A stretch of DNA of 64,000 nucleotides, from contig CBDCUJ010000001.1 of NCBI GenBank assembly GCA_965222595.1, positions 235,522 to 299,521 on the forward strand. The letters run 5' to 3'. How positions within the stretch are numbered: the stretch's first letter is position 1; each line of letters opens with the position of its first letter. The stretch comes from Dehalococcoidia bacterium. Its GTDB lineage: Bacteria > Chloroflexota > Dehalococcoidia > Lucifugimonadales > UBA3495. This document shows, piece by piece, positions 1 through 64,000 of the stretch. The notes beneath the pieces are model-generated. The model was not told the origin of the DNA, did not search any database, and saw only the letters and a list, made by a program, of their open reading frames with translations. A program made the position numbers and the translations under genes.

Positions 1-655
1 GCCGCAGATGGTCCAGCGTCCGGCCCGGAGTGCCGATGACGACTTGGGCCCCGTTCCTCAACGCCGCATATTCCGGCTTCAGAGGCCGCCCACCATACAG
101 CAGCGTCACGCGGATTTGCTGCGGGGAAGCCAAGGCTTGGATGACTCCGGCCACTTGCATGGCCAGTTCCCGGGTGGGAACCAGCACAACGGCCTGGACT
201 TGCCGGACCAACGGGTCGCACATCTCCGCCAAAGGCACTGCGAATGCCAGCGTTTTACCGGAGCCGGTACGCGCCTGGCCGATCAGGTCGCGTCCCGCCA
301 AGAGTTGAGGGATAGCTTTCTCCTGAATGGGGGTGAGCCTGGATATGTTCATCCGGGAAATCGCTGTTTTGGTGGCCGGGTTCACGGACATCGCGGAAAA
401 TGTGGCATCGCCGGTCAGTGTGCTGTCAACGGCTTGCTCATTTACAGTACGCGGACGGATGGACTGGACCAAGTCGGCATCGGCCGCCGGGGAAGCCCCT
501 TGGCGGCGGGCCTTGAAGCACGAGCGGCAATACACCGGCTTGCCCTGGGTTGGCCGGAAAGGGAGGGTGGCCGACATATTGCAGTCATCGCAAACGGCCT
601 GGTATGGGGTGCGGTTGGACGGGCGCGGACGCGCGGACGGATATGCAAGAGCCAT
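1..655 (-). CDS. DEAD-box ATP-dependent RNA helicase, N-terminal part (continues beyond window start), with N-terminal CxxC-x17-CxxC zinc ribbon
   Basis: Own minus-strand translation from ATG at 653-655: MALAYPSARPRPSNRTPYQAVCDDCNMSATLPFRPTQGKPVYCRSCF..., then Q motif LTPIQEKAIP, motif I ARTGSGKT, Ia PTRELA, Ib GTPGR. Absent from the ORF track because it is open at the window edge. Confidence 0.85.
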   Translation of the reverse strand, partial: MALAYPSARPRPSNRTPYQAVCDDCNMSATLPFRPTQGKPVYCRSCFKARRQGASPAADADLVQSIRPRTVNEQAVDSTLTGDATFSAMSVNPATKTAISRMNISRLTPIQEKAIPQLLAGRDLIGQARTGSGKTLAFAVPLAEMCDPLVRQVQAVVLVPTRELAMQVAGVIQALASPQQIRVTLLYGGRPLKPEYAALRNGAQVVIGTPGRTLDHLR

Positions 656-827
656 ACGAGAACGGACTCCCTAAATTAGAGTGAAAACACAGGTGAATCA
701 GCGGGGTGAACAAGAAGAGAGGGAGAGAGGGGCCGGTCCGTTCTTGTGTCAAACCTTGGTGCGCTAATTAAGCGTGCCACTATATTATAGCCCAGCGTGA
801 CGGAAACCGAAACCCAGGGAGCACTCC

Positions 828-2704
828 CCACATCCACCACCTAAAGGGAGAAAAAGACCTCGTTGGAGCCAACAGTGAAGCTGGTTATGATGGTAAGTGA
901 TCAAACAAAACCATCACCAACGAGGTGTGACTATTATGGCCCAGGGAGCATTGCCTTTCCAATATGCCGAAGAGCAGCAAGAAGCGGGGATGACCGGCGT
1001 CTCCGGTCTGGCGGCGTACCTGGACCTGTGGGAGGTTGCCGGTATGAGCCAGTCGGTGCGGCGTCATCTGGGAGGTAACGAAAGACGGCAGGGTTGGACC
1101 GGGGCCCAGGTGGTGACATCGCTGGTGCTGCTGAACCTGGCGGCCGGGCAATGTGTGGAAGACCTGCGGCTGCTGGAGAAGGACCAGGGTTTGGGGCGGC
1201 TGTTGCGTCTTTCGGAGACTCACGGGATGGGCCGGAGGGAGCGTAAAGGGTTGCTGGAGAGGTGGCGCAAGGAGCGTCGGCGGAGTGTGCCGTCGGCCTC
1301 GGCGGTGTTCCGGCGCCTGGCGGAGTTCCACGCTGAGGCCGAAGAGGGCAGAAGAGAGGCCCGCACCGCCTTCATACCGGCGCCCACCGCCGGACTCCAA
1401 GCCCTGCGCCGGGTCAACGCCGACCTGGTTGGCTTCGTCCAAAGCCATACCCACCATAAGCAGGCGACCCTGGACATGGATGCGACCTTGATCGAGACCG
1501 GCAAGGAGCAGGCCTTGTATTGCTACCAGAAGTACAAGGCGTATCAGCCGTTCACCACCTATTGGGCGGAAGCTGACCTGGTAGTGCGCACCGAGTTCCG
1601 GGACGGCAACGTTCCGGCGGGCTACCAGCAACTTAGGATGCTCCAGGAGTCGTTGGAGGATCTGCCTTCCGGAGTGGAGGGGGCGCTGGTGCGCTCGGAC
1701 ACGGCGGGCTATCAGAAGGAGTTCCTGCGCTACTGCGCCGAGGGCCAAAACGAACGCTTCGGGGTGATTGAGTTCGCCGTGGGGGTGGATGTGACGGCGG
1801 AGTTCCGGCGAGGGGTGTCAGAGGTTGCAGAGGATGAGTGGCAGGTACTGCATCGGGAGGCTGGTGAGCGCCGGGTGGACACCGGCCAACAGTGGGCTGA
1901 GGTGAACTACGTGCCCAACTGGATAGGCCACTCCTGGAACAGCCCGGAGTACCGCTTCATCGCTATCAGGGAGCCCCTCAGGAATCCGCCTCTGCCGGGT
2001 ATGGAGAGCCGGTTGGATCTGCCCCCCAGCATGGCGATGGGGGCGAGGGGCTGGTACAAGGTCTTCGGAATAGTAACCAACCGGGACCTTGACCCGGAGG
2101 AGTTGATCTGGTGGTCTAGGCAGCGGTGCGGCAAGGGTGAGGAGGTGCATAGCGTGCTGAAGGAAGACTTGGCGGGCGGGCGGCTGCCTTCGGGATTGTT
2201 CGGGGCCAACGCCGCTTGGTGGGCCATAACGGCGTTGGCCTTCAACCTGAACTCGGCGATGAAGCGGTTGGCCCTGGGCCAAGAGTGGGTGAGCAAGCGG
2301 CTGAAGGCAGTCCGGTTCGGGGTCATCAACATTGCGGGACGAGTGGTGCGCCACGCCAGGACTCTGGTCATCCGTTTGGCGCAAGGCCATCCTTCATATG
2401 AGTTGCTGGTCACCGCACGCCGGAGAATCCTGGCGATGGCTCACGGACCGCCCGGACGCTAGCGCCGGTTTCCCCCATCACCCGTTCCCCCATCACCCGT
2501 GAAGGCGACTCACCCCAGTCGTCCAGAATGTCCCTATGCCGTCCTCAGCCGGAGAGCGGCCCGAACTGGGGTGTCAACGCTGCAATACCCAGCGCCACGA
2601 CCAACCCACGGGCTTTTCAACCCCTCCAACTCTCACCTGACCAGTCCGAGTGTACCCTCTGCCGCCATCCAACGCCCCCGACGCTCTTTAGGTGGTGGAT
2701 TTGG
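828..2704 (+). mobile_element. IS1380-family-like insertion sequence (copy 1)
   Basis: Terminal inverted repeats CCACATCCACCACCTAAAG (828-846) and CTTTAGGTGGTGGATTTGG (2686-2704), 18/19 complementary. Flanked by a 7-bp direct repeat GCACTCC (821-827 and 2705-2711). Encloses one DDE transposase ORF. Confidence 0.7.
936..2462 (+). CDS. IS1380-family DDE transposase
   Basis: Track ORF 897..2462. ATG at 936 is preferred because GAGGTG lies 8 nt upstream. IS1380-like motifs: LDMDATLIETGKEQALYCYQKYKAYQP, YRFIAIREP, GEEVHSVLKEDLAGGRLPSGLFGANAAWWAITALAFNL. Confidence 0.8.
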   Translation: MAQGALPFQYAEEQQEAGMTGVSGLAAYLDLWEVAGMSQSVRRHLGGNERRQGWTGAQVVTSLVLLNLAAGQCVEDLRLLEKDQGLGRLLRLSETHGMGRRERKGLLERWRKERRRSVPSASAVFRRLAEFHAEAEEGRREARTAFIPAPTAGLQALRRVNADLVGFVQSHTHHKQATLDMDATLIETGKEQALYCYQKYKAYQPFTTYWAEADLVVRTEFRDGNVPAGYQQLRMLQESLEDLPSGVEGALVRSDTAGYQKEFLRYCAEGQNERFGVIEFAVGVDVTAEFRRGVSEVAEDEWQVLHREAGERRVDTGQQWAEVNYVPNWIGHSWNSPEYRFIAIREPLRNPPLPGMESRLDLPPSMAMGARGWYKVFGIVTNRDLDPEELIWWSRQRCGKGEEVHSVLKEDLAGGRLPSGLFGANAAWWAITALAFNLNSAMKRLALGQEWVSKRLKAVRFGVINIAGRVVRHARTLVIRLAQGHPSYELLVTARRRILAMAHGPPGR

Positions 2705-2712
2705 GCACTCCT

Positions 2713-2858
2713 GTAACTGTTCAGACTTGATGAGTGTCCCTTCCCCCCGGCGCACTGGGGGGAAGGTTAGGAAGGGGGGAGGTAGGCGTTGGAACTCCCC
2801 CACCCTAACCCTCCCCCGTCCGCAGAGGAGGGGACACTCATCTACTCTGAACAGTTAC
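2713..2858. mobile_element. MITE-like element (copy A) with GTAACTGTTCAGA termini
   Basis: 13-bp terminal inverted repeats GTAACTGTTCAGA (2713-2725) / TCTGAACAGTTAC (2846-2858). 8-bp direct repeat GCACTCCT at 2705-2712 and 2859-2866. The interior holds two head-to-head copies of the C-rich/G-rich hairpin + GGTTAGG core. Confidence 0.75.
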
Positions 2859-2928
2859 GCACTCCTCCCTCCATTGCTTTCCGCTTGGCCACGCTTTTTA
2901 AAAGGCCCTGCTTCCACCGGCACCCCAA

Positions 2929-2957
2929 TTGACGCACCCCTCCACCGTTGCTAGACT
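2929..2957 (+). promoter_or_regulatory. Candidate sigma70-like promoter upstream of the interrupted VOC gene
   Basis: TTGACG (2929-2934), 17-nt spacer, TAGACT (2952-2957), about 90 nt upstream of ATG 3044. Sequence pattern only. Confidence 0.25.
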
Positions 2958-3043
2958 GGCCCGCCACCCACCAAGAATGTGGCCAGCGGATGCCGCAACG
3001 GCGTCCGCAAGACAAACTTCATAGAAAGTAGTGCGCTGCCGCA

Positions 3044-3094
3044 ATGAAGATCCATCACCTGCTCGCATATCTGCAGGTCAATAATGCCGCTAAG
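3044..3094 (+). pseudogene. 5' fragment (17 codons) of a VOC/PhnB-like glyoxalase-family gene split by IS insertion
   Basis: ATG at 3044 gives MKIHHLLAYLQVNNAAK and ends exactly at the left IS boundary. It joins in frame to AIEFYTSVFGA... at 4812. Confidence 0.75.
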
Positions 3095-4806
3095 CCCGAA
3101 TCCACCGAAGGGATGAGGTTACAGCAGCGTAATGGGCGATGAGGGGCAAGTGGAGGTGATGATCCGGGCACGATTTCGGGTAGAGGGGGCCGGTGGCTGT
3201 ATTCAGTCGCCGCGGGGAGACCTTGTGACCGTCTGCGGACGTTGGGCAGGGTGAGATGGTGGGGAGAGGACGCAGCGAGAGACCCACGCGGACCGGGCTG
3301 GCGCGAGTTGGCGGGGACGTTCGGTTGTCCGTTGGGTGGCTCAGGCACCGACGTTGCCGTCAGGCAGGGAGTGGAATCGCTCGCAATCGAGCGAGGGCGC
3401 GGCTGAACTGGGTTTCCCAGGGCCAATGCTTGGGAAGATGCAAAGTGAGGCGGCGCGCCGAGCGGGTGAGCCGTCCCGCCAGAGCGAAGAACCGTCGCCG
3501 GAGGGTCTTGGTGGTCACCACCTGCTCGCCCAGACCGATCCGCGCTGTCCAACGGGCCAGGTTGTGGGCCATCACCTGTATCGCCAGCCAGGCGGCGTTG
3601 GCGGCGAAGCGGCCCGACGGAAGATGATTCAACCCCACGCCGTACTTCAGGTCTCGAATGGCGTTCTCTATCTCGGCATGGCGACGGTGGTCGGCCTCCA
3701 GTTCGAGCATCTCCCCGTCCCGGTCGGTGATGAAGCCGTGATAGCTGTAGGTAGCGAAGAGGGCCAGTTGGGAACCGGGCGTGGGCTTCACCCGCCGGAC
3801 GATGAGCCGCACCGGTGCGGCGCCGGGCTCAGTCCGGAAGGGGACGTAGGTGGTCTCCGCTACATCGGCGGCGCCGTCCATCCAGTATGGGATGGGCCTC
3901 CAGTCCGCCTCGGGTATGGCCTCGATCAGATTGCGCAGGCTCTGGCGCTGGCGGACGGTGATGGAGAAGCGGACCTTCGTCTTGCGACAGACGGTCACGA
4001 CGGCATGGGTATAGAAGCCGCTGTCGGCCCGCACCGTGAGTTGTCCTTTGGCACCGGCGTAGCGTACCCGCCCCACCGTCTCCCGCAGGAAGTGGGCGGC
4101 GCCCCGAACGGTGTTGGCCCGGCCCTCCCGCAGCCGGGACATCAGCACGTCGCCGGTTCCGGCAGCGATGGCCAACAGCGGGTGATAGCCCCGCTTGCCG
4201 GTATAGCCGTGGTGACGCGCGCCCTCCTTGGCCAGACCGTAGGTCTCGCAGATGGTGGAATCGAGGTCTATGGTGAACGGCGCGTCGCCGGGTCCCGCCC
4301 CAGCGGCCCAGGCCCGCGCCAGCAGCTCCCGGCTCACCCGGTCCAGTTGACGGACGTGGCCCCACCGGAAGCTACGCAGGAAAGTGCCCAGGGTGGATGG
4401 CGCCTTCACCGTGCCGCCCAGGGTGCGGGCTGTCGCCCCGGTGCGCAACGCATCAGCGTCGTCAATGCAGTCGCCGCCCGCCAGTGCAGACGCAACCAGG
4501 GTCATCATCTTGTCGCCGGTGTTGGCCCGCCCCGGAGCGCTGCCGAGATCAAGGTGATAGTCTACGAGTTCCCCCAGCCCCAGGTGTTGGGCGAGGGTGG
4601 CCGGCAGGAGCAGGCCGGCATTGGCCACCAGGCGGTGATCGTCAAAGACGATTTGGATCCGGTCGGGGTGGTTGCGTGGTAGCATCTATTGGGTGCTCCT
4701 TTTCCGGGGTCGGTTTTTTGTTGCAAAACCATTATCCCAGAAGCACAGGAGCACCTTCTTGCCACTTCAGAACACTGACCTGACGCCCTCCTTCGGTGGA
4801 TTCGGG
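3095..4806 (-). mobile_element. IS1380-family insertion sequence (copy 2)
   Basis: Perfect 17-bp terminal inverted repeats CCCGAATCCACCGAAGG (3095-3111) / CCTTCGGTGGATTCGGG (4790-4806). 5-bp target duplication CTAAG (3090-3094 and 4807-4811). 1712 bp with one transposase ORF. Confidence 0.85.
3360..4685 (-). CDS. IS1380-family DDE transposase
   Basis: 441-aa ORF with FTIDLDSTICETYGLAKEGARHHGYTGKRGYHPLLA, LIVRRVKPTPGSQLALF, HRRHAEIENAIRDLKYGVGLNHLPSGRFAANAAWLAIQVMAHNLARW. Confidence 0.9.
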   Translation of the reverse strand: MLPRNHPDRIQIVFDDHRLVANAGLLLPATLAQHLGLGELVDYHLDLGSAPGRANTGDKMMTLVASALAGGDCIDDADALRTGATARTLGGTVKAPSTLGTFLRSFRWGHVRQLDRVSRELLARAWAAGAGPGDAPFTIDLDSTICETYGLAKEGARHHGYTGKRGYHPLLAIAAGTGDVLMSRLREGRANTVRGAAHFLRETVGRVRYAGAKGQLTVRADSGFYTHAVVTVCRKTKVRFSITVRQRQSLRNLIEAIPEADWRPIPYWMDGAADVAETTYVPFRTEPGAAPVRLIVRRVKPTPGSQLALFATYSYHGFITDRDGEMLELEADHRRHAEIENAIRDLKYGVGLNHLPSGRFAANAAWLAIQVMAHNLARWTARIGLGEQVVTTKTLRRRFFALAGRLTRSARRLTLHLPKHWPWETQFSRALARLRAIPLPA

Positions 4807-4811
4807 CTAAG

Positions 4812-5210
4812 GCGATCGAGTTCTATACGTCGGTTTTCGGGGCCACTGAGAAGTTTCGACTGACGGACCCCAACGGGCGCATTGGGCACGCCGTGCTCGA
4901 TTTCGGCGGTACGACGCTCATGCTCGCTGAAGAGTTCCCTGAATACGGCATCCTGGGACCGCTGACGTTGGGCGGCACCACGGTCACGATGCACCTGCAA
5001 GTCGACGATGCCGACGCGGTGATTCGTCGCGCGGCCGAGGCTGGCGCCGAGATCGAGAGCGAACCGGAGGACCAGTTCTACGGCGAACGGTCGGGCTGGT
5101 TTCGTGACCCTTCCGGCCATCGCTGGAACGTCGCCCATTTTCTCCACGAGGTTACGCCGGAGGAAATGCAGCGGCGTTTCACAGCGATGATGACAAGCAC
5201 GGCCAGCTGA
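4812..5210 (+). pseudogene. 3' fragment of the IS-split VOC/PhnB-like gene
   Basis: In-frame AIEFYTSVFGATEKFRLTDPNGRIGHAVLDFGGTTLMLAEEFPE...DQFYGERSGWFRDPSGHRWNV (track ORF 4893..5210 is its tail). Typical VOC/PhnB pattern. It lacks its own start because the IS separates it from 3044-3094. Confidence 0.8.
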
Positions 5211-5382
5211 CTCGACCAACTCGTCTCCAAGTCCCCTATCCCGTCCCTCCTGCCCACCAACTGGGCAAAATCAAGAATCTTCGTATTGCGGTTCATGTGT
5301 GGCCCTCACAGGGGTGGGCTGCCAGCCCTGTGAGGGCTCCGATGCGCCGCGTGGCAGGCCAATCCAGCCAGCGTCGCGGTTT

Positions 5383-6138
5383 CTACTCAGGGGACTTGAA
5401 GAGCGCTATGCGGTTGCCAGCGATGTCATAGAAGATGGCAATGGAGCCGAATCCTCCGGGAATCTCCATGGGTTGCATGAGGGCGGCGCCGCCCAGGCTC
5501 ACGGCCTTGTCGAGATACGCTTGGAGGTCGTTGACAATAACGGCGACGGAAGGATGGTTGGGGGGCATGCCCTCCATGTGCTGGAAGATGCCGCCGCCAA
5601 TCCCTCCAGATTCCTGTTGGATGAACCGGTAGTTGGCCTCCTCGTGATGGTCGATTTGCCAGTCGAACATCCCGGTGTAGAACTCAACGAGCGCCGCGGC
5701 GTCGCTGCCTCCAACCTCGAAGTGCGCCACCGGTGGACCGTCCCCCTTTGGGGGCATCTGTCCGTCCCATTCCGGCGGTGGTGCATACAACCCTATGGTG
5801 TTGCCGGCAGGGTCCCCGAACAAAGCGATGGAGCCCATGCCGGGCGCTATCTCCATCGGTGGCATGATGGCGTTCCCGCCCATATTTGCCACCTTATCCA
5901 GCGCCGCTTGAAGTTGGTCAACCTGCACATAGAAGGTGACATAGCTGCGCGCCGGCATATCCTCGGTTGTAGGCAACAAGCCTCCACCGATGCCGCCCTC
6001 ATTTGCCGGCACTATACCGTAGTTGCCCATCTCTTCGCCCTGAACGTCAATCTTCCATCCGAACAGGTCGCTATAGAACTGATTCAAGGCTGGCCCATCC
6101 GGGCCGGCAATTTCAAAGTGCACTACCGGGTTCCCCAT
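5383..6138 (-). CDS. Two-domain VOC (glyoxalase/bleomycin resistance/dioxygenase) family protein
   Basis: 251 aa with an internal duplication: VVHFEIAGPD...FGWKI...GGIGGG...MEIAPGMGSIALFGDPAGN and VAHFEVGGSD...FDWQI...GGIGGG...MEIPGGFGSIAIFYDIAGN. Confidence 0.8.
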   Translation of the reverse strand: MGNPVVHFEIAGPDGPALNQFYSDLFGWKIDVQGEEMGNYGIVPANEGGIGGGLLPTTEDMPARSYVTFYVQVDQLQAALDKVANMGGNAIMPPMEIAPGMGSIALFGDPAGNTIGLYAPPPEWDGQMPPKGDGPPVAHFEVGGSDAAALVEFYTGMFDWQIDHHEEANYRFIQQESGGIGGGIFQHMEGMPPNHPSVAVIVNDLQAYLDKAVSLGGAALMQPMEIPGGFGSIAIFYDIAGNRIALFKSPE

Positions 6139-6271
6139 TGTTTACCCCCTTCAGGGTTAAAGAATTTCGCTCGGTCACAGCGTATTGCTGGATTCTACGA
6201 CGTGTCAATTTTGTTTACTGGCGAATTGACTCGGTGTTGTTGCTGATGAGGCAGGAAAGCGCCGCCGCCCT

Positions 6272-7102
6272 TTACCTCCAGTCGTAGCCAGGTCTCCAGC
6301 CCAGCATTTGCTGCGCCTTTTCCGTACTGATTACGCTGGCAGTGCCGCTCAGCCCTTCCCGTATCTCCACCCGGTCGCCAAAGTTGTTTTTGACGATGTC
6401 AATCGTGGGCTCTTCGAAACGGCTGGAAGGCTGGGCGATCATAAACGCTTCATACTCTTCTATCTCCGCATCCAGCGCCAATACGTGGGCCTCGGCCACG
6501 TCCCTGGCATCGGCGTAGGCCCACATCACCAGCGTCAAGGGTTCCTCCGGTGTAGGGGCCGGCCAAGGGAACTCCGCCTGGACTTCCGGAAACGCCACAT
6601 TGGTAAACCGCAGGCTGACGACCGTCGTGCCTGAATTGCGGGCGATCATTCTGCCTATGTCCTCTCCGACCTGCTTGGTAAGGCCGTAGGGCTCGAAGGG
6701 CATCATGGGATGTTCCTCGTCCAATGGCAGGTACAGCGGCACGAAAGCATTCCCGTCGTGGGCCCACCCCATACCGAAGGCGCTGGACGAGAACACCACG
6801 CGACGCAGTCCCAACTCCGCTGCCGACATCATGACGTTGAAGTCGGCAGCCACGTTGTTTTCGAAAATGAACCTTGGCTCTGCCCGCAGCGGCCCGGGGA
6901 TGGCTCCCATGTGAACGACGGCTTCCGCTTCCTTGAGAATGCCTTCCACTGCCTTCCGGTCCATGAGATTGCAACGCACAAACTCCGCTGGAAGGTCATC
7001 GGCAGCCACCTGGTCTGTCGCCAGGACTTCTTTGTTCTGTTCCGCCAGCAACTGCACCACCCGGCGTCCCAGCCTTCCTGCCGCTCCGGTTACTACTATC
7101 AT
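6272..7102 (-). CDS. NAD-dependent epimerase/dehydratase (extended SDR) family protein
   Basis: N-terminal Rossmann motif MIVVTGAAGRLGRRVV. GGAGGA RBS upstream. 276 aa. Confidence 0.75.
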   Translation of the reverse strand: MIVVTGAAGRLGRRVVQLLAEQNKEVLATDQVAADDLPAEFVRCNLMDRKAVEGILKEAEAVVHMGAIPGPLRAEPRFIFENNVAADFNVMMSAAELGLRRVVFSSSAFGMGWAHDGNAFVPLYLPLDEEHPMMPFEPYGLTKQVGEDIGRMIARNSGTTVVSLRFTNVAFPEVQAEFPWPAPTPEEPLTLVMWAYADARDVAEAHVLALDAEIEEYEAFMIAQPSSRFEEPTIDIVKNNFGDRVEIREGLSGTASVISTEKAQQMLGWRPGYDWR

Positions 7103-7298
7103 TTTTCCTCCGGCATCTTTTCCTCCGGCTACTTCCCTCGGGTTCGTGGTCGATGCGAGAGATTCTGAGCCAGTTTCATAAGGGGCTCCGCATCCCTATA
7201 CTCGACATGTCGCCGCCTCTTCGGCGGCGGCCCGACTATAGCCCGATACTACCACGCCTGCTGTGGGCAAACACTGACAATCTTCCGGAGGATAATTG

Positions 7299-8657
7299 AT
7301 GCCTGATTTAGACGACCTGCTGGACCAAGTTGATGAAATGCGCGACGAGATTGTGGCGCTGGAGCGGGACATGGTCCGCATTCCCACGGTCAACACCGGC
7401 TTCATGCCCACTGGCAACGAGACGGAGCTGTGCCGGTACATCGAGAAATGGCTGGCCGAAGACGGCGTGGCCTGCGAGATTATCGAGTCCGCTCCGGACC
7501 GGGGCAACCTGATCGCGCGGCTGGAAGGCAGTTCGGGAAAGGCCGGGCTCATGTTCATGTCCCACTTGGACGTGGTGCCGGTGGAAGAGGAGGAGAAGTG
7601 GCGGTTTCCTCCTTTCAGCGCCACGGTGGCCGATGGCCGGGTCTTTGGTCGCGGCGCGTCGGACTGCAAGGCCCTGCTCACCTGCCAATTAGTCGCCTTG
7701 CGAATTCTCAAGCGGAACGGCGTCGAACTCAAAGACAGCCTGATTCTGGCCTCCTGCGCCGACGAGGAGCATGGCGGCCGCTACGGGTTTGGCTGGATGG
7801 CCGATAACCACCCGGAGAAGCTGGCGGCTCCTCTGGCCGTGAACGAGGGCGGCGGAGTTCCCATCGAAGCGGCAGGGAACCTCACCTATCTGCTGGGAGT
7901 TGGGGAGAAGGGGCGCTTGCAGTTGGAGATTGAGGTCCGGGGCTCCAGCGCCCATGCGTCAACTCCGTGGCAGGGCACAAACGCCCTGTTCGGCCTGTCG
8001 GAAGTCGTGAAGCGGATTGAAGCCTACGAGCCGGAGCGGGACACTTCCACCAGCTTGTTCCAGCACCTGTCGGTTTTCGCCATCGAAGACAGGCCGTCGG
8101 CAGCAAACATCGACCAGATTGTCGCGGACACCGAGGATGGGAACCCCCGGTTCGCCTCAATTATGCGAGCGCTATCGCGGATGACCATCACTCCCACGAT
8201 GATTCAGGGCGGCATCAAGTCCAACAGCGTTCCCGAGTCGGTCCGCCTGACCTGCGATGTCCGTACGCTGCCCCATCAGGACGAAGCCTACGTCCGGCAG
8301 GAGTTGGAAAAGATACTCGAGGGGATTCCGGGGGTGGAGATTGACATCGATTACATGTCGATTCCCAACTCCTCTCCCTTCGAAACGGACTTTGCCCAGC
8401 GAATCCAGATCAGCACCGCCAAGGCCTTTGACCGGGACGACATCCAGTGGGTCCCCTCGCTGAGCACCGGGTTTACCGACTCCCGCTTCACCCGCAACCT
8501 GGGGACCACCACCTACGGCATGGTCGGCTCCCATCCCGACGACGACCCAATGATCGCGAATGTCCACGGAACCGACGAATCGGTGGGAATCCAGAGCCTG
8601 ATGAGCGGCACACGAATCATGCTGGCGCTGGCCTACGACATCCTGGCCGTAAAGTAG
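7299..8657 (+). CDS. M20 family metallopeptidase (ArgE/DapE/ACY1/CPG2-like)
   Basis: MSHLDVVPVEEEEKWRFPPF and GRGASDCKA motifs. GGAGGA RBS before ATG 7299 (the track starts 3 nt earlier at TTG). Confidence 0.8.
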   Translation: MPDLDDLLDQVDEMRDEIVALERDMVRIPTVNTGFMPTGNETELCRYIEKWLAEDGVACEIIESAPDRGNLIARLEGSSGKAGLMFMSHLDVVPVEEEEKWRFPPFSATVADGRVFGRGASDCKALLTCQLVALRILKRNGVELKDSLILASCADEEHGGRYGFGWMADNHPEKLAAPLAVNEGGGVPIEAAGNLTYLLGVGEKGRLQLEIEVRGSSAHASTPWQGTNALFGLSEVVKRIEAYEPERDTSTSLFQHLSVFAIEDRPSAANIDQIVADTEDGNPRFASIMRALSRMTITPTMIQGGIKSNSVPESVRLTCDVRTLPHQDEAYVRQELEKILEGIPGVEIDIDYMSIPNSSPFETDFAQRIQISTAKAFDRDDIQWVPSLSTGFTDSRFTRNLGTTTYGMVGSHPDDDPMIANVHGTDESVGIQSLMSGTRIMLALAYDILAVK

Positions 8658-8700
8658 GCGCTGCTGCGCTTGAGTCCTAATCCGGCCAAGAGCAGGGTCA

Positions 8701-8830
8701 TTTAATTGTCCCCTCCCCCAAATGGGGGAGGGTTAGGGTGGGGGCGTCCTCTAACGTGAGCGACCAACGTTATTGCCAGCATTTCACCCTCACCCCAACC
8801 CTCGCCCTCAAGGGAGAGGAAGAATTAAAA
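8701..8830. repeat. Repeat element (copy E): two head-to-head hairpin+GGTTAGG cores bounded by TTTAATT/AATTAAA
   Basis: TTTAATTGTCCCCTCCCCCAAATGGGGGAGGGTTAGGGTGGGGGCG ... CACCCTCACCCCAACCCTCGCCCTCAAGGGAGAGGAAGAATTAAA. Lies between the M20 stop and the cytochrome c start. Confidence 0.6.
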
Positions 8831-8853
8831 GGCCCTGCAGCCAAGAGGACTCG

Positions 8854-9348
8854 ATGAGACGCAGAACGAAGATGCCCGTCACCTTGGGCGCCGCGTTCCT
8901 CACGGCAATCCTCTTGCTCGCCGCGTGCCAGCAGGACCCGCCCGCGCCTGGGCAGGACCCGGCGCTGCTCCAAGGACAAAAAATCTTCGGGGCCAACTGC
9001 GCCGTCTGCCACGGGCAAGGCGGAGAGGGACAGCCCAACTGGCACGTCCGGAAATCCGACGGCACGTTGCCTCCTCCGCCTCTCAACGGGGACGGACATA
9101 CCTGGCACCATGGGGACGGGACCCTCTACACCTATGTGAGCGAGGGCGGGGCCGCCTACGAGTCCCCCAGCTATAAGAGCGGAATGCCCGCCTTCGGAGA
9201 CAACCTCTCCCACGAGCAGATAGTCGCCGTCATCAACTACCTGAAGAGCCTCTGGGGGGACAAGGTGGCGGAGGGCCTGGGGATAGTGAAGAGGGAATCG
9301 CAAGCCTCAGCCAGCGAGAACGACCCGTTCCCAACCTCCCCGCCGTAG
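8854..9348 (+). CDS. Lipoprotein-anchored c-type cytochrome
   Basis: MRRRTKMPVTLGAAFLTAILLLAAC lipobox and heme-binding CAVCHG. ATG 8854 is chosen because the upstream part of track ORF 8773 is translated repeat sequence. Confidence 0.75.
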   Translation: MRRRTKMPVTLGAAFLTAILLLAACQQDPPAPGQDPALLQGQKIFGANCAVCHGQGGEGQPNWHVRKSDGTLPPPPLNGDGHTWHHGDGTLYTYVSEGGAAYESPSYKSGMPAFGDNLSHEQIVAVINYLKSLWGDKVAEGLGIVKRESQASASENDPFPTSPP

Positions 9349-9635
9349 GGGAGAGAAACGGGCGCTGGGGTACCTCAGTTGTTCGTGTCAATTTGTACTG
9401 CGAATGCTTCGCTGGGAGGTTCTCATATAGCCTCGGTACGCCATTCCGTGATCGTGCATTCGAATATCACCGTGTCGGTTTCTCTGGGCGTAGGATTTAT
9501 CAGAGGCAGTCTTCCTCATCACTGCCTCGGACCTTCGTTTCCCTGGAGCATCTGCCGGAAAGAGACGGCAGGGGCTCAACGTGATCTGGAACAACGTCTC
9601 GACCCACTTGGGCCCGGCGATGCGGTCGTCCTTAG

Positions 9636-9765
9636 AGGGTGTGTGACAAGTCCCCTCTCCCTCTGGGAGAGGGTTAGGGTGAGGGCGTCCCGTAAGCTCT
9701 GCAGGAGCAACTAAGGCAAACTCACGCCAACTCATTGCACTCGAAAACGGTTTGTCACACACCCT
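9636..9765 (+). repeat. CTTAG-flanked stem-bounded repeat element (copy D) with hairpin+GGTTAGG core
   Basis: CTTAG (9631-9635), AGGGTGTGTGACAA, GTCCCCTCTCCCTCTGGGAGAGGGTTAGGGTGAGGGCG, ..., TTGTCACACACCCT, CTTAG (9766-9770). Confidence 0.65.
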
Positions 9766-10004
9766 CTTAGATATCCGGGCCTGACCCTGCGTCTGGTGAG
9801 CATGCCGCGAACAGCCCTGACTTCAACATCTATGAGGCTATCTGGAACTCGGTGTAGGAGGAAACGATAGGAAACAACGGCGCTGGTGCAGGATAGACGG
9901 AGCGCTTTTTTGCCAGCCTAGTCGACAGAAGAGAGGAGGTCAAACGGCGTTGCTGGACCGTCCTCCGATCTTGCATCGATTACGCACATCGTGCCGTTCA
10001 ATTT

Positions 10005-10616
10005 TCAGCCTCTGGCGAGGTCCGCAATCATTATTTTCGCTGTAGTGAGATATTCATCAACTTTGGCTACGGAATGTCTTTGGCGAGAGGTCAAGAACGC
10101 TTCTATTCTGACCCTGCTATTAGCACCGTAGACTACTCGAACCACTTCTCTGTAACCCTGTCTCGCCTGCGGACTCCTGTGTGCCAAGAAGTTCCGCACC
10201 TTTCTCATTTCACTGAGTATGTTTCCGTGGGCTTGCGCATAGACTATGAAGGGATCAGTAGAATTGAGAACTTGCGAAGTGCTATCGCGAATGTCCTTTA
10301 CGCTTGTCCATCTCAGGTAATTCTTCCTTTCTGATCGACCAAACGTGAGCATGGCGGATCTTGCGCCACCCATACTGTTGGCAGGGAAGAGCCTTGCCGG
10401 ACGAGCCCCGTTTACATAGGGGGCTCCTGCCACCAGTTTGCAAGCTATATCTTCGATCGCGCTCTCAACAATCGAGAACAGCCGCAGTATTATCAACTCG
10501 GTAATCAAGTATTGGTGCACTGGGGCCAGGGACCGGGAGTTTGCCCTAAATGTTTCAAGACGCTCGATATCAGTGGTAGTATTTCGTACAGTAACATCCA
10601 CCCGAGGTGCAGGCAT
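10005..10616 (-). CDS. HEPN-like protein (Rx4H motif), partner of the DUF262 gene
   Basis: 203 aa. C-terminal helix carries MRKVRNFLAHRS (R-x4-H HEPN signature). Its start ATG overlaps the upstream gene stop (TAATG). Looks AT-richer than the flanks by eye. Confidence 0.55.
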   Translation of the reverse strand: MPAPRVDVTVRNTTTDIERLETFRANSRSLAPVHQYLITELIILRLFSIVESAIEDIACKLVAGAPYVNGARPARLFPANSMGGARSAMLTFGRSERKNYLRWTSVKDIRDSTSQVLNSTDPFIVYAQAHGNILSEMRKVRNFLAHRSPQARQGYREVVRVVYGANSRVRIEAFLTSRQRHSVAKVDEYLTTAKIMIADLARG

Positions 10617-11611
10617 TATGTAAGGAACCTTCGTATGTAAGCATCCCTAATGGTCCGCTGCCGGATTCGTTGCGTTGTAGCGGTGGAAGCAATAACGAAC
10701 TGCTGGTCGTCATAAGTCTGATGTTCGCTATCTTGATGATATCGCGCATCGATTTCGTACAATGAATTCACGACCTTCGGGACTTCCAATTTTTTCATGG
10801 AATCCATCACCAGAAGCAGAGAGAAAAGGACAGGTTGACGGCCGAAGATAGTGTCGCGAATTACCGACGGCTCGATATCGGCAATGAAGTCAAATAGTCT
10901 GTCCATTCGCTGAGCCACTTCAGTTTGACATGGGAAGTCTTCTTCAAACTTTTTATAAATATTGCAAAGCCTCGTAGGACTGAAATCGGACAAGCCCTCA
11001 AGCAAATTCAGTGCCAAATCTGATATGAACTGCACTTCGTTCATCCTTGCGATGTCATTTGCAGTGAATATATTGTAAGTCCGCCACAGTTCCACCCTTG
11101 ACGATGCCTGCCGTAGACAGAATTGCTTGAATTCTCCGCTGAATGCCGAGTTACGTTTTTCTTGGGAATTAAGGCTTTTGCTTACAGAGTTGATCCTACC
11201 GAAAATGTCTATTACATCCGGATCCGTAGCACCCAGGAGATACCCAACCGGTATTCCGGTCAGCAAGAATGCCTCTCGCTCTGTTCTGTTCAACTGAGAG
11301 AAGGTTTGTCTGGCTCCGTTCTCCGGGTGTTTCACTGAGAACTCATTGCGGCAGAATCCGAGGATTGCCCTAATTCGCTGCTGTCCGTCGACGACTTCCC
11401 GGACGGTTTTCCCACGATCCAAGTCCAGTGAATACCTGATGTAGATGGCTGGAATGGGCTTTTGCTCAATGAGTGTATTAATCAAATACGATTTCTGAGG
11501 CGTGGTCCAAACCGAGCGCCGTTGATACCAAGGAGAGTAGTTGAGCTCCCCCGAGTTATCGAGGTTTCGGATATCCTGCACCATCAACGACTGATAATCA
11601 ACTCTGTCCAT
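10616..11611 (-). CDS. DUF262 (ParB/Srx-fold, GmrSD N-terminal-like) domain protein without a DUF1524 nuclease domain
   Basis: YSPWYQRRSVWTTPQKSYLINTLIEQKPIPAIYI and VVDGQQRIRAILGF (DGQQR motif). 331 aa. Confidence 0.8.
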   Translation of the reverse strand: MDRVDYQSLMVQDIRNLDNSGELNYSPWYQRRSVWTTPQKSYLINTLIEQKPIPAIYIRYSLDLDRGKTVREVVDGQQRIRAILGFCRNEFSVKHPENGARQTFSQLNRTEREAFLLTGIPVGYLLGATDPDVIDIFGRINSVSKSLNSQEKRNSAFSGEFKQFCLRQASSRVELWRTYNIFTANDIARMNEVQFISDLALNLLEGLSDFSPTRLCNIYKKFEEDFPCQTEVAQRMDRLFDFIADIEPSVIRDTIFGRQPVLFSLLLVMDSMKKLEVPKVVNSLYEIDARYHQDSEHQTYDDQQFVIASTATTQRIRQRTIRDAYIRRFLT

Positions 11612-11738
11612 ATCTCACCCGCATGTACCATCACTCACAAATCTGCCTTGGTTCGGTAGCATTAGCCGAAGTATATTGACCCACCCAGATTTCGCAATAG
11701 CTTGACCTAAACCAAGGTGAAACGTGCAGTTAGTCTAA

Positions 11739-11831
11739 GCCCCATTTTCTGTACCAAGTTCAGTGCGAATTGTGCGGGTCATGGTCTTGCCCCATTTTCT
11801 GTACCAAGCTTAGTGCGAGTTTTGCGGGTCA
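11739..11831 (+). repeat. Two imperfect 43-bp direct repeats with a 50-bp period
   Basis: GCCCCATTTTCTGTACCAAGTTCAGTGCGAATTGTGCGGGTCA (11739-11781) and GCCCCATTTTCTGTACCAAGCTTAGTGCGAGTTTTGCGGGTCA (11789-11831), 39/43 identical. Located between the DUF262 promoter region and the tRNA 3' end. Confidence 0.8.
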
Positions 11832-11874
11832 ATCCGCTGTTTCAGCCAATGCGCTAAGCTTCCAAAAGCAGAAG

Positions 11875-11946
11875 TGGGCCCGGCAGGGATCGAACCTGCC
11901 ACCAGCCGGTTATGAGCCGGCTGCTCTACCACTGAGCTACGGGCCC
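11875..11946 (-). tRNA. tRNA with CAT anticodon (elongator Met, or Ile2 if lysidine-modified)
   Basis: Reverse complement GGGCCCGTAGCTCAGTGGTAGAGCAGCCGGCTCATAACCGGCTGGTGGCAGGTTCGATCCCTGCCGGGCCCA folds as a cloverleaf: 7-bp acceptor stem, GCTC/GAGC D stem, GCCGG/CCGGC anticodon stem with loop CTCATAA, TTCGATC T loop. G1-C72 argues against an initiator. No encoded CCA. Confidence 0.9.
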
Positions 11947-12076
11947 GTCAGTCTAGCCTACGCCCGGTCTTTTCAGGGTGTCAAGGCAAGTGGACTGTCC
12001 GCCGGACGGGTGGGGTCTTGGCGGCATACAGTAACAGGGCCGCAGGCTTGGGCCTGGCCTTTTGCGGCGTTGCCGC

Positions 12077-13429
12077 TTACAGGCCCAAACGCTGGCGGTA
12101 GTCGGGGTCCCAGGCGGCCAGTGTGCCTCGTTCCAATGCTTCGAGTTCCGGTGCCCGGGGGGACGCTTCTCCGGTCAGCGGCACGGTGGCCACGATGGCT
12201 TCTTGGACCAGTCGCTGGTAGTCTTCCTCGTCCATCCCTAGAAGCTCTTGCAAAATCGGGCCGTTGTGCTGCCCGAAGGTGGGGCTGGGACCGTGTATCC
12301 GCAGGTTGCTTTTGGAGAATTTGTAGGGCCGGCCGATGAAGGGCCGCGAGCCCATGCCCCGCTCCGTGGGATAGTCGACACGCTCCAGGAATCCCCGGTC
12401 CCGGTAGTGGGGGTCGAAGTGTACGTCTTTGCCGGTCAGTACGGGGCCCGAAGCGATTCCCACCCCTTGAAGGGCATGCATCAGGTCGTAGCGGTCCCGC
12501 TCCGCTGTCCATGCACTGATGATGTCGTCTAGCGCGTCGTGATTGCGCCGCCGCGACGGCAGGTCGAAGAAACGGGGGTCGGCCTTCAATTCAGGCTGGC
12601 CCATTAAATCGCACAACGCCAGCCATTCCGCATCGTCGGCCACCGACAACGCAATCCACTGGTCGTCGCCCAAAGCCGGATAGCACCCTTGCGGCGCCCG
12701 GTGGGGATGGCGGTTGCCGATGCGGGCCCCTTCCCTGCCGTTGGCCACGGCGTCCACGATGTATTCGGACAGGAACATCACGCCGGCCTGGTACATGCCG
12801 ATGTCGGCCCACTGTCCCAGCCCGGTCTTGTTGCGATAGCGAAGCGCGGAGCCGATGGCGAACAGGGCGGTCCAAGTCGACAGGAAGTCTACGAAGGACG
12901 CGCCAGCCTTGGCGGGACCTCCGTCGGGGTAACCTGTGACCCAGCAATGGCCGTGGGTCCCCTCCTGTGTCGTGGCTTGGGCCGGGTAGCCCGAGTACGG
13001 TCCGCCTCCGTGGCCGTAGCCGGTGTTGGACACCATGATGATGTCGGGGTTTATCTTTCGTAGGTTGGGATAGTCCAGCCCCCAGTTGCGCATGACCCTG
13101 GGCGTGAAGTTCTCCATGACCACGTCGCTGACGCTGACCAGTTGCCGGAACAGGTCCCGCCCCCGTTCGTCGGTGAGGTCCAGGGTGAGGGACTGCTTGC
13201 CGCGGTGGATGACATTGTAGGTGGACGGGCGGTTCCACCAGTCATCCCCGGAATCGTTCTCGGGGAAAGCGCCGGAATAGCCGCCGGTGCGCGTGATGTC
13301 GGGGCGGCCCGGCCCCTCGACCTTGATAACCTCCGCGCCCATGTCGGCCAGCAAGCCGCCGGCATAGGGCAGGGCGAACACGTAGGTGGAGTCGACCACC
13401 CGTATGCCTTCCAGCGGGAGCCCAGCCAT
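12077..13429 (-). CDS. Family III CoA-transferase (CaiB/BaiF)
   Basis: LEGIRVVDSTYVFALPYAGGLLADMGAEVIKVE N-terminal signature. 450 aa. Confidence 0.85.
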   Translation of the reverse strand: MAGLPLEGIRVVDSTYVFALPYAGGLLADMGAEVIKVEGPGRPDITRTGGYSGAFPENDSGDDWWNRPSTYNVIHRGKQSLTLDLTDERGRDLFRQLVSVSDVVMENFTPRVMRNWGLDYPNLRKINPDIIMVSNTGYGHGGGPYSGYPAQATTQEGTHGHCWVTGYPDGGPAKAGASFVDFLSTWTALFAIGSALRYRNKTGLGQWADIGMYQAGVMFLSEYIVDAVANGREGARIGNRHPHRAPQGCYPALGDDQWIALSVADDAEWLALCDLMGQPELKADPRFFDLPSRRRNHDALDDIISAWTAERDRYDLMHALQGVGIASGPVLTGKDVHFDPHYRDRGFLERVDYPTERGMGSRPFIGRPYKFSKSNLRIHGPSPTFGQHNGPILQELLGMDEEDYQRLVQEAIVATVPLTGEASPRAPELEALERGTLAAWDPDYRQRLGL

Positions 13430-13547
13430 TGCTATCTTAACGCCTCCATTCAGTCTGAATCAGGATTCCCCGAACTAGGGCATTAACAAAGTTCGCAGTT
13501 CCCAATCCTGGGAATCCCAAAATCTTGATAATTCTGATTCAAACAGT

Positions 13548-14828
13548 CTATATCGCGCCGGTCTGGCGGAGCCTCACCAACTCCTGCCGGGTATAGCCCA
13601 AGCCGTCCACGTAGATTTCGTGGTTGTGTTGCCCCAGGGTAGGGGCCGGAGCGATGTAACGGTAGGGGGTCAGGCTCAGGTTGAACAACACCGCCGGGAC
13701 CTTGATCTTGCCGATCACCGGGTGGTCGACTTCCCGGTAGAAGCCCCTGGACTCCAACTGGGGGCAGTCCGCCAACTCCGAGGGGGTCTGCACCAGGCCG
13801 AACAGCATCCTTGCTTGGGCCGCCTCGGTGAACAGGTCCCACTTGCCGCGGTCTTTGATGGAGTCCAGCACTATGCGGTCCAGCTCCTCGCCGTTCTGAT
13901 TGCGCTGACCCGTCTCCGCGAACCTGGGTTCGCGCAACTCCGGCGGGCCGAAGAAGTCGGCGATAGTCTCCCAAGTGGCGCCGCCGCCGGTTTGAACGAT
14001 TATCCAACCGTCTTCGCAGGGCATGGGATGGCCGAAATTACTGCCGGTGGGCCGGCGGCGCGGTTGGGTGCCGCCCATGAACGGGTACATGGTCTGGGTG
14101 GCCATCATGGTCGAAGCCACACACTCGGTTACCGAAACGTCGATATGCTGGCCTTCGCCCGTGTTGCCAGCCATGAACAGGGCCATCGCGGTGGCCGCCG
14201 CACCGTTCAAGCCGCCTTCGTACTGGGCCTGAAATCCGCCGTGCTTCAGGGGCTCCTTGTCTTGGGAGCCGCTGATGCTCATGATCATCCCCATGGCGTA
14301 GCTGACAATCTCTTCCCCCTTGTACCCGCTGTAGGGCCCGGTCTGCCCGAAGGGGGTAATGGACGTCATAATCAATGACGGGTTCAGCGTTTCGAGACTG
14401 TCATAACCCACCCCGAGTCCGTCCAGGTAGCCAGGCCGGAAGCTCTCGACGACCACATCGACGTGCGGGACCAGCTGCTTCAGGAGGTCGCGGCCCGCGG
14501 CGTTTTCAAGGTTCAGGTTGGCGCTCTTCTTGTTCAGGTTCAGCAACAAGAAGAACAGGCTTTTTTCGGGATGAGGGTCGTCACCGAAAAAGGGGGGCGC
14601 CCGGCGCAGGGCCGAGCCTCCCACCGGTTCCAGCTTCAACACATCGGCGCCGTAGTCCGCCAAGAGACGGGCGCAGAAGGACCCGGCGATGTCTTCGCTC
14701 AGGTCCAGTACCTTGACACCGTCCAAAGGGCCTAAGGCGAGCGAGGGCGGCAGGGTTGGGGAGTCGGCCAAGTCCGTATTTACTCCAATGCGGGAATATT
14801 CGTTAAGCCTAAATGGGCCCGGCGGCAA
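13548..14828 (-). CDS. Family III CoA-transferase (CaiB/BaiF)
   Basis: LDGVKVLDLSEDIAGSFCARLLADYGADVLKLEP signature. 426 aa. Exact start uncertain. Confidence 0.8.
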   Translation of the reverse strand: MPPGPFRLNEYSRIGVNTDLADSPTLPPSLALGPLDGVKVLDLSEDIAGSFCARLLADYGADVLKLEPVGGSALRRAPPFFGDDPHPEKSLFFLLLNLNKKSANLNLENAAGRDLLKQLVPHVDVVVESFRPGYLDGLGVGYDSLETLNPSLIMTSITPFGQTGPYSGYKGEEIVSYAMGMIMSISGSQDKEPLKHGGFQAQYEGGLNGAAATAMALFMAGNTGEGQHIDVSVTECVASTMMATQTMYPFMGGTQPRRRPTGSNFGHPMPCEDGWIIVQTGGGATWETIADFFGPPELREPRFAETGQRNQNGEELDRIVLDSIKDRGKWDLFTEAAQARMLFGLVQTPSELADCPQLESRGFYREVDHPVIGKIKVPAVLFNLSLTPYRYIAPAPTLGQHNHEIYVDGLGYTRQELVRLRQTGAI

Positions 14829-14879
14829 AAATCAACCGGCGGATTTGGCCGCTGGATTTGACCAATGTCCGAAATATCG

Positions 14880-15806
14880 CTAACCGAAGTTCTGTTCCAG
14901 GGTGGAGCGGAACTGTTTTTCGGTGTAGCTGTAAACTTGGGTGCCTTGGGACTGGACGGCGTAATGGCCGCAGATATTGCCCATCTGCACCGCTCGCTCC
15001 GGGCCTCGGCCCTCGATCAATCCCTTGATGAACCCGCCACGGAAGGCGTCGCCCGCCCCCGTGGGGTCGACGACCGCTCCCGTTGGCACGCCGGGAATGG
15101 TCACGCCGCCGGCGGCGGATAGAATTTCCGCCCCGTGCTCGCCCTTGGTGACAACTACGTATTCGACGGCGCCAGCCAGTTGCTGGCGGCTAAGGCCGGT
15201 GCGGTTGCAGATCATCTCGACCTCATAGTCGTTGGCGACGAGCACATTAGACTCCTCGATGCTGCGGGCAAGATCGCCCGGCTCCCAGATGGGTAGGGAC
15301 TGGCCGGGGTCGAATATGGAAAAGATTCCCAACTTCCGGTGCCGCTCGGCGAATTCGGCCATGTCGGCAATATTGCCGGGCGCGACGATGGCGATCGCAT
15401 TTCCGGGGTCCGCGACATCGAACGTGAACCCTGCCTGGTGTTTCATCGCGCCGGGGTTGAAGCCGGTGATCTGGTTGTTGTCGACGTCGGTGGTGATGTA
15501 GGCCCCGGCCGTGAGTTCCTGATTAACGACGCGGATGTCGCCGGTGGCCACGCCGTTTTCTTCCAGCCACTGGAAGTACCGGTGATAGTCCTTCCCGATG
15601 GAGGCAACGACCCTCGGTTTCTCCCCCAGCCGCGCCAGCGAGTAGGCGATATTCCCGGCGGTGCCGCCGAAATTTTCGGTCAGGCTGTTAACCGTGAAGC
15701 TCACGTTGATCATGTGAATCTGTTCCGGCAGGATGTGTTCGGAAAACCGGCCGGGGAAGTCCATGATCCGGTCGTAGGCCAAGGAACCAGAAACCAAAAT
15801 CTCCAT
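14880..15806 (-). CDS. PfkB-family carbohydrate/nucleoside kinase
   Basis: FGGTAGNIAYSLARLG and DPTGAGDAFRGGF motifs. 308 aa. Confidence 0.8.
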   Translation of the reverse strand: MEILVSGSLAYDRIMDFPGRFSEHILPEQIHMINVSFTVNSLTENFGGTAGNIAYSLARLGEKPRVVASIGKDYHRYFQWLEENGVATGDIRVVNQELTAGAYITTDVDNNQITGFNPGAMKHQAGFTFDVADPGNAIAIVAPGNIADMAEFAERHRKLGIFSIFDPGQSLPIWEPGDLARSIEESNVLVANDYEVEMICNRTGLSRQQLAGAVEYVVVTKGEHGAEILSAAGGVTIPGVPTGAVVDPTGAGDAFRGGFIKGLIEGRGPERAVQMGNICGHYAVQSQGTQVYSYTEKQFRSTLEQNFG

Positions 15807-15871
15807 GTGAGCCGTTCCTCGCTTCTCACTCCCGGCTGCCGCCGGTGGGTGGGAGTGAATAATATCAAATG

Positions 15872-16582
15872 TCAGCAGCCGTACTCGCCGGCAATGGCGC
15901 CGCCGAACTCGACGGGGTTTCCGACCTGCATGCCGGCCGCCGCGCCGGCGTTGACTTCCAGCACATACTGGATATCAGCGCTCGGCCTATAGCGTTCCAA
16001 GTCCGAGTTCTCTGTCCCTGGGGCGGGAGGCGGAACGTTCCTTGAAAAATCGACCAGCGTGCAGTCTGCGCCGATCCACAAAATATCCAAGGGGAAATGC
16101 ATGTTCTTCATCCAAAAGACCACGCCCTTCGGCGAATCGTAGACGAACAGCATCCCGGCGCCCGGGTCCATAGAGGGCCGGTCCGAGAGTCCCTGTTGTT
16201 GTTCGTCGCTGGTGACAGCCAACTCCACCGAGAAGGTTGCGCCGCCAACCGATACCGTAGGCGCGACGGCCGCCGGCGTGGCCGATGAGCCTGGGCTTGG
16301 CGCCGTCGTAGCGGTGGCGGGGGATGCCGTACGGGTGGCGGTGGCAGGACGCGCCGTAGCAGTGGCGCGACGGGCGGTAGCAGAGGCGGCCGGGAGTGGC
16401 GAGTCTGTCGGAAGCGGCTTGGCAGTGCCGGTTGGCGATGGAGTGTCCGGAGCTGGGGTGGCCGTCTCTACGGCTGGCGTTACCGGCGTGACGGCGGCGT
16501 CTCCGCAACCCACCGCCAATAGAATGAACAGCAGGCCCAATGCCACCCAAATTGCACGCGGCGCAACCGGGCGACTTCCCAA
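15872..16582 (-). CDS. Secreted/anchored DUF192 domain protein with Pro/Thr/Ala-rich linker
   Basis: N-terminal hydrophobic segment and Cys (LLAVGC), a low-complexity PTA-rich region, then a C-terminal DUF192-like MLFVYDSPKGVVFWMKNMHFPLDILWI. Confidence 0.65.
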   Translation of the reverse strand: MGSRPVAPRAIWVALGLLFILLAVGCGDAAVTPVTPAVETATPAPDTPSPTGTAKPLPTDSPLPAASATARRATATARPATATRTASPATATTAPSPGSSATPAAVAPTVSVGGATFSVELAVTSDEQQQGLSDRPSMDPGAGMLFVYDSPKGVVFWMKNMHFPLDILWIGADCTLVDFSRNVPPPAPGTENSDLERYRPSADIQYVLEVNAGAAAGMQVGNPVEFGGAIAGEYGC

Positions 16583-16761
16583 TTCGACCTCACGATAGTT
16601 ACTTACGTTATCCCCTCCACTGCCATCGTTGCGTTCGTTTCAGCCCCCAGCAGCAGCCCAAGGAGAATGTTATCCCAGCGCCCGAAATCCGACAAGCCGA
16701 ATTGACGAAATTACAGGGCTGGAGTAGTCTGTGGGCGTCAATCCGTTGGAGGAAAACGACG

Positions 16762-17325
16762 ATGACTCAAGAAGCCCGGCCCGATACGCAGTCGGCGCTG
16801 ACCCCGGAAGTCCGGGCAATGATCGGTGTCGCCGGTGACGTGGTGGAGTCCTGGGGCACCGTCGATGAAGAGTACCTCCGGAGGTTCACCCAAGCGGTCA
16901 TGGACCCCGACCCCCGGTATTGGGACAAGGAGTTCGCCAGCAACACCCACTACGGCGGGATAATCGCGCCCCCGATAATGGTGAGCTACATGACCAGCCG
17001 CATCCGCCCCGACCAAGACGACCCCATTACCCGGGCGTTCGAGGAGAACCCGGAGTCGGACGGCATCGGCAGCGTGGAGCGGCCCGGAGCCTTGCCTCCT
17101 GTTCCCACCCACTTGGTGCGGGTGTTGAACGCCGGGAACGAGATCGAGGTCTATCAGTACCCCAGCATCGGCGATAAGATTTACTTCCAGAACCGCTATT
17201 CCGACATCCGGGAGCGCGTGGGCCGCGAGGGCAATCCGTTCCTGATCATCATGGTGGAAACCAGCTACCGCAACCAGAAAGAAGAACTGCTCTGCATCAC
17301 CCGCCAGTCGTCCATTCGCCGCTAG
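16762..17325 (+). CDS. MaoC-family dehydratase, N-terminal-type (FAS1-like) hotdog subunit
   Basis: ATG 16762 preceded by GGAGGA. EEYLRRFTQAVMDPDPRYWD...APPIMVSY pattern. The upstream part of track ORF 16540 is unlikely to be coding. Confidence 0.7.
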   Translation: MTQEARPDTQSALTPEVRAMIGVAGDVVESWGTVDEEYLRRFTQAVMDPDPRYWDKEFASNTHYGGIIAPPIMVSYMTSRIRPDQDDPITRAFEENPESDGIGSVERPGALPPVPTHLVRVLNAGNEIEVYQYPSIGDKIYFQNRYSDIRERVGREGNPFLIIMVETSYRNQKEELLCITRQSSIRR

Positions 17326-17364
17326 GGGCGATGGCAGCTCGGCCGCCATTTTCCGGCGTAGGAT

Positions 17365-17928
17365 ATGACGATGAGCGCACCGTTGGAAGAATTGCTAAAG
17401 ATGGCCCCGGAAGAGATTCTGGAGCATAATGAGAAACCGTCCGGCGACCAGCTCCGGTACAAGGAGCAAATTTACTACGACGACGTCGATGTCGGGTTGG
17501 AGTTGCCCAAGTACATCTACTCCCCCACCCCGACCCACCTCTTCCGGTGGAGCGCGGCGATCGAGAACTTCCACCGGATCCACTACGATTTGGACTTTGG
17601 GCTGAACCACGACAAGAACCCCAGCATCCTGGTCCACGGCTCTTGGAAGCAGAGCGTGGTGCCCCAGTACATCAAGGACTGGACGCTGCCCAAGGGCTGG
17701 CCTTGGAAGGCCCGCTTCGAGCACCGTGCGATGCTGGTGCCGGGCGACATCCTGATCATGTGGGGAATCGTCACCGGCAAGCACGAGAAGGGCGGCATGG
17801 GCTTCGTGGACTTGGACATCGGCATGAAGACCCAGGACGGCATCGAGAGCATGCCGGGCACGGCCACGGTCGTCCTGCCGCTCCGGGGCGGACCCGACAT
17901 TCCCTACCCCTTCGTGCCTCCCGCCTAG
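17365..17928 (+). CDS. MaoC-like acyl dehydratase (hotdog fold) subunit
   Basis: FRWSAAIENFHRIHYDLDFG (HxxxxD hydratase motif context). Adjacent to the N-type subunit. Confidence 0.7.
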   Translation: MTMSAPLEELLKMAPEEILEHNEKPSGDQLRYKEQIYYDDVDVGLELPKYIYSPTPTHLFRWSAAIENFHRIHYDLDFGLNHDKNPSILVHGSWKQSVVPQYIKDWTLPKGWPWKARFEHRAMLVPGDILIMWGIVTGKHEKGGMGFVDLDIGMKTQDGIESMPGTATVVLPLRGGPDIPYPFVPPA

Positions 17929-18022
17929 TGGTCAGTGGATAGTCGCCGACCCTGGCGCCAGCCAACTGACCATCAACCACTATTCATCAGCCACTGACCA
18001 CCAGCCGCCAAAAGGAGATGGC

Positions 18023-18292
18023 ATGGCCAGATTTCTTGCTACCCACACAGTCTCCGGACTCACCGAAGAGGAATTTCGGGAAAAGCTGGGGGCTGTCCGC
18101 AAATGGCGGCCAGACCGGCGCACCACCATCCTCAAGGTTTACGCCGACACCCAGAACGGCAAGCTGGTCACCGAATGCGAGGCCGCCGAGCAGGCCCACT
18201 TCGAAGACTGGATGAAAATGGTAGGCTGGCCCGCCGAGTCCATTTACGAGATAGACATGGTGTGCCAAGTGGGCAACATCTGGAAGCTGTAG
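18023..18292 (+). CDS. Small DUF4242-like protein
   Basis: 89 aa, MARFLATHTV...; AAGGAG RBS. Family assignment is from recollection of the DUF4242 N-terminal pattern. Confidence 0.45.
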   Translation: MARFLATHTVSGLTEEEFREKLGAVRKWRPDRRTTILKVYADTQNGKLVTECEAAEQAHFEDWMKMVGWPAESIYEIDMVCQVGNIWKL

Positions 18293-18381
18293 GGGTGTGT
18301 ACACCTGAGGCAATCGCTAGCCGGTTGTAGTTGAGGGTACAAGGTTTCGTCTGAACTGCAGGTATCGCGTATCGGGTTAAA

Positions 18382-18966
18382 TTAAGTGACCAACACCGTA
18401 CGCAAGTCATCGAAGAAGATATTCAGCGAAGCTACGTTTTGACGGGCCCGGGAGAGGTCCATCGTACCGACAATATCATCTGCATATTCAGCGCCGTTCA
18501 GCAAGGAATCAACTCCTCCTTCTCGAAAAAGCCTTCTGAGTTGCGTTTTCAAAGCCGCCCAATCGCAGCCGGCAGGTATCGGCGGTGTGGTATTTGCTTG
18601 GGCAATGTTTCTAATTGCTTCCTGGTCGGCCAGATACCAAGCTTCTATGCAGGGGTTTGGAGCCGCAATTACCAAGGGGCCTATATAACCGTCGGCATTT
18701 CGCAGCAACGCACTCTTGGTTTCCGGTACTCCCCGGCAGTCCGTATCCTGAGCTGCTACCACCATGTCGTATTCGGCATAACCGGATTTCAGGTAGTCCA
18801 AGACATATCTTCGGAATGACCCCTCCATGCTGGGTTTCCCACCGGTCGCGTTGCGTGTATCGAAATCGATCACTTTTCCGGGAACGATTTGGCTGGCGAC
18901 CTTACGTATAAGACTTGTTATGAAATTGTGATGTCCAACGTCCTCGAGGAACAGCCCTATTCTCAC
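18382..18966 (-). CDS. DUF4276/TOPRIM-like protein (putative nuclease partner of the upstream ATPase)
   Basis: 194 aa. TOPRIM-type acidic residues LFLEDVG (Glu) and AAQDTDC (DxD), plus CIEAWYLAD. GTG start 3 nt after the ATPase stop. Confidence 0.6.
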   Translation of the reverse strand: MRIGLFLEDVGHHNFITSLIRKVASQIVPGKVIDFDTRNATGGKPSMEGSFRRYVLDYLKSGYAEYDMVVAAQDTDCRGVPETKSALLRNADGYIGPLVIAAPNPCIEAWYLADQEAIRNIAQANTTPPIPAGCDWAALKTQLRRLFREGGVDSLLNGAEYADDIVGTMDLSRARQNVASLNIFFDDLRTVLVT

Positions 18967-18969
18967 CGA

Positions 18970-20223
18970 TTAGCCACCTAAGTCCCCACGGATAATCCTC
19001 TCGTCTAGCGCCGTGTCAATGTCTTCTGGCTTGAACATCGGCGCCTTGAGCGGGAAGGGGGTGAACTGGGATCGGTGCCCATCGCGGTACGCAACTACCA
19101 AATCAGCGTTTTCAAAGTACTTGGGCATCAGTGGAGAATGGGTCGTGACGAGTAATTGTTGGCTCATCGACCGGGCTCGTTCCGACAATATTTTGGCGGT
19201 TAGCTCGATCCTCCGGGGATGGACTCCATTTTCGGGCTCTTCGAAACCGATAGTAGTATTGTCTTCTTGGGACGACAGAATAGCCAATAAACCCAATACT
19301 CTCAGGGTGCCTTCGGAAATGACTCGCGATGAATAAAAAACATCGTCCTCAACAATCAACAACTCCACGAACCCTTCGTCGGTGCGTCGGACGTCCATGC
19401 CGGAAACCGCTGGAACGACCTGCCGCAGAGTCTTGGACAGCGCATCGAATTGTCTAGGATTCTTGGCTTTCAGATTGAAGAAATAACCCGCCAGATCCTG
19501 ACCGTTCGGTCCGATCGCCCGCACTTCCTTTAGCGGCGTATTCTCCCGCATGAGTATTGGATCGAAATAGTAAAAACTCCAGCGGGCCAATTCCTCTTTG
19601 AATGCAGTAATATGCGGATAATGCGGCGCGTATAAAGGCTGTGAGACAATAGTGTAAGGTAGTCCGACATCGTGCATAGTCGGATGTGCCTGCCCTTCCA
19701 TTCGTAAGGAGAGTTTGTCACCCGTTCGTTCAAAGAAGGGGTTTCTACTCTTCCGCTCGCTCCCGTCTTTGTTCAACGCTACGAGCCGCTCGTCAGCTAC
19801 CCTCAACACTGCGGTCTCCGGCAAAAACTCAACCGCTAGAGAATATCGCAAGTTGGGTTCAGTAACGTGCCTGGTGCTGTAGGTCGTTAGTCCTTCTCGG
19901 AGATTCCTAATTCGTTTCTCCGTTACGTTAACCGCTTGATCAGAAAGAGAAACATCAACGGTTATCCTTAGTTGAAGATTCGACTGCTGAAGCGAATGCT
20001 GAATGCCGCGTTCGGTGAAGAACGCTTCCACTGGAATTCCGCGGTGGGCGTCAAAAGCAGTTTTCAGGTCAGGTTGGGTCGCCATCGCGCTCAAAAGACG
20101 GAGCGCATCAAACAGATTGCTCTTGCCGGAGGCATTCGGTCCGACGATCACAGTGAGTGGACGAAGCGTCAACTTGACGTCGCAAAGCGATTTGTAGCCG
20201 GAAATTTCTACTCGGGTAATCAT
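18970..20223 (-). CDS. ABC/OLD-like AAA ATPase (AAA_21/AAA_15 type)
   Basis: MITRVEISGYKSL..., Walker A VGPNASGKSNLFDAL, Walker B region IGFEEPENGVHPRRIE, LLVTTHSPLM. 417 aa. Confidence 0.8.
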   Translation of the reverse strand: MITRVEISGYKSLCDVKLTLRPLTVIVGPNASGKSNLFDALRLLSAMATQPDLKTAFDAHRGIPVEAFFTERGIQHSLQQSNLQLRITVDVSLSDQAVNVTEKRIRNLREGLTTYSTRHVTEPNLRYSLAVEFLPETAVLRVADERLVALNKDGSERKSRNPFFERTGDKLSLRMEGQAHPTMHDVGLPYTIVSQPLYAPHYPHITAFKEELARWSFYYFDPILMRENTPLKEVRAIGPNGQDLAGYFFNLKAKNPRQFDALSKTLRQVVPAVSGMDVRRTDEGFVELLIVEDDVFYSSRVISEGTLRVLGLLAILSSQEDNTTIGFEEPENGVHPRRIELTAKILSERARSMSQQLLVTTHSPLMPKYFENADLVVAYRDGHRSQFTPFPLKAPMFKPEDIDTALDERIIRGDLGG

Positions 20224-20304
20224 CGTGGCTTATATTCTAGCATTATGACGCTCCTCCCCTCGCTATCCTATTGTGCTGTACAGCATTCCCCTCGTTAGAA
20301 CAAT

Positions 20305-20829
20305 CTACCCCACCAACCCCAATTCTCTCAACGGCCAGCACCTGATCCAAACTCGGCCTATGATCTGGTCGAAGGGGACCGGGCCGAAGGCGCGGCTGTC
20401 GTCCTTGGCTTGACGGTTGTCGCACAGCACGAAGACCTCCTCCGGACCGTTCCACCACGTCTGTTGCGGCTCGGCGTTTACACCCGGATATCCCAGCGGG
20501 GGGGCTACCAGGTACTCCTCTGGCAGCAGCACGTCGTCGGCGTAGACCCTCCCCCCGGCCATCTTCACTTCTTCGTCGGGAAGGGCCACGATCCGCTTGA
20601 TGTAGATTCCTTCGGGCAGACCGGGTCGCCGCAGCACCACCACGTCGCCCCGTTGGAGATAGTTCCAAGAGAAGACAGGCCGCACGACCAAGACCGACTG
20701 TCCGTGTTCCAGCGTGGGGCTCATGCTGTCGCCCTCCACCCGGAACCGGGCGGAAAACAGCAGGTTGACTAAGTTCTGGGCCCAGGAGAGGGGCGGGCCA
20801 GCGGGTCGTAACGAACGTCTGGTAGCCAT
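20305..20829 (-). CDS. lepB: Signal peptidase I (S26 family)
   Basis: GDSMSPTL (Ser nucleophile box), KRIVALPDE (Lys box), LCDNRQAKDDSR. Confidence 0.85.
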   Translation of the reverse strand: MATRRSLRPAGPPLSWAQNLVNLLFSARFRVEGDSMSPTLEHGQSVLVVRPVFSWNYLQRGDVVVLRRPGLPEGIYIKRIVALPDEEVKMAGGRVYADDVLLPEEYLVAPPLGYPGVNAEPQQTWWNGPEEVFVLCDNRQAKDDSRAFGPVPFDQIIGRVWIRCWPLRELGLVG

Positions 20830-20981
20830 GGGAGCCCCAGTATTCTAGGTTTGAACCGGACTGAGCCGCAACTAACAGCCCGGTCCGGCCGGCAAGTGGC
20901 TCCTAGACTAACCACCGGCGCTAACCTACAATCCCGGCAGCAACGAGAAGGAACATCGACCAACCACCGCAGGAGGCAACG

Positions 20982-22049
20982 ATGGAAAACGGCTTGATCC
21001 GAATAGGCTTGATCGGCGCCGGGGCCAACACCCGTCTCCGCCACATTCCCGGTTTCAGGGAACAGTCCGGAGTGGAAATCGTCGCCGTGGCCAACCGGAG
21101 CCGGGAGTCGGGTAAACGCATCGCGAGCGAGTACGAAATCCCCAAGGTCTACGACAACTGGCTGGAGTTGATGGAAGACGACAGCATCGACGCCGTCTGC
21201 GTCGGCACCTGGCCTTACATGCACCGCAACCTGGTGCTGGCCGCCTTGGAAGCCGACAAGCACGTACTCACCGAAGCCCGCATGGCCATGAACGCCCAAG
21301 AGGCCCACGACATGCTGGACGCCTCCCGCCAGTTCCCTCACCTGGTCACCCAGATAGTGCCCGCCCCCCAGACCCTGGAGGTCGACGCTACCGTCAAGGA
21401 ATATGTGGCCAACGGTTACTTGGGCGAAATCCTGGCGGTGCGGCTGCGGGTCTGCGACTATCACGGCCGCAGCAACCGGGCTGACACCTTCATCGACACC
21501 GAAGCGCCGTTGCACTGGAGGCAAGACCGCACTCTAAGCGGCTACAACATCCTGGGCATGGGCATCGGGTATGAGACCGTCATGCGGTACGTCGGTCCCG
21601 CTACCCGCGTTTCCGCCATGACCAAGGTGTTCGCCAACAGGCGCCGCGACGAGAACGGGATCGTACAGGCAGTGTCGGTGCCCGACCACGTCAACGTCCT
21701 GTGCGAGATGGCCTGCGGAGCCCAGGCCGACTTCAGCTGGAGCACCGTGACCGGTCTGCAGACCGGCACCGATTTCTGGATTTTCGGCTCCGACGGGACC
21801 ATCAGCCTGCAGGGTCCGCCTTTCAACAAGGTCCTGGGCGGCAAAAGAGGGGCCGAGCAGCTTGAGGAATTGCCCATTGCGCCGGAGATGCGGGGCAAGT
21901 GGCGGGCGGAGGAGGAGTTCTGCAACGCCATCCGTGGCACGGAGTCTATCACCCACACTCCCTTCGACATCGGCGTGCAATACATGGAGTTCACCGAGGC
22001 GGTGACCCGCAGTGCCCAAACCGGACAGGCGGTGTCGCTGCCGCTTTAG
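20982..22049 (+). CDS. Gfo/Idh/MocA family oxidoreductase (paralog 1)
   Basis: IRIGLIGAGANTRLRHIPGF Rossmann N-terminus. Shares long identical blocks with 22909..23946 (VAVANRSRESG, YDNW.EL.ED, GTWPYMHR, FTEAVTRSAQTGQAV). Confidence 0.85.
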   Translation: MENGLIRIGLIGAGANTRLRHIPGFREQSGVEIVAVANRSRESGKRIASEYEIPKVYDNWLELMEDDSIDAVCVGTWPYMHRNLVLAALEADKHVLTEARMAMNAQEAHDMLDASRQFPHLVTQIVPAPQTLEVDATVKEYVANGYLGEILAVRLRVCDYHGRSNRADTFIDTEAPLHWRQDRTLSGYNILGMGIGYETVMRYVGPATRVSAMTKVFANRRRDENGIVQAVSVPDHVNVLCEMACGAQADFSWSTVTGLQTGTDFWIFGSDGTISLQGPPFNKVLGGKRGAEQLEELPIAPEMRGKWRAEEEFCNAIRGTESITHTPFDIGVQYMEFTEAVTRSAQTGQAVSLPL

Positions 22050-22061
22050 GCGGAGGAGGTT

Positions 22062-22916
22062 ATGGGAGAGTTTACCTGGCAGATCGGCGTCTGGAGCGCC
22101 GACCGGGAGCACTTAGAAACGGTGGCCGCGCTGGTTGATACCGGCTCTTCCTATTCAGCGTTTCCCCGGACTATGCTCGAACGTCTGGGGATTGTACCGC
22201 GTTTCCTCCTGCCTTTCGAGATGGCCGACGGCAGCATCATCCAGAGAGATGTCGGCTTGGCTATGCTGGTGATTAACGACAGCGAGAGCTCCATGCGCGT
22301 CACATTCGGTGATGACGACGCCGAGCCCTTAATCGGCGCCAATGCGCTGCAAGAATTTTTGCTTATGGTAGACCCGGTTGAGGAACGGCTGATTCCCCGG
22401 ACAGGAAGAATGAAGCCGTTGAGGAGGGGGCAGCGAAATGGGATGTTTTATTGCTCCATAGAAGTCGGCGATCTGAACGGCGACAACTTAGAGACCGTGG
22501 AGGTACTGGCAAGCAGCAGGCCCGGATTCTTGCATCTCCCGCAGACGCTTCTTTACCGGCTTGGTATTTCACCCACAAGAATGTTGATATTTAAGAGTCC
22601 CGACGGGAACATCGTCGAACTGGGAGTCGCCGACGCACGGGTGCGGCTTGACGACCGGAGCGCGTCGACGCCGGTGGTCTTTGATGAAGACGCTGCCCCG
22701 GCGCGGCTGGGCCACGTCACGCTGGCCGGCCTCGGCCTGAAAGTTGACCCGGCGCAAAACCGCTTGGTTGATGAACTGCCACTGATGAAGCTGCCAGGAT
22801 GGTACGAAAAACAGCGATTACTGAAGGAATGGATGGAGCGGAATTGGCCAGAGCATAAGGCGCCCCGCGGATCTAACTCAAACCGTCCACCAGCAAGGGA
22901 GAATCACCATGGCTAG
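22062..22916 (+). CDS. Tandem retropepsin-like (clan AA) aspartic protease domains; the second domain lacks DTG
   Basis: Domain 1 has ALVDTGSSYSAF. Domain 2 aligns with it (MFYCSIEVGDLNGDNLETVEVLASSRPGFLHL...GLKVDPAQNRL) but has SSR in place of DTG. Overlaps the next gene start by 8 nt. Confidence 0.7.
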   Translation: MGEFTWQIGVWSADREHLETVAALVDTGSSYSAFPRTMLERLGIVPRFLLPFEMADGSIIQRDVGLAMLVINDSESSMRVTFGDDDAEPLIGANALQEFLLMVDPVEERLIPRTGRMKPLRRGQRNGMFYCSIEVGDLNGDNLETVEVLASSRPGFLHLPQTLLYRLGISPTRMLIFKSPDGNIVELGVADARVRLDDRSASTPVVFDEDAAPARLGHVTLAGLGLKVDPAQNRLVDELPLMKLPGWYEKQRLLKEWMERNWPEHKAPRGSNSNRPPARENHHG

Positions 22917-23946
22917 CGAAGGTATACGAGTCGGCCTAATCGGGGCCGGCCGGAACACCCGGGACCGCCATATTCCGGGTTTCCAAGAGGTAAACGGCGT
23001 GGAGATAGTCGCGGTGGCCAACCGCTCCCGGGAATCCGGGCGTCAGGCGGCCGACCAGTTCAACATCCCCACCGTCTACGACAACTGGCAGGAGCTGCTG
23101 GAAGACCCGACCATCGACGCCGTCTGCATCGGCACCTGGCCCTACATGCACCGGGTGTTGACCATCTCGGCCCTCGAGGCGGGCAAGCACGTGCTCTGCG
23201 AGGCCCGGATGGCGGCCACCGCCCAAGAAGCCCACGACATGCTCGACGCCTCGCGGGCCCGCCCCGACTTGGTCACCCAGATCGTGCCTTCCCCTCTTAC
23301 CTTCAAGGTGGACAACCTGTTGCAACAGAAGATCGCGGAGGGTTACGTGGGTCACATCCTGGCGGTCTCGGTCCAATCGTTGGCCCCCGCATTCATGGAG
23401 GCCGGAGGGCCGATGCACTGGCGCAACGACCGCGACCTGAGCGGCTTTAACATCCTCAACATGGGGATCTGGTACGAGGCCATGATCCGTTGGGTGGGGC
23501 GCGCTAACAACGTAATGGCGATGACCAGCATCAACGCTTCCCACCGGACCGGCGAAGACGGCAACCGTGTGCCGGTCAGTATCCCCGACCACGTCGACAT
23601 TCTGGCCGGGTTGGCCAACGGGGCCCAAGCCAACTTGCGCTTCAGCGCGGTGACCGGCCTCGCGCCCGGGAACGACGTTTGGATCTATGGCGCCGAGGGC
23701 ACTCTGCGGTTGGACTCGGGGTTGAACGTCTGGGGCGGCAAGCGCGGCGAACACCAGCTGGCGGAAATCCCCAATCCCGCCGAAGGACAGGCCTACTGGC
23801 GGGTGGAAGAGGAGTTCTGCAGCGCCATACGCGGCCAGGAAAGAATCACCCGCACCCCCTTCGACGTCGGCGTCCACTACATGGAGTTCACCGAGGCCGT
23901 CACCCGCAGCGCCCAGACCGGCCAAGCGGTAGCCCTGCCGTTATAG
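22909..23946 (+). CDS. Gfo/Idh/MocA family oxidoreductase (paralog 2)
   Basis: IRVGLIGAGRNTRDRHIPGF. Paralog of 20982..22049. Confidence 0.85.
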   Translation: MASEGIRVGLIGAGRNTRDRHIPGFQEVNGVEIVAVANRSRESGRQAADQFNIPTVYDNWQELLEDPTIDAVCIGTWPYMHRVLTISALEAGKHVLCEARMAATAQEAHDMLDASRARPDLVTQIVPSPLTFKVDNLLQQKIAEGYVGHILAVSVQSLAPAFMEAGGPMHWRNDRDLSGFNILNMGIWYEAMIRWVGRANNVMAMTSINASHRTGEDGNRVPVSIPDHVDILAGLANGAQANLRFSAVTGLAPGNDVWIYGAEGTLRLDSGLNVWGGKRGEHQLAEIPNPAEGQAYWRVEEEFCSAIRGQERITRTPFDVGVHYMEFTEAVTRSAQTGQAVALPL

Positions 23947-23968
23947 TGCTATCGAAGCGAGGGAACGA

Positions 23969-24325
23969 ATGGGAACGTTCAACTGTTCGGTCAGGCTAAC
24001 CAGCTTCGACGGCGAAAAGTCTGTAGACGTGGACGCGCTGGTCGATACCGGCGCCAGCTACAGCGTGTTTCCTGCCAGTCTGTTGGCCGACCTAGGGGTT
24101 TCGCCGGGCGATCGTGGCGAGTTTGAATACGGGGACGGTCGGCGCGCCGAGTTGGATTTAGGTCAACACTGGATCACGGTCGATGGTCGAAGTACTGTCA
24201 CTTGGTCAATATTCGGCGAGGATGAATCGACATTCCTGTTGGGGTCCTACGCGCTTGAAGGGGTGCGGCTTGGCGTAGACCCCTACTCCCAAAGGCTTAT
24301 CCCGATCATCGGGTTGATCAAGTAA
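23969..24325 (+). CDS. Single-domain retropepsin-like (clan AA) aspartic protease
   Basis: 118 aa. ALVDTGASYSVFPASLLADLGV and C-terminal GVRLGVDPYSQRLIP align with both domains of 22062..22916. Confidence 0.7.
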   Translation: MGTFNCSVRLTSFDGEKSVDVDALVDTGASYSVFPASLLADLGVSPGDRGEFEYGDGRRAELDLGQHWITVDGRSTVTWSIFGEDESTFLLGSYALEGVRLGVDPYSQRLIPIIGLIK

Positions 24326-24336
24326 AGATACACCCT

Positions 24337-24879
24337 CTACCTGTCCAGCAAATGCCGCATCGCCTGCGGGGCGGCCGTGGCGGCCCGTTCCCGAAGCTCA
24401 GAAACGGTCAACGTGACAATCGGGTGGTCGATGATCGCCAAGCCGTAGTCCGCGTCCCCCCGCATCCGGGCCATGGCGCGGGCTTGACTCACGAAGGGCT
24501 TGGTGGTCAACACCGTGGAGGCCACCCCCAGCAGCTCCATCTCCATCGCGTCGTGCACACTGCACGAGGTGCAGGAGCCTCATTCCGCCGTGGCGTGAAT
24601 CATCACGTCGCAGCGTTGGGCCAAGTCTTCCAACGCGCTGCGGTCGGCAGGCCATTGGTGGCCGCCCTTGTTGTATTCCAGCACTTCCTTCAGCGAATAC
24701 CGCTCGCCAATGGTCTCGGCCATCATACGCAACAGGTCCTCGGAGTGGGGCTTGTTGTTGGACAACAGTCCCAGCACCCTGCCATTGAGGCTGGCCGGGC
24801 GGGCGGCCAGCACAGCCTGGGTTGGCTGGTCGCGGTCCCGGGGGTCAAGGGCGTAAATACCTCTTGGTGATTCCGGCAT
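24337..24879 (-). CDS. UGSC-motif (UxxCxxC) protein, predicted selenoprotein with in-frame UGA at 24580-24582
   Basis: Track ORFs 24580..24879 and 24337..24558 share one frame and are separated only by TGA. The joined reading is ...CDVMIHATAE-U-GSCTSCSVHDAMEMELLGVASTVL... A stem-loop CTGCAC/CTC/GTGCAG (24560-24574) starts 5 nt after the UGA. Confidence 0.7.
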
Positions 24880-24912
24880 TTCCGATTTCCCTCCGGTGGC
24901 TCCCGGTGATTT

Positions 24913-25929
24913 TTACCGGGGGACCGTGATTTCCCTCGTAACCGAACGGCTGCTGCCCCAAGAAGTGATGGCGGCCATGAACTCCCCCGCATCCCCTCCG
25001 GCCGGCGCCACCGTGATACGTCCTGGTTCCGGGACGACACCGATGAGCCTCTCCCGGTCCGCCTCGGGCCCCAGCCGGTCGATGCGCCGCCACCGGTCCC
25101 ACTCCCCGGCGGGCAGCCGGGTCTTTTCGTAGACAAAGGCGGCGACTTGTTCCCGGGTCCAACCGAACGCGGCGATGTAGGCCATGAGCTCCTGGCTGAT
25201 CACCAAGACGACTTCCGAGATAGACGGTCCGAGGCCGAGCATGGCATGGGACGCGGCGGTGAGGAAACCTTCCGGCTCCCGGTCACCGTGGCCCTCCAAC
25301 TGCAACGGCGCGTTGGCGGCGACCATGGTGACGGTGCTGGAGCCTTCGTGGAAACCCTTGGCCTCCGCCAATGACCCCCAAGGGCTGGTATCGACGTCTT
25401 CAGCGAAGCAAAAGCTGTATTTGCCGGGATGGCCGAAGGTGCTTTTGTCCATGTCTTGAGCTACCGAACCGTAGTAGTTGGCTTTGACCAGGTTGATCGC
25501 TCGTCCGATGGCCGCGTTGGCCCGGTTCGCCTGCCCCATGAGGTTGACTCCCGGGTTCATGCCGATGTGGGAGGCGTAGGGGCCGCTCACTATCACGAGG
25601 TTCGCGATGCCGTTGGTGGATGTGCTGCTGGCGTGAAGATTATAAGTCCGGTCGCAGACCGCCGAAATTGCCGCCGCGACCACCGGAAAATGCTCCGGCA
25701 GGCAGCCAGCCATCACCGCGTTGACCGCCACGCTCTCAGCCTGAAACGTCTTGCGGCGAATGCCCTCGACACCCAGAACATAATCCGGAGCAAGGCTGCA
25801 ATATTCCAGCATTGCTGAGACGCGCTCCGGGGTGGGCGGAACGATTGGCAGGCCGTCAGTCAGCCCTTCCCGGAAGTAAAATTCCTGGGCCTCGTCCCAA
25901 TCGTTGAAGTGAAAATGCTCGGACAGCAT
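24913..25929 (-). CDS. Conserved hypothetical protein (338 aa), first gene of the UGSC operon
   Basis: Long ORF on the same strand, 34 nt upstream of the UGSC gene. Contains GLTDGLPIVPPTPERV...AVNAVMAGCLPEHFPV. I do not recognise the family. Confidence 0.6.
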   Translation of the reverse strand: MLSEHFHFNDWDEAQEFYFREGLTDGLPIVPPTPERVSAMLEYCSLAPDYVLGVEGIRRKTFQAESVAVNAVMAGCLPEHFPVVAAAISAVCDRTYNLHASSTSTNGIANLVIVSGPYASHIGMNPGVNLMGQANRANAAIGRAINLVKANYYGSVAQDMDKSTFGHPGKYSFCFAEDVDTSPWGSLAEAKGFHEGSSTVTMVAANAPLQLEGHGDREPEGFLTAASHAMLGLGPSISEVVLVISQELMAYIAAFGWTREQVAAFVYEKTRLPAGEWDRWRRIDRLGPEADRERLIGVVPEPGRITVAPAGGDAGEFMAAITSWGSSRSVTREITVPR

Positions 25930-26000
25930 GGCGCCACTTTAAGACACAAGCCGCCCCAGGCGCAATTGCCGGTAATCTCTCCCCCGGTCCCCCTCCCTTG

Positions 26001-26060
26001 GTATCCAGGAGGGCCCGGTGGTATCCAGGAGGGCCCGGTGGTATCCAGGAGGGCCCGGGT
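26001..26060. repeat. Three tandem copies of a 20-bp unit GTATCCAGGAGGGCCCGGTG
   Basis: Units at 26001-26020, 26021-26040 and 26041-26060 (the last ends GGT instead of GTG). Lies 72-131 nt upstream of the minus-strand start at 25929. Confidence 0.9.
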
Positions 26061-26313
26061 CGGAACAAGAGTCTGCCAAAAGATCCAGACCGGCCGTACC
26101 GCGGCGCCGCCCCCTACTCCCCCATGTATGCAGACGGACGGACCGGGCACGGCCGGCCTGGATCCCTGCCCTCCGGCCTCGAGGTGTTGGGGCCCCTTGA
26201 GCCGGAGGGCGGGGAGTGGAATCCCGGTGAACGGTCGCTACTTATCCGTCCTAGGCCGTTCCAAGATCAAAAGCGGAATGCAATATATCGCCTGGGCCAT
26301 CGTTGTCTGCCTC

Positions 26314-26823
26314 CTAGATAATTCTTCCCGAAGCGTCCAAAGACGGAGCGATAGGCAGATAGCGGGTGAGACTGTCCAGGCACCGTCCCCAACCCTGGTT
26401 GTGTTCGTCGCGCATGTTTTCGTCGGGGAACATTTCGTGAGTGAGTCTGACCTCGGTCGACCCGTCCCGGTCAAAGAACTCGATAGTAACCAGGGTTTCG
26501 GTCGGCGCCCAGTCCGCGGCGTACGGCGCCGGCGCGGCCTCCCATTTCCAGGTGAAGACCAGCTTCTCCGGTGGAGTGATCTCTCTATATACCCCGGTTA
26601 CAATAAAAGGCTGTTCTTGATCTGGCACCTGCATTCCCAAGCGATAACTGCCGCCGGTCCGCAGGTCGACCTCCGCAATAGGCACGGTGAAATCCTCCTG
26701 CACGGCCCACCACCGGTGCAGGTGCGCCGGATTGGTCCATGCTTCGAACACCCGCTCCCTGGGGGCGTTGATGGTGCGGTTGATTACCACGCTGAAGGTC
26801 GGGTCGGGGGTTGGCTGGGTCAT
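26314..26823 (-). CDS. SRPBCC/AHSA1 (Aha1-like) domain protein
   Basis: INAPRERVFEAWTNPAHLHRWW...TGVYREITPPEKLVFTW pattern. Directly downstream of an ArsR-type regulator, a common pairing. Confidence 0.75.
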   Translation of the reverse strand: MTQPTPDPTFSVVINRTINAPRERVFEAWTNPAHLHRWWAVQEDFTVPIAEVDLRTGGSYRLGMQVPDQEQPFIVTGVYREITPPEKLVFTWKWEAAPAPYAADWAPTETLVTIEFFDRDGSTEVRLTHEMFPDENMRDEHNQGWGRCLDSLTRYLPIAPSLDASGRII

Positions 26824-26834
26824 TGGGAGTCCTT

Positions 26835-27236
26835 CTACTTGGGGTCTTGCGACAGTTGATTTGCGCTTGGCGCCGGTGGGGCGTCCTCCGGGTTAACGTC
26901 TTCAAGGTAGCTGGCCAAGGACTCCAACTGCTGGTCCCAGAACCGCCGGTATTGTTCGATCCACTGGACTGCGTGTTGCATCGGCGCTGTTTGCAACCGG
27001 CACCGTCTGACCCTTCCATCCCGTTCTTGGGTGACCAACCCTGCCCGTTCCAGTACGCGCAGTTGCTTGGAGATCGCGGGTAGGGAAACCTCGAAGGGTT
27101 CCGCCAGAACGGTGACCGGCAGAGCTTCTCGTGAGAGGCGCTCCAGCATGGCCCGCCTGGTGGGATCGGCCAACGCCGAGAAGGTCTGATTGAGAGTCTC
27201 GACGGCATTATTAACCATTTGGTTAAATATTAACAT
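26835..27236 (-). CDS. ArsR/SmtB family transcriptional regulator
   Basis: FSALADPTRRAMLERLSREALPVTVLAEPFEVSLPAISKQLRVLERAGLV winged-helix region. ATG 27236 is preferred because GGAGGG lies upstream. Confidence 0.8.
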   Translation of the reverse strand: MLIFNQMVNNAVETLNQTFSALADPTRRAMLERLSREALPVTVLAEPFEVSLPAISKQLRVLERAGLVTQERDGRVRRCRLQTAPMQHAVQWIEQYRRFWDQQLESLASYLEDVNPEDAPPAPSANQLSQDPK

Positions 27237-27444
27237 CGGACCCTCCATTGTCAACCCTCGCCCGGCATACAACAAAAAACCCGCGCCCCAGTTAGGGGCG
27301 CGGGTGTGATCGGGGACCGGCGCAGGTCAGGCCGGTTGGCTATGTGGCCGGTGCTAGACGGGGTACCGGTCTCCGTCGATTCCCCTTATTTGGCCGAACG
27401 CGCAGGCGGCCGTGTAGTCGGCGCTGTTCCGGTTTATCCAGGGA

Positions 27445-28272
27445 TCAGACCTCCAGTGGAGTATCATCGCGGTTGGCCCATTCACCCATGGAGGCGTCGT
27501 AGTTTTTCGTCTGGTTGTAACCGACCAGTTGGAGGACGAACACACCGTGCGCCGCACGGATTCCGCCCTGTCAATACGTGTAGACTTTCTTCTCGGGCGT
27601 GATGCCGGCCTCCGACAGGACTCGCTTGATTTCGTTGGCTGGCTTGAAACGGTGAGTGCCCCGGTCCATCACGTTGAACCATTCCAGGTGAATCGCCCCA
27701 GGAATGTGCCCAACACGCTGGTTGCCCCGGGAATCGCTGCCGTCCCATTCGGCGTCGCCCCGGACGTCCCAGATCACGGCGTCGGCCAGGCCGCAGGCCT
27801 CCTTCAGCTCATCGACCTTCACCAGCAACGACTCATCCCGCTGCGGTGTGAAAGTAGCGCCAGCGGCCCCGGAAGAGCGATCGACGCCGACACCGTTCCC
27901 GGCGGCTAGCCAACCCCTCCAGCCGCCGTCGAGCACTTTGACGTTGGCATGCCCATAGGTGTTGAGGGCCCACCAGAGCCGGGTAGCGTAGAGGCTCTGG
28001 GAGTTGTCGTAGGCGATTACCAGCGTGTCGTCGCCGACACCAAGCCCCTCGCACATGGCTTTGAATTGCTCAGAAGACATCAGGTGGACCCGGCCGGTGT
28101 CCGGGTCCTTTTCGAAGTTGTCGGGGACTATCACCGCGCCGGGAATATGCCCGCGGTTGTAAGCGGCGTCGACGTCGCAATCGACGACCACGACGTTCGA
28201 GTCGTCCTTGTGGGCGGTCACCCATGCGGCATCGACAAGATATTCGGGATGAGTGTAGTTCTCGGTCGCCAT
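27445..28272 (-). CDS. Two-domain rhodanese (thiosulfate sulfurtransferase-like) with TGA at the catalytic Cys position (predicted selenocysteine)
   Basis: Track ORF 27571..28272 ends ...KKVYTY at TGA 27571-27573. The same frame continues QGGIRAAHGVFVLQLVGYNQTKNYDASMGEWANRDDTPLEV to TGA 27445-27447, which matches the rhodanese active-site loop and C-terminus. A stem-loop CCGTGC/GGC/GCACGG (27545-27559) starts 11 nt after the UGA. Confidence 0.75.
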
Positions 28273-28545
28273 ATTCCCTCTTGCCAGTCGCCGCCGGACT
28301 CATCGCGGCGACATGCGACGTTATGACCGTCGTTTCGGGATTGTAGGCCACCGGCGCGAACACGGTCAACGCGGGCAGAGCGCTCCGGCGTCGGTTTACC
28401 TTGCCGTTCCCCAATCCTGAAAGCTAAAATGCGGGAAAGCCCGTCGGCCCGCCCCCGCCCAAAGACCGGGGCGGGCCGTCTTGTTGGAACGCCGCTTCCC
28501 TGATAGAGCCGGCTCCGAGATTGGGCCGAAGGCCAATGAGAGGTC

Positions 28546-29004
28546 GTGATGCGAAACGAGTTCACGGCGATATTCGAAATGGACGACGACCGCGTTGAGC
28601 CGCGCTATGTCGCGTACTGCGCGGAAATCCCCGGCGCCAACGCGGAAGGCAAAACGATGGATGAGGCGCGGACCAATTTGACCGAAGCGGTATCGCGGAC
28701 GCTGGAAGAGCGCCGCGCAAAAACCATGCGCGAAGTCCTGTACGATATCTCGCCCAACGCCACCCGCGAAACCGTGGTTGTACAGTCGTTGCGCAATGAG
28801 TTCACGGCAATAATCGAATGGGGAGAAGACTGGTACATCGCTTTTTGTCCGGAAATGCCCGCCGCCAGCGGTCAGGGCATAACCCGGGAGGAGGCACGGG
28901 ATAATTTGGCCGAAGCAATACTGCTGGTATTGGAAGATAGCCGCGATGACGGCTTGCGCGGCGTGCCTAACGAAGCCATCCGAGAAGTCATCGTAGTCCA
29001 GTGA
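28546..29004 (+). CDS. hicB: HicB-family antitoxin with a duplicated HicB/UPF0150 fold
   Basis: Two repeats: RNEFTAIFEMDDD..YVAYCAEIPGANAEGKTMDEARTNLTEAV and RNEFTAIIEWGEDWYIAFCPEMPAASGQGITREEARDNLAEAI. Overlaps the next gene by 4 nt. Confidence 0.7.
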   Translation: MMRNEFTAIFEMDDDRVEPRYVAYCAEIPGANAEGKTMDEARTNLTEAVSRTLEERRAKTMREVLYDISPNATRETVVVQSLRNEFTAIIEWGEDWYIAFCPEMPAASGQGITREEARDNLAEAILLVLEDSRDDGLRGVPNEAIREVIVVQ

Positions 29005-29195
29005 GACGCAATGCTCTGCTACATCATCTCCGTCGGCATCATTGCCGATTGAAGCGGGAAGGCCGGTCCCACTCAATCTGGCTCAACCCGGTCACCGGAG
29101 AGGTTCAATCCATACCTAGACACGCCGAGATTGATGACATCCTAGCCCGCAATATATGCCGCAAATTGTCAATCCCTATTATCGGCAGGGAGTAA
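29001..29195 (+). CDS. hicA: HicA-family toxin (mRNA interferase)
   Basis: 64 aa. LKREGRSHSIWLNPVTGEVQSIPRHAEIDDILARNICRKLSI fits the HicA pattern. Confidence 0.7.
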   Translation: MRRNALLHHLRRHHCRLKREGRSHSIWLNPVTGEVQSIPRHAEIDDILARNICRKLSIPIIGRE

Positions 29196-29208
29196 CAGGA
29201 GGACCGAC

Positions 29209-31143
29209 ATGGTACAACAAGGACAGATCGACCACCTGCTTCAGGAAACCGGCGAGATCGCTCCCCCGGCAGCGCTGGTGGCGCAAGCGACCCTCCAAGA
29301 CTTCGAGGGCGCTTACCGCGACTCCATGGAGTCCCCGGAGGTGTTCTGGGAGGGTGTGGCCTCGGAACTGGAATGGTCCCGCCGGTGGGACAAGGTCTTC
29401 GAGTGGGACTACCCGACTTTCCGATGGTTCCTGGGGGCGCGGTGCAACATCACTCGAAATTGCCTTGACCGTCACCTGACCAACGGCAACAAGAACAAAG
29501 CGGCCTTCATCTGGCTGGGTGAGGACGGCTCCGAACGAGTCTACACCTACGGCAGGCTGGCCCAGCTGGTGAACCGGTTCGCCAACGGGCTGCGCTCCTT
29601 GGGAGTAGGCAAGGGCGACCGCGTGGTCATCTACATGCCGCTGACACCGGAAGGGGCTATCGCGATGCTGGCCTGCGCCCGAGTAGGCGCGGTCCACAGC
29701 GTGGTGTACGCCGGCTTCAGCGTCGGCGCATTGCGCGAGCGGATAATCGACGCCCAAGCCAAGGCGGTGATTACCGCCGACGTCGGCTATCGCCGGGGCA
29801 ACGAAGTGGGCCTGAAGAGCATCACCGACCAAGCGGTGGCCAACCTGGACGTGGTGGAGCACGTGGTGGTCTGGAGGCGCAAGCCCCCCCTTATTCCCTC
29901 CAATGATGGGGGGAATAAGGGGGGGACGCTGGACCCCCGGGAAGTCGATTTCGATGAGTTGGTGGCCCGGGGCGACGTGGACTGCCCGGCCGAGGAGATG
30001 GACTCGGAAGACCCTCTCTACATCCTGTACACCAGCGGCACCACCGGGAAGCCCAAAGGAGTGCAACACGTACACGGTGGTTACATGGTGGGCACCTACT
30101 ACCATTTCAAGACGTTCTGGGACGTGAAAGACGACGACGTTTTCTGGTGCACTTCGGACATCGGCTGGGTGGTGGGCCATAGCTACATAGTCTACGCCCC
30201 CCTCGTCGCGGGGGCCACCACCGTGTTCCGCGAAGGCGCCATCGACTACCCTCATCCTGGCGTGTTCTACGAAATTATCGAGAAATACGGAGTAAACGTC
30301 ATTTTCACGGCGCCCACCGCCCTGCGCATGCTGATGCGCTACGGCGAGAAATACCCCCAGGGGTATGACCTGCGCTCCCTTCGGTTCCTCACCTGCGCCG
30401 GCGAGCCGCTGAACCCCGAGGCCCTGCGCTGGACCTACGAGCATATCTGCGGCAGCGGCCGGTGGGGCCACGTGGTGGACAATTGGTGGCAGACGGAGAC
30501 CGGCGGGCCGTGTCTGGGCACCACCGCCACCATGCCGGTGAAGCCGGGCCGGGTCGGCCGGCCGTTGCCGGGGGCCGAAATGGACATCGTGGACCGGGAG
30601 GGCCAGCCCATCACCGAGCCGGACAAGGGCGGCCTCTTGGTGATTAAACGGCCTTTCCCCCATTTCTTCCGGACAGTGTTCGGCGACCCGGAGCGCTACT
30701 CCCAAGACTGGAACACCATTCCCGGAGTGTACTTTACAGGCGACGTGGCGCTGCGGGACGCCGACGGTTACTACATGGTGGTGGGCCGCGCCGACGACGT
30801 GCTCAACGTGGCCGGACACCGCATCGGGTCCGCGGAGGTGGAGAGCGCCTTGGTGTCGCACCCGGCGGTGGCCGAGGCGGCGGTCATCGGCAAGCCCGAC
30901 GAGCTGCGCGGGGAGTCGATCAAGGGCTTCGTCACGCTGCGCGCGGGCAACGATCCTTCAGACAGCATGGTGGACGCCTTGAAGCTGCACGTTCGAAACG
31001 AATTGGGCCCCATCGCCGTCCCCGCAGAGCTCGAATTCACTCCCACTCTCCCCAAGACCCGCTCCGGAAAAATCATGCGCCGCCTGCTAAAAGCGCAGGA
31101 ATTGGGCTTGGACCCCGGCGACATCACCACCCTGGAGGAGTAG
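29209..31143 (+). CDS. acs: Acetyl-CoA synthetase (AMP-forming)
   Basis: 644 aa. AMP-binding YTSGTTGKPKGV and C-terminal LPKTRSGKIMRRLL. AGGAGGA RBS. Confidence 0.9.
   Translation: MVQQGQIDHLLQETGEIAPPAALVAQATLQDFEGAYRDSMESPEVFWEGVASELEWSRRWDKVFEWDYPTFRWFLGARCNITRNCLDRHLTNGNKNKAAFIWLGEDGSERVYTYGRLAQLVNRFANGLRSLGVGKGDRVVIYMPLTPEGAIAMLACARVGAVHSVVYAGFSVGALRERIIDAQAKAVITADVGYRRGNEVGLKSITDQAVANLDVVEHVVVWRRKPPLIPSNDGGNKGGTLDPREVDFDELVARGDVDCPAEEMDSEDPLYILYTSGTTGKPKGVQHVHGGYMVGTYYHFKTFWDVKDDDVFWCTSDIGWVVGHSYIVYAPLVAGATTVFREGAIDYPHPGVFYEIIEKYGVNVIFTAPTALRMLMRYGEKYPQGYDLRSLRFLTCAGEPLNPEALRWTYEHICGSGRWGHVVDNWWQTETGGPCLGTTATMPVKPGRVGRPLPGAEMDIVDREGQPITEPDKGGLLVIKRPFPHFFRTVFGDPERYSQDWNTIPGVYFTGDVALRDADGYYMVVGRADDVLNVAGHRIGSAEVESALVSHPAVAEAAVIGKPDELRGESIKGFVTLRAGNDPSDSMVDALKLHVRNELGPIAVPAELEFTPTLPKTRSGKIMRRLLKAQELGLDPGDITTLEE
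29884..29925. repeat. Perfect 15-bp-stem palindrome embedded in frame in acs
   Basis: CCCCCCCTTATTCCC (29884-29898), 12-nt loop, GGGAATAAGGGGGGG (29911-29925). Encodes PPLIPSNDGGNKGG. Confidence 0.85.
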
Positions 31144-31186
31144 AGAGCTGTTTCGCCGTTGCGCCCAAAGGTGAACTGACCAGAGA

Positions 31187-31393
31187 ATGAACGGCAGAGA
31201 GTTCATCCGGCCGGCGCGACGCTACGCCAGGCGCAACAGGATGGAATTTTATTTCGATCCTGACAAGGGAAAGGGCAGCCATGGCACCGCATTCATAGGA
31301 GACCGGCGTACACAGGTGCGGCACGGCGAGATTGCCACTGGCACCTTGATGTCCATGTTCAGAGAGTTGGGCATAGACAGGAGGGATTTCTGA
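31187..31393 (+). CDS. hicA: HicA-family toxin
   Basis: 68 aa. DPDKGKGSHGTAFIGDRRTQVRHGEIATGTLMSMFRELGI. Confidence 0.65.
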   Translation: MNGREFIRPARRYARRNRMEFYFDPDKGKGSHGTAFIGDRRTQVRHGEIATGTLMSMFRELGIDRRDF

Positions 31394-31396
31394 ACG

Positions 31397-31837
31397 ATGA
31401 AGTATGCCTATCCCTGCATTCTGGAACCCGAGGAAGACGAGGCGTATCAGGGATGGTTTAACGTGTCCTTTCCCGACATACCCAGTGCATTGACTTGTGG
31501 ACGCGATTGGAAAACGGCTGTGGAAATGGCCGAAGACTGCCTGCTCGTGTCGCTGTGCGTTTGCGTGGAGCGCAACGAGGAACTTCCCACTCCCAGTCCC
31601 ACTGCACCGGGGCAGGAACTGGTTACAGTGCCGCCCCTAGCGGCGGCCAAGCTCGCGGTGTACTCGACGATGCGACGGAAGGAAATCAGCAACATGGAGC
31701 TGGCCGAACGCCTCGGCATCAACGAATCAGCAGTACGCAAGCTCCTGATTCCCGATCGCTACTCCCACATGAAGCAGGTGGCCAAAGCCCTGGACGCGGT
31801 CGGTTGCCACCTGGTGGTGGAGGACTTGGCGGCGTGA
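31397..31837 (+). CDS. hicB: HicB-family antitoxin with C-terminal HTH
   Basis: MKYAYPCILEPEEDEAYQGWFNVSFPDIPSALTCG (HicB fold) and ISNMELAERLGINESAVRKLL (HTH). Confidence 0.75.
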   Translation: MKYAYPCILEPEEDEAYQGWFNVSFPDIPSALTCGRDWKTAVEMAEDCLLVSLCVCVERNEELPTPSPTAPGQELVTVPPLAAAKLAVYSTMRRKEISNMELAERLGINESAVRKLLIPDRYSHMKQVAKALDAVGCHLVVEDLAA

Positions 31838-31880
31838 CCGGCCAAGGTTACGGTGCCGGATCTGAACTGCGAGGCAGTAG

Positions 31881-32540
31881 ATGCGTGAAATTATTGGACG
31901 ATACAAATTTAGCCCAGCGCAGTTGCGCTTGATGGCAAAATCTGATGTCACGCCCGTTGATACCCCCGTTGATACCATTGAGAAAGCCCACTCTCGCGAA
32001 TACATATTCACCGTCGACGAGTTCGTGCGAATGGCGGAAATAGGCATCCTAGATTCGGATGACCGGGTGGAGCTCATCGACGGGGTGATAGTGGAAATGG
32101 CGCCTATCGGCAGACCGCATGGAAATCGGGTAAGCGACGTTGCCAGAGCCTTTTGGGAGCACGTGCCAAAGAGTGTGCGAGTGTACATTGGTTCAACAAT
32201 TCGCCTTGACGACAGAACCGGGCCGCAGCCCGACATCGTGCTCCTTAATCCACAAGCGTCGGCGGACGAAGAAACCGTCCCCCGACCAGAAGACATATTA
32301 CTGATCGTTGAAGTATCGGCTTCGACCCTCCGAACCGACAGGGGCGCCAAGGCGAGGCGATACGCCCAGAACGGTATCCCCGAGTTGTGGATTTTCGTCT
32401 TGGAGACCGAGCAAATCGAGGTCTGCCGTCAGCCCACTCCGGAAGGCTACGCTGAAGTGCGGCGATTCAGCCGTGGCGACACGCTGACCATACAGGCTCT
32501 GCCCGGCATCCAGATTTCGATGGATGAGCTGCTGGCCTGA
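31881..32540 (+). CDS. Uma2 family (DUF820) PD-(D/E)xK endonuclease-like protein
   Basis: DDRVELIDGVIVEMAP...PDIVLL...ILLIVEVSASTLRTDRGAKARRYAQNGIPELWIF. Confidence 0.8.
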   Translation: MREIIGRYKFSPAQLRLMAKSDVTPVDTPVDTIEKAHSREYIFTVDEFVRMAEIGILDSDDRVELIDGVIVEMAPIGRPHGNRVSDVARAFWEHVPKSVRVYIGSTIRLDDRTGPQPDIVLLNPQASADEETVPRPEDILLIVEVSASTLRTDRGAKARRYAQNGIPELWIFVLETEQIEVCRQPTPEGYAEVRRFSRGDTLTIQALPGIQISMDELLA

Positions 32541-32562
32541 GCAACAAACGGGGGTCAATATC

Positions 32563-33474
32563 ATGCTGTTGGAACCTCTGATTTCCACAATCGAAACTAT
32601 CAAAGAGCGCATTTCCGTCCACGGACCTACCCTGCGAGAAAACGAGACTCGCACCCGCATGGCGCTGATTGACCCATTGTTACAGGCCTTGGGGTGGGAT
32701 ACGACCGACCCGGCACTAGTGACGCCGGAGTACCGAGTTGGTGTGGGATGGGCAGATTATGCCCTCCGAAGTGTCGGGAACAAACCAGCCGCAGTTATAG
32801 AAGCCAAACGGCTGGGATCAATTGTTGAAAATCACTTGGACCAAGCGGTGGGCTATTGCATTCAGCAAGGGATTGCATACGCAGGGGTGACCGATGGCAG
32901 TCACTGGCAGTTGTATCGAACTTTCGAACCTATGCCCTTGGTAGAAAAACTCGTTCTGGACGTATCCATAGCCAGCACCCCCGCACACGAAGCCACCCTG
33001 AAAATGCTCCTGCTCTGGCGGCCAAACCTGGTGTCGGGGCAGGCGGTGGAGGCGAACGAGCCGTTGCAGGGTGTCCCAGATCCGGTTCCTCCAATGCCTG
33101 ACCCAGACGCCGGCAACTGGATTTCCCTTGCGAAGGTTGAAACCGGAAAAGGCCAAAAGCCTCCCATAGCAGTTAGATTCTCCGGTGGAGAAATGAAGCC
33201 TATCAAAACTTGGTGGCAGGTGTTAACAGGAGTGGCCGAGGGGCTGGTAAAAAGCGGGGAGTTGACAGCCGACCATTGCCCCATCGCCGGTTTGGGTTTT
33301 ATAAATTCAAGTCCAATTCACCCAAGCGGAAAGCCTTTCTTTACGCCCAAGCAGGTTTCAGGGGGTCTCTACCTAAATGTGCAGATGAACTCAAAACAAA
33401 TCGTTGCGAGTAGCAGAAGACTCCTCACCCGCTTCCATATAAGCCCAGAAACCGTCGAGTTGCGGTTCGAGTGA
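32563..33474 (+). CDS. Type I restriction enzyme HsdR N-terminal-like (PD-(D/E)xK) domain protein with an uncharacterised C-terminal domain
   Basis: ENETRTRMALIDPLLQALGWD...WADYALRS...PAAVIEAKRLG...AVGYCIQQGIAYAGVTDGSHWQLY. ATG 32563 chosen. Confidence 0.6.
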   Translation: MLLEPLISTIETIKERISVHGPTLRENETRTRMALIDPLLQALGWDTTDPALVTPEYRVGVGWADYALRSVGNKPAAVIEAKRLGSIVENHLDQAVGYCIQQGIAYAGVTDGSHWQLYRTFEPMPLVEKLVLDVSIASTPAHEATLKMLLLWRPNLVSGQAVEANEPLQGVPDPVPPMPDPDAGNWISLAKVETGKGQKPPIAVRFSGGEMKPIKTWWQVLTGVAEGLVKSGELTADHCPIAGLGFINSSPIHPSGKPFFTPKQVSGGLYLNVQMNSKQIVASSRRLLTRFHISPETVELRFE

Positions 33475-33520
33475 ACCCGGCTAACCACAACATCAATGCG
33501 TCATTGTATCCTGCCCACTG

Positions 33521-33790
33521 AAGGTCTACTACTTCCGCGAATTTCCTTATCACGAATACCGCGATGAGGAGGGGGCCGAGTATTCGTCGCGGCTGCCTTT
33601 TCCCCATAGCTTCTTCGACCCCTAGCAGGCCAACCAGACACCGTCTCTCGAAAAACTGAAGTGCCTGCACCGTGAGCTGGGCATGGAGCACCTCTTCAGG
33701 TACGGCCAAGAATCCAAGACGTCCCAGGAGGTCACCATGTCCAAGATCGGCCTGTTCGGCAAGGAAGTGCTGCCGGTTATCAAGACTTAG
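33521..33790 (+). pseudogene. Remnant of a luciferase-like (LLM) flavin/F420-dependent oxidoreductase gene
   Basis: An N-terminal-like KVYYFREFPYHEYRDEEGAEYSSRLPFPHSFFDP, an in-frame TAG (33623-33625), then a C-terminal-like GQESKTSQEVTMSKIGLFGKEVLPVIKT, compressed into 90 codons. No proper start. Confidence 0.4.
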
Positions 33791-33909
33791 AAACTATCTC
33801 AAAACTGATGGCGCCTTTCATAATCATCTGTTTTGGCGTCAATTACCCGGCGGGGTCCACCCCCATCCTAACCTTCCCCCTGAGGGGGAAGGGACTTTTG
33901 AGATAATTT
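33791..33909 (-). repeat. CTTAG-flanked stem-bounded repeat element (copy F)
   Basis: CTTAG (33786-33790), AAACTATCTCAAAA, ..., CCACCCCCATCCTAACCTTCCCCCTGAGGGGGAAGGGAC, TTTTGAGATAATTT, CTTAG (33910-33914). Confidence 0.65.
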
Positions 33910-34011
33910 CTTAGTGAATTTATACTTGATATACAATACTGTAATAGAATGCCAACTAACATGGCCGGCGCCCGGCGCGCGGGCTGAATACAGGCCGGTG
34001 GACTTTCCGAA

Positions 34012-36042
34012 ATGGTTGCCCTGACGCCAGACCGCCCCCGCCGCACACCGGCGGAGCCGCCCGCCGTTGACCCGGCGCCCGACGCCGGGCGTCCTCTCGT
34101 GCCTCGGATAGTACGGCTTTTCCGCCCCTACCGGGTCCAAGTCGCCATAGTCGTGGTATTCATCGTCGCAACCTCCACCTTGGGCGTGGTGAACCCGATG
34201 CTCATCCAGGTGGTCTTCGACGACGGGCTGGGTGTGGCGTCGGAAAGCGGCCCCAACATCAACCTTCTGTGGATTCTGGGCGGCGTGATGATCGCGATTG
34301 CCGCGGCCAACGCGGGCATGGGGATTTTCCAGACCTACATGACCAACAAGGTCGGGCAGCACGTCATGCGAGACCTGCGCGATGCGGTGTACGCCCACCT
34401 GCAGGGGATGTCGCTCCGGTTTTTCACCGGGACCCGCACCGGCGAGATCCAGTCCCGGGTATCCAACGATGTCGGCGGCATTCAGTCGGTGGTGACCACC
34501 ACCCTGAGCGACGCCATAGCCAACATCGCGATACTGGCCAGCACCCTCGGCGCCATGCTTTTCCTGTCGTGGCAGTTGACCCTGGTGGCCGTCGCCACTG
34601 TGCCTCTCTACTTCTTTATGGCCCAGTGGGTGGGCCATAAGCGGCGGGAAATTACTTCCCGGACTCAGAAGTCCATGGCCGAGATGACCGTCATCACCCA
34701 AGAAACACTGTCGGTATCGGGAATCATGCTGGCTAAGCTCTTCGGGCGGCAGCACGAGGAGATGGCCAACTTTCGCCATCACAACCAAGAGCTGTCCGAC
34801 CTGACCGTGCGCCAGCAAATGATCGGACACTCCTTCTTCGCGGTGGTGATGGCCTTCCTTTCAGTCAGTCCCGTGGCCATCTACCTGCTGGCGGGATACA
34901 TGATGTCCGGGGGCGGCCCGTCGGTGGTTACCGCAGGCACCATCATCGCCTTCACCGTCCTGCAAAACCGCCTGTATTTCCCCGTGGGGCGCCTGCTGCA
35001 GGTATCGGTGGAGCTTCAGTCCTCCCTGGCGGTGTTCGAGCGCATCTTCGGCTACCTAGACATGAAACAGGAAATCGTCGACTCGCCGAATGCCCGTTCC
35101 CTGCCCACTGACAAGGTTGCCGGGGCAATAGCCTTCGACTCGGTGCGGGTAAACTACGCCGACGGCGAGGAGCCGGAGGACCCTGACGCGGAGGGCCTGG
35201 ACGGACGCCAATGGGCGCTGGACGGCGTGAGCTTCCGCATTCCGCCGGGGCAACTGGCCGCCTTCGTCGGCCCCAGCGGCGCCGGCAAATCTACGATCGC
35301 CAACCTGGTCCCCCGCCTCTACGACGTGACCGAGGGACGGGTGAGCATCGACGGCTTGGACGTCCGGGACGTCAGGCTGGCCGATCTGTCCCAAATCGTG
35401 GGGTTCGTCACTCAGGAGAGCTACCTGTTCCACGCGACCATGGAGAAGAACCTGCTCTACGCCCGTCCCGACGCGACCAGAGCGGAAATGATCGAAGCGG
35501 CCCAGGCCGCCTTCATCCATGACCGCATCATGGAGTTGCCAGACGAGTACGACACGGTGGTGGGTGAGCGCGGGTTCCGCCTGTCCGGAGGGGAGAGGCA
35601 GCGGTTGTCCATCGCCCGGGTGATTCTGCACCAACCCCGCGTTCTCATTCTGGACGAGGCCACTTCGGCCTTGGACACCACCAGCGAACGCTACGTTCAG
35701 TCGGCCCTCCAGCCCCTGATGCGGGAACGCACCACCATGGTGATCGCCCACCGCCTATCGACAATCATCGCGGCCGACGTGATCTACGTGGTCGACCGCG
35801 GGAGAATCGTCGACTCCGGGACCCACGACGAGCTCCTCGCCCGCGGGGGTCTTTACGCCAACCTTTACGTCGAACAGTTCGGCGGCGGTCTTATCGAGGC
35901 CCGCTGCGACGACGGGGTGGTGTTCTCCAACGGCAGCATCTACCGCATCGAGGCCCGGGAACCGGCCTTGGCGGGAGCGGGAGCCGCCACCGGTGGAAGG
36001 GCGCCCCGGGATGAGGCCCCCATACCCCAGGATGAAGCCTAG
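34012..36042 (+). CDS. ABC transporter, fused permease/ATP-binding exporter (MsbA/multidrug type)
   Basis: Six-TM N-terminal half. Walker A GPSGAGKST, signature LSGGERQR, Walker B VLILDEATSALD. Confidence 0.85.
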   Translation: MVALTPDRPRRTPAEPPAVDPAPDAGRPLVPRIVRLFRPYRVQVAIVVVFIVATSTLGVVNPMLIQVVFDDGLGVASESGPNINLLWILGGVMIAIAAANAGMGIFQTYMTNKVGQHVMRDLRDAVYAHLQGMSLRFFTGTRTGEIQSRVSNDVGGIQSVVTTTLSDAIANIAILASTLGAMLFLSWQLTLVAVATVPLYFFMAQWVGHKRREITSRTQKSMAEMTVITQETLSVSGIMLAKLFGRQHEEMANFRHHNQELSDLTVRQQMIGHSFFAVVMAFLSVSPVAIYLLAGYMMSGGGPSVVTAGTIIAFTVLQNRLYFPVGRLLQVSVELQSSLAVFERIFGYLDMKQEIVDSPNARSLPTDKVAGAIAFDSVRVNYADGEEPEDPDAEGLDGRQWALDGVSFRIPPGQLAAFVGPSGAGKSTIANLVPRLYDVTEGRVSIDGLDVRDVRLADLSQIVGFVTQESYLFHATMEKNLLYARPDATRAEMIEAAQAAFIHDRIMELPDEYDTVVGERGFRLSGGERQRLSIARVILHQPRVLILDEATSALDTTSERYVQSALQPLMRERTTMVIAHRLSTIIAADVIYVVDRGRIVDSGTHDELLARGGLYANLYVEQFGGGLIEARCDDGVVFSNGSIYRIEAREPALAGAGAATGGRAPRDEAPIPQDEA

Positions 36043-36142
36043 CGGAAGAGCGTCACGCCTTTCATCGAGCCTTAACGCGGTGCCCGTCCACGAGGTTAGC
36101 GACAGCAAACGGTTGCTATAATGGCCCCGGAAGGTGGCCGCC

Positions 36143-37228
36143 ATGATAACGAACATTTCTCTGCGAAACTTCAAGTGCTTCCGCGAACTGGAAGTCAACC
36201 CCAAGCTGATTACGGTCTTCATCGGCCCCAACGGCACCGGCAAGTCCAGCGTCCTGCAGGCGCTGCTGCTGCTGAAGCAGTCGCTAGGGACAGACCAAAT
36301 TAACTATCAGGGAGAGTTTATCAACCTGAGTGCACCGGCTGATTTGGTTCCCAATTTCCTGTCGGAGCCGCTGCCGACGTATTTGGAACTCAAGGGGGGA
36401 AAGGTTACCGAGGCAACCCAGGAAGTCGACGAATTCCAATTTGCGGCAGAGTTTACATCCAATTTGCGGCTTTTTTCTCCCGGAAATCTAGAAGATCCGA
36501 CGCAAACCGGAGTGCCAGGGAAATTCGCTCCCGTTGGCCTTGTACTAAACCGATTAGCCATCGTACCAGCGGTAAGAGGCTTGGTGCGACCGAGATACGA
36601 ATTGGGCGCCAACTACTCTGAACAAGTACCATTGCATCGCGGTCTCAGCGGTCAGGAAGAACAGTTGGCAACAAATCTTGGCTATAGTCGTTCTTTGGAA
36701 GAAAAGCTCTCCACATTGCTTCAGAAGGTGACTGGCACAGGGTTGCGCGCCGATGTTGTCCCCTCCAACTCTGTAGAAGTGAAGTCGATGACCCCATCCG
36801 GCGCAGTCAATATGGTTGCAGCAGGATTTGGCTCGAACGCCCTAATCCTGCTGCTTCACCAACTGATTAGCGCGGAGAAAGGCGCAACGGTGCTGATCGA
36901 GGAGCCGGAAATCCATCTTCACCCCAAGGCGCAGGCCGATTTAGCGCAGGTATTGGCCGAGACTGCTGTGGCCGACGGGAAGCAGGTAATCATGACCACC
37001 CACAGCGAACATCTCTTGAGCCGTTTGCTGACCCTAGTAGCGGAAAAGCGGCTGTACCCGGATCAATTGGCGATCTACTCCTTCGAGAAGGACGGCGAGG
37101 GGGAATGTTCAGCCAGCGAGATTGAAGTCACCGAGCGCGGACAAGTAACCGGCGGACTCACGGGATTCTTCGACGCTAATTTGGCAGAGATGGACCGGTA
37201 CGTTAAGGCGCTGCAAACAAAATCGTGA
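36143..37228 (+). CDS. ABC/OLD-like AAA ATPase with a DUF3696-like C-terminus
   Basis: MITNISLRNFKCF, Walker A IGPNGTGKSSVLQAL, VLIEEPEIHLHPKAQADLAQVL, VIMTTHSEHLLSRLL. ATG 36143 preferred over GTG 36134. Confidence 0.75.
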   Translation: MITNISLRNFKCFRELEVNPKLITVFIGPNGTGKSSVLQALLLLKQSLGTDQINYQGEFINLSAPADLVPNFLSEPLPTYLELKGGKVTEATQEVDEFQFAAEFTSNLRLFSPGNLEDPTQTGVPGKFAPVGLVLNRLAIVPAVRGLVRPRYELGANYSEQVPLHRGLSGQEEQLATNLGYSRSLEEKLSTLLQKVTGTGLRADVVPSNSVEVKSMTPSGAVNMVAAGFGSNALILLLHQLISAEKGATVLIEEPEIHLHPKAQADLAQVLAETAVADGKQVIMTTHSEHLLSRLLTLVAEKRLYPDQLAIYSFEKDGEGECSASEIEVTERGQVTGGLTGFFDANLAEMDRYVKALQTKS

Positions 37229-37707
37229 CACCCAAGAAACAATTTATCTTGGATGAGAACGTCCTAATTTTCGCTCAAACAGGACTTAACAAACATGAAG
37301 TGCCGGATTCCACTTGTGCTGAGTTGGTAAGTAGCATTATCAGAATCTGCCATACCATAGTCATCGACTCGTCCTTATTTAACAAGTACCGACATCAGCT
37401 TAATCAGAGCAGACATCGCCCAACTATTCACGGGGCCGCCATGTTGCCCGTTCTGATGAACGCAGTGCAAATTCCGGGCAAGTTCGACCGGTTCGATAGG
37501 GCCAGTGCCCCTCCGTTCTAGGGCGAGGAAAGAATTCCTCAAGGGAGCCAAGACGATGTTCCAGTGTCAGTTCGGCTCGCAGTAGGAACAGGAGCCATAC
37601 TGGTGACGGCGGATCAAGCCCTGAGGGAAGATCTGGCGTCGTCAGGCATTCAATCCGATTACACTTTAAACGTTCTTTCCCCCGAAGACGCCCTCGCTTC
37701 CCTCTGA
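37225..37707 (+). pseudogene. PIN-like domain gene interrupted by an in-frame TAG (37519-37521)
   Basis: GTGA overlap with the ATPase stop. N-terminal FILDENVLIF. After the TAG the same frame reads GEERIPQGSQDDVPVSVRLAVGTGAILVTADQALREDL..., a PIN C-terminal pattern, ending at TGA 37705-37707. Confidence 0.45.
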
Positions 37708-37712
37708 CGCCC

Positions 37713-38681
37713 CTATCGCGGGGGGAAGTTGCGGGTGATGACCGCGCGGGCCTCTTCCAGGGGGATGTTGCCGGCTACGGCGCAGGGAGCGGTTTCGGCG
37801 AGGATGGCGTCGGTGTCGCCCAGCAGGGTGTGCTTCTTGAACTGGTCTTCATGCTCGATCCCCAAGGCCCGGCCCACCAGCGTCAGGTAGTGTTCCACCC
37901 GCACCGGGAAGTCTGCCTCCAACCCGCACATGTGCCGCTGGCAGCCGTGGTATAGCGTGGCGAACGTGTCGGCCCCGGCGTCCACCGCCTGCCGCACCGA
38001 GTCCCGCGCCATCTCGTCCCAAACCTCCGGACCGACCTCCTGCCGCACTGCTGGGGTGCAGTGCCTCCCGTAACGTTCGTCGGTGCCTAGGTCCAGCGCA
38101 GTGACGCCGGGAAGCTTCGACAGGAGAGTCAACGCGCTCCGGGCCTCGGCGGCGGACTGGGGACGGCCGGTGTGGTAATGGAGCGAGAGCGTGGTCTCCG
38201 GTTGGGGCTGGAAGTCCAAACGGTCCAGGTTCTGCATCAGAAATTCCGTGACGTGCTGGAAAGTGAACTCCTCCCGCATGTCCATGATGTCATCGTAGAA
38301 GAAGATGCACGACGGGCACCACATGACCACCTGCTCCGGGTCGAACTTGCGGAAGTTGGCCGCGGTGGTCTGAGCCACGGACCGGGCCGAAGCCTTGTCT
38401 CCCCGCTGGAAGTGCTGGATGCCGCAACAGTAGGACGCGCCGCCCACGGCGGTGAAATCGACGTCCAGTAGCTTGAACACGTCCATCACCGTGCGCACGA
38501 GATGGGTCGTCCGCAGGACGTTGCAACCCAGGTAGAGCACAATTTCGGAGGGCTTGACGTCGCCCTTGGGCGTGGTCAGCAGCCAGTCCCGTTCCTCGGG
38601 GGTTGACTGGAACCCGTGGAGAACATCGATCTCCCGGTAGTAATTCCGGTAGAAGCTGCGGTCAGAGTTCGATTGAGTCAC
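37713..38681 (-). CDS. CCG-domain (heterodisulfide reductase subunit B-like) Fe-S protein
   Basis: GTG 38681 preceded by GGGGAGGA. ASYCCGIQH and a second Cys-rich CCG-like repeat. The 5' part of track ORF 37713..39026 overlaps ggt and is not coding. Confidence 0.6.
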   Translation of the reverse strand: MTQSNSDRSFYRNYYREIDVLHGFQSTPEERDWLLTTPKGDVKPSEIVLYLGCNVLRTTHLVRTVMDVFKLLDVDFTAVGGASYCCGIQHFQRGDKASARSVAQTTAANFRKFDPEQVVMWCPSCIFFYDDIMDMREEFTFQHVTEFLMQNLDRLDFQPQPETTLSLHYHTGRPQSAAEARSALTLLSKLPGVTALDLGTDERYGRHCTPAVRQEVGPEVWDEMARDSVRQAVDAGADTFATLYHGCQRHMCGLEADFPVRVEHYLTLVGRALGIEHEDQFKKHTLLGDTDAILAETAPCAVAGNIPLEEARAVITRNFPPR

Positions 38682-38704
38682 GTTGTCCTCCCCGTCAGGG
38701 ACTG

Positions 38705-40297
38705 CTACCAGCCGACGACTGCGCCGTCTTTCCTGGGTTCGGTGCCGCCTTGGAGCACGCCGGTATCCAGGTCTCGTTGGATGACCTGCGCCCCGCCGAT
38801 GGATACCCGCTGGCGGCCCATGATGGCGCCCACCTTGTGGCCGCGGGCCTGCAGGTCGCGGGCCACTTCCGGGTCCAGTCCTTCTTCGATAATCACTTGG
38901 TCGTTGCCTACCATGAACCGGAGGGCGTTGATGGCCTGCTGGGGGTCCATGCCGTGGTCGACCATGTTGCTGATGAGCTGCAAGTGGCCTTGGGGCTGCA
39001 TGAACGCACCCATCATCCCATAGCACCAGCGAAGCTCGCCGTCCACGGTGACCATTCCGGGGATGATGGTATGGTACGGCCGCTTGCCGGGGGCGAGGGC
39101 GTTGGGGTGCTCCGGGTCCAACGAGAAGAGGGCCGCCCGGTTGTGCAGCACGATGCCGGTACCTGGAACGACCATCGCCGACCCGAAGTCGTTGAAGATG
39201 CTGTTGATGAACGAGCAGGCGTTCCCCTGCCCGTCGACCACGCTGATATAGACGGTATCGCTGCCGCCATGGACCTGGCCGTAAGGCGCGGTATCCATGG
39301 CTTTCCGTGGCTCGATCAGTTCGCGCCGGCTGGCCGCGAATTTCTTGGAAATCAGCTCTGCCGTGGGAACCTCCACCTTGCGGGGGTCGGCCACGTAGCG
39401 AAACGCGTCGGCGAATCCCAAGCGCATCGCCTCTATGAGGTGGTGATAGGCGTCGGGCGACTGGGCGCCCATGCCCTGTATGTCAAACCCCTCGGCGATA
39501 TTGAGGGCCTCCAACGCAGCGATGCCTTGGCCGTTGGGCGGACACTCCCAGCAGGTGAAGCCCCGGTAGTCGATGGAGATTGGTTCGTCCCAGTCGGAAG
39601 TGTGCCCCGCCAGGTCCTCCAGAGCCAGCCAGCCGCCGTGTTCCTCAACGAAGGAGGACATCTTTCGGGCCAGTTCGCCGTGATAGAAGGCCTCCGTGCC
39701 GCCCTCGGCGATAGCCCGCATCGTGCGGCCTAAGGTGGGAAGACGCATCAGGTGGCCTTTGACCGGCGCTTGACCGTCCACCAGGAACTCCTGCCCCGAC
39801 GGGTAACTCGATATTTTGCGCAGATTGGCGTCCCACTGGAAGGCGATGACTTCAGAGACCGGGAATCCCTCTTCCGCATAGCGGATGGCGGGCGCCAAGA
39901 GCCGGTCCAAGGGCATCGAGCCGCATTCCCGCCGGAGGGTCTCCCAGCCGTGGACCGTCCCCGGAACGGCGACGGAATATGGGCCGACATTGGGCATGGA
40001 GTGGTGGCCCGCGGCCCTCAATTCCTCCAGGTTGGCCTGCGACGAAGCGCGGCCGCTGCCGTTCAGGGCCCGCACCGATTTCTCTTGCTCATTCCACATC
40101 AAGGCGAACACGTCGCCGCCCACGCCGGTTGAGTTGGGCTCCACCACGTTCAGCGTGGCGGCGGTGCAGATAGCGGCGTCCACGGCGTTGCCGCCTTCCA
40201 TCAACACCTGCAACCCGGCCACAGAAGCCAGGGGTTGGCTGGTGGCCACCATTCCATTGGTAGCCAACACAGTCGAGCGCCGGGAGTCAAAATACAT
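38705..40297 (-). CDS. ggt: Gamma-glutamyltransferase
   Basis: 530 aa. MVATSQPLAS..., autoprocessing region HGGSDTVYISVVD, C-terminal GGTEPRKDGAVVGW. Confidence 0.85.
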   Translation of the reverse strand: MYFDSRRSTVLATNGMVATSQPLASVAGLQVLMEGGNAVDAAICTAATLNVVEPNSTGVGGDVFALMWNEQEKSVRALNGSGRASSQANLEELRAAGHHSMPNVGPYSVAVPGTVHGWETLRRECGSMPLDRLLAPAIRYAEEGFPVSEVIAFQWDANLRKISSYPSGQEFLVDGQAPVKGHLMRLPTLGRTMRAIAEGGTEAFYHGELARKMSSFVEEHGGWLALEDLAGHTSDWDEPISIDYRGFTCWECPPNGQGIAALEALNIAEGFDIQGMGAQSPDAYHHLIEAMRLGFADAFRYVADPRKVEVPTAELISKKFAASRRELIEPRKAMDTAPYGQVHGGSDTVYISVVDGQGNACSFINSIFNDFGSAMVVPGTGIVLHNRAALFSLDPEHPNALAPGKRPYHTIIPGMVTVDGELRWCYGMMGAFMQPQGHLQLISNMVDHGMDPQQAINALRFMVGNDQVIIEEGLDPEVARDLQARGHKVGAIMGRQRVSIGGAQVIQRDLDTGVLQGGTEPRKDGAVVGW

Positions 40298-40749
40298 GCG
40301 GATCGCGCTCCCAAAGGGAAAATCAAGCTGGGCAAGCCGCTCCCAATGCGGCCGAAAGACGCCGGGATTGTACCATGGCGTCCGCTGGGAAGCGGATGGC
40401 CGTCAGCCTGTTTCGTGGGCTGTCCCCTGGGCTGCGTCCGTGTCGCAGAACCGGCCGCTGTCTTGCAACTCGGGGTCGATCTCCGCCCGTGTCCGTTCCG
40501 GTAGCGGCTCGAACGGGCCGTATGCGGCGAGGTAACGGCGGGCCAGTCCCGAAACAACCCTCAGGCCGCCACCTCTTGGACGATTCCTCGATGCCTCAGC
40601 CGGACCAGTCGAGGCGGTAGAACTGCGGCGGCGGCTCCAACTTGACAACACCGGCGGCTGAGCACATCATTAGGCAAAGCTTTTCGGACAAGACTACGCT
40701 AGGCGCGTTGTCACACTTTTACAATAGAATATCCCGCACAACAAGATCC

Positions 40750-40958
40750 AACGATGGAAGTGCCCTTCCCAGGGCTTGAACGGGGAAGCTGGTCAAAGTC
40801 CAGCACTGTCCCGCAACGGTAGGTCCCGATTTATCGGGGCGAGTCCGGTCCACGGCTTCCATCGATGTTCTTACCTTCGAGGAAAGGTACTGGCATAACC
40901 CGTTAGCCGCAAGAAGCCCTGTTCCTTCCCGGAGTAAGCGTTGGAACAGGGTTTTTTA
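40750..40958 (+). promoter_or_regulatory. Cobalamin (B12) riboswitch with an intrinsic terminator expression platform
   Basis: P1 GATGGAAG (40752-40759) pairs with CTTCCATC (40856-40863). Core AACGGGGAAGCTGGTCAAAGTCCAGCACTGTCCCGCAACGGTA (B12 box) and GAGTCCGG. Followed by a terminator hairpin. Sits upstream of BtuF-like ABC importer genes. Confidence 0.75.
40917..40957 (+). terminator. Rho-independent terminator (riboswitch expression platform)
   Basis: CCCTGTTCC (40917-40925), 17-nt loop, GGAACAGGG (40943-40951), then TTTTTT. Confidence 0.7.
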
Positions 40959-40997
40959 TTTGTCCACGACCCATACCAATAAACGAGGAAACAAGGC

Positions 40998-42095
40998 GTG
41001 ATCAGGATTCGACTTATCCTCTGTGCAATGGCGTTGCTGGCCGTATCGGTGCTGGTTGCGGCGTGCTCGAACGCTGCCCCCACGGCGCCGCCAACCCCGA
41101 CGGTTGTTCCGACCGTATCGCCGACTTCAGCTCCGGCCTCGCCGACTATCGTCCCTACCGGCGGGCCTCCGGCCGAAGCAACCGCCGCCCCGACCGCCGA
41201 GCCTACTGCGCCGCCGCCGGCGTCCACCCGGCCCGCGTCCCAACCCACGGCGGTCCCGACGCGGACGCCCTCGCCTACCAACACTCCCAAGCCGACCGCC
41301 ACGCCAGCCCCGGTGGTTGTCGCGGATACCAACGGCAACCCGGTCCAATTCGACACCCCGCCGGAGCGCATGGTGGTCTACGACGGGGCGGCTGTTGAGA
41401 TGCTGTTCGCCATCGGCCAAGGGCATCGCGTCATTGGAACCCACATTTTCGTTACGTACCCGCCGGAGACAGCAGGCATCCCCAAGATTGGCGACGCTTT
41501 CAACATGGACATCGAAGCCATCGTCGCCTTGGAGCCGGACTTGGTGTACGTGTTCTACGACCGTTTCAACGAGGACCTGGAGCGGGCCGGGTTGAAAGTG
41601 CTCTACATCAAGAGTCTGTCCGATGGCTTCACCGAGGTAGCCAACCAGATACGGATGTGGGGCCTCATCACCGGCGGGACCGAGGAGGCCGGGAAGCTGG
41701 CCGGCGAGTTCGACGCGCGAGTGGCCGCCATCGAAGACAGGCTGGACGACATTGAATCAATCAAGACCGTCTACTCCCATGACCTTGAATGGTGGACGCC
41801 GGGACGCAAAACCCTGGTCAACGACGTGTTCGAGCTGCTGAAACTTCAGAACATCGCCGACTTCGAAGGCTATCAGCAAATCAGCCCCGAGGTGGTGGTG
41901 GCCGCCAACCCCGACATCATCATGGGGTCGATAGAAGACGTGACCGGGGAGCCGGCGCTGTCCGGCCTGTCCTCAGCCGCGCCTGACCGCATCTTCACGC
42001 TCAGCGTGGCCAACTCCTTCAGCGTGGCCGGGCCGCGGTTTATAGACGCCGTGGAAGAAATGGCCGCCTGGGTCTATCCCGACCGCTTCGAGTAA
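40998..42095 (+). CDS. ABC transporter periplasmic-binding lipoprotein (cobalamin/siderophore, BtuF-like)
   Basis: Lipobox LVAAC, a Pro/Thr/Ala-rich linker, then a class 8 binding-protein core (ERMVVYDGAAVEMLFAIG...PDLVYVF). Controlled by the B12 riboswitch. Confidence 0.8.
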   Translation: MIRIRLILCAMALLAVSVLVAACSNAAPTAPPTPTVVPTVSPTSAPASPTIVPTGGPPAEATAAPTAEPTAPPPASTRPASQPTAVPTRTPSPTNTPKPTATPAPVVVADTNGNPVQFDTPPERMVVYDGAAVEMLFAIGQGHRVIGTHIFVTYPPETAGIPKIGDAFNMDIEAIVALEPDLVYVFYDRFNEDLERAGLKVLYIKSLSDGFTEVANQIRMWGLITGGTEEAGKLAGEFDARVAAIEDRLDDIESIKTVYSHDLEWWTPGRKTLVNDVFELLKLQNIADFEGYQQISPEVVVAANPDIIMGSIEDVTGEPALSGLSSAAPDRIFTLSVANSFSVAGPRFIDAVEEMAAWVYPDRFE

Positions 42096-42118
42096 CCCGT
42101 AGCAGAGGACTAGCAGCA

Positions 42119-43255
42119 GTGGCCGAAAGGAGCAGCAAGCCCCCCCTTCACCCCCCCAGTGGGGGGGTTGTAAGGGGGGAGGGACCGGCGGCCTTGGATC
42201 TCGGCAGAATCGCCGGGGGGTTGGTCGGCCTTCGCTACCCGTGGTGGCGGCTGGCCTTCGGCGGGGCCGCTTTCTTAGTAGCGGCGGTATTCGCGGCCAG
42301 CCTTGGCTCCGTCGACATTCCCTTCCTCGCGACGGCCCAGATCGTGCTCTCCCGGCTGCCCGGCATTGACTCCCCGGCGAATACTCCGGCGGCGTGGGAC
42401 ACTATTGTGTGGCAACTCCGGCTGCCCCGGGTAGCCTTGGCCGGGATCGTGGGAGGCGGCCTGGCGATGGCCGGCGCCGCCTACCAGGGGCTCTTCAAGA
42501 ACCCGCTGGCCGATCCCTACCTGGTGGGGGTCGCGTCGGGGGCGGGGCTGGCGGCAGTTATCGTTCTGCTGACCGGAGTGCCTTTATTCATCGGCGGGTT
42601 CAGCTTCCTCCCCGCCGCGGCATTCGTTGGCGGCGTCTCAGCGGTGGCGGTGGCCTATTCCGTCGCCCGTAGCTCCCGGGGAACGCCCCTGACCACCCTG
42701 ATCCTGGCGGGCGTGGCCATTGCCTCACTGGCCGGAGCGGTAACCAGCCTGCTGATGATCCGCAGCGACCCAGAGCTCCGTCCGGTCATTAGCTGGCTCT
42801 TGGGCAGCTTCATCTCGTCAGAGTGGAGCGAGTGCGCCATCGTTCTGGCCTACCTGGCCCCCAGCATGGTCGTGCTCTTGGGGTTCGGCCGGGTATTGAA
42901 CGTGCTGCAGTTGCGGGAGGAACACGCCTCGATGCTCGGCGTCGAAGTCGAAAAGGTGAAGTTGCTCCTCATCGTGGCGGCCACCATGACCACAGCCGCC
43001 GCCGTATCCTTCACCGGGCTCATCGGCTTCGTCGGGCTGATCGCCCCCCACGTCGTGAGGCTGATCTGGGGGACCGACTACCGGTTCATCCTGCCCATGT
43101 CGGCCATTCTCGGGGCCACGTTCCTGGTGCTGGCCGACCTGGCGGCCCGCACTGTGGCGAGCCCCGGCGAACTGCCCGTTGGTATCGTCACCGCATTCTG
43201 CGGCGCGCCATTCTTCCTGTACCTGCTCCGGCGCCGCGGCGCCGGTATGGTCTAG
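42119..43255 (+). CDS. FecCD/BtuC-family ABC permease
   Basis: Multi-TM protein with LAGVAIASLAGAVTSLLM and GLIGFVGLIAPHVVRL patterns. Start uncertain because the N-terminus contains a translated repeat hairpin. Confidence 0.8.
   Translation: MAERSSKPPLHPPSGGVVRGEGPAALDLGRIAGGLVGLRYPWWRLAFGGAAFLVAAVFAASLGSVDIPFLATAQIVLSRLPGIDSPANTPAAWDTIVWQLRLPRVALAGIVGGGLAMAGAAYQGLFKNPLADPYLVGVASGAGLAAVIVLLTGVPLFIGGFSFLPAAAFVGGVSAVAVAYSVARSSRGTPLTTLILAGVAIASLAGAVTSLLMIRSDPELRPVISWLLGSFISSEWSECAIVLAYLAPSMVVLLGFGRVLNVLQLREEHASMLGVEVEKVKLLLIVAATMTTAAAVSFTGLIGFVGLIAPHVVRLIWGTDYRFILPMSAILGATFLVLADLAARTVASPGELPVGIVTAFCGAPFFLYLLRRRGAGMV
42140..42179. repeat. C-rich/G-rich hairpin repeat within the permease N-terminal coding region
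   Basis: CCCCCCCTTCACCCCCCC AGT GGGGGGGTTGTAAGGGGGG. Inner 7-bp stem (42151-42157 / 42161-42167). Encodes PPLHPPSGGVVRGE. Confidence 0.7.
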
Positions 43256-43268
43256 GGATAGGTGTGAA

Positions 43269-44132
43269 GTGAGCTCGAACGGCCGCACACCGCTTCCCGC
43301 CATTGGCGCCATGGATCAGGGCGGCACACAAAACGGCGCGGGGCTCGCACACCACGAGGTTGCCGGAATCGGCGTTTCCGGGGTCTGGGCGGGGTACGGA
43401 GAACGCCAGGTGCTCTCCGGAGTGGACTTGGCCGTGGAGCAGGGGACGCTCATCGCCTTGGCCGGCCCCAACGGAGTCGGCAAGTCGACGCTCCTTCGAT
43501 TGATCGCCGGAAGCCTGCGGCCGCGGCAAGGCTGCGTCACCGTCATGGGGACCGACGTATCGACCCTCTCGTCCCGGGAGAGGGCCAAGCGGGTGGCCGT
43601 GGTGCCCCAGGCCCCCGAGCTTCCCCACGGCTCTTCGGCGTTGGAAGTGGTGCTGATGGGACGGAACCCTCATCTGGGGATGCTGGCATGGGAGGGCCCG
43701 GAGGACGTTGAAATCGCCGTGCGGGCCATGCGGTCGACCGTCTCGGAAGAGTTCATGGACCGGCCCATTCAACAGCTTTCCGGCGGCGAAAGGCAGCGGG
43801 TCGCAGTGGCGATGGCCCTGGCCCAAGAGACTCCCATAATACTTCTGGACGAGCCGACGGCCAACCTCGACCTCGCCTTTCAACCCGCAATAATGCGGTT
43901 GTTGCGCGATCTGGCGGCGTCGGGCAAGACCGTGGTGACCGCAGTCCACGACCTGACCCTGGCCGGCCAGTTCGCGGATGTCGTGGCCATGCTGGGAGAT
44001 GGGAGAATTCACTCGATCGGCGCCCCGGAAACAGTGCTGACAGCCGCCAACATCAAACACGTCTACGGGGCCGACACGGTCGTGATGAAACACCCGGAAA
44101 CAGGCAAGCCCGTGGTGGTGAGTTCGAGCTGA
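43269..44132 (+). CDS. ABC transporter ATP-binding protein (BtuD/FepC-like)
   Basis: Walker A GPNGVGKSTLL, signature LSGGERQRV, Walker B IILLDEPTANLD. The start could be GTG 43269 or ATG 43311. The track start 43179 overlaps the permease. Confidence 0.8.
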   Translation: MSSNGRTPLPAIGAMDQGGTQNGAGLAHHEVAGIGVSGVWAGYGERQVLSGVDLAVEQGTLIALAGPNGVGKSTLLRLIAGSLRPRQGCVTVMGTDVSTLSSRERAKRVAVVPQAPELPHGSSALEVVLMGRNPHLGMLAWEGPEDVEIAVRAMRSTVSEEFMDRPIQQLSGGERQRVAVAMALAQETPIILLDEPTANLDLAFQPAIMRLLRDLAASGKTVVTAVHDLTLAGQFADVVAMLGDGRIHSIGAPETVLTAANIKHVYGADTVVMKHPETGKPVVVSSS

Positions 44133-44529
44133 CGGCACTCAGGCCCGGCTCGGTCCTATACAACCATTACGCCCCGTCCCGGTCCTATCGCCACTACACC
44201 ACCGACGCCTCCCCCCAAACCCAGAGCACAATTCCCCCCAATTATGCCGGATTCGAGGACATCGGCCGCCGGGCTGTGGACAGTCTGCAAGCTTTGGCAA
44301 GCCGTTGAATGAATCGGCTACCGGGGTTGAATAATTCACAACAGCGACCCTACCATAGCGGTATGGTTCCTCAACATTCAGAGGTCAGCTACAACCAGGC
44401 TGTGATGAATCTCGTCGATCAGGGAGCCGACAGGGGCAAATCGCGCACTTGGATAATATATGCGGAGCTATCCACGCCTGTTTTCCAACAAGGAAGGACA
44501 GGGCGCGGGAGCAGTTCGCCTGGTATTGA

Positions 44530-44847
44530 GTGAATATTGAAGACATCACTGGCTCGATACGTGATAATCGAATCCGAATCACAGATCACGCCGATGAAGC
44601 GGCTCAGGCTGACCGATTGTCATTTGATGAGATATTCGTCAGCGTTCTTCGAGGCGAGGTAATAGAAGACTATCCTGGCGACAGACCGTACCCTAGTTGC
44701 TTGGTTTACGGGGACACCCTTAGCCGGGAGCCGGTACACAGCGTTTGGGCCTACAATCCGGACAACGGTTGGGCTGTTTTGATTACACTCTATCGTCCTG
44801 ACCCAGAGCGTTGGCTTGACTGGCGTACGAGGAGGCCACAAGGATGA
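44530..44847 (+). CDS. DUF4258 domain protein (putative toxin)
   Basis: IRITDHADEAAQADRLSFDEIFVSVLRGEVIEDYPGDRPYPSCLVYG...VHSVWAY. 4-nt overlap with the next gene. Confidence 0.65.
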   Translation: MNIEDITGSIRDNRIRITDHADEAAQADRLSFDEIFVSVLRGEVIEDYPGDRPYPSCLVYGDTLSREPVHSVWAYNPDNGWAVLITLYRPDPERWLDWRTRRPQG

Positions 44848-45089
44848 TGCCATTTGGTAAATGTCCGGTATGTGGCGGCGAGATGGTTGAGAAAGAGGTG
44901 GAGAAATTGCTGCGCGGCGGCGTCAATATTGCCACCCTGACTGTCCCTGCCGAGGTTTGTTTGCATTGTGGAGAGCGGCTATTTTCGAAGGAAACGGTCA
45001 ACCGATTTGAGCAAATTCGCCACAAGCTGGCCCGGCAGCAAGTAGCGGAGTTTGATTCATTGGGACAATCGTTCCAGGTTCGGGCGTAA
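44844..45089 (+). CDS. YgiT-type (MqsA N-terminal-like) zinc-finger protein (putative antitoxin)
   Basis: CPVCGGEM ... CLHCGE zinc ribbon. 81 aa. Confidence 0.65.
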   Translation: MMPFGKCPVCGGEMVEKEVEKLLRGGVNIATLTVPAEVCLHCGERLFSKETVNRFEQIRHKLARQQVAEFDSLGQSFQVRA

Positions 45090-45355
45090 GCCGATCGTTT
45101 CGGGTCCCGGCCCAAAAGAGAAGGCGTAGCCGGTACTCGCCGGTGCGTTTGACAGTGGCAACCGCCGATGGTACGGTGCGATTCGAGTCGTGACCGAGTG
45201 GAAGGGGCCAACGCAGCGGGTCCCACGTTCCATAGACTAGAAACATCGGCAACCCGCTCTGGAGTACCGCAGGCAGTCCTGCCTAAAATGCGTCACCGTC
45301 CCACGCCGTTTCCGCCGTCCCCACGGCGATCAACCTCCGTGTCTCCCGTGCCACC

Positions 45356-46369
45356 GTGGCGGTAGCAGGCGCGGGCCGGGCGGCGCCGGGGAGCCGCCGG
45401 ACCGGCTCGTGGTTCCGCAGTCTCACCCTCGTTACTTTCGTCTCGGTTTTTGCATTGGTTGTGCTGGGAGGCGTGGTCCGGGTAACCGGGTCCGGGCTGG
45501 GCTGTCCCGATTGGCCCCTCTGCCACGGCGGCTTGCTGCCGCCCCTCGAGACCAAGGCCATAATCGAGTTCGCCCACCGTTTTGTGGCCTCGATTCTGGT
45601 GGGGCCGCTGATCATCGTCACCTGCGTTTCGGCCTGGGTGTTCCAACGGAACGAAAGGTGGCTGATTGTGCCGGCAACCGCCGCCTTGGTATTACTGGTG
45701 CTGCAAGCGTTGCTCGGCGGTTATACGGTGCTGAACGAGTTGCCGGGTATCATCGTTTTGGTCCATCTGGCCGTGGGACAAGGGCTGCTGGGTTGTCTAA
45801 CCCTGATGACGGTGGTAGCCTACCGGGGGCCTTTACGGGGCGGGCCGCAACCGTGGGCCGAGGGGAAACTCCGCAGGTTTCCCTCGCTGTCCATCGTCGC
45901 GGCGGCGGTGGTGTTCGGCCTGATGCTGTCGGGTTCGTGGGTGACTATTTCCGGGTCCACCGGCGCCTGTTTGGACTGGCCCCTGTGTAACGGCGACGCC
46001 TTCCCCTCACAACGGCTCCAGATGATTCACATGGTCCACCGGTACGTGGCGCTGGTAATAGGTCTGTTGGTCTTGTACACGTTGCACCTGGGGTTCAGGG
46101 GGCACACCCAACCCACACCCGTCAGGATGCTGTCGCTTGCCGGGGCCGCATTGTTTGTCGGCCAGGTGCTGGTGGGAGCCGGCGCGGTGTGGACCGACTT
46201 TTCCCAAGAATTCCGCGCCCTTCACCTGGCGTTGGCCACCGGTGTCTGGGCCGCAGTAGCCGCGCTGGCCTTCGTGGTCTACACTGGAAAGGCTGAAACC
46301 GGAAGCGCCGAAACTGGAAGGAGCCCCGGACGCGGGCACACCTCATCCACCAGGACCGCTAATGGCTGA
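45356..46369 (+). CDS. ctaA: Heme A synthase (COX15/CtaA)
   Basis: VRVTGSGLGCPDWPLCHG and a second Cys pair GACLDWPLCNG. Multi-TM. Confidence 0.85.
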   Translation: MAVAGAGRAAPGSRRTGSWFRSLTLVTFVSVFALVVLGGVVRVTGSGLGCPDWPLCHGGLLPPLETKAIIEFAHRFVASILVGPLIIVTCVSAWVFQRNERWLIVPATAALVLLVLQALLGGYTVLNELPGIIVLVHLAVGQGLLGCLTLMTVVAYRGPLRGGPQPWAEGKLRRFPSLSIVAAAVVFGLMLSGSWVTISGSTGACLDWPLCNGDAFPSQRLQMIHMVHRYVALVIGLLVLYTLHLGFRGHTQPTPVRMLSLAGAALFVGQVLVGAGAVWTDFSQEFRALHLALATGVWAAVAALAFVVYTGKAETGSAETGRSPGRGHTSSTRTANG

Positions 46370-47294
46370 TCAAATCGGGGCCGATCGAATAGACCTGAGC
46401 AAACCCGCCGCCGGCCGCGCCGCGGCAATGGGCCGGATGGCGGCCGATTACCTCACTCTCACCAAACCGCCCATCATCTCCCTGCTCTTGGTAACAGCCG
46501 TCGGCGGGATGTTTCTGGCCGCCCAAGGAGTTCCCCCCATTATCACCCTGCTGCTGGTCTGTGCCGGAGGGGCTCTGGGGGCCGGCGGGGCCAACGCCAT
46601 CAACCATTACCTGGACCAAGACATCGACGCCCTGATGAGCCGCACCTGGCAGCGGCCGGTTGCCAGCCACCGGATACCGCCGGCACGGGCGCTGGCCTTT
46701 GGCATCGGGCTGAATGTGGCGTCTTTCTTAGTGTTGGCCGGCGGGGTCAACATGCTGGCGGCGGTCCTCACCCTGGGGGCCACCCTGTTCTACGTGCTGG
46801 TTTATACCGTGTGGCTGAAGCGCACCACCCCGCAGAACATCGTCATCGGGGGCGCCGCCGGCTCAATACCTCCAGTGGTCGGCTGGGTGGCAATCACGGG
46901 GTCCTTCGATCTGTCGGCGCTTTACCTGTTCACCATCATTTTCTTCTGGACCCCGCCCCACTTCTGGGCCCTGTCTCTGCTGATACAAAAGGACTACGAG
47001 CGGGCCGGCGTGCCCATGCTCCCAGTGGTGGCGGGCAAGGAACGCACGGTACAGAGCATTTTCGGCTACACCCTCGTGCTGGTGGCGCTGACTCTGGTGT
47101 TCACGGCGTCCTCCACTCTGGGGCCGGTCTACCTCGGAATGGCAGCGGTACTGGGGGCCGTTTTAGTGGGGATGGCCTGGCAGTTACGGCGGGAGCAGAC
47201 AGCCCGGCGGGCGCGTCACCTGTACCTGTATTCGCTGCTCTACCTCGCGGTGCTGTTCGTAGCGATAATGGTCGACAGCGTACTCGTATTTTGA
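46362..47294 (+). CDS. ctaB: Protoheme IX farnesyltransferase (heme O synthase)
   Basis: UbiA-family pattern NHYLDQDIDALMSRT and YTVWLKRTTPQNIVIGG. Overlaps the ctaA stop. Confidence 0.85.
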   Translation: MADQIGADRIDLSKPAAGRAAAMGRMAADYLTLTKPPIISLLLVTAVGGMFLAAQGVPPIITLLLVCAGGALGAGGANAINHYLDQDIDALMSRTWQRPVASHRIPPARALAFGIGLNVASFLVLAGGVNMLAAVLTLGATLFYVLVYTVWLKRTTPQNIVIGGAAGSIPPVVGWVAITGSFDLSALYLFTIIFFWTPPHFWALSLLIQKDYERAGVPMLPVVAGKERTVQSIFGYTLVLVALTLVFTASSTLGPVYLGMAAVLGAVLVGMAWQLRREQTARRARHLYLYSLLYLAVLFVAIMVDSVLVF

Positions 47295-47336
47295 GCTGCC
47301 AAATCGCCGGGACTATTGCCCGCCCGCCCCCCCTTC

Positions 47337-47460
47337 GTAACTGTTCAGACTTCGGGGGATCTGCTTGACCAGCGGCACCGCCGACAGGGCAATTTAGCTT
47401 TGAGCAAGGCTGGATCCCCGTCCTCTGCGGGCATTCGTCCCCTCAACTCTGAACAGTTAC
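47337..47460. mobile_element. MITE-like element (copy B) with GTAACTGTTCAGA termini
   Basis: Same 13-bp termini as copy A (47337-47349 / 47448-47460). 9-bp direct repeat CCCCCCTTC at 47328-47336 and 47461-47469. Lies between ctaB and coxB. Confidence 0.75.
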
Positions 47461-47562
47461 CCCCCCTTCAAATACGTTGACAGTGCCGACGGTGCTGTGA
47501 TAACGTCCCCACCGCAAACAAGCACACCGCGCAAGCGGCTGTCGCTTTAGGGGAGTCCGAAT

Positions 47563-48753
47563 ATGGGGTTGATGCCCTCGCGACGGGCAGGTCCCCCTCA
47601 CCACAAAACAGGTAACCCTGAACGGTCCGTCCAGCGCCGAAACTGGTCACGAACAGTGGTTTTTTTCGGTACCTTGGCGGCCCTTTTCTTGCTTGCCGTG
47701 GCCTGCAGCCAAGGAAAGCAGTCCACTTGGGAGGCCGTGGGGCCGGTCGCCGAAAAACAGCTCCTGCTGTTTAAGGTGCTGCTCTGGACCATGGTCGCGG
47801 TCTTCGTGCTGGTGGAGGGAGCCCTCCTTTACACTCTGATACGCTACCGGCGCCGTCCCGGGCAGGAACGACCGCCCCAGATCCACGGTCACACCGCGCT
47901 GGAAGTCATTTGGACCATCATCCCTACGATAGTGGTTCTGGGGTTGGGAATCTGGTCGGTGTTCACCCTCTTCGAGTTGGACGAACCCCCAAGGGACGGC
48001 CCCGAGGTGCTCGACGTCGTCGTCACGGGCCACCAGTGGTATTTCGAGTTCGAATATCCGGACGCCGGCGGCGGAAAGAGGATAACCACCGCTAACGAGC
48101 TCCGCATTCCGGTTGACCGGCCCGTCCGCTTGGACCTCGAGAGCGACGACGTGCTCCACAGCTTCTGGGTGCCCAAGCTGGCCGGCAAAGTGGACGTGGT
48201 GCCCACCCGGACCAATCACCTGTGGTTCCAAGCCGATAGGGACAAGATTGACGAGGCACTGCCAGCCACCTTCTACGGCCAATGCGCCGAGCTATGCGGC
48301 ATCTCCCACGCCCTGATGCGGTTTCGGGTGATAGTCATGGACCAAGACGATTTCGACTCCTGGGTGGCCGACTACGGGCCCCCGGCGGCCGTCACCCCAC
48401 GGGCCCAGCAGGGGCAGCAGGTCTTCAACATCAACTGCGCCCTTTGCCATACCGTCAATGGCGCGGAAAACGAGGCGGTAGCCGCAACCAGGCTTACGCA
48501 GTTCCTGAGCGGAGGGGATGTCGTCGCGGTGCCCGGTCCGAACCTGACCGACCTCCGGCACCGGATGACCCTGGGCGCCGGAATAACGGACCTTTCGGTG
48601 GAGAACCTCCGGGCCTGGATCAAGAACCCCGAGAGGTTGAAGCCCGGCAACTGGATGTACGACAAGGCGATCATGTACCAGGACGGCGGCGATGCCAATC
48701 TCAGCGATGATGACATCGATGCTGTGATTGAGTATCTGATGAACCTGCGCTAG
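47563..48753 (+). CDS. coxB: Cytochrome c oxidase subunit II with a fused C-terminal cytochrome c domain (caa3 type)
   Basis: CuA site CAELCGISHALM. Heme c site CALCHTV. Lipobox-like LLAVAC. Exact start uncertain. Confidence 0.85.
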   Translation: MGLMPSRRAGPPHHKTGNPERSVQRRNWSRTVVFFGTLAALFLLAVACSQGKQSTWEAVGPVAEKQLLLFKVLLWTMVAVFVLVEGALLYTLIRYRRRPGQERPPQIHGHTALEVIWTIIPTIVVLGLGIWSVFTLFELDEPPRDGPEVLDVVVTGHQWYFEFEYPDAGGGKRITTANELRIPVDRPVRLDLESDDVLHSFWVPKLAGKVDVVPTRTNHLWFQADRDKIDEALPATFYGQCAELCGISHALMRFRVIVMDQDDFDSWVADYGPPAAVTPRAQQGQQVFNINCALCHTVNGAENEAVAATRLTQFLSGGDVVAVPGPNLTDLRHRMTLGAGITDLSVENLRAWIKNPERLKPGNWMYDKAIMYQDGGDANLSDDDIDAVIEYLMNLR

Positions 48754-48812
48754 ACTATTCTCGGAAGGAAAGCTCCCCTTGCGGAAGGGGGACGGACCGG
48801 CTTAGAAGAGCG

Positions 48813-50666
48813 ATGGCCACACTAACTGACGTAATTGCCCGGCCTACCGGTTACTCCGGCATCTGGAGCTGGATAACGACCGTCGACCACAAGCGCATCG
48901 GCGTCTTGTACGGTACAACGGCGTTCATCTTCATGCTGTTCGCCGGAATAGAGGCGGGCGTCATCCGGGTACAACTGTCCCAGCCCGAGCTGGGCATCGT
49001 CAGTCCCGGCCGCTATAACGAAATGTTCACCATGCATGCCACCGTGATGATTTTCATGGTGGTCATGCCCTTGTCGGCCAGCTTCTTCAACTTTGTCGTG
49101 CCCCTGGCAATCGGGGCCAGGGACGTCGCATTCCCCAGGCTGAACGCCCTGAGCTACTGGATTTTCCTGTTCGGCGGCATCCTGATGCACGTCAGCTTCG
49201 CCGTGGGCGAGGTGCCCGACGCCGGCTGGTTCTCCTACGCCAACCTGACGGAAAAGCCTTTCAGCCCCGATCGAGGCCTGGACTTCTGGTCCCTGAGCCT
49301 CCTGGTGCTGGGGGCCTCCTCAGTGGCTGCCGCCCTCAACTTCGTCGTCACCATCGTCAACCTCCGTGCGCCGGGCATGACGCTCATGCGTATGCCGGTG
49401 TTCGTCTGGATGACTCTTATTACTTCCATCCTGCTGGTCTTGGCCTTCCCGGTAATTACCGTGGGCCTTATCGAACTCACGATGGACCGCAACTTCGGCA
49501 CCCATTTCTTCGTCCCCTCGGAGGGCGGCGACCCCATATTGTGGCAACATCTTTTCTGGGTGTTCGGGCACCCTGAAGTCTACATTCTGATCTTGCCGCC
49601 CATGGGTATCGTCTCGGAAATACTGCCGACCTTCTCGAAGAAGCCCTTGTTCGGGTACCCCTTCATCGTGTTCTCCGGCATCGTTATCGGCATGATGGGC
49701 TGGGCGGTGTGGAGTCACCACATGTTCACCGTGGGCCTCGGACCCGTGGCGAACTCGGTTTTCACCATCACGACCATGCTCATCGCGGTGCCCACCGGCG
49801 TCAAGATATTCAACTGGATGGGCACACTGTGGAAGGGGTCTATCGAATTCAGCACGGCCATGCTGTTTGCTCTGGGGTTCATCACCCTGTTCATTATCGG
49901 GGGGCTCAGCGGGGTCTCCCACGCCGTTTCGCCGTCGGACTTCCAGCAACAGGACACCTACTACGTCGTGGCCCACCTCCACTACGTGCTGTTTGGCGGT
50001 TCGGTCTTCGGAATCTTCGCGGGAATCTACTACTGGTACCCCAAGATAACCGGGAAGATGCTGAGCGAATTCTGGGGTAAGATCACCTTCGCCCTGATGT
50101 TCATTGGCATGAACGTGACCTTCTTCCCCATGCACTACGCCGGCATGAACGGAATGCCGCGGCGGATCTTCACCTACGCCGAGGAATTTGGCTGGGGCAA
50201 CCTGAACCTGTTGTCCACCTTCGGCTACTTCGTCCTTTTCATCAGCATCCTCACGTTCATGTACAGCCTCTGGCAAAGCCGGCGCTCTCGGCCGGTGAGC
50301 CACGACCCGTGGGACGCCCCGGGGCTGGAATGGAGCATCGCCTCCCCGCCCCCGCCTTATAACTTCGCGGAGATCCCGAGGGTCGAGGGACGGGACCATT
50401 ACTGGATCTTGAAAGACCGAGCCCGTGAGGAAGGCAACCCCATCACCGGCCCGGAAGCTCCCGTCGATCCGGCTTCAATCCACATGCCCAGTCCGTCGTA
50501 CTGGCCGATCATCACAGCCGCGGGAGTAGCCCTCATCGGCGGCGGGATAGTATCCCACTACGGAATCAGTTTCCTCGGCGGTGTCATAGCGTTCCTCGGC
50601 GTCATCGGGTGGGCCAATGAGCCTGCGGCCGCGCCCGAGGAAGGTCGCGCCGGGGCACACCACTAG
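48813..50666 (+). CDS. ctaD: Cytochrome c oxidase subunit I
   Basis: LFWVFGHPEVYILILP and HHMFTVG motifs. 617 aa. Confidence 0.95.
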   Translation: MATLTDVIARPTGYSGIWSWITTVDHKRIGVLYGTTAFIFMLFAGIEAGVIRVQLSQPELGIVSPGRYNEMFTMHATVMIFMVVMPLSASFFNFVVPLAIGARDVAFPRLNALSYWIFLFGGILMHVSFAVGEVPDAGWFSYANLTEKPFSPDRGLDFWSLSLLVLGASSVAAALNFVVTIVNLRAPGMTLMRMPVFVWMTLITSILLVLAFPVITVGLIELTMDRNFGTHFFVPSEGGDPILWQHLFWVFGHPEVYILILPPMGIVSEILPTFSKKPLFGYPFIVFSGIVIGMMGWAVWSHHMFTVGLGPVANSVFTITTMLIAVPTGVKIFNWMGTLWKGSIEFSTAMLFALGFITLFIIGGLSGVSHAVSPSDFQQQDTYYVVAHLHYVLFGGSVFGIFAGIYYWYPKITGKMLSEFWGKITFALMFIGMNVTFFPMHYAGMNGMPRRIFTYAEEFGWGNLNLLSTFGYFVLFISILTFMYSLWQSRRSRPVSHDPWDAPGLEWSIASPPPPYNFAEIPRVEGRDHYWILKDRAREEGNPITGPEAPVDPASIHMPSPSYWPIITAAGVALIGGGIVSHYGISFLGGVIAFLGVIGWANEPAAAPEEGRAGAHH

Positions 50667-50679
50667 GAGACTGTAGACG

Positions 50680-51312
50680 TTGGCCCACCCACCCGAATCG
50701 GCGCCCTTGGACCACAATTACACCACTACCGGTCTGAACCACCGGAAGATGCTCATGTGGGTGTTCCTGGGTTCGGATTGCCTGTTCTTCGCCTCACTGA
50801 TCGCCACCTACATGGTGTACCGGGGACAGAGCCTGGTGGGGCCATACCCCAACGACATCATAGACGTCCCCATAACCACCATCAGCACCTTCGTTCTGCT
50901 GATGAGCAGCTTCGCCATGGTCCGGGCGCTGGCGGCCACCAATGCCAACGACCAAGGGGGAATCAAGATCTGGTTGCTGGCGACGGCGTTGCTGGGGTCG
51001 GTTTTCATCGGCTTCCAGATCTATGAGTTCAACGCCTTCAAGAACGAGGGATTGACGCTGGGCACGAACCTGTTCGGCGCTACCTTCTTCACCCTTACCG
51101 GGTTCCACGGAGCCCACGTCACCTTGGGAATCATCTGGCTGCTGGGCCTCTTCATCCTGTCGTACAAGGGCCGTCTCGGGCCCGCAACGGCGCTGGACGT
51201 GGAGCTTGCCGGCCTATACTGGCACTTCGTAGACATCGTCTGGATCGTGATATTCACTCTTCTCTACCTGATCGGCGGATTCGACGTGGGTCCTGCGCCC
51301 CCGGCTGGCTAG
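50680..51312 (+). CDS. ctaE: Cytochrome c oxidase subunit III
   Basis: FFTLTGFHGAHVTLGIIWL and YWHFVDIVWI motifs. Confidence 0.9.
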   Translation: MAHPPESAPLDHNYTTTGLNHRKMLMWVFLGSDCLFFASLIATYMVYRGQSLVGPYPNDIIDVPITTISTFVLLMSSFAMVRALAATNANDQGGIKIWLLATALLGSVFIGFQIYEFNAFKNEGLTLGTNLFGATFFTLTGFHGAHVTLGIIWLLGLFILSYKGRLGPATALDVELAGLYWHFVDIVWIVIFTLLYLIGGFDVGPAPPAG

Positions 51313-51365
51313 CCGGCCGGCTTATTGTCCCTGTGCCGTCAGGAGACCCCTAGGAGAACCTTCAA

Positions 51366-52262
51366 TTGGCCACGACCCACGAAGAAGCTGAACACGATGT
51401 TCGCCACCCCACTATCAAGCAGTATGTGGCGATCGCGGCGATCCTTTTCGCTATCACCATCGTCGAATTCATCCTGATCTGGCCCACCGCCGGGATAGAC
51501 GACGATCTGGGTCTGTCCAAGATCCCTCTGCTGATCTTCCTGTCAGCCATCAAGTTCGCCATCGTCATAATGTTCTACATGCACCTCAAGTTCGACCACC
51601 CGTTGTTCTGGAGAGTGTTCATCGCCGGGCTGGTGCTGGCGTTCATGGTAGGGTTGGCCCTCATGGGCCTTTTCACCGCCATTAAAGGAGACTCTAGGGC
51701 ATACGCCGAAGAACGCGCCGTTCCGTTCGTTCACGAAGGGGAAGGGGAACACGTGGAGGCCCATCCGGCGCCCACCGCCGTACCCCAAGCGCCGCCGACC
51801 CCGATACCGACGCTGGCGCCATCGCCTTTTGAAACAGCGGTCCCCACGGCCGAGCCGGCCGCGGAAGATACGGCTCCGACGGAGTCCGCCGCGCTTGGTC
51901 CGGGCGCTCCGCTAGGCATAGGAGTGAACGGCGACGTTCTGGAATTTGATGCCTCGGCGATGTCGGGGGCAGCAGGAGAAACGTACACCGTCACCCTGAC
52001 CAACACATCGACAGTCAACTCACACAACTGGGTGTTGGTCCAAGCGGGGACCGGCGAAGACGTAGCCACCGATGGCGCCAACCACGCCGCCACCGACTGG
52101 GTCCCGCCCGGCGATTCCAGGGTATTCGCCAACACCCCTCTCATCGCCCCGGGCGGCACTGGTGAAATCACGTTCGTGGCCCCGGGTACGGGTGCCTACC
52201 AGTTTGTCTGCACGTTCCCGGCCCACCAATTCACCATGACCGGGACTTTCACCGTCAACTAG
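51366..52262 (+). CDS. Cytochrome c oxidase subunit IV-like membrane domain fused to a C-terminal type 1 copper (azurin/auracyanin-like) cupredoxin
   Basis: N-terminus HPTIKQYVAIAAILFAITIVEF...IKFAIVIMFYMHLKFD (prokaryotic CoxIV pattern, 3 TM), a Pro/Ala/Thr linker, then SHNWVLV (His ligand) and CTFPAHQFTM (Cys-x4-His-x3-Met, azurin spacing). Confidence 0.7.
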   Translation: MATTHEEAEHDVRHPTIKQYVAIAAILFAITIVEFILIWPTAGIDDDLGLSKIPLLIFLSAIKFAIVIMFYMHLKFDHPLFWRVFIAGLVLAFMVGLALMGLFTAIKGDSRAYAEERAVPFVHEGEGEHVEAHPAPTAVPQAPPTPIPTLAPSPFETAVPTAEPAAEDTAPTESAALGPGAPLGIGVNGDVLEFDASAMSGAAGETYTVTLTNTSTVNSHNWVLVQAGTGEDVATDGANHAATDWVPPGDSRVFANTPLIAPGGTGEITFVAPGTGAYQFVCTFPAHQFTMTGTFTVN

Positions 52263-52349
52263 CCGGGTCACCTGAACAACACGAAGGGTCCCGGCCCTCC
52301 GGGTCGCCAGCCGATGCCTGTTGGTTGTAGCCCGGCCCTACTCCGGCCG

Positions 52350-52679
52350 TTAGAAAGTGTGTTTCCCGTCCGAGCCGAGGCTTAAGCCGCGGACCCGCAC
52401 CACCGCGTCCAGATTGAGCTTGCCGTAGATGTGAGGGTATTCTTCACCGGAGCGACTGGCCTCATACTCGACCCGCGCGCCCAGTTTCTCCACGTCCACG
52501 TCGACTACCTGCAGGTCCCTGCGGCCCTGATACAACCGCTCCGCCACCCGCAGCAACTGCGCCTCGTCGATGGAGCAGTGTATGAACCCCTCCTCTGCCA
52601 GGCTCGGGGCCTCGTATTCGCCCAATGGTTGCGCCGCCTGCCAGGCTTCCTGGCTGGTCAAATGATAGATGATCGCCAT
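52350..52679 (-). CDS. DUF952 domain protein
   Basis: EGFIHCS...EYPHIYGKLNLDAV pattern. 109 aa. Confidence 0.7.
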   Translation of the reverse strand: MAIIYHLTSQEAWQAAQPLGEYEAPSLAEEGFIHCSIDEAQLLRVAERLYQGRRDLQVVDVDVEKLGARVEYEASRSGEEYPHIYGKLNLDAVVRVRGLSLGSDGKHTF

Positions 52680-52800
52680 ATTACCGTTCCTCGTTCTTGC
52701 TACAGTCTCGCCGGGGACACTTGACCGGAGATACTTGAATTGTAACCCCTGACCACCGGGTGTTAGGATGTTAGCCGTGACTCGATCCTAGGGAGCCGAC

Positions 52801-53484
52801 ATGCAGGGCGAAATCCACGAAGGGCCAGGACTTAAATACCTGACGGTCCTGCCCGACGGTTATGATCCGGAGGCAGCCTACCCCGTGGTGATCATGCTCC
52901 ACGGGTTCGGGGCCAACATGCATGACCTGGCGGGCCTGGCCCCCGCAATCAATTCCACCGGGTACGTGTACGCCTGCCCCAACGCCCCGATCCCGTTCAA
53001 CCTCGGACAAGGACATGCCGGATTCGGGTGGATGACCCCTCGGGGCGGTTCGACTCCCGACGAGGTGGCCAACTCCGAGAAGTTATTGGACGACTTCTTC
53101 CAAGAGGTCCTGGAGAAATTCAGAGTGGGGTCGGGCAAGGCGTTGCTCTTGGGCTTCTCCCAAGGCGGCGGGATGACCTACCGGTGCGGTCTCGGCCGGG
53201 CTGAAACGTTCGCGGGACTGGCCGCCCTGAGCGCCACCCTGCCCGGAGCCGACGAGTTGGACCCGCGTCTGCCTGCGGACCGGTCCCAGCCCATCTTCGT
53301 CGCCCACGGCAGGCACGACCAAATGATCGCCGAGTCCACCGCATACGCGGCGAAGGACTACCTGGAAACGGCCGGATACAGCCCCGAGCTCCACGTCTAC
53401 GACATGGGGCACGAAATCAGCGGAGAGTTGCTAGGGGACCTGGTCCCGTGGATAGCTTCGGTACTACCGCCTTTCGGCGGCTAG
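52801..53484 (+). CDS. Alpha/beta hydrolase (phospholipase/carboxylesterase family)
   Basis: VVIMLHGFGAN, nucleophile elbow GFSQGG, C-terminal GHEI (His). 227 aa. Confidence 0.75.
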   Translation: MQGEIHEGPGLKYLTVLPDGYDPEAAYPVVIMLHGFGANMHDLAGLAPAINSTGYVYACPNAPIPFNLGQGHAGFGWMTPRGGSTPDEVANSEKLLDDFFQEVLEKFRVGSGKALLLGFSQGGGMTYRCGLGRAETFAGLAALSATLPGADELDPRLPADRSQPIFVAHGRHDQMIAESTAYAAKDYLETAGYSPELHVYDMGHEISGELLGDLVPWIASVLPPFGG

Positions 53485-53894
53485 TCCTCCATCCACGACA
53501 TAATGCGGGCTACGGTAATTTCGATGAGGACCAACCGCGACTCGGCCAGCAATTCCTCGGCGTAAGCGGGTCCGCGCTCCGGGCCGTCGTACTTTACGCA
53601 AAGGTGATGGACCATAGATTCCACGTCGGCGCTGGTCACCGATGCTTGGCCCTCTACGACCACGTATGCGAAGGGACGCTCCGAGGTGGCCACCGACAAC
53701 GCCACGTCCGGATTGTTCCGGATGTTGCGAATTTTGACCGCCTGGGTGTCGGCTATCACCCATGCCTTGTCCCCGTCCCAGAGGAACCAGACCGGGGCTA
53801 CGTGAGGCGTTCCCGCCGCACGTACCGTCACTAAATGACCAATCCGAGGCTCGCCCAAAAAGGACCCAATCTCTTCTTGCGTAAACGCGGCCAC
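53481..53894 (-). CDS. Pyridoxamine 5'-phosphate oxidase (PPOX class, possibly F420-dependent) family protein
   Basis: GTG 53894 preceded by AAGGAG. IGHLVTVRAAGTPHVAPVWFLWDGDKAWV...IRNIRNNPDVALSV. Only the last 137 codons of track ORF 53481..54686 are credible. Confidence 0.7.
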   Translation of the reverse strand: MAAFTQEEIGSFLGEPRIGHLVTVRAAGTPHVAPVWFLWDGDKAWVIADTQAVKIRNIRNNPDVALSVATSERPFAYVVVEGQASVTSADVESMVHHLCVKYDGPERGPAYAEELLAESRLVLIEITVARIMSWMED

Positions 53895-53915
53895 AGTAGT
53901 CGACTCCTTCTTCAA

Positions 53916-55361
53916 ATGCGGCGCCCCAATATAGCACAACACGTAACCACGCTCTTGGCCATGCTCCCCGCTCTCGTCCTGGCCACCGCCTGCGGGGCGG
54001 CAACACCGACCCACTCGCCCGCCCCGACGCCGACGCCGACGCCGACCAGCTTGCCCACCCCTACGCCTTCGCCGCTGGTGCTGCTGCCCCAAGACGAAGC
54101 TCCCCATGACGAGCCTGTCGAATGGTGGTACTTCAACGGGCTGCTCACCGACGGCGCGGGCAACGAATACAGCTACCACTTCGTCGCCTTTAAGGGCCCG
54201 GGCCCCGCCAACGCCGTCCCCCACCTGATGCACGTCAGCCTGGGCGACCACCACCGCCGAGAGCATTTCGCGGCCGAGACGCCGGCCCTTTCGCCGGTCG
54301 CCGAAGACGCCGTCGGTGTTGACGTCGAGGCCGGCGGCTGGACGATGCGGGGCGACGGCGCAGCCTACCAACTCCGCTTCAGTCTGGGCGGGCGCACCGT
54401 CGAAATCGAGGCTGTCCCCCAACGGGAGCCGGTGCTGCACGGCGGCACGGGCCTGATCAGCCTCGGACCGGTTGGGGACACCTACTACTATTCCCGGACT
54501 CGCCTGGAGACCGCCGGTTACATCGAGGACCAAGATGGACATCGGACGGTCAGCGGCACGAGCTGGATGGACCACCAATGGGGCGCCGTGTCCGGCCGCA
54601 CCGTAGGCTGGGACTGGCTGAGCCTGCACCTCGACGACGGGGCAGACCTGATGGCAGTCGTCGTACGGGACCCCGGCACCCGCCAATTATTCGCCAACTA
54701 CGGCACTTACGTCGGTCCCGGTGGCAAGGTAAGCCACCTGGACGGCCAAGACGTTTCAATTACGCCAACCGGTTCCTGGAGCAGCCCCGCCACCGGCATC
54801 ACCTACCCCATGGGCTGGAAGCTCGAAATCCCGCCGCTGGACCTGAGCATCGAGGCAGTACCGGTGCTGGAACAAGCGGAGTTCGCCGTTAGCGACTTCA
54901 TTGCGGCAGCCTATTGGGAGGGCGCGGTCAATGCGTCGGGAACGCTGGCCGGTTCGCCCATAACCGGCGCGGGATTCATGGAACTGGTAGGATACGACCG
55001 GAACAACTGGAAGCGCCGGAACCGCCGCCGGAATAGGGCGGTGTTCGGAACACATATCGCAAGCAACGGAGCCTGGCCCATCCAACCGGCCGGACCAGTC
55101 AGAACCGCCGCGGAAATGGTAATCTATACTGCAAATCGCCCCGGGTCCTCACAAAAGAGCGAAAACGCTGGGACAACGCAGGAAGTTCAACTCTTGGAAC
55201 TTCAGGCACCCGTTGCTGGCGAGGTGCGGTCCGCTTACAACCTGGTGACCAATTTGGCCAGTAATACCCATCTGGGCCTATATCAGCTTGATCTCCTTAG
55301 GGAACCTCTGAACAAGTTATGGTCATTGAGGCGAAAGCCGAAATCTCGGAGGAGAGCTTAA
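53916..55361 (+). CDS. AttH/CrtC-like (carotenoid 1,2-hydratase family, lipocalin-like) lipoprotein with an unexplained C-terminal extension
   Basis: Lipobox LVLATAC, PT-rich linker, PVEWWYFNG, YYYSRTRL, WMDHQWG, GFMELVGYD (the usual family C-terminus near 55000). The ORF then continues about 115 codons into repeat copy C. The start could also be ATG 53961. Confidence 0.65.
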   Translation: MRRPNIAQHVTTLLAMLPALVLATACGAATPTHSPAPTPTPTPTSLPTPTPSPLVLLPQDEAPHDEPVEWWYFNGLLTDGAGNEYSYHFVAFKGPGPANAVPHLMHVSLGDHHRREHFAAETPALSPVAEDAVGVDVEAGGWTMRGDGAAYQLRFSLGGRTVEIEAVPQREPVLHGGTGLISLGPVGDTYYYSRTRLETAGYIEDQDGHRTVSGTSWMDHQWGAVSGRTVGWDWLSLHLDDGADLMAVVVRDPGTRQLFANYGTYVGPGGKVSHLDGQDVSITPTGSWSSPATGITYPMGWKLEIPPLDLSIEAVPVLEQAEFAVSDFIAAAYWEGAVNASGTLAGSPITGAGFMELVGYDRNNWKRRNRRRNRAVFGTHIASNGAWPIQPAGPVRTAAEMVIYTANRPGSSQKSENAGTTQEVQLLELQAPVAGEVRSAYNLVTNLASNTHLGLYQLDLLREPLNKLWSLRRKPKSRRRA

Positions 55362-55441
55362 CGGTATTAGCTATCAAATGAGCGCCGGCACCCCCATCCT
55401 AACCTTCCCCCAGCGGGGGGAAGGGACTTGTTCAGAGGTTC
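55301..55441 (-). repeat. CTTAG-flanked stem-bounded repeat element (copy C)
   Basis: CTTAG (55296-55300), GGAACCTCTGAACAAGT, ..., CACCCCCATCCTAACCTTCCCCCAGCGGGGGGAAGGGAC, TTGTTCAGAGGTTC, CTTAG (55442-55446). Confidence 0.65.
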
Positions 55442-55474
55442 CTTAGCACGGACCCGGAGTGAAGAATCGGGATA

Positions 55475-56581
55475 ATGACTGCTGACAACCTGCGCACTCC
55501 CCTGTACGACGCTCATGTTGCCCTGGGCGCCCGTATCGTGCCCTTCGGCGGCTGGGACATGCCGGTGCAGTACCCCGGCGGTATTCTGGCCGAGGTCAAC
55601 TCGGTACGGACCGCTTCGGGCATGTTCGACGTTTCCCACATGGGCCGCGTTTACATTTCGGGTCCGGGCTCCTCCGAATTCCTGGACTGGGTATTGACCG
55701 GCTCGGCGGCGACGCTGCGCGTGGGGCGCGCCCGCTACTGTCTCGTCTGCAACGAGCGGGGCGGCGTGATCGACGACACTATCTTCTACCGCTTGGCCGA
55801 CGACCGCTTCCTGCTCATTCCCAACGCCGGCAACCGCGAAATGGTGGTGGCCTGGCTGCAACGCTGGATCGACGAGAAGTTCCCGGGCGCATGCACCCTG
55901 GACGATCAGACCGCGCAGACCGCCCTGATCGCCGTCCAAGGCCCGGCCGCGCCGTCCGTCCTGGACCAGTTGTGCGATAACCCGGTCTCCGGGGTGCGTC
56001 CCTTCGCTTGGATCGCGGCCCGGTTGGCAGGCGCGGACGCGCTCTTGGGGCGCACCGGCTACACCGGCGAAGACGGCTTCGAGATTCTCTGTGGCAGCGA
56101 CAACGCCGTGAACGTCTGGACCGCCCTGCAGCAAACCGGGGTCACCCCCTGCGGCCTCGGCGCGCGGGACGTGCTTCGCCTGGAAGCGGGCCTGCCCCTG
56201 CACGGTCACGAAATCGACGAGAACACGACCCCCATCGAAGCGGGTCTTCAACGCTTTGTCCGGTCCGACAAGGAATACGTCGGCTCCGAGGTGCTGCTTC
56301 GGCAACGCGACGAGGGCACGGAGCGGACGCTGGTGGGGCTGCAATTGCCCGGACGGTCGGCCCCCCGAGCGGGCTATGCGCTGTCGCACGAAGGGGTCCC
56401 GGCGGGGAGCGTTACCAGCGGCAGCTACTCGCCCACGCTTGACACCAGCATCGGCATGGGCTACGTTTTTGTGCGGTACGCCGAGCCGGGCACGTTGCTC
56501 GATCTGGACATTCGTGGACGCACCGCTACAGTAGAGGTCGTACCACTTCCCTTCTACAAGCGCCCCGCTTCAACTCCTTGA
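55475..56581 (+). CDS. gcvT: Glycine cleavage system aminomethyltransferase (T protein)
   Basis: [27 protein letters not shown]-terminus. Followed by gcvH and gcvP. Confidence 0.9.
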
Positions 56582-56597
56582 AGGAGGCCCGACCCCC

Positions 56598-56990
56598 GTG
56601 AGTCCCGACGACCGAAACTACACTCGCGAACATGAGTGGATAATGATTGAAGACGCCGCCAGCAAGCGCGGCCTGGCCGGAATCACCGACTACGCCCAAG
56701 AGCAGCTGGGAGACATTGTTTACTTAGAGTTGCCCAAGGTTGGCGACACCGTGTCCCACCTTGGCAAGATGGGGGAGGTCGAGTCGGTTAAGGCGGTCTC
56801 GGACCTATACTCCCCGGTGAACGGCGAGGTCATAGAGGTCAACCCGGAGCTGGTCCGGCACCCCGAACTGGTCAACGAGGACCCCTTCGGCGTGGGATGG
56901 CTGGTCCGCGTGACTCTGGCAGACGTCGAAGAGGTCAACGGCCTGATGTCGGCCAGCGAATACGACGCTTATACCGCCGGACTCTCATGA
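56598..56990 (+). CDS. gcvH: Glycine cleavage system H protein
   Basis: Lipoyl-lysine motif VESVKAVSDLYSPV. 130 aa. Confidence 0.9.
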   Translation: MSPDDRNYTREHEWIMIEDAASKRGLAGITDYAQEQLGDIVYLELPKVGDTVSHLGKMGEVESVKAVSDLYSPVNGEVIEVNPELVRHPELVNEDPFGVGWLVRVTLADVEEVNGLMSASEYDAYTAGLS

Positions 56991-58342
56991 CGGTTCCCCG
57001 AACGACGCCGGCTGCTCCCGGCAGCAACGGCCGCTTCCAGTCCCACTACATTCCCAACACCCCCGATGAACAGGCCGCGATGTTGGAAACCCTCGGCCTT
57101 GCCTCTATCGACCAGCTTTTCGACGACATTCCGGCCGAGTTCCGCAACCCCTCTCTGGGCTTGCCGCCGCCGCTCTCCGAGTTGGAAATCCAACGAGAGT
57201 TGGGGGCCCTGGCAGCCCAAAACCGCCCTTTGGGCAGCGGCCCATCGTTCTTGGGCGCGGGTTGTTACCACCATTTCATCCCGGCCATCGTGAAGGCCCT
57301 GATGACACGAGGCGAGTTTCTGACCGCCTACACTCCCTACCAAGCCGAGGCCAGCCAAGGGACGCTTCAGGTCATCTACGAGTTTCAGACGCTAGTCTGC
57401 AACCTGTTCGATATGGACGTTGGCAACGCCGGAATGTACGACGGAGCCACCAGCCTGGCAGAGGCGGCGCTGATGGCCTGCCGGGTGACCCGCCGCAACA
57501 AGGTGATTGTGCTGGACACGGTGTCCCCGGCGTACAACGAGGTCATTCACACCTACTGCCTCCCCCAGAATATCGAAGTGCTCACCGCCCCGGCCGAATC
57601 GTTGAACATCGACGATGAGTCAGCGTGCGTCGTGCTCCAGTACCCCAACTTCTTCGGCTATATCGAAGACTTGGCGGGACTGATGGACGCCGCCCATTCC
57701 CACGGAGCGTTGGGCGTGGTCTCCTGCGACCCCATCGCGGTGGGCATGTTTCAACCACCGGGACACTACGGGGCCGACATCGTAACCGGCGAGGGCCAGC
57801 CCCTGGGCATTCCGGCCAGCTTCGGCGGGCCGTACCTCGGACTCTTTACGACCAAACAAGAATTCATCCGCCAGATGCCCAGCCGCTTGTCCGGGCGGAC
57901 CGTTGACCGCAACGGCGAGACCGGGTACGTATTGACGCTCCAGACGCGGGAACAGCACATCCGCCGGGAACGGGCCACCTCCAACATCTGCACCAACGAG
58001 GCCCTCTACGCACTGGCCTCCACGATATATTTGTCCGCCTTGGGCAAGAGCGGCCTGAAGCAGGTGGCAGAGCTGTGCTACCACAAAGCGCACTATGCCG
58101 CATCTGAGATTACGGGCCTCTCCGGCTATTCCCTGCCGTCGCCGGGAACCTTCTTCCAGGAATTCGTGGTCCAGTGCCCGCTGCCTGTGCCGGAAATAAA
58201 CCGGAGGCTGATGGAGCGAAACATCCTGGGCGGGTTGGACGTCGGGGACCGCTGGCCCCACGGCATGCTGCTGTGCGTCACTGAGATGAACACCAAGGCC
58301 GAAATCGATGCCCTCGCCGCCGCCCTGGCGGAGGTGTCCTGA
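56987..58342 (+). CDS. gcvPA: Glycine dehydrogenase (aminomethyl-transferring) subunit 1
   Basis: ATG 56987 overlaps the gcvH stop (ATGA). HYIPNTPDEQAAMLETLG, YTPYQAEASQGTLQ. Confidence 0.9.
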   Translation: MTVPRTTPAAPGSNGRFQSHYIPNTPDEQAAMLETLGLASIDQLFDDIPAEFRNPSLGLPPPLSELEIQRELGALAAQNRPLGSGPSFLGAGCYHHFIPAIVKALMTRGEFLTAYTPYQAEASQGTLQVIYEFQTLVCNLFDMDVGNAGMYDGATSLAEAALMACRVTRRNKVIVLDTVSPAYNEVIHTYCLPQNIEVLTAPAESLNIDDESACVVLQYPNFFGYIEDLAGLMDAAHSHGALGVVSCDPIAVGMFQPPGHYGADIVTGEGQPLGIPASFGGPYLGLFTTKQEFIRQMPSRLSGRTVDRNGETGYVLTLQTREQHIRRERATSNICTNEALYALASTIYLSALGKSGLKQVAELCYHKAHYAASEITGLSGYSLPSPGTFFQEFVVQCPLPVPEINRRLMERNILGGLDVGDRWPHGMLLCVTEMNTKAEIDALAAALAEVS

Positions 58343-59799
58343 TGCGACAAGGCGGCAATCGGGCGACTTCCCAACTGCTGATGGAGCGCAGCGTACCGGG
58401 CCGCGTCGGGTGCGTGTTGCCCGGCTTGGACGTGCCCGCGCAGCCGCTCCCGGACGACACTTTGCTGCGCGACAAACTGGAGCTTCCGGAGATCTCCGAG
58501 CCGGAGGTCGTCCAGTACTTCACGGGACTCAGCCAGCGCAACTTTTCCATCGACACCCATTTCTACCCTCTGGGCAGTTGTACCATGAAGTACAACCCCA
58601 AAATCAACGACGAGACCGCCTTCCTGCCGGGCTTTGCGGGAATCCACCCGCTGCAGCCCGCCGCGCAGTCCCAAGGCGCGCTGGAATTGCTGTACCGGCT
58701 GCAGGAGTTCTTGGGCGAGATCACCGGCCTCCCTGCCGTCAGCCTCGCCACACTGGCCGGCGCCCACGGCGAGCTGGCCGGCATGTTGATGGTCCGGGCG
58801 CATCACCAAGCCAACGGCGACGCCGGCCGGGTGAAAGTGGCGATTCCCGACAGCGCCCACGGCACCAACCCGGCATCGGCCGCCATGGCGGGATTCGAAG
58901 TCGTCGAGATGCGCTCCAACCGCGACGGCAACCTTGACCTGGACGCGGTGCACGAGATCGCGGGACCCGACTTGGCGGGCGTGATGATTACTCTGCCCAG
59001 CACCCTGGGCCTGTTCAACCCCAACATCATGGAAGTTTGCCGCATAGTCCACGAGGCCGGCGGGCTGGTCTACGGCGACGGCGCAAACATGAACGCGCTG
59101 TTGGGCCGGGTGAAGCTGGGCGACCTGGGCTTTGACGTGGCCCACCTGAACCTGCACAAGACCTTCAGCACACCCCACGGCGGCGGCGGCCCCGGTGCGG
59201 GGCCGGTCTGCGCCAACGAGACTCTTGCGCCGTACCTGTCCACGCCGGTGGTGGCGCGGAGCGACGGTAGCTACAACCTTGCCGCGCCGGAAAATAGCAT
59301 CGGCAAGCTGGCTGGCTTCCACGGCAACTTCGGTGTGCTGGTGCGTGCCTACACCTACATCCGGACGCTGGGAGCGGACGGCATCAGGTCCATCAGCGGC
59401 AACGCGGTCCTGAACGCCAACTACATGATGGAAGCGCTGAAAGGCGTCTACCGGCTGCCCTATGACCGCACCTGTATGCATGAGGCGGTCTTTGCCGCCG
59501 ACTGGCAAAAAGCCCGCGGCGTCGGGGGTTTGGAGATCGCCAAACGCCTGCTGGACTACGGCTTCCACGCCCCTACGATGTACTTCCCGCTGATCGTCCC
59601 CGAATGTCTGATGATCGAACCGACGGAGTCCGAGACCCAGGAGACCATTGACCGTTTCGTGGAGGCCCTGATCGCCATCGACCGGGAGGTCACCGAAGAC
59701 CCCGACCTGGTCCGCAACGCCCCACACACCACGCCGGTGGCCCGCCTGGATGAAGCACTGGCAGCGCGCCGGCCGAATTTACGCTGGATTGGGAGTTAG
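58342..59799 (+). CDS. gcvPB: Glycine dehydrogenase (aminomethyl-transferring) subunit 2
   Basis: TGATG overlap with gcvPA. PLP-lysine region HLNLHKTFSTPHGGGGPG. Confidence 0.9.
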   Translation: MRQGGNRATSQLLMERSVPGRVGCVLPGLDVPAQPLPDDTLLRDKLELPEISEPEVVQYFTGLSQRNFSIDTHFYPLGSCTMKYNPKINDETAFLPGFAGIHPLQPAAQSQGALELLYRLQEFLGEITGLPAVSLATLAGAHGELAGMLMVRAHHQANGDAGRVKVAIPDSAHGTNPASAAMAGFEVVEMRSNRDGNLDLDAVHEIAGPDLAGVMITLPSTLGLFNPNIMEVCRIVHEAGGLVYGDGANMNALLGRVKLGDLGFDVAHLNLHKTFSTPHGGGGPGAGPVCANETLAPYLSTPVVARSDGSYNLAAPENSIGKLAGFHGNFGVLVRAYTYIRTLGADGIRSISGNAVLNANYMMEALKGVYRLPYDRTCMHEAVFAADWQKARGVGGLEIAKRLLDYGFHAPTMYFPLIVPECLMIEPTESETQETIDRFVEALIAIDREVTEDPDLVRNAPHTTPVARLDEALAARRPNLRWIGS

Positions 59800-59803
59800 G
59801 GGG

Positions 59804-60403
59804 TTAAGCCTCTGCCAGCTCGACTATACGGGCGACGGCCCGGTCGAGGCTGGGGGCATTGAGGCGAGCGACTCCCGGGTTCCAAAGGTAGGTTACGAAC
59901 TCGCCGACTGTGTCGTTGTAGCCCGGCCCTGTACGGTTCGTGCCAAGTACATTCCGCGGGGCTATCGCTTCCCTCAAGTGCCGGTTGCTGCTGCGTCTGG
60001 CCAATTGGACCAACGACCGCTTGGGATCATCTAGGCTCTCGGGGTTGCGAGAAACGGTGCTCGCGGCAACTCCCAACCATCTCGCTATTCCTGCACGGTC
60101 TGCCATTATCCACGCTTCGATTTCAAGTACAGCAACCCGGATGAGCATATTCGGGGCAATCGTCAGCCCACTGATATATTGACCAACCAGAGCAGCCGGG
60201 CAGTTCATTGGCCTGTCCAAATCCGCCAGAGCCAACACTGGGCCTACATAGAAAGCCCTTTGATTCAACCCCGGTATGCGGCTTTCAATGGATCCTCCTG
60301 CCACGAATTCCTCAAAGATTTCCGCTAATGGCAGATACTCATCAATCAGTCGCCTAGCTACTGCCCTCGACGGGGTATCTTCCACTGCCAGAATGATCTG
60401 CAT
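59804..60403 (-). CDS. DUF4276/TOPRIM-like protein (putative nuclease partner of the upstream ATPase)
   Basis: ATG 60403 gives MQIILAVEDTPS (Glu), ALADLDRP (DxD) and EIEAWIMAD. Starts 4 nt after the ATPase stop. The track start 60472 overlaps the ATPase. Confidence 0.6.
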   Translation of the reverse strand: MQIILAVEDTPSRAVARRLIDEYLPLAEIFEEFVAGGSIESRIPGLNQRAFYVGPVLALADLDRPMNCPAALVGQYISGLTIAPNMLIRVAVLEIEAWIMADRAGIARWLGVAASTVSRNPESLDDPKRSLVQLARRSSNRHLREAIAPRNVLGTNRTGPGYNDTVGEFVTYLWNPGVARLNAPSLDRAVARIVELAEA

Positions 60404-60407
60404 TACT

Positions 60408-61598
60408 CTAGGCCGAAAGCCCCAAGTGCATAGGGAGCTGTACGGCTTGGTTGCGGAAGGGCGCGATTTCACCTGGCATGACCCCCGCCTTCAGAACCTC
60501 TCGAATACGGGAATCTGCTGCAAGAGATTCCACGATAGAGCCATTTCTGCCGGGTGTAATGCAAAGCACTTCCCATCCATCTATCCCTTGGTCGCAAAGC
60601 AGATCTGGGCTGTGGGTTGTCAGAATGACTTGGCGCCGTTCGCTGTGCCGCCCGTCTCCGCGCCGCCGGCTGACAGGTACGCTCATGCGATAAATCAAAC
60701 CTGCCAAGCGCAGCACGATGTCCCGATTCAGGGATATTTCCGGTTCTTCCAGCAGAAGCGGGCCGCTACGTTCTAGTAGTGACCAGAACAGGCCAATTAG
60801 GCGCAGTGTGCCATCAGAAAGCTGGTCTTCCCTCTGCGAAACGTTATGGGCTCGCCAATTTTCGAAGCGAACTCTTAAATGGGGTTGCCCGTTCGTGGAA
60901 TCCCTCTCAAAGGTGATTTCTTCCAGCTGCGGCACAATATGCGACAGAGAAGCTGCGATTTTTTTCAGGCGGCTCTGACGGATATTACTGTTTGTGCCTG
61001 CAATTCTCTCCAAGAAGCCCTGACCAAACGGGTCGTTTTCCAGACGGTTACCGCCGATTTCAGCCCCATAACGCACTAGCTGAGGCACCAAGTGGAAGTA
61101 GGTAACTTCGTCGAAGAACTCGGCCACGGCGCGGAACTGCCGGTTAGCGTTAATCTGTTCCAACGCGGTTTCTGTACGAAGCTCAGGGTCGAGTTTGTCG
61201 TCATGGTCTGGGCGTCGAAGCAGAGTTTCGCCGTTATGCTCAACGATTTCTTCTTGAACTACAATGCGGTGATTTCCGCGCTGCTCAACCGCAAATACTA
61301 GGCGGTACACCCACTCGACTAGTTCATCCGCGTCCCGGCTCAGATGTACTTCAATGCCGACACCACCACCTGAATGGGCTGAGAGGCTGCGAATCTGAGG
61401 CACACCGCCGCGCCTACCCACTGCGGTTTGAAGGCCACCGCCTTCGCGTTTGGCAACGTCCCGGAGAAAGCGAATGGCATCGAGCAAGTTGGACTTGCCC
61501 GACGCATTCGGCCCAATGATGAAGGCGCGGTCGCGCATTGGCACATCCATGTCGGTGAAATTGCGCCAGTTGGTCAGTTTGAGCCGGGTGATTATCAT
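60408..61598 (-). CDS. ABC/OLD-like AAA ATPase (AAA_21/AAA_15 type)
   Basis: MIITRLKLTNWRNF, Walker A IGPNASGKSNLLDAI, LLLEEPEISLNRDIV, VILTTHSPDLL. 396 aa. Confidence 0.8.
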   Translation of the reverse strand: MIITRLKLTNWRNFTDMDVPMRDRAFIIGPNASGKSNLLDAIRFLRDVAKREGGGLQTAVGRRGGVPQIRSLSAHSGGGVGIEVHLSRDADELVEWVYRLVFAVEQRGNHRIVVQEEIVEHNGETLLRRPDHDDKLDPELRTETALEQINANRQFRAVAEFFDEVTYFHLVPQLVRYGAEIGGNRLENDPFGQGFLERIAGTNSNIRQSRLKKIAASLSHIVPQLEEITFERDSTNGQPHLRVRFENWRAHNVSQREDQLSDGTLRLIGLFWSLLERSGPLLLEEPEISLNRDIVLRLAGLIYRMSVPVSRRRGDGRHSERRQVILTTHSPDLLCDQGIDGWEVLCITPGRNGSIVESLAADSRIREVLKAGVMPGEIAPFRNQAVQLPMHLGLSA

Positions 61599-61646
61599 TG
61601 GCGCCTCCGCTTAAGCGGCTCGTGACTACCCGTTCACCGAATGATA

Positions 61647-62591
61647 CTACCCGCTGCCCGCGGTCCCCTCTTCCTCCAGCACCGCGTTCAGCAGTGCCTC
61701 GTCGACACGGACCTCGACTCCGGAACGTTCCTCCTGCAGCAGCATGGCGACGCGCGAATCGCGGTGGCCCCAGCCCCGGTTCAGGGCCTCGGTCATTTCC
61801 TGGAGGGTAAGCTGGGCCAAGCGCATGGGGACGTCGTACTCTCGGCCTACGCCGACGGCCAGATCGACGTCTTTGCGGGCCAAGCGCAGGGCGAAGTCGG
61901 GCGGGTCGAACTTGCCGGGGAGCAGGTGTTCCGCCAAGCCCTCGAAGACACCCCGGCGTCCTACGGCGCCCTTCCGCACCGCCTGCCACAGCGCCAGCGG
62001 CTCCACGCCGGCCTTCACGCCCATGGTGAACACTTCCGCCAGCGCCGCCTGCACGATGTACCCGGTGCAGTTGTGGACCAGCTTGGCGATGGCCCCACAG
62101 CCGACGGGCCCCACGTAGTAGGCCTTGTCGCCGATGCTGTCGAGCACCGGCTTGCAACGGTCGAAGACGTCCTTGTCGCCTCCGACCCATATCGCAAGGT
62201 TACCGGTCCGAGCTCCCTTCGGCCCTCCGCTCACGGGAGCGTCCAGCACGTGGATGCCCCGAGCTGCCGCTTGTTCGTGTATGTGGCGGATCAGGCCCGG
62301 GGTGCTGGTGCTGAGGTCGAAGTAGACCTTGTTCTCGCTGAGACCCTCCAGGATGCCGTCCTCGCCCAGCCCGACCGCCTCCACCTCCGTGGGGCCGGGC
62401 AGTGAGGTGAAGACGATCTCCGAGGCCTCGGCGACCTGCCGGGGGGAGTCCGCCCACTCCGCGCCGGCCTCCAAGTGCTGGGTGGCCGCCTCGCGCCGAA
62501 TGTCGTGGACGACCATCTCGTTGCCACCCTGCAGGCAGTTGTAGGCCATGCTGGCCCCCATGGTGCCCAGTCCGATAAATCCAACTTTCAT
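61647..62591 (-). CDS. NAD(P)-dependent 3-hydroxyisobutyrate dehydrogenase family oxidoreductase
   Basis: MKVGFIGLGTMGASMA Rossmann motif and C-terminal 6-PGDH-like helical domain. Confidence 0.85.
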   Translation of the reverse strand: MKVGFIGLGTMGASMAYNCLQGGNEMVVHDIRREAATQHLEAGAEWADSPRQVAEASEIVFTSLPGPTEVEAVGLGEDGILEGLSENKVYFDLSTSTPGLIRHIHEQAAARGIHVLDAPVSGGPKGARTGNLAIWVGGDKDVFDRCKPVLDSIGDKAYYVGPVGCGAIAKLVHNCTGYIVQAALAEVFTMGVKAGVEPLALWQAVRKGAVGRRGVFEGLAEHLLPGKFDPPDFALRLARKDVDLAVGVGREYDVPMRLAQLTLQEMTEALNRGWGHRDSRVAMLLQEERSGVEVRVDEALLNAVLEEEGTAGSG

Positions 62592-62689
62592 GTCGGCCTC
62601 CCGTGTTGTAGGCGTTTGACATATATCATATCGTAGGCAGGTTAAAAGCGGGGGTTCGGGTTGGAGGTGGGCGCCTGTATAGTGCTACT

Positions 62690-62875
62690 ATGAACTCGAA
62701 CGAACTTCGCCGATGGCTCCGGACGCGGGGTTGCACCTTCCACCCACACCGAGGGGGCGGCAGCCATGTGACGGTCCGGTTGGGTAACCGAACAACGCAA
62801 CTGCCGATGCACGGCCGCAAGGAACTAGGTCGCGGGCTAGTCGCCAAAATCAAGAAAGACTTGGGGTTGGAATGA
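62690..62875 (+). CDS. hicA: HicA-family toxin
   Basis: 61 aa. LRTRGCTFHPHRGGGSHVTVRLGNRTTQLPMHGRKELGRGLVAKIKKDLGL. Confidence 0.75.
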   Translation: MNSNELRRWLRTRGCTFHPHRGGGSHVTVRLGNRTTQLPMHGRKELGRGLVAKIKKDLGLE

Positions 62876-63294
62876 TGCTTGCCTATCCAGTACACCTTGA
62901 ACCGGACGATAATGACACTTTCCTAGTAACTTCGCTGGACTTTCCAGAGCTCACCACCTTCGGCGATGACCGGGAAGAGGCTATCGCCCGCGCCGTCGAC
63001 GCCCTTGGGGAGGCCATCGCTGCCCGTATGTATGACGGCAAGGACATTCCCGTGCCGTCGCAAGGCGAGGATTATGCTGTGCTCCCGACACTCATCGAGG
63101 CCAAAGCGATGTTGTACCGGAGAATGAGGGAGCAGGGCATCGGTAAGCTAGAACTGGCTCGTAGTCTCGGCTGGCTTTTGACTCAGGTAGACCGGGTGGT
63201 GGACATCAATCACCGTTCGCGGCTAGACGATATAGACGCCGCCCTGAGGGCAGTAGGCTGTCAACTGTACGTGAGCGCGTCGGCCCGCCCTTGA
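62872..63294 (+). CDS. hicB: HicB-family antitoxin with C-terminal HTH
   Basis: MLAYPVHLEPDDNDTFLVTSLDFPELTTFGDDREEAIARAVDAL. ATGA overlap with hicA. Confidence 0.75.
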   Translation: MMLAYPVHLEPDDNDTFLVTSLDFPELTTFGDDREEAIARAVDALGEAIAARMYDGKDIPVPSQGEDYAVLPTLIEAKAMLYRRMREQGIGKLELARSLGWLLTQVDRVVDINHRSRLDDIDAALRAVGCQLYVSASARP

Positions 63295-63328
63295 CAAGGC
63301 TTCACGTTATACAGACTACGGAGAATAG

Positions 63329-64000
63329 ATGCTGGAACAGCAAGAACAGCTCTGGGGATTCGACGCCGTGGAGCCGGGGCAGGCGGGCGCTTCGACTGTA
63401 GTCGACATCACTGCTGAGAACATCGCGGAGTACGCCCGGGTATCGTTGAACGACCACCCCCGCTACCGGGCCGATGGCGGCCGAAACATACCCATGCCCA
63501 CCATGGTCCTCAGCTATGCCCCATTGCTCCGGGACGAAATAGCGGAGGCCAACGGGTTCGTGGCCTTGGAGCAATCCAAGACGGCCCGCCGCCAGACGCC
63601 CTTCGCCAAATGCGAAATCCGCTGGGAGCGTCCGGTAAAGGCCGGCGACTCCATCACCGGGACCCGCCGCGTCCTGGAGAAGTATGAAAGGCGGGGCAGC
63701 AAGTTCGTCACATTCCGTGTGGAAGCGTCAAACCAGGAAGGGCAGCGCGTCGCCTCCTACGAGTACACCTGCATCTTCGAGTACGCCAAGGGCCAGCGGG
63801 AGACGCCCGAGACCGCCGTTTCGGCCTCCTCCGCGCCGGGCGGACCGGCGCATCAAGCCGCTGCCGGACCTGCTTCGCCCCGGTTGCTGGACTACTCGAC
63901 CGCCGCCGAGGGATTGCAGATGGCGGCGCTGTCCATCACCGAGAGCCAAGAAATTATGAACCGCAAGAACGGCTTCCGGTTGGCCGGGCGGGCCAATGAG
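63329..64000 (+). CDS. MaoC-family dehydratase N-terminal-type hotdog protein (partial, runs off window end)
   Basis: Own translation from ATG 63329 (GGAGA upstream): MLEQQEQLWGFDAVEPGQAGASTVVDITAENIAEYARVSLNDHPRYR...GDSITGTRRVLEKYERRGSKFVTFRVEASNQEG. Not in the track because it is open at the edge. Confidence 0.65.
   Translation, partial: MLEQQEQLWGFDAVEPGQAGASTVVDITAENIAEYARVSLNDHPRYRADGGRNIPMPTMVLSYAPLLRDEIAEANGFVALEQSKTARRQTPFAKCEIRWERPVKAGDSITGTRRVLEKYERRGSKFVTFRVEASNQEGQRVASYEYTCIFEYAKGQRETPETAVSASSAPGGPAHQAAAGPASPRLLDYSTAAEGLQMAALSITESQEIMNRKNGFRLAGRANE

Follow-up and report, generated by a model that had tools for sequence, protein, structure and literature searches.

Copy D, a short element in the window (the 64-kb stretch of DNA analysed here, to which all positions refer), is very probably a MITE with the ends of an IS5-family IS, mobilised in trans and carrying as a passenger a core of the BoxC/PIT/TM_ECO type. 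Two further elements of the window, copies 2 and 3, would be the same kind of element on other IS5-family ends (Table 1). Known in E. coli from the 1990s onwards, the BoxC/PIT/TM_ECO repeat is strikingly conserved; to our knowledge, neither a function nor a way of spreading has been established for it.

Table 1 Copy D and other elements of the 64-kb window
Feature	Position	Strand	Sequence and remarks
Copy D, element proper	9635-9766		132 bp
Copy D left TSD	9632..9634		TTA; host C at 9631 and the element's first base G at 9635 give the flank CTTAG
Copy D left TIR	9635..9649	+	GAGGGTGTGTGACAA; matches the left end of the L136 IS (882 bp, IS5 family) exactly
Copy D core	9650..9685	+	BoxC / PIT / TM_ECO type A
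Copy D core, Y-arm	9653-9661		CCCTCTCCC, preceded by GTC; loop TCT
Copy D core, R-arm	9665-9673		GGGAGAGGG; loop TTA
Copy D core, mirror tail	9677-9685		GGGTGAGGG
Copy D non-conserved interior	9686..9751		66 nt, unique sequence
Copy D right TIR	9752..9766	-	TTGTCACACACCCTC
Copy D right TSD	9767..9769		TTA; host G at 9770; CTTAG at 9766-9770
Copy 2	33787..33913	-	TSD TTA at 33787-33789 and 33911-33913
Copy 2 TIRs	33790-33804, 33896-33910		GAAACTATCTCAAAA, TTTTGAGATAATTTC
Copy 2 core	33860-33895	-	type B
Copy 3	55297..55446	-	TSD TTAG at 55297-55300 and 55443-55446
Copy 3 TIRs	55301-55317, 55426-55442		GGAACCTCTGAACAAGT and its complement
Copy 3 core	55391-55427	-	type B
Related element, other TIR class	2705..2866		8-bp direct repeat GCACTCCT at 2705-2712 and 2859-2866; TIR GTAACTGTTCAGACTT...; two cores in inverted orientation, GTCCC ends outward
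Related element	8685..8847		8-bp direct repeat GCCAAGAG at 8685-8692 and 8840-8847; TIR CAGGGTCATTTAATT / AATTAAAAGGCCCTG; two cores, the right one degenerate
GTAAC-type MITE without core	47328..47469		flanked by CCCCCCTTC
Resident IS1380-family IS	3090..4811	-	TIR CCCGAATCCACCGAAGG; TSD CTAAG (IS at 3095-4806)

The sequence-only reading had described three CTTAG-flanked elements (9631-9770, 33786-33914 and 55296-55446) with paired arms around a common core, and we confirmed the 15-17 nt paired arms as well as the 9-bp core hairpin, its 3-4 nt loop and the tail GGTTAGGRTGRGGG. Its derivation of HPHPNPLP.GEG peptides from translated cores was likewise correct, which for annotation explains the recurrent spurious '...HPNPLPxGEG...' ORFs. 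A chance origin of the three-element architecture is excluded, because CTTAG is rarer than expected in the window (28 sites against 56 expected, both strands) and yet occupies 6/6 boundaries of the three elements, and because these elements are among the longest inverted repeats: together with one related element they make up the four longest near-perfect short-range inverted repeats of the 64 kb, local hairpin aside. Four more cores, overlooked in that first reading, lie in the palindromic elements 2713-2858 and 8693-8837, which have 8-bp direct repeats in place of CTTAG, the former being of a TIR class that also occurs with two cores in loci L131 and L109. In the window, the motif never occurs outside a small element bounded by transposon ends and target duplications.

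The arms of copy D are complementary at 15/15 positions, and counting the near-palindromic CTTAG as well extends this to 19 nt at 95%. The perfect TIRs and TSD suggest that the element moved recently. It is short (132 bp, below 300 bp) and non-coding; the overlapping ORFs are translated repeat and had no match in a protein-family search. No second copy with its exact interior was recovered. This interior begins with ~10 nt, CGTCCCGTAA, that are similar to what follows the core in the 8693 element. The layout of copy D recurs in copies 2 and 3, whose cores are on the minus strand, and the insertion of copy 3 changes the 3' end of an AttH/CrtC-like ORF.

Full-length partners identify the arms. 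An 882-bp IS in L136 (1301-2183) reads cttCTTAG/AGGGTGTGTGACAAAGGG...CCCTTTGTCACACGCCCT/CTTAGatat, sharing the 15-nt end and the CTTAG flanks of copy D, and its two ORFs match PF13340 and PF01609 and the NCBIfam model transpos_IS5_3. Judged by this match, the copy D TIRs belong to an IS5-family IS of the two-ORF DUF4096 + DDE type (transpos_IS5_3; IS427/IS1031-like). We compiled target statistics from 18 non-redundant metagenome elements with the copy D TIR, scoring the unconstrained far end: the flank there was TTA in 11/18 and fitted TNA in 16/18, with a host C before and a host G after in 12/18 each. CTTAG is the target C/TNA/G, with TTA (or TTAG) duplicated. Target duplications of 3 nt are described as characteristic of the IS1031 group (cf. 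PMC2516522), and copy D has TTA at both ends within CTTAG. The same TIR also bounds MITEs of 82-261 bp with unrelated interiors, and elements with copy D-type TIRs are mostly without cores.

The copy 3 arm is identical at 17/17 positions to the IRL of a full IS5-group IS in L178 (~1.2 kb, flanked CTAG...CTAG), whose transposase scores 349 bits against transpos_IS5_4; it also matches the IRR of E. coli IS5A at 17/21 positions. Flanks in the copy 3 family are CTAA, CTAG, TTAG or TAAG, the members in L078, L081, L119 and L177 having CTAA or CTTAG. The earlier statement that CTTAG flanks the elements whatever the core orientation thus holds for the three window copies but not for family relatives, flanked by CTAA, CTAG, CTTAG or TAAG. 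For copy 2, a scan of IMG/VR with the arm yielded mostly AT-rich chance matches and no partner IS; the arm recurs with a CTTAG flank in L071, and in L122 it runs off the end of the locus. The partner ISs of L136 and L178 come from unrelated metagenome and IMG/VR contigs. In a search for full-length ISs with cores inside both ends, a loose core regex paired only nine sites.

The different, self-pairing arms had been read as mutually compensating, a covariation-like behaviour unexpected of transposase-recognised termini. They are instead TIRs of IS5-family transposons: each arm type is a family recurring in other genomes around unrelated interiors, and within one arm family substitutions in one arm go uncompensated in the other. 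Any DDE transposon carries the same recognition sequence at both ends, inverted, and elements of different IS lineages therefore show 'compensated' arms automatically. Nor do the arms differ completely. They are distinct, but those of copies D and 2 share 8/15 positions, and the inner block ACAAGT is common to copies D and 3, with AAAAGT in copy 2. One of the explanations first offered, MITE subfamilies sharing a CTNAG target, is upheld by the full-length IS partners, the target-site statistics, the recurrence of arm types and an empty site.

This empty site, a check that the sequence-only reading had proposed, was found for copy 2 in close SAR202 relatives. Copy 2 together with one pentamer is exactly absent from three of them (L129, L130 and L132), whose ABC-transporter proteins are 96-98% identical; the site is atcaagaCCCAGtggattt in L129 and L130 and CCTAG in L132. 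Since the relatives have CCCAG or CCTAG there, not CTTAG, the ancestral target must be assumed to have been CTTAG. At exactly the same site, L131 carries a different core-bearing insertion. Additionally, the window and L121/L131 differ in which GTAAC-type MITEs they carry, and the MITE at 47328..47469 is missing at the orthologous site of L121; as this MITE is coreless, the GTAAC TIR class exists with and without the core. Among the SAR202 relatives compared, no orthologous locus and hence no empty site was recovered for copy D: the only relative of the nearby M20 gene above 90% is in L122, where synteny is lost at 8669, and in SAR202 contigs that are further removed the neighbours differ. Copy 3 gave no clean empty-site comparison, L120 and L121 having NucS-type genes between the AttH-like gene and gcvT.

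We turn to the core, which by its sequence is the known BoxC / PIT / TM_ECO motif, an identity missed in the sequence-only reading. The motif has a C-rich arm followed by a G-rich one and by a G-rich tail in mirror image (Hoyne et al. J Mol Biol 2000, 2002; Holder et al. NAR 2015, PMC4666352) and has also been described as a G-quadruplex-hairpin switch (bioRxiv 10.1101/032615). The copy D core fits the published pattern CCCTCNCCC N3-6 GGGNGAGGG N3 GGGNGAGGG exactly and is near-identical to the E. coli type A copies of the published Table 1. Copies 2 and 3 carry the variant CCTTCCCCC / GGGGGAAGG / GGATGGGGG, which falls outside the literal published pattern; it keeps all nine triads and reduces two of the four G3 tracts to GG. 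Nine canonical triads (G.G-C, A.A-T, T.A-T) are present in 98 of 150 cores, the third block mirroring the second. Triad 3 is CGG in 99 of the 150, TAA in 41 and mixed in 10, while triad 6 is TAA in 70, CGG in 47 and GAA in 17; both switch as whole triplets, and all four combinations occur. This covariation supports the view that triplex geometry is preserved. Others have demonstrated triplex formation of the E. coli sequence in vitro by CD and NMR, and the triplex was undetected by DMS footprinting in vivo. On the strength of the three-way covariation, our only support here, the core strand may be able to fold into a purine-motif triplex. We also considered the G-quadruplex as the conserved feature and rejected it: although copy D is a perfect G3N3 x4 motif, two of the G3 tracts are broken in variant B, whose triads all stay intact. 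The triplet-wise covariation provides comparative support for a conserved three-block geometry over a three-tetrad G-quadruplex.

In the mechanism that we favour, an IS5-family transposase would cut C/TNA/G with a 3-nt stagger and duplicate TTA, and both copy D junctions read CTTAG because G is the first base of the element and C its last. Since copy D encodes nothing, it would have to be mobilised in trans by such a transposase. We infer this step; no IS5-family transposase with matching ends was found in the 64-kb window or in ~230 kb from close relatives, which contain IS1380, IS1595 and IS3-like transposases. Copy 3 would have IS5-group ends and a 4-bp TTAG (YTAR) duplication, and the arms would differ between copies yet pair with themselves because the copies were built on different IS5-family ends. 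The core, which adjoins the inner edge of one TIR and faces it with its GTCCC end, would be a passenger. Our best guess is that it arrived either by capture of structure-forming filler DNA during post-excision repair synthesis or as an inherited, common subterminal module. The passenger model leaves unexplained why the core abuts the TIR, always in this orientation, in at least 11 different TIR families.

That regularity would be central if BoxC/TM were a portable subterminal transposon-end module, spreading between phyla in MITEs with exchangeable outer TIRs, a reading we regard as possible but unlikely. The exchangeable TIRs would comprise IS5-family types with TSDs of 3 and 4 bp and two types with TSDs of 8 bp; polarity would be fixed, with GTCCC against the TIR and the G-rich tail inward; and position, polarity and triad covariation would be explained by a role that the folded single strand plays in transposition or MITE genesis, for instance by stalling repair or replication synthesis at the element end. 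If true, it would answer how and why the repeat is so conserved and so patchy, a question since 2000. It is quite improbable, in our view, that the core is itself mobile or invasive and inserts, by a mechanism that acts on hairpin-forming DNA, just inside pre-existing palindromes such as MITE ends, the MITEs serving as landing sites and not as vehicles. Such invasion would suit the adjacency to at least 11 unrelated TIR types, always with GTCCC facing the TIR, the D-type TIRs that mostly lack cores, the GTAAC class found without cores (47337, L121) and with them (2713, L131), the other core-bearing insertion of L131 at the copy 2 site, the single cores of many phyla and the tandem core arrays inside one MITE (L078). 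However, we found no otherwise identical pair of elements differing only by the core, which leaves the insertion junction and its target undefined; nor is any candidate enzyme known, and those who described the motif saw no transposase or integrase near its E. coli copies. Some 'solo' cores, moreover, look like decayed MITE ends, as in L006, where the inner CTCAAAA is all that is left of the copy 2 arm.

We assign a very low probability to a structured ncRNA or ssDNA structure whose closing stem is under selection, with arm sequence free as long as it pairs; this reading is already largely refuted. Folding of the whole element with ViennaRNA, whose models include no triplexes, gave -33.8 kcal/mol as DNA (z -5.8 against shuffles) and -64.7 kcal/mol as RNA (z -5.7), and arms that vary among copies and pair within each would accord with such selection, but any TIR element folds in this way, and these arms are the ends of transposase-encoding ISs. 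The target-site duplications, the empty site, interiors unrelated between copies and uncompensated substitutions in the L119 arms, the arms of a 156-bp family and the copy 2 arms all argue against it. Comparison with Rfam, at gathering and permissive thresholds, returned no family, only a weak sub-threshold similarity of the core to whalefall-1 (18.9 bits) and spurious miRNA matches. Collecting the core elsewhere, another proposed check, gave 132 matches in 119 genome loci, the majority of them without arms. Equally hard to credit is mobilisation of the CTTAG-flanked elements by the IS1380-family transposase resident in the window. No other intact transposase was seen near the elements, and the IS1380-family IS is flanked by CTAAG (CTAAA for the homologue in L122), so the link once drawn from this pentamer stands as a shared target preference. 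It goes no further: CCCGAATCCACCGAAGG is unlike all three arm types and has no similarity to GAGGGTGTGTGACAA, the IS1380 end occurs at the IS itself and at one chance site only, exact TIR matches lead to IS5-family ISs, and the duplications are 4 bp in copy 3 relatives and 3 bp in D-type elements, not 5 bp. Integron attC sites, which resemble the elements in having inverted repeats of conserved structure and variable sequence, were rejected, there being no RYYYAAC/GTTRRRY core sites and TSDs being present. So were IS200/IS605-type ends, since elements of that type lack TIRs and generate no direct repeats.

We consider copy D an IS5-family-ended MITE that is ordinary in kind, yet illustrates one way in which a BoxC repeat can move; hitch-hiking in MITEs offers a concrete, testable dissemination route for this repeat. 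Modestly new are the BoxC motif within MITEs of several TIR/TSD classes, its range well beyond Proteobacteria to Chloroflexota, Planctomycetota and other phyla, the triplet covariation that preserves triplex geometry, and the fixed GTCCC-to-TIR polarity. Like the REP/REPIN elements of RAYT (IS200/IS605-like) transposases, the cores are short GC-rich hairpin repeats, intergenic and often in inverted pairs. REPINs, however, have no TIR-plus-TSD structure and need a RAYT gene and a GTAG head, whereas the elements here have DDE-type TIRs and duplications and no GTAG head. A related eukaryotic system, PIF/Harbinger-Tourist, duplicates TTA inside a CTTAG-centred target. Rfam RF01762 whalefall-1 resembles the core in its CUCUCC/GGAGAG hairpin followed by AGGGUGAGG; its score lies below the gathering threshold of 37 and its spacing is 24 nt against 3 nt, so the core is not a member, and whalefall-1 may be a distant cousin of the core's repeat class.

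The closest parallels are bacterial MITEs of the IS5 family (IS427/IS1031-type with a 3-nt TSD, cf. PMC2516522; IS5 group with 4-bp YTAR), to which our elements correspond in kind: small and non-coding, with perfect TIRs identical to those of full-length ISs, TTA/TTAG duplications at C/TNA/G and presence or absence among close relatives. They differ in that their interiors do not derive from the partner ISs by simple deletion; a single TIR encloses unrelated interiors, a core module is common to different TIR families, and the lineage itself yielded no autonomous partner in the DNA covered (64-kb window and ~230 kb of relatives). With E. coli BoxC they share an intergenic location and the frequent pairing of two inverted copies with tails inward; across E. 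coli genomes, the median number of places with BoxC is 17. Its describers, who reported the motif in 262 proteobacterial genomes, saw no transposon association and no flanking consensus (PMC4666352). Here, in contrast, the host is a SAR202-type member of the Chloroflexota, the motif is also found in Planctomycetota, Nitrospirota and Acidobacteriota, and it lies within elements that have TIRs, target duplications and insertion polymorphism.

By direct reading of the window sequence, we located the three CTTAG-flanked elements (copies D, 2 and 3) where the sequence-only reading had placed them, and an inverted-repeat scan ranks them among the window's longest near-perfect short-range inverted repeats. 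CTTAG is scarce in the window (28 sites observed against 56 expected, both strands); despite this rarity, all six boundaries of the three copies are CTTAG. Counting one-mismatch variants, the window has seven real occurrences of the core tail GGTTAGGRTGRGGG, four of which fall in two further palindromic elements that had not been listed before. Every core of the window therefore lies inside a palindromic element, some of which have no CTTAG flanks. The 8685-8847 element sits at a break (8669) of synteny with the relative L122 (L-numbers denote comparison loci from other genomes, metagenomes and IMG/VR), and in the more distant genome L005 two cores likewise directly follow the orthologous M20 peptidase gene. 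The low-GC island beside copy D looks like an integrated defence island with copy D at its edge.

Features of the window and of related loci (slashes mark boundaries of duplicated target bases)
Feature	Position	Strand	Description
Copy D	9631-9770	+	C/TTA/GAGGGTGTGTGACAA-GTCCCCTCTCCCTCTGGGAGAGGGTTAGGGTGAGGG-(66 nt)-TTGTCACACACCCTC/TTA/G
Copy 2	33786-33914	core opposite to copy D's	plan as copy D
Copy 3	55296-55446	core opposite to copy D's	plan as copy D
Two-core palindromic element	2713-2858 (2705-2866 with repeats)		8-bp direct repeat GCACTCCT
Two-core palindromic element	8693-8837 (8685-8847 with repeats)		ends CAGGGTCATTTAATT; 8-bp direct repeat GCCAAGAG
GTAAC-type MITE, no core	47337-47460 (47328-47469 with duplications)		absent from L121
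GTAAC class members	window 2705-2866, 47328-47469; L121 8095-8228; L131 ~18330-18500; L109
IS1380-family IS, intact	3090-4811 (3095-4806 without TSD)	minus	441-aa transposase; TIR CCCGAATCCACCGAAGG; 5-bp duplication CTAAG
Low-GC (49%) island	10005-11946		GmrSD-type restriction gene pair beside tRNA gene (11875-11946, minus); 43-nt direct repeat, 11739-11781 and 11789-11831, 91%
C/G-rich palindrome, 19-bp stem	29873-29925		in frame inside acetyl-CoA synthetase gene (29209-31143); encodes ...PPLIPSNDGGNKGG...
C7/G7 hairpin, then G-rich tail (GCAAGCCCCCCCTTCACCCCCCCAGTGGGGGGGTTGTAAGGGGGGAGGGAC)	42129-42185		at annotated FecCD permease ORF start
Tandem repeat	25999-26058		20-mer TGGTATCCAGGAGGGCCCGG, three perfect copies
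AAA_15/AAA_21 (OLD/ABC-type ATPase) genes	18970-20223; 36134-37228; 60408-61598		one each, in lower-GC patches
Cobalamin riboswitch	40741-40874		upstream of periplasmic-binding-protein/FecCD/ABC transport operon

A metagenome scan with TTA plus the copy D arm as query returned 39 loci, most of them elements of 82-261 bp with ends alike and interiors unrelated. One locus, L136 (and L156 too), holds an 882-bp element, CTTAG/AGGGTGTGTGACAAAGGG...CCCTTTGTCACACGCCCT/CTTAG, with two overlapping ORFs, DUF4096 and DDE_Tnp_1, both halves of which match NCBIfam transpos_IS5_3; it is a full IS5-family IS sharing copy D's ends and flanks. Across 18 non-redundant elements with the copy D TIR (terminal inverted repeat), the far end, left unconstrained by the search, reads TTA in 11/18 and TNA in 16/18, and the host base is C before the element in 12/18 and G after it in 12/18. 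The target is therefore C/TNA/G with the trinucleotide duplicated, and CTTAG stands on both sides because G is the first base of the element and C its last. Within the IS5 family, the IS1031 group has been described as making 3-nt duplications (cf. PMC2516522).

For copy 3, an IMG/VR scan yielded a ~1.2-kb IS (L178), CTAG/GGAACCTCTGAACAAGTCCAACG...CTTCAGACCTTCC/CTAG, which encodes a 324-aa transposase with a transpos_IS5_4 score of 349 bits; the left end of this IS and the copy 3 arm agree at 17/17 positions. The right end of E. coli K-12 IS5A (L173, record 273955-275149), GGAAGGTGCGAACAAGTCCCT, matches copy 3 across its arm-core junction at 17/21 positions, GAACAAGTCCCT being common to both, and the conserved core head GTCCC may overlap IS5-type subterminal sequence. 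Relatives of copy 3 are flanked by CTAA, CTAG, TTAG or TAAG, which is the 4-bp YTAR duplication made by the IS5 group. Of the three CTTAG elements, two are thus members of different IS5-family groups with overlapping targets. In L120 and L121 the interval from the AttH-like gene to gcvT is occupied by NucS-domain genes; at 55032-55473 the window instead shows 264 nt of unrelated sequence together with copy 3, and copy 3 lengthens the AttH-like ORF.

The window belongs to a SAR202-type Chloroflexota, its proteins being 85-89% identical to those of neighbours that carry this name. As relatives, we compared ENA metagenome contigs with DNA 95-98% identical or ABC-transporter proteins 96-98% identical. 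The copy 2 site reads atcaagaCTTAG-(119 nt)-CTTAGtgaattt in the window, atcaagaCCCAGtggattt in L129 and L130, and CCTAG in L132; these three share a clean empty site, missing exactly copy 2 and one pentamer. Among copies D, 2 and 3, an empty site was obtained for copy 2 alone. L131 carries, 420 nt upstream of an ABC transporter gene, a different, degenerate core-bearing insertion at copy 2's exact site, and the data suggest that this site is an insertion hot spot. The GTAAC MITE class (ends GTAACTGTTCAGA..., 8-9-bp duplications, two cores or none) also varies between close relatives: L121 and L131 have members with TSDs (target-site duplications) AGGGATTC and GaCTGCGG that are missing from the window. 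The IS1380 element, whose CTAAG had been linked to CTTAG, does show that duplication, but its ends are unrelated to those of the CTTAG elements; its homologue in L122 is 83% identical, with CTAAA flanks.

Other parts of the window also vary. About 9 codons of the 29873-29925 palindrome are missing in L129 and present in L130-L132, an in-frame coding palindromic indel. The first 20 nt of the 42129-42185 hairpin recur in this palindrome. At the 31-34 kb position relatives have other genes (HicB, Uma2, Abi_C, HSDR_N), which makes the AAA_15/AAA_21 patches variable defence or toxin-antitoxin islets.

The argument stressed most by the sequence-only reading was that copy-specific, mutually compensating arms behave like covarying stems and unlike transposase-recognised termini. 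A DDE transposon carries a single recognition sequence at both ends, in inverted orientation, and arms from different IS lineages therefore necessarily differ yet remain self-complementary. Within a lineage, changes go uncompensated, which contradicts covariation: the arms mismatch in L119 (left GGAACCTCTGCATAAGT, right AAGCCTCTGAACAA as reverse complement) and in a 156-bp family (GAGGGTGTGTGACAA vs GAGCGTGTGTGAGAA), and the left and right arms of copy 2 show a C/T difference. The strong folding (z about -5.7) is what any TIR element gives. The arms also recur elsewhere: that of copy 2, with its CTTAG, in L071 and L122; that of copy 3 in L078 (twice), L081 and L119; the GTAAC arm in L121 and L131, with a diverged form in a Gallionella genome (L109); and the 8693-type arm in L078 without a core. 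Most of the 132 core matches in the 119 loci listed have no paired arms, and paired arms therefore do not belong to the core itself.

We scanned for the core with GTCCCYTC-N10-25-GGTTAGGRTGRGGG in one genome per species, which gave at least 119 loci. The loci listed span Chloroflexota (Dehalococcoidia), Planctomycetota, Pseudomonas, Enterobacter, Rhizobium, Gallionella, Nitrospiria, Acidobacteriota and others, and two main variants occur among these matches, GTCCCCTCTCCC...GGGAGAGGG-TTA-GGGTGAGGG and GTCCCTTCCCCC...GGGGGAAGG-TTA-GGATGGGGG. Block three mirrors block two, and changes in the C-rich arm are matched in both G-rich blocks, an arrangement that corresponds to intramolecular purine-motif triplex geometry. 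This core is already published as the E. coli BoxC repeat, which was described again under the names PIT element (Hoyne et al. 2000, 2002) and TM_ECO (Holder et al. 2015, PMC4666352); copy D fits the published pattern, CCCTCNCCC N3-6 GGGNGAGGG N3 GGGNGAGGG, exactly. For TM_ECO, with 3610 copies in 262 proteobacterial genomes, the triplex formed in vitro and was not shown in vivo, and neither promoter or terminator activity nor a tie to transposons, transposases or a flanking consensus was found (PMC4666352). Elsewhere the sequence is named a G-quadruplex-hairpin switch (bioRxiv 10.1101/032615). In E. coli, the core query hits 17 places in the median genome, and none of the hits is annotated.

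Among 150 cores, which are phylogenetically non-independent and were found with a pattern fixing part of the motif, triad 3 is C-G.G in 99, T-A.A in 41 and mixed in 10; triad 6 is T-A.A in 70 cores and C-G.G in 47, while 17 have the G/A.A 'mismatch' type known from before; the two triads are seen in all four combinations. Triplex geometry fits this conservation better than a three-tetrad quadruplex, because variant B keeps all triads with two of its four G3 tracts broken. An Rfam search of the element matched no family. The core at 9651-9686 gives a sub-threshold 18.9 bits against RF01762 whalefall-1 (gathering score 37), and the core DNA repeat may be related to this metagenomic 'RNA motif'. 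In Pseudomonas (L004, L014, L033, L038, L085 and others), the core forms the right end of a ~170-240 bp composite that is closed on the left by a second core of opposite orientation (tails outward, CTGGGG second loop) and has conserved internal sequence. A copy-3-type MITE with truncated left arm in L078 (4036-4176) contains a head-to-tail array of three cores with a 52-nt period, and two adjacent cores are likewise amplified within such a MITE in L081 (minus strand).

The MITE architecture, the IS5-family identity of the ends, the C/TNA/G and YTAR duplications, the polymorphism in the lineage and the identity of the core are all shown. The CTTAG elements were probably mobilised in trans by an IS5-family transposase, none of which was seen in the sampled DNA, and we infer that the core is a passenger in the MITE. 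Every TIR-adjacent core seen, in at least 11 TIR families, has its GTCCC end 0-24 nt from the TIR and its G-rich tail inward. PIT elements are reported to block DNA polymerase in vitro, and cores may therefore be preferentially fixed as end filler, speculatively during gap-repair synthesis following excision. Alternatively, a core at the TIR could be a shared subterminal module, or could itself be actively inserting.

Overall, the feature was real, non-random and correctly described, but over-interpreted. Against the literature searched, four points appear new and merit a short note: the embedding of the motif in MITEs of several TIR/TSD classes, its occurrence outside Proteobacteria, its triad covariation and its fixed orientation relative to the TIR. 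The feature is no new kind of system; it joins an IS5-family MITE to the BoxC/PIT/TM_ECO repeat, and both of these were known already.

Follow-up and report, generated by a model that had tools for sequence, protein, structure and literature searches.

A two-gene pairing of a DUF262 protein with a HEPN protein has a named precedent in PD-T4-2, which was described from E. coli ECOR65 as 'DUF262, HEPN' with two coding sequences and a total length of 1540 bp (Vassallo et al. 2022, PMC9519451). PD-T4-2 protects E. coli from T4, both natively and after transfer, and its deletion sensitises ECOR65 to this phage (PMC9519451). HHpred placed its first protein on PF03235 and its second on HEPN_RiboL-PSP (97.8%) and MAE_28990 (96.9%) (PMC9519451). 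The ECOR65 locus is QOYX01000002:338334-339873, in which the first protein is RCO39066.1 and the second open reading frame carries no annotation. Reviews place PD-T4-2 among the DUF262 systems without DUF1524. RiboL-PSP-HEPN and MAE_28990 HEPN domains had also been recorded 'in operon with ParB' by Anantharaman et al. 2013 (PMC3710099), who listed such partners as 'ParB nuclease' operons in R-M contexts. The Menshen study described NsnA as a ParB-DUF262 protein with a helical DNA-binding domain and proposed it to be a DNA sensor. For the HEPN RNases known from defence, the substrates are tRNA or mRNA and the mode of action is abortive infection.

Against this background, we analysed a gene pair, here called A and B, within a 64,000-nucleotide stretch of a Dehalococcoidia genome assembly (the window; Table 1). 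The original prediction had not recognised the pairing among named defence systems. Given that PD-T4-2 was named in 2022 and the ParB-HEPN operons were catalogued in 2013, the DUF262 and HEPN pairing is neither unnamed nor unpredicted.

Table 1. Features of the A/B locus in the window
Feature	Positions	Strand	Evidence or remark
Gene A	10616..11611	(-)	331 aa ORF
Gene B	10005..10616	(-)	203 aa ORF
A/B stop/start overlap, TAATG	10614..10618	(-)	sequence; translational coupling
5' region moving with the cassette	11612..11712	(-)	consensus scan and conservation between loci
tRNA-Met(CAT)	11874-11946	(-)	ARAGORN and Rfam; context only
135-bp insert, 19-nt terminal inverted repeats	9631-9649 / 9752-9770		MITE-like

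The gene pair and its predicted proteins

The two open reading frames, the TAATG overlap and the motifs WYQRRSVW, DGQQR and VRNFLAH were all found exactly as the original prediction had given them. The stop codon of A and the start codon of B have a single base in common (TAATG, 10618-10614). Upstream, a GGTGAG Shine-Dalgarno-like sequence precedes the ATG of A, and a consensus scan located a sigma-70-like site, TTGCGA-16-TATACT, at 11697-11670. Approximately 100 bp immediately 5' of A are 70-75% conserved among the window and two other loci (L002 and L003), while the flanking genes of these loci are dissimilar. The cassette appears to bring its own predicted promoter.

The pair has a GC content of 0.483 versus 0.609 for the whole window. 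In sliding windows, GC was 0.45-0.52 over approximately 9.8-11.8 kb versus 0.60-0.65 on either flank. Measurement thus bore out the AT-richer stretch that had been proposed by eye, but its extent is approximately 9.8-11.85 kb rather than 9.35-11.85 kb. The window neighbours of the pair are metabolic genes. The 3' end of tRNA-Met(CAT) points toward the pair, and the cassette lies 263 bp beyond it. Following the logic of att sites, we sought a second copy of the tRNA 3' end and found none. There was also no integrase at the locus, no repeat flanking the cassette in any locus compared, and no minimal nucleotidyltransferase (NTase) in the neighbourhood of the pair.

A repeat element at 9636-9765 had been proposed as one boundary of this islet. 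The sequence TCTAAG stands at both ends of the corresponding 135-bp insert in the window and occurs as a single copy in a near-identical contig (L001), which is without the insert yet has the A/B pair. Comparison of the two contigs indicates that the element is an independent, recent MITE-like insertion. Because it is absent from a sibling contig that keeps the pair, it marks no edge of the islet and was ruled out as a boundary.

The only Pfam family matching A was GmrSD_N/DUF262 (PF03235; E 6.8e-19, residues 20-157). The DUF1524/His-Me nuclease domain was absent from A in the Pfam scan, and the C-terminal half of the protein is helical in the model, in agreement with the earlier description of A as a DUF262/GmrSD_N protein without DUF1524. 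The motifs WYQRRSVW and DGQQR occupy residues 28-35 and 75-79, and alignments A3 and A4 of A relatives are invariant at QRR (30-32), KPxP, VDGQQR, F137/R139/N141 and LNxxExxN. In the AlphaFold (AF2) model of A (pLDDT 85), the N-terminal half is alpha/beta and the C-terminal half is helical; the ParB/Srx-fold DUF262 domain spans approximately 1-160 and the helical domain approximately 160-331. The top PDB match of the model was the GmrSD-family type IV enzyme BrxU (7p9k, E 2.2e-4), followed by the N-terminal domains of CTP-binding ParB, Noc and KorB, and then by SspE and sulfiredoxin. Taken together, the Pfam, motif and model evidence identifies A as an NTPase-type DUF262 protein of ParB/Srx fold that carries a helical domain and lacks a DUF1524 nuclease.

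Among PADLOC models, the best match of A was NsnA (E 2.2e-28, 97.6 bits), which outscored PD-T4-2_A (PDLC04027; E 2.1e-20, 71 bits); the latter matched in two stretches that covered the model only partly. A type II REase model of PADLOC also matched A, and no Dazbog model (DzbA/DzbB) was among the PADLOC matches of either A or B at E ≤ 1. Relatives of A number 1833 at E ≤ 1e-10 and are approximately 328-333 aa long. Their conservation is striking, with 56-61% identity in Pseudomonas, Acidovorax, Alcanivorax and Fundidesulfovibrio.

Searching window B against Pfam, NCBIfam and PADLOC gave zero matches even at E ≤ 1. The protein has 56 close relatives, and an exhaustive profile search (E ≤ 1e-3) returned 407 B clusters at 50% identity, almost all of them with a length of approximately 200 aa. 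We aligned 82 diverse members, down to 22% identity, in which R141 and H146 were the sole invariant columns. Both lie within the VRNFLAH motif (residues 140-146), and together with N142 and A145, each conserved in at least 90% of the relatives, they form RNxxAH, which is the HEPN Rx4-6H signature. When the same 82 proteins were scanned against Pfam at E ≤ 1, 42/82 matched HEPN_RiboL-PSP (PF18735) and 32/82 matched HEPN_Swt1. At E ≤ 1e-3 they matched HEPN families only, namely PF18735 (n = 6, best 1.4e-7), Swt1 (n = 2) and Cthe_2314 (n = 1). Ten hand-picked relatives gave nothing in Pfam at E ≤ 0.01, and it was the scan of the full alignment that was informative. Bacteroidota orthologues aligned to nearly the full PF18735 model with 12.7-25.1 bits, below the gathering threshold of 28.4. 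The partner protein on viral contig L101 matched both the B-family HMM (1.6e-25) and PF18735 (29.0 bits, gathering score 28.4), and at the level of these profiles it is a bridge between the B family and PF18735.

The AF2 model of B (pLDDT 93.8) is all-helical with nine helices. A Foldseek search of this model against PDB and BFVD gave nothing at E ≤ 0.001, with no HEPN structure among the matches listed; this kind of structure comparison performs poorly on all-alpha folds. No relative was found by a PDB sequence-profile search with B, the results of which were empty or spurious, and tblastn of B against plasmids gave no match. The B family showed a weak profile-profile match to an alignment of E. 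coli MAE_28990-type partners (probability 11.6%, E 0.0026). In hhalign, both this alignment and single E. coli partner sequences matched the B family only locally, at the N-terminal helix and around RNxxAH, and no probability exceeded 12%. We accepted the HEPN assignment because of the motif, profile and context evidence, and regard B as a putative HEPN RNase effector in the RiboL-PSP-HEPN neighbourhood. The earlier identification of B as a HEPN protein was upheld by the invariant R141/H146, by the restriction of Pfam matches to HEPN families and by the L101 bridge, but the fold was not confirmed by Foldseek.

Co-conservation, divergence and mobility of the pair

B lies directly after A in 22/22 loci having both an A orthologue (48-98% identity) and downstream sequence. 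These loci come from Chloroflexota, Bacteroidota, Pseudomonadota and Desulfobacterota, plus IMG/VR viral contigs. They include seven further Dehalococcoidia/Chloroflexota genomes, five Bacteroidota genomes, a partial Ferruginibacter contig, Pseudomonas, Acidovorax, Fundidesulfovibrio and five predicted viral contigs. B is intact in 19/22 loci; the remaining copies are frameshifted (L008), cut by an IS (L018) or only partly on the contig (L015). The one-base T[AG]ATG overlap recurs in 9 of the 11 Chloroflexota and Bacteroidota genome loci, and at the two remaining loci the genes meet within 2 nt. No third conserved gene was found beside the pair among the loci compared. Strict co-conservation and translational coupling of A and B hold across phyla, in support of the two-gene module originally proposed.

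The pairing was also found among distant relatives. The actinobacterial conjugative plasmid pRE117-1 of Glutamicibacter carries a pair in which A has 34% identity and B is recognised by hhalign at 98.5%. On viral contigs with A-like genes of 27-35% identity, the next gene matched the B-family HMM in 20 of the 26 resolvable loci, and 19 of these 20 partners are proteins of 203-228 aa with RNxxAH. Two further viral-contig partners carry RNxxAH without matching the B-family HMM. On E. coli plasmids the gene after DUF262 encodes a HEPN protein with an MAE_28990-type annotation at NCBI, and on an Asticcacaulis plasmid it encodes a protein kinase. As far as gene order indicates, the partner of DUF262 can change at greater distance.

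The two proteins differ in their rates of change. Between Chloroflexota, Bacteroidota and Pseudomonadota, A retains 53-61% identity and B 30-42%. In Flavobacterium, for instance, identity is 54% for A and 35% for B, and in Pseudomonas it is 58% and 39%, respectively. Judging by these identities, B diverges about twice as fast as A. Sensor-effector pairs do not usually combine a conserved A-like protein with a faster-changing partner.

The pair is AT-richer than its flanks in 14/15 genome loci, by 0.03-0.27, and in 5/5 viral loci. Its neighbours vary by genome and are mostly metabolic genes, and the majority of genomic copies stand alone between housekeeping genes, outside defence islands. The Pseudomonas copy adjoins a SMODS and S_4TM (CBASS-like) pair, and the pRE117-1 copy has Fic/VbhA and a recombinase as neighbours. 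An IS3-type element splits one Dehalococcoidia copy, and another is frameshifted in B. One Flavobacterium copy lies just 3' of tRNA-Val. The CoA-transferase/tRNA-Met synteny of the window is retained in 28 marine metagenome loci (67-84% identity), and neither A nor B was found downstream of tRNA-Met in any of them (0/28). The synteny of these 28 loci likewise stops at the tRNA, and they provided no clean empty site. Overall, the cassette looks horizontally acquired, sporadic and mobile. The deviation in GC, the varied neighbours and the absence from 28 syntenic loci support the original view of the pair as horizontally acquired cargo.

Proposed mechanism and alternative readings

On balance, we consider the pair to be probably an anti-phage module of PD-T4-2 type that is complete with its two genes and moves horizontally, with A as the sensor or switch and B as the HEPN RNase. 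Points that weigh against this reading are the lack of a direct HMM match for window B, the Foldseek result, the weak profile-profile match to the E. coli MAE_28990-type partners, the failure of PD-T4-2_B to match the clade, the mostly solitary genomic copies outside defence islands, and the better conservation of A than of B. A phage-protection role for the window pair is predicted from the same architecture of PD-T4-2. As the likely sensor or switch, A would combine its ParB/Srx-fold DUF262 NTPase with a helical domain that probably binds DNA. If A works as BrxU, SspE, GmrSD and NsnA do, its ligands would be invading DNA, which may be modified, and an NTP that it binds or hydrolyses. Translational coupling would cause B to be made in fixed proportion to A. 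B would be a small HEPN RNase that acts as a dimer through the RNxxAH catalytic residues and is kept inactive by A until a trigger arrives. Once triggered, B would cleave tRNA or mRNA, translation would stop, and the infected cell would be arrested (abortive infection). Within this scheme, we infer that A and B form a physical complex, and likewise the trigger, the RNA that is targeted and the abortive result. A literature search found no mechanism for PD-T4-2-like systems.

A variation on this scheme is that the clade may work otherwise than assumed for PD-T4-2, with the conserved A acting on a universal ligand and specificity placed in B. That A is unusually conserved while B changes faster suggests that A acts on such a ligand, either a nucleotide or generic DNA. 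We regard this variation as rather unlikely. If true, the small HEPN protein would be the seat of specificity or of the arms race with phage inhibitors, the reverse of the usual arrangement, in which the sensor varies and the effector is conserved.

Several properties of the pair could also be read without a dedicated anti-phage role. A toxin-antitoxin-like addiction cassette, with B as a HEPN toxin and A as a protein antitoxin or regulator, would persist and spread selfishly or would stabilise mobile DNA. Tight overlap, the larger gene standing first and strict co-inheritance all fit such a cassette, as do the copies that are solitary and scattered among housekeeping genes and the copy that a conjugative plasmid carries next to Fic/VbhA and a recombinase. 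HEPN toxins are, moreover, classic TA toxins. However, A is an enzyme-like protein of 331 aa with invariant NTPase motifs, unlike the known HEPN antitoxins (MNT), and PD-T4-2, which has an equal architecture, gives phage defence. We therefore regard an addiction cassette as unlikely. TA behaviour and abortive-infection defence are compatible with each other.

If A instead nicked or cleaved foreign (modified) DNA, the pair would be a DNA-targeting, restriction-like system in which B, rather than being the effector, is an accessory subunit that binds RNA or nucleotides. The closest structural match of A is indeed a type IV restriction enzyme, BrxU, and Aravind's 'ParB nuclease' reading, with such operons placed in R-M contexts (Anantharaman et al. 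2013, PMC3710099), points in the same direction. We find this quite improbable, as A is without the DUF1524 His-Me domain, which is the cleaving part in GmrSD, BrxU and SspE, and the absolute invariance of the catalytic-type R and H of B argues for an active RNase. The metabolic genes around the pair in the window could point to a housekeeping role in RNA processing or DNA segregation, with a linkage of A and B that is fortuitous or lineage-specific. Such a function is very hard to credit because of the distribution of the pair, which is sporadic, missing from the 28 syntenic relatives, and found on a plasmid and on viral contigs. Its neighbours also differ in every genome, its GC content is deviant, and IS-broken or frameshifted copies are tolerated.

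Relation to described systems

Returning to the preferred reading of a mobile anti-phage module, its components can be compared with several other systems. NsnA of Menshen (NsnABC) is the best PADLOC match of A, and both proteins join a ParB-DUF262 domain to a helical C-terminal domain. Unlike Menshen, the window pair is without the NsnB ABC-ATPase and the NsnC inPIN-nuclease; no conserved ATPase gene was found near the pair in any locus, the sole conserved partner being the 203-aa HEPN protein. With GmrSD, BrxU, SspE and HEC-06, A has in common the DUF262 NTPase domain with DGQQR, and BrxU is its top structural match. These four are DUF262-DUF1524 fusions, whereas A is without DUF1524 and its effector would be a separate RNase-type protein. 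B resembles HEPN-MNT (HepT/MntA), AbiD/F, PD-T7-3/DARNA and ApeA in being a small, putatively toxic HEPN RNase with Rx4-6H. In contrast to HEPN-MNT, its partner is a DUF262 NTPase rather than an MNT nucleotidyltransferase, and in contrast to single-gene HEPN defences, B has no fused sensor domain. The ParB-HEPN operons of Anantharaman et al. (2013) represent the same predicted association, and relatives of B match PF18735. However, window B falls below all Pfam thresholds, and the profile of B shows only a weak relation to that of the E. coli MAE_28990-type family.

No new principle emerges from the A/B cassette. Its significance lies in range, as the PD-T4-2-type DUF262 and HEPN design now reaches well past Enterobacteria into Dehalococcoidia (marine Chloroflexota), Bacteroidota, Desulfobacterota, actinobacterial plasmids and many predicted prophages. 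With at least 407 B clusters (50% identity) and 1833 A relatives (E ≤ 1e-10), the clade is, by the count of profile matches, very widespread. This large clade is missed by current PADLOC models and Pfam thresholds, and profiles built from alignments A2 and A3 would better the annotation of defence systems. The strict coupling, the invariant motifs and the pattern of a conserved A with a fast-changing B offer concrete targets for mutational and biochemical work.

The closest named system remains PD-T4-2. Both it and the window pair have DUF262 first, a small HEPN protein second and no DUF1524, and their total sizes are 1540 bp and 1607 bp, respectively. The PADLOC model PD-T4-2_A matches window A over part of its length, and NsnA scores higher. 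Window B is unmatched by the PADLOC model PD-T4-2_B at E ≤ 1; the same model matched 1/82 relatives of B (E 0.035) and 0/10 partner proteins from viral contigs. The DUF262-HEPN pairs on E. coli plasmids are likewise not PD-T4-2 according to this B model. The hosts also differ, being Chloroflexota for the window pair and E. coli for PD-T4-2. The original prediction had allowed that the pair might already correspond to a named system, which proved correct for the architecture but not for B as judged by PD-T4-2_B. The case for homology to PD-T4-2 is made by the common architecture and by the link of each of the two B proteins to RiboL-PSP-HEPN. The window pair is a diverged PD-T4-2-type cassette, with the same design as a named system, and not a new kind.

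The 3' side of tRNA-Met

The window's tRNA-Met(CAT), which lies beside the DUF262–HEPN cassette, belongs to a block with two CoA-transferase family III genes that is kept in 28 marine metagenome contigs at 67-84% identity. Synteny ends directly past tRNA-Met in all 28, which makes the 3' side of this tRNA a variable region. In the window, a tandem duplication separates the 3' end of tRNA-Met from the conserved putative promoter region of the cassette. This duplication is not present upstream of the cassette in L002 and L003, the two loci that were compared with the window here.

Features of the window
Feature	Position	Strand	Details
135-bp insert	9631-9770		19-nt terminal inverted repeats at ends
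50-bp tandem duplication	11739-11831		two 43-nt copies, 91% identical
Tandem pair of CoA-transferase family III genes	12077-14828		followed by tRNA-Met; block conserved in 28 contigs, compared in L030-L059
Cobalamin riboswitch	40741-40874	+	Rfam RF00174, 55 bits

The cobalamin riboswitch has no relation to the cassette.

An insert beside the pair

The 135-bp insert folds strongly (z -4.97) and is missing from L001, a sibling contig that is ~99% identical. The sequence TCTAAG flanks the insert on both sides in the window, whereas L001 has it only once. To judge from this comparison, the insert appears to be a MITE-like element that came in recently and duplicated its target site. The window has just one copy of the insert, and none was found in the 92 comparison loci in which it was sought.

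The pair in other genomes

A broken copy of the pair occurs in one Dehalococcoidia genome (L018, 7659-10594), wherein an IS3-family element (HTH_Tnp_1 and rve) separates a truncated DUF262 gene from a HEPN gene without its N-terminus. PhdYeFM/PIN and HicAB toxin-antitoxin pairs are close by. On the Asticcacaulis plasmid pASTEX02 (L020, 2971-5113), a gene for a DUF262 protein with 30% identity to that of the window overlaps a downstream protein kinase gene instead of a HEPN gene. A Tn3 transposase and a recombinase are encoded next to them. At this locus, the effector partner appears to have been swapped, kinase for HEPN.

Among the loci examined that carry the DUF262–HEPN pair, the only clear defence-island context was in Pseudomonas sp. 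Root68 (L025). There, a CBASS-like pair composed of a SMODS nucleotidyltransferase and an S_4TM effector (4657-6592) lies 3.4 kb upstream.

Across the pairs in L002-L013, L025, L028, L029, and L093-L097, the DUF262 partner was consistently far better conserved than the HEPN partner (e.g., 54% versus 35% and 58% versus 39% identity). A conserved DUF262 protein with a diverged HEPN protein inverts the usual situation, in which the sensor varies and the effector is conserved.

Follow-up and report, generated by a model that had tools for sequence, protein, structure and literature searches.

Retropepsin-like genes, including a live/dead fusion, in the intergenic slots of an ancient oxidoreductase pair from a soil Dehalococcoidia bacterium

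A block of four genes was located in a 64,000-nucleotide stretch of DNA (hereafter, the window) from a soil Dehalococcoidia bacterium, in the order oxidoreductase (Ox1), retropepsin-like protein (Prot1), oxidoreductase (Ox2), and retropepsin-like protein (Prot2) (Table 1). The ORF coordinates agree with the order and spacings given in an initial annotation of the window, namely a 12-nt gap between Ox1 and Prot1, a 22-nt gap between Ox2 and Prot2, and an 8-nt overlap (ATGGCTAG), in which the final 8 nt of the Prot1 tail coincide with the Ox2 start. A Shine-Dalgarno-like GGAGG/GAGGGA precedes each downstream start (Prot1, Ox2, and Prot2), and no convincing terminator-like site was found at the gene boundaries within 20982–24325. 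The promoter match upstream of Ox1, obtained from a consensus scan that gave 3 matches versus 1.3 expected in shuffles, is a candidate for the start of a four-gene transcript. We infer that one transcript carries all four genes and that their translation is coupled. The GC content of the block is similar to that of the remaining genome. A candidate defence pair is inserted directly upstream of the locus in the window, and is missing from two of the related lineages (L086 and L006).

Table 1. Positions of the genes, domains, and candidate signal of the locus within the window.
Feature	Position	Strand	Length	Description
Promoter match	20904..20932	+		sigma-70-like TAGACT-17-TACAAT; upstream of Ox1; consensus match only
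Ox1	20982-22049	+	355 aa	Gfo/Idh/MocA NAD(P)-dependent oxidoreductase
Prot1	22062-22916	+	284 aa	two retropepsin-like domains and C-terminal helix
Prot1 domain 1	22062..22415	+	aa 1-118	DTG-type ("live"); ALVDTGSS; HMM 124 bits
Prot1 linker	22416..22442	+	nine residues	PLRRGQRNG; former gene boundary
Prot1 domain 2	22443..22790	+	aa 128-243	non-catalytic ("dead"); HMM 87 bits
Prot1 C-terminal tail	22791..22916	+		predicted helix aa 247-266, WYEKQRLLKEWMERNW
Ox2	22909-23946	+	345 aa	Gfo/Idh/MocA oxidoreductase
Prot2	23969-24325	+	118 aa	stand-alone DTG-type retropepsin-like protein

The sugar-type dehydrogenases Ox1 and Ox2 both scored well over the gathering scores for the Gfo/Idh/MocA (GFO) families PF01408 and PF22725 (80.4 and 53.1 bits, respectively, for Ox1), and show the arrangement of such enzymes, an N-terminal Rossmann domain and a C-terminal alpha/beta domain. 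They differ from the named enzymes in that equivalog cut-offs are not reached: the best, though partial, NCBIfam matches were inositol 2-dehydrogenase (IolG), levoglucosan dehydrogenase, and D-xylose dehydrogenase (Gfo6), with scores of 63–75 bits, far under the cut-offs of 350–650 bits. The two proteins are 61% identical over 350 aa, and the long identical blocks described for them were found at the protein level (including VEIVAVANRSRESG and YMEFTEAVTRSAQTGQAV) but not in the DNA, where the longest exact match measures 20 nt and identity at third codon positions is about 0.3–0.8. These values indicate an old duplication, and Ox1 and Ox2 are thus ancient paralogs. In every related locus, an ortholog of Ox1 (73–98% identical) follows a divergent S26 peptidase gene in conserved synteny. 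The best 120 of the 6912 Ox2 homologs detected at E ≤ 1e-60 are nearly all exactly 345 aa long. Extensions that could be processed by a protease, for which a search had been proposed, were found in neither Ox1 nor Ox2, the orthologs being 345 aa with or without proteases in the lineage.

Exactly three retropepsin-like domains were detected by a family HMM over the 64-kb window (22062–22415, 22437–22790, and 23969–24322), and Prot1 and Prot2 narrowly passed PF13975/PF13650 gathering. The retropepsin fold assigned to the small proteins was corroborated by the predicted structure of Prot2 (pLDDT 95.4), which matched the proteases of HIV-1, HTLV-1, XMRV, and foamy virus with a Foldseek probability of 1.00 and target-normalised TM scores of 0.61–0.73. 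Prot2 contains the active-site motif ALVDTGAS, exhibits a dN/dS of 0.07, and has orthologs after Ox2 in L001, L002/3 (duplicated), L006, L007, and L086. Prot2 would be an active homodimeric aspartic endopeptidase. Its match to PF00026 was weak and under the cut-off (11.2 bits vs 19.9, E = 0.25), and PF00026 membership was not detected by sequence for Prot1. No PHROG match was obtained for the small retropepsin-like genes.

[quoted passage not shown] The best NCBIfam match of both was TIGR03698 (clan_AA_DTGF), with 41.4 and 35.6 bits, under the cut-off of 57.35. They also share a retropepsin fold and dimeric logic with the bacterial proteins APRc (Rickettsia), RimB (Pseudomonas rimABK), and RloA-C (P. 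aeruginosa), of which RimB (9g59) and ApRick (5c9b) appeared as marginal sequence matches (E = 0.15–0.9). APRc, RimB, and RloA-C are described as anchored in the membrane, as secreted, or as components of the RimK ribosome-modification system, whereas the present locus shows no evident rimK, signal peptide, or membrane segment. The closest cellular solved structures in a profile search were those of Ddi1/DDI2 (4rgh, E = 0.01; also 3s8i and 2i1a), whose retroviral-protease-like domain was aligned over about 90 residues, although these proteins are eukaryotic and UBL/UBA-flanked, and the match is too insignificant for orthology. For prokaryotic single-domain non-viral clan AA peptidases in general, "little is known" (PMC2642776). 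A multi-paralog single-locus array, a non-catalytic helix-bearing subfamily, or a live and dead fusion was not found described in the literature.

The description of Prot1 as a two-domain fusion, the first with DTG and the second with SSR, is in agreement with the aligned motifs, since LASSRPG of domain 2 is located at the DTG site. The two halves are 34% identical to each other, domain 1 is 38% identical to Prot2, and both halves were predicted with the same strand/helix order in an AlphaFold model, which gave pLDDT values below 50 at residues 120–122 and helices at 247–261 and 263–266 in the tail. Single-gene orthologs of domain 1 are located between Ox1 and Ox2 in L007 (93%), L002 (82%), and L090 (75%), and the DNA homology of L007 and L002 to the window ends at about 22429. 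Residue 128 of Prot1 is Met, replaced by Thr or Ser in L086 and in protein cluster P0121, which suggests that the start codon of the former downstream gene survives here as a relic. Stand-alone relatives of domain 2 were found (P0245, P0261, and P0297), and in L093, L094, and L095 a stand-alone dead-type gene of ~150 aa precedes a DTG gene by 2 nt. Such genes always lie between Ox1 and Ox2, and their products keep the tail motif KPPgWYExQRxLxExxER. The 284-aa architecture of Prot1 was also identified in P0121 (87% identical) and P0122 (83%), and in at least nine different member sequences that come from assemblies of ENA and JGI, in which 122-aa unfused alleles occur alongside. Prot1 was hence shown to be a real fusion of a DTG-type gene and the neighbouring dead-type gene. 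A simple degenerate copy was rejected as the origin of the dead half, which comes from an older non-catalytic subfamily with a conserved C-terminal helix, encoded by a separate gene elsewhere.

In structure comparisons, Prot1 best matched the inactive single-chain HIV-1 protease (4eqj/4eq0), with an alignment of about 230 columns across both domains, TM scores of 0.28–0.37 (target-normalised 0.37), and an rmsd of about 17 Å. Like these tethered dimers, Prot1 consists of two subunits, the C-terminus of the first being connected to the N-terminus of the second through a short linker, whose 9 residues exceed the 5 of the GGSSG linker that suffices in the tethered HIV-1 protease dimer (PMC2775671). 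Unlike the engineered dimers, it is a natural protein with mutually diverged halves, one of them lacking the catalytic Asp, and an extra helix, and its inter-domain geometry did not superpose on theirs. Prot1 is also similar to the pepsin-like A1 enzymes, some of which were among its structural matches, in being a single chain of two homologous lobes, an arrangement attributed in A1 to duplication and fusion of a dimeric ancestor (PMC2642776, PMC2761423). The A1 enzymes, however, have an Asp in both lobes of about 170 aa, whereas Prot1 has a single Asp and retropepsin-sized lobes. By Rosetta-stone logic, Prot1 may be a covalently tethered live/dead heterodimer, although the domains in the AlphaFold model (pTM 0.62) are not arranged as a canonical retropepsin dimer. 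As it would contain only one catalytic Asp, such a dimer is probably inactive or strongly attenuated, and Prot1 probably has a binding or regulatory role instead of a proteolytic one. The asymmetric heterodimer and the non-catalytic binding role raised in the initial annotation are both viable, while the fusion makes a live/dead pair within one chain more likely than a pair formed with Prot2.

The adjacency of oxidoreductase and protease genes extends beyond this genome, recurring in at least ten related lineages, with 0–4 protease genes between Ox1 and Ox2 and 0–2 after Ox2. The order is Ox1-Ox2-P in L001 and Ox1-P-Ox2 in L087 and L090, and L006 has a different paralog between the oxidoreductase genes. 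L002/3 contain 3–4 proteases and an Ox2 fragment between these genes, followed after Ox2 by 2 proteases and a UGSC fragment, while L095 exhibits the order domain-1-type remnant, dead, live, Ox2, live. At least five paralog types were recognised at the locus (domain-1 type, A, B, C, dead type with helix, and Prot2 type), which are 27–53% identical between types and 73–93% within a type. By contrast, Ox1 and Ox2 are directly adjacent without a protease in 22 metagenome loci, protease-free syntenic S26(-)/Ox1/Ox2 loci occur in the sister lineages L088/89 and L091/92, and Dehalococcoidia of the marine SAR202 type, among others, likewise have the adjacent pair alone; no retropepsin was found in any of the 80 metagenome loci retrieved via Ox2. 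In neighbour-joining trees of Ox1 and of Ox2, constructed without support values as was the protease tree, all protease-bearing loci form a single clade, and protease-free pairs fill the sister clade and the outgroups. Outside the locus, 77 of 80 species genomes have relatives of Prot2 next to unrelated genes, with no adjacent GFO gene, and the neighbours belong to 86 Pfam families upstream and 78 downstream. There is no general link between the GFO and retropepsin-like families. The argument that the repeated pairing reveals a selected linkage was not sustained by these neighbourhoods, and independent recurrence of the pairing is rejected because the single clade in the oxidoreductase trees represents one vertically inherited event.

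With a probability of roughly 60%, the retropepsin-like genes form an array that is specific to this lineage, turns over fast, and occupies two intergenic slots of an older dehydrogenase pair. Ox1 and Ox2 arose by the ancient duplication and have been conserved as an adjacent pair independently of the proteases. The retropepsin-like genes, whose products are small and cytoplasmic, may have been acquired once at the locus, and then locally duplicated, fused, decayed, and lost; they have diversified in place into the at least five paralog types of one clade. The differences among lineages stem from tandem duplication, with fragments of Ox2 and UGSC left behind as scars, and from deletions, frameshifts, substitution of active-site residues, and fusion of genes. 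Prot1 formed when DTG-type and dead-type genes, which are separate and adjacent in the same order in L095, merged into one frame. Block duplication of an ancestral oxidoreductase-protease unit, with protease-free loci as secondary losses, corresponds to the "duplicated operon cassette" of the initial annotation, and is highly improbable. It accounts for the alternating order in the window and for the 3'-end fragment of Ox2 directly upstream of a domain-1-type gene in L002/L003, which shows that oxidoreductase-end and protease segments were co-duplicated at least once within the array. It conflicts with the protease-free pairs around the clade in both subtrees, the sharing of one slot by several unrelated paralog types, the deep divergence of the flanking proteases (32–44% identical), and the lower identity of domain 1 to Prot2 than of Ox1 to Ox2. 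Also quite improbable is a functionless, decaying second half of Prot1, a remnant left when translation ran by chance into a failing neighbour, and now becoming a pseudogene. DTG has been lost with varying replacements in close relatives (SSR, SNR, or SDR), some alleles lack domain 2 (122 aa; L007), one form of 172 aa is scrambled (P0123), and the dN/dS of domain 2 is 0.42, the highest of any segment besides the 9-residue linker (0.13 for domain 1, vs L086, and 0.17 for the tail). This value is nevertheless significantly below 1 (Fisher p = 0.006), showing that purifying selection still acts on the dead half; at least three lineages, at 83–87% identity, have kept an intact frame of 284 codons, domain 2 is predicted to fold (pLDDT about 80–89), and the dead type with helix is an old subfamily with intact genes at 36–50% identity.

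The array might alternatively consist of selfish or defence-type accessory modules, in which a dead copy neutralises a live protease in a toxin-antitoxin-like manner. Such modules would lodge between genes and be maintained through addiction or an immunity benefit, without relation to the host operon. The 2-nt spacing of the dead/live pair, as in many two-gene modules, the presence/absence and copy-number variation, and the defence pair upstream would fit this improbable alternative, as would relatives beside serine recombinases (6), RHH (4), HicB (3), or HTH genes and a weak match of Prot2 to PADLOC PDC-M52B (E = 6e-4). That match, however, is limited to about 35 residues on either side of and including the DTG motif, most relatives occur singly among metabolic genes, the block is not bordered by repeats or mobile-element ends, PHROG gave no match, the GC content is genome-like, and the types have passed down vertically at a single locus instead of moving between sites. 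A functional partnership within the clade, in which the retropepsin-like proteins act on, regulate, or share a pathway with the dehydrogenases, for example by controlled proteolysis of these enzymes or of a regulator, with the operon linkage preserved by selection, is unlikely. In its favour, orthologous types hold the same slot over 78–86% Ox2 identity (the domain-1 type stays between Ox1 and Ox2 down to 78%), domain 1 and Prot2 are under purifying selection, and at least one protease is retained in 10 of 10 assessable clade lineages, a figure biased because most members were found via protease queries, only L087 and L090 having been found without bias, via Ox2. Such retention and the tight coupling of the genes are compatible with a selected functional link within the clade. 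On the other hand, the clade reflects one event, sister lineages have the same pair without proteases, the paralog kept, its slot, and its copy number differ among lineages, copies have often decayed (by frameshift or truncation; DAG, DTA, or GTG active sites), the oxidoreductases of protease-bearing lineages lack extra segments, and relatives elsewhere adjoin unrelated genes. The evidence shows no biochemical partnership of the oxidoreductases and retropepsin-like proteins. Under the preferred reading, a fast-turnover array at an older dehydrogenase pair, the link between them would be one of historical co-location and shared transcription.

Four plus-strand genes, two Gfo/Idh/MocA oxidoreductases (Ox1 and Ox2) and two retropepsin-like proteins (Prot1 and Prot2) interleaved with them, appeared in the ORF listing in exactly the order and with the spacings described in the initial annotation: a 12-nt gap for Ox1/Prot1, an 8-nt overlap (ATGGCTAG) for Prot1/Ox2, and a 22-nt gap for Ox2/Prot2. 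Every downstream start (Prot1, Ox2, and Prot2) is preceded by a GGAGG-like ribosome-binding sequence. A promoter-like match lies upstream of Ox1 and no convincing terminator was found inside the four-gene block, which makes co-transcription of the four genes plausible. The dS values between the window and a close relative, L086, were uneven by gene (Ox1 0.05, Ox2 0.16, Prot1 0.31, and Prot2 0.29), which suggests recombination or differing histories within the operon between the two.

Features of the window and of the compared loci (L-numbers), with coordinates or gene order
Feature	Source	Position	Strand	Size	Content or gene order
Ox1	window	in 20982-24325	+	355 aa	ORF
Prot1	window	in 20982-24325	+	284 aa	two retropepsin-like domains
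Ox2	window	in 20982-24325	+	345 aa	ORF
Prot2	window	in 20982-24325	+	118 aa	ORF
Stretch missing in L007	window	22430-22871
Stretch missing in L002	window	22429-22796
Low-GC block	window	10001-12000			GC 0.49, lowest of the window
ORFs in low-GC block	window	10005-10616, 10616-11611	-
tRNA-Met gene	window	11874-11946	-
ATPase and DUF4276-like pair	window	18382-20223	-	417 aa, 194 aa	low-GC block, 0.52
UGSC-family frame	window	24337-24879	-	180 codons	PF24696
In-frame TGA of UGSC gene	window	24580-24582	-
Conserved protein	window	24913-25929		338 aa	no Pfam match
HicB/UPF0150-like protein	window	28546-29004	+	152 aa	two halves
Cobalamin riboswitch	window	40741-40874	+		RF00174
Ox2 3'-end and UGSC fragments between proteases	L002	4213-4419, 6382-6513
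Ox2 3'-end and UGSC fragments between proteases	L003	3500-3658, 5621-5752
Locus	window, L086				Ox1 - fused live+dead - Ox2 - P
Locus	L007				Ox1 - lone domain-1 type - Ox2 - P
Locus	L006				Ox1 - different paralog, type B - Ox2 - P
Locus	L087				Ox1 - type B - Ox2
Locus	L090				Ox1 - domain-1 type - Ox2
Locus	L001				Ox1 - Ox2 - P
Locus	L002/L003				Ox1 - 3-4 proteases + Ox2 3' fragment - Ox2 - 2 proteases split by UGSC fragment
Locus	L088/89, L091/92				Ox1 - Ox2, protease-free

Membership of the Gfo/Idh/MocA family was defined by an N-terminal NAD(P)-binding Rossmann domain (PF01408) together with a C-terminal PF22725/PF02894 domain. Both oxidoreductases belong to it, with 80.4 bits (PF01408) and 53.1 bits (PF22725) for Ox1 and 90.9 bits (Rossmann) and 48.9 bits (C-terminal domain) for Ox2, and the GLIGAG motif is located at residues 9-14. 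The two share 61% identity. Among the NCBIfam equivalogs IolG, levoglucosan DH, Gfo6 xylose DH, and UDP-GlcNAc 3-DH, the best scores were 58.8-75.2 bits against cut-offs of 350-650, and hence none of these names applies. Recent gene conversion between Ox1 and Ox2 was ruled out, since no exact match between them exceeds 20 nt and identity at third positions is ~0.3-0.8. The oxidoreductases have the same length in loci with and without proteases, so that no extension open to processing is evident by length.

A family HMM built from homologs detected three retropepsin-like domains in the whole 64-kb window, all within the locus, with pairwise identities of 32-38%. Domain 1 of Prot1 passed the Pfam gathering thresholds of PF13975 (28.5 vs 28.2 bits) and PF13650 (27.2 vs 24.3 bits), as did Prot2 for PF13650 (26.4 vs 24.3 bits); domain 2 was unreported by Pfam and scored 87 bits (iE 6.5e-26) with the family HMM. 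The catalytic motif is intact in domain 1 (VDTGSS) and Prot2 (VDTGAS) and is replaced in domain 2, where the alignment gives ASSRPG for VDTGxS, so that the fused two-domain Prot1 with one dead half proposed initially was borne out. DTG is kept in 98 of the 107 domains of related loci. The predicted structure of Prot2 (pLDDT 95.4) matched the HIV-1, HTLV-1, XMRV, and SFV proteases with a Foldseek probability of 1.00 and target-normalised TM of 0.61-0.73, and both halves of Prot1 were predicted to have the same element order and fold, followed by a C-terminal helix. The models thus agree with the retropepsin fold that had been assumed for these small proteins, which is a six-stranded beta-barrel-like lobe with one short helix.

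The best-matching subfamily was NCBIfam TIGR03698 (clan_AA_DTGF), for which Prot1 and Prot2 scored 41.4 and 35.6 bits, below the cut-off of 57.35, and they are hence relatives rather than members by the NCBI definition. Neither is a pepsin-like A1 protein, as PF00026 gave 11.2 bits (E = 0.25) for Prot2 and no match for Prot1, and Asp is not present in both lobes, being absent from Prot1 domain 2. A PDB sequence search gave marginal matches only (best E = 0.009). Prot1 and Prot2 belong with the single-domain clan AA peptidases of prokaryotes (COG5550 / AF_0612 type), a group that has received scant study and about which "little is known" (PMC2642776). Sequence likeness to the characterised bacterial retropepsin-like enzymes APRc, RimB, and RloA-C is marginal, and their settings appear different.

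The 284-aa form of Prot1 recurs in two more clusters built at 90% identity, which match the window protein at 87% and 83%, and ENA and JGI assemblies supply at least nine distinct sequences of it; this common length in independent assemblies ruled out an assembly or frameshift artefact. Unfused 122-aa alleles coexist with it in close relatives, and a DNA comparison located the stretches missing in L007 and L002. A word-index search with Prot1 gave 3 proteins, and the dead-type relatives emerged when 1.84 billion representative proteins were searched exhaustively (1489 matches at E <= 1e-3). They are stand-alone counterparts of domain 2 plus the tail of Prot1, ~150 aa in length (P0245, 50% identical, P0261, and P0297), with degenerate active-site motifs (AGTG, YDGR, and VDDW), and they share with Prot1 the tail motif KPPgWYExQRxLxExxER. 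Spacer DNA homology in L002 and L006 had raised the suspicion that the tail is read-through into the spacer, which was dropped owing to this helix motif in the stand-alone proteins. All three stand-alone genes occupy the interval between Ox1 and Ox2 and are followed after 2 nt by a DTG-type gene; a 1-kb contig (L094) carries an Ox C-terminus on one side and the Ox2 N-terminus on the other, and L095 retains a 57-aa domain-1-type remnant directly upstream of the dead-type gene, in the same order as in fused Prot1. Prot1 is thus the product of fusion between two adjacent genes, one of the live type and the other from an older dead subfamily. Residue 128, which is Met in the window and Thr or Ser in other lineages, is consistent with a relic start codon. 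The dN/dS values against L086 were 0.13 for domain 1, 0.42 for domain 2, and 0.17 for the tail of Prot1, 0.07 for Prot2, and 0.13-0.15 for Ox1 and Ox2; that of domain 2 is below 1 (Fisher p = 0.006), and the dead half is relaxed yet maintained.

Other fusions were also observed outside the window. The P0249 cluster (8 members, ~301 aa) has two retropepsin-like domains that both retain DTG (AVVDTGIAY... and AVVDTGAAH...) on either side of a ~45-residue linker; it is an independent natural tandem fusion of the same superfamily and possibly a two-Asp "proto-pepsin". In P0252, P0272, and P0371 from the representative search, a DTG domain is fused to unrelated C-terminal parts, which by eye are Cys-rich thioredoxin-like, 2Fe-2S-type (CGxGxCGAC), and ribosomal-protein-L1-like, respectively. 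These look like fusions by read-through into whatever gene comes next, in keeping with how tightly the small protease genes are packed against unrelated neighbours.

Compared loci of relatives share a core of MaoC-like, 186-aa, and 89-aa genes, an S26 signal peptidase gene on the minus strand, and then Ox1 and Ox2, and what varies among them is the protease content. Protease identity is 27-53% between paralog types and 73-93% within a type, and the types form separate clades. In neighbour-joining trees, the protease-bearing loci constitute one clade in each of the Ox1 and Ox2 subtrees, to which protease-free Ox1-Ox2 loci are the sister clade and outgroups; the one clade member lacking a protease, L114, comes from a contig of 1.6 kb whose flanks are too short to judge. 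On the most economical reading, Ox1 and Ox2 duplicated before a single entry of retropepsin-like genes into the locus, which was followed by birth-and-death evolution in place. This contradicts the duplicated oxidoreductase-protease cassette of the initial annotation, and the repeated pairing from which a selected linkage had been argued is reduced to one inherited event because the protease-bearing loci fall in a single clade. The Ox2 and UGSC fragments between the proteases of L002 and L003 record segmental tandem duplications in which parts of the flanking genes were copied too. The idea of a mobile cassette was rejected, as a search for direct and inverted repeats around the protease genes found only the Ox1/Ox2 paralogy (71-86% nucleotide identity, in patches).

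Several further features were noted in the window. The UGSC-family gene, convergent with the locus and directly downstream of it, has an in-frame TGA ("...IHATAE*GSCTSCS...") that coincides with the U position of the UGSC motif, and this codon therefore probably encodes selenocysteine; a 6-bp hairpin (CTGCAC-CTC-GTGCAG) begins 8 nt past it, and in every syntenic locus gene calling splits the frame into two genes (99 + 69/73 aa). The conserved 338-aa protein comes next. On the other side, the pair of an AAA_21/AAA_15 ATPase and a DUF4276-like protein matches the PADLOC candidate system HEC-01 (HEC-01A, E = 3e-66); it is present between the 89-aa and S26 peptidase genes in the window and L007 and absent there in L086, L001, and L087, and looks like a variable defence-type insertion adjoining the locus. 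The ORFs of the lowest-GC block adjoin a tRNA-Met gene, and the block may thus be an integrated element. The cobalamin riboswitch (55 bits, E = 6e-11) lies upstream of ORFs from ~40998, and the tandem antitoxin-like HicB/UPF0150-like halves matched Pfam at or just above gathering (30.8 vs 27.3 bits and 27.8 vs 27 bits).

The generality of the pairing was evaluated in both directions. A Prot2-homolog profile was scanned against one genome per species (GTDB), the best 80 loci were kept, and neighbour genes were called with a codon-model caller that forces HMM matches as genes. Nearly all of these loci are from Dehalococcoidia or Chloroflexota MAGs, with some from Acidimicrobiia and Methylomirabilia. 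A Gfo/Idh/MocA ortholog adjoins the protease in 3/80, of which L006 and L007 are near-identical relatives of the window and L028 occupies the syntenic position in a more distant relative. The immediate upstream genes of 79 loci spread over 86 Pfam families (MFS 8, serine recombinase 6, TPP enzymes 5, RHH 4, and GFO 3), and the downstream genes over 78. In the reverse test, metagenome contigs were scanned with a profile of Ox2 orthologs, and no retropepsin-like domain was found in the 80 loci obtained (57-78% identical to Ox2); the Ox genes are directly adjacent in 22 of them (stop-to-stop gaps <= 171 nt), 20 of which have at least 450 nt of downstream sequence. The pairing of the two families is thus not general. 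In one sub-group of Prot2 relatives (54-55% identical; L011, L012, L016, L017, L018, and L022), the gene is divergent beside a serine recombinase of 546-630 aa, and a convergent 74-78-aa ORF follows it in four of the six (L012, L016, L017, and L022) and in L013, possibly a mobile-element context for that branch.

A functional tie of the retropepsin-like proteins with the dehydrogenases could nevertheless exist within this clade, where at least one protease is kept at the locus in every assessable lineage and the four genes are tightly coupled. We regard it as unlikely, since sister lineages run the Ox1-Ox2 pair without proteases, the paralog retained and its slot vary between lineages, oxidoreductase size is indifferent to protease presence, and decay is common, including DAG in the L086 Prot2 ortholog, DTA in L028, GTG in L003, a frameshifted N-terminus in L007, and a scrambled protein, P0123. 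The partnership that headed the initial annotation is not supported. A selfish or defence-type module is a very unlikely explanation of the protease genes: PADLOC gave nothing for Prot1 and a 35-residue match at E = 6e-4 only for Prot2, the PHROGs library gave no match, and a conserved two-gene module is absent, the protease domain being the sole copy within ~6 kb in 76 of the 80 species loci. The exceptions are L006/L007 (the Ox locus itself), L026, L032, L066, and L072, with a weak match in L031.

Prot2 and the other DTG copies would act as homodimeric aspartic endopeptidases. Fusion of neighbouring genes is classic evidence for interaction, and on this ground the dead type would pair with a live subunit. 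In this clan, aspartic proteases generally require both Asp residues, so that little or no activity is expected of a live/dead dimer, in which the dead partner would serve as a regulator, inhibitor, or binding module. In Prot1, the pair would be tethered by a nine-residue linker; for single-chain HIV-1 protease, a five-residue linker suffices (PMC2775671). The best structural matches of the Prot1 model were inactive single-chain HIV-1 proteases, aligned across both halves, at a TM of 0.28-0.37, which is a poor global superposition. The single-chain model did not show canonical dimer geometry, and its predicted inter-domain arrangement speaks neither for nor against a canonical dimer. A bolder proposal, to which we assign a probability of roughly 15%, is that the clade has a natural live/dead retropepsin system, in which the dead paralog with its C-terminal amphipathic helix is the dedicated partner of the DTG subunit. 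The two would form an obligate asymmetric heterodimer, whose role would be to regulate or redirect proteolysis linked to the dehydrogenase operon. Some lineages would encode the dead partner 2 nt upstream of the live one, and in that of the window both would form one covalent chain.

In the literature searched, no account was found of several such paralogs arrayed at a single locus, of a conserved non-catalytic subfamily bearing a C-terminal helix, or of a natural live+dead fusion, and a search for retropepsin with Chloroflexota, Dehalococcoidia, or SAR202 gave no mention of retropepsin among the ten top-ranked papers. For annotation, the locus is a warning that repeated gene order within one clade is a single event and no evidence of a pathway link, and the dehydrogenase pair is to be interpreted apart from the proteases. 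The locus offers closely related natural variants (solo, tandem, live/dead pair, and live+dead fusion), by which rules of dimerisation and activity are directly testable, and its conserved non-catalytic subfamily points to regulation by heterodimerisation. Prot1 is an independent natural single chain of two retropepsin lobes and bears on the origin of bilobal aspartic proteases. If the live/dead system is real, the locus would exhibit in living bacteria the steps of duplication, heterodimer, fusion, and asymmetry, by which pepsin-like enzymes have long been proposed to originate, and the dead paralogs would represent a new class of bacterial pseudo-protease regulators.
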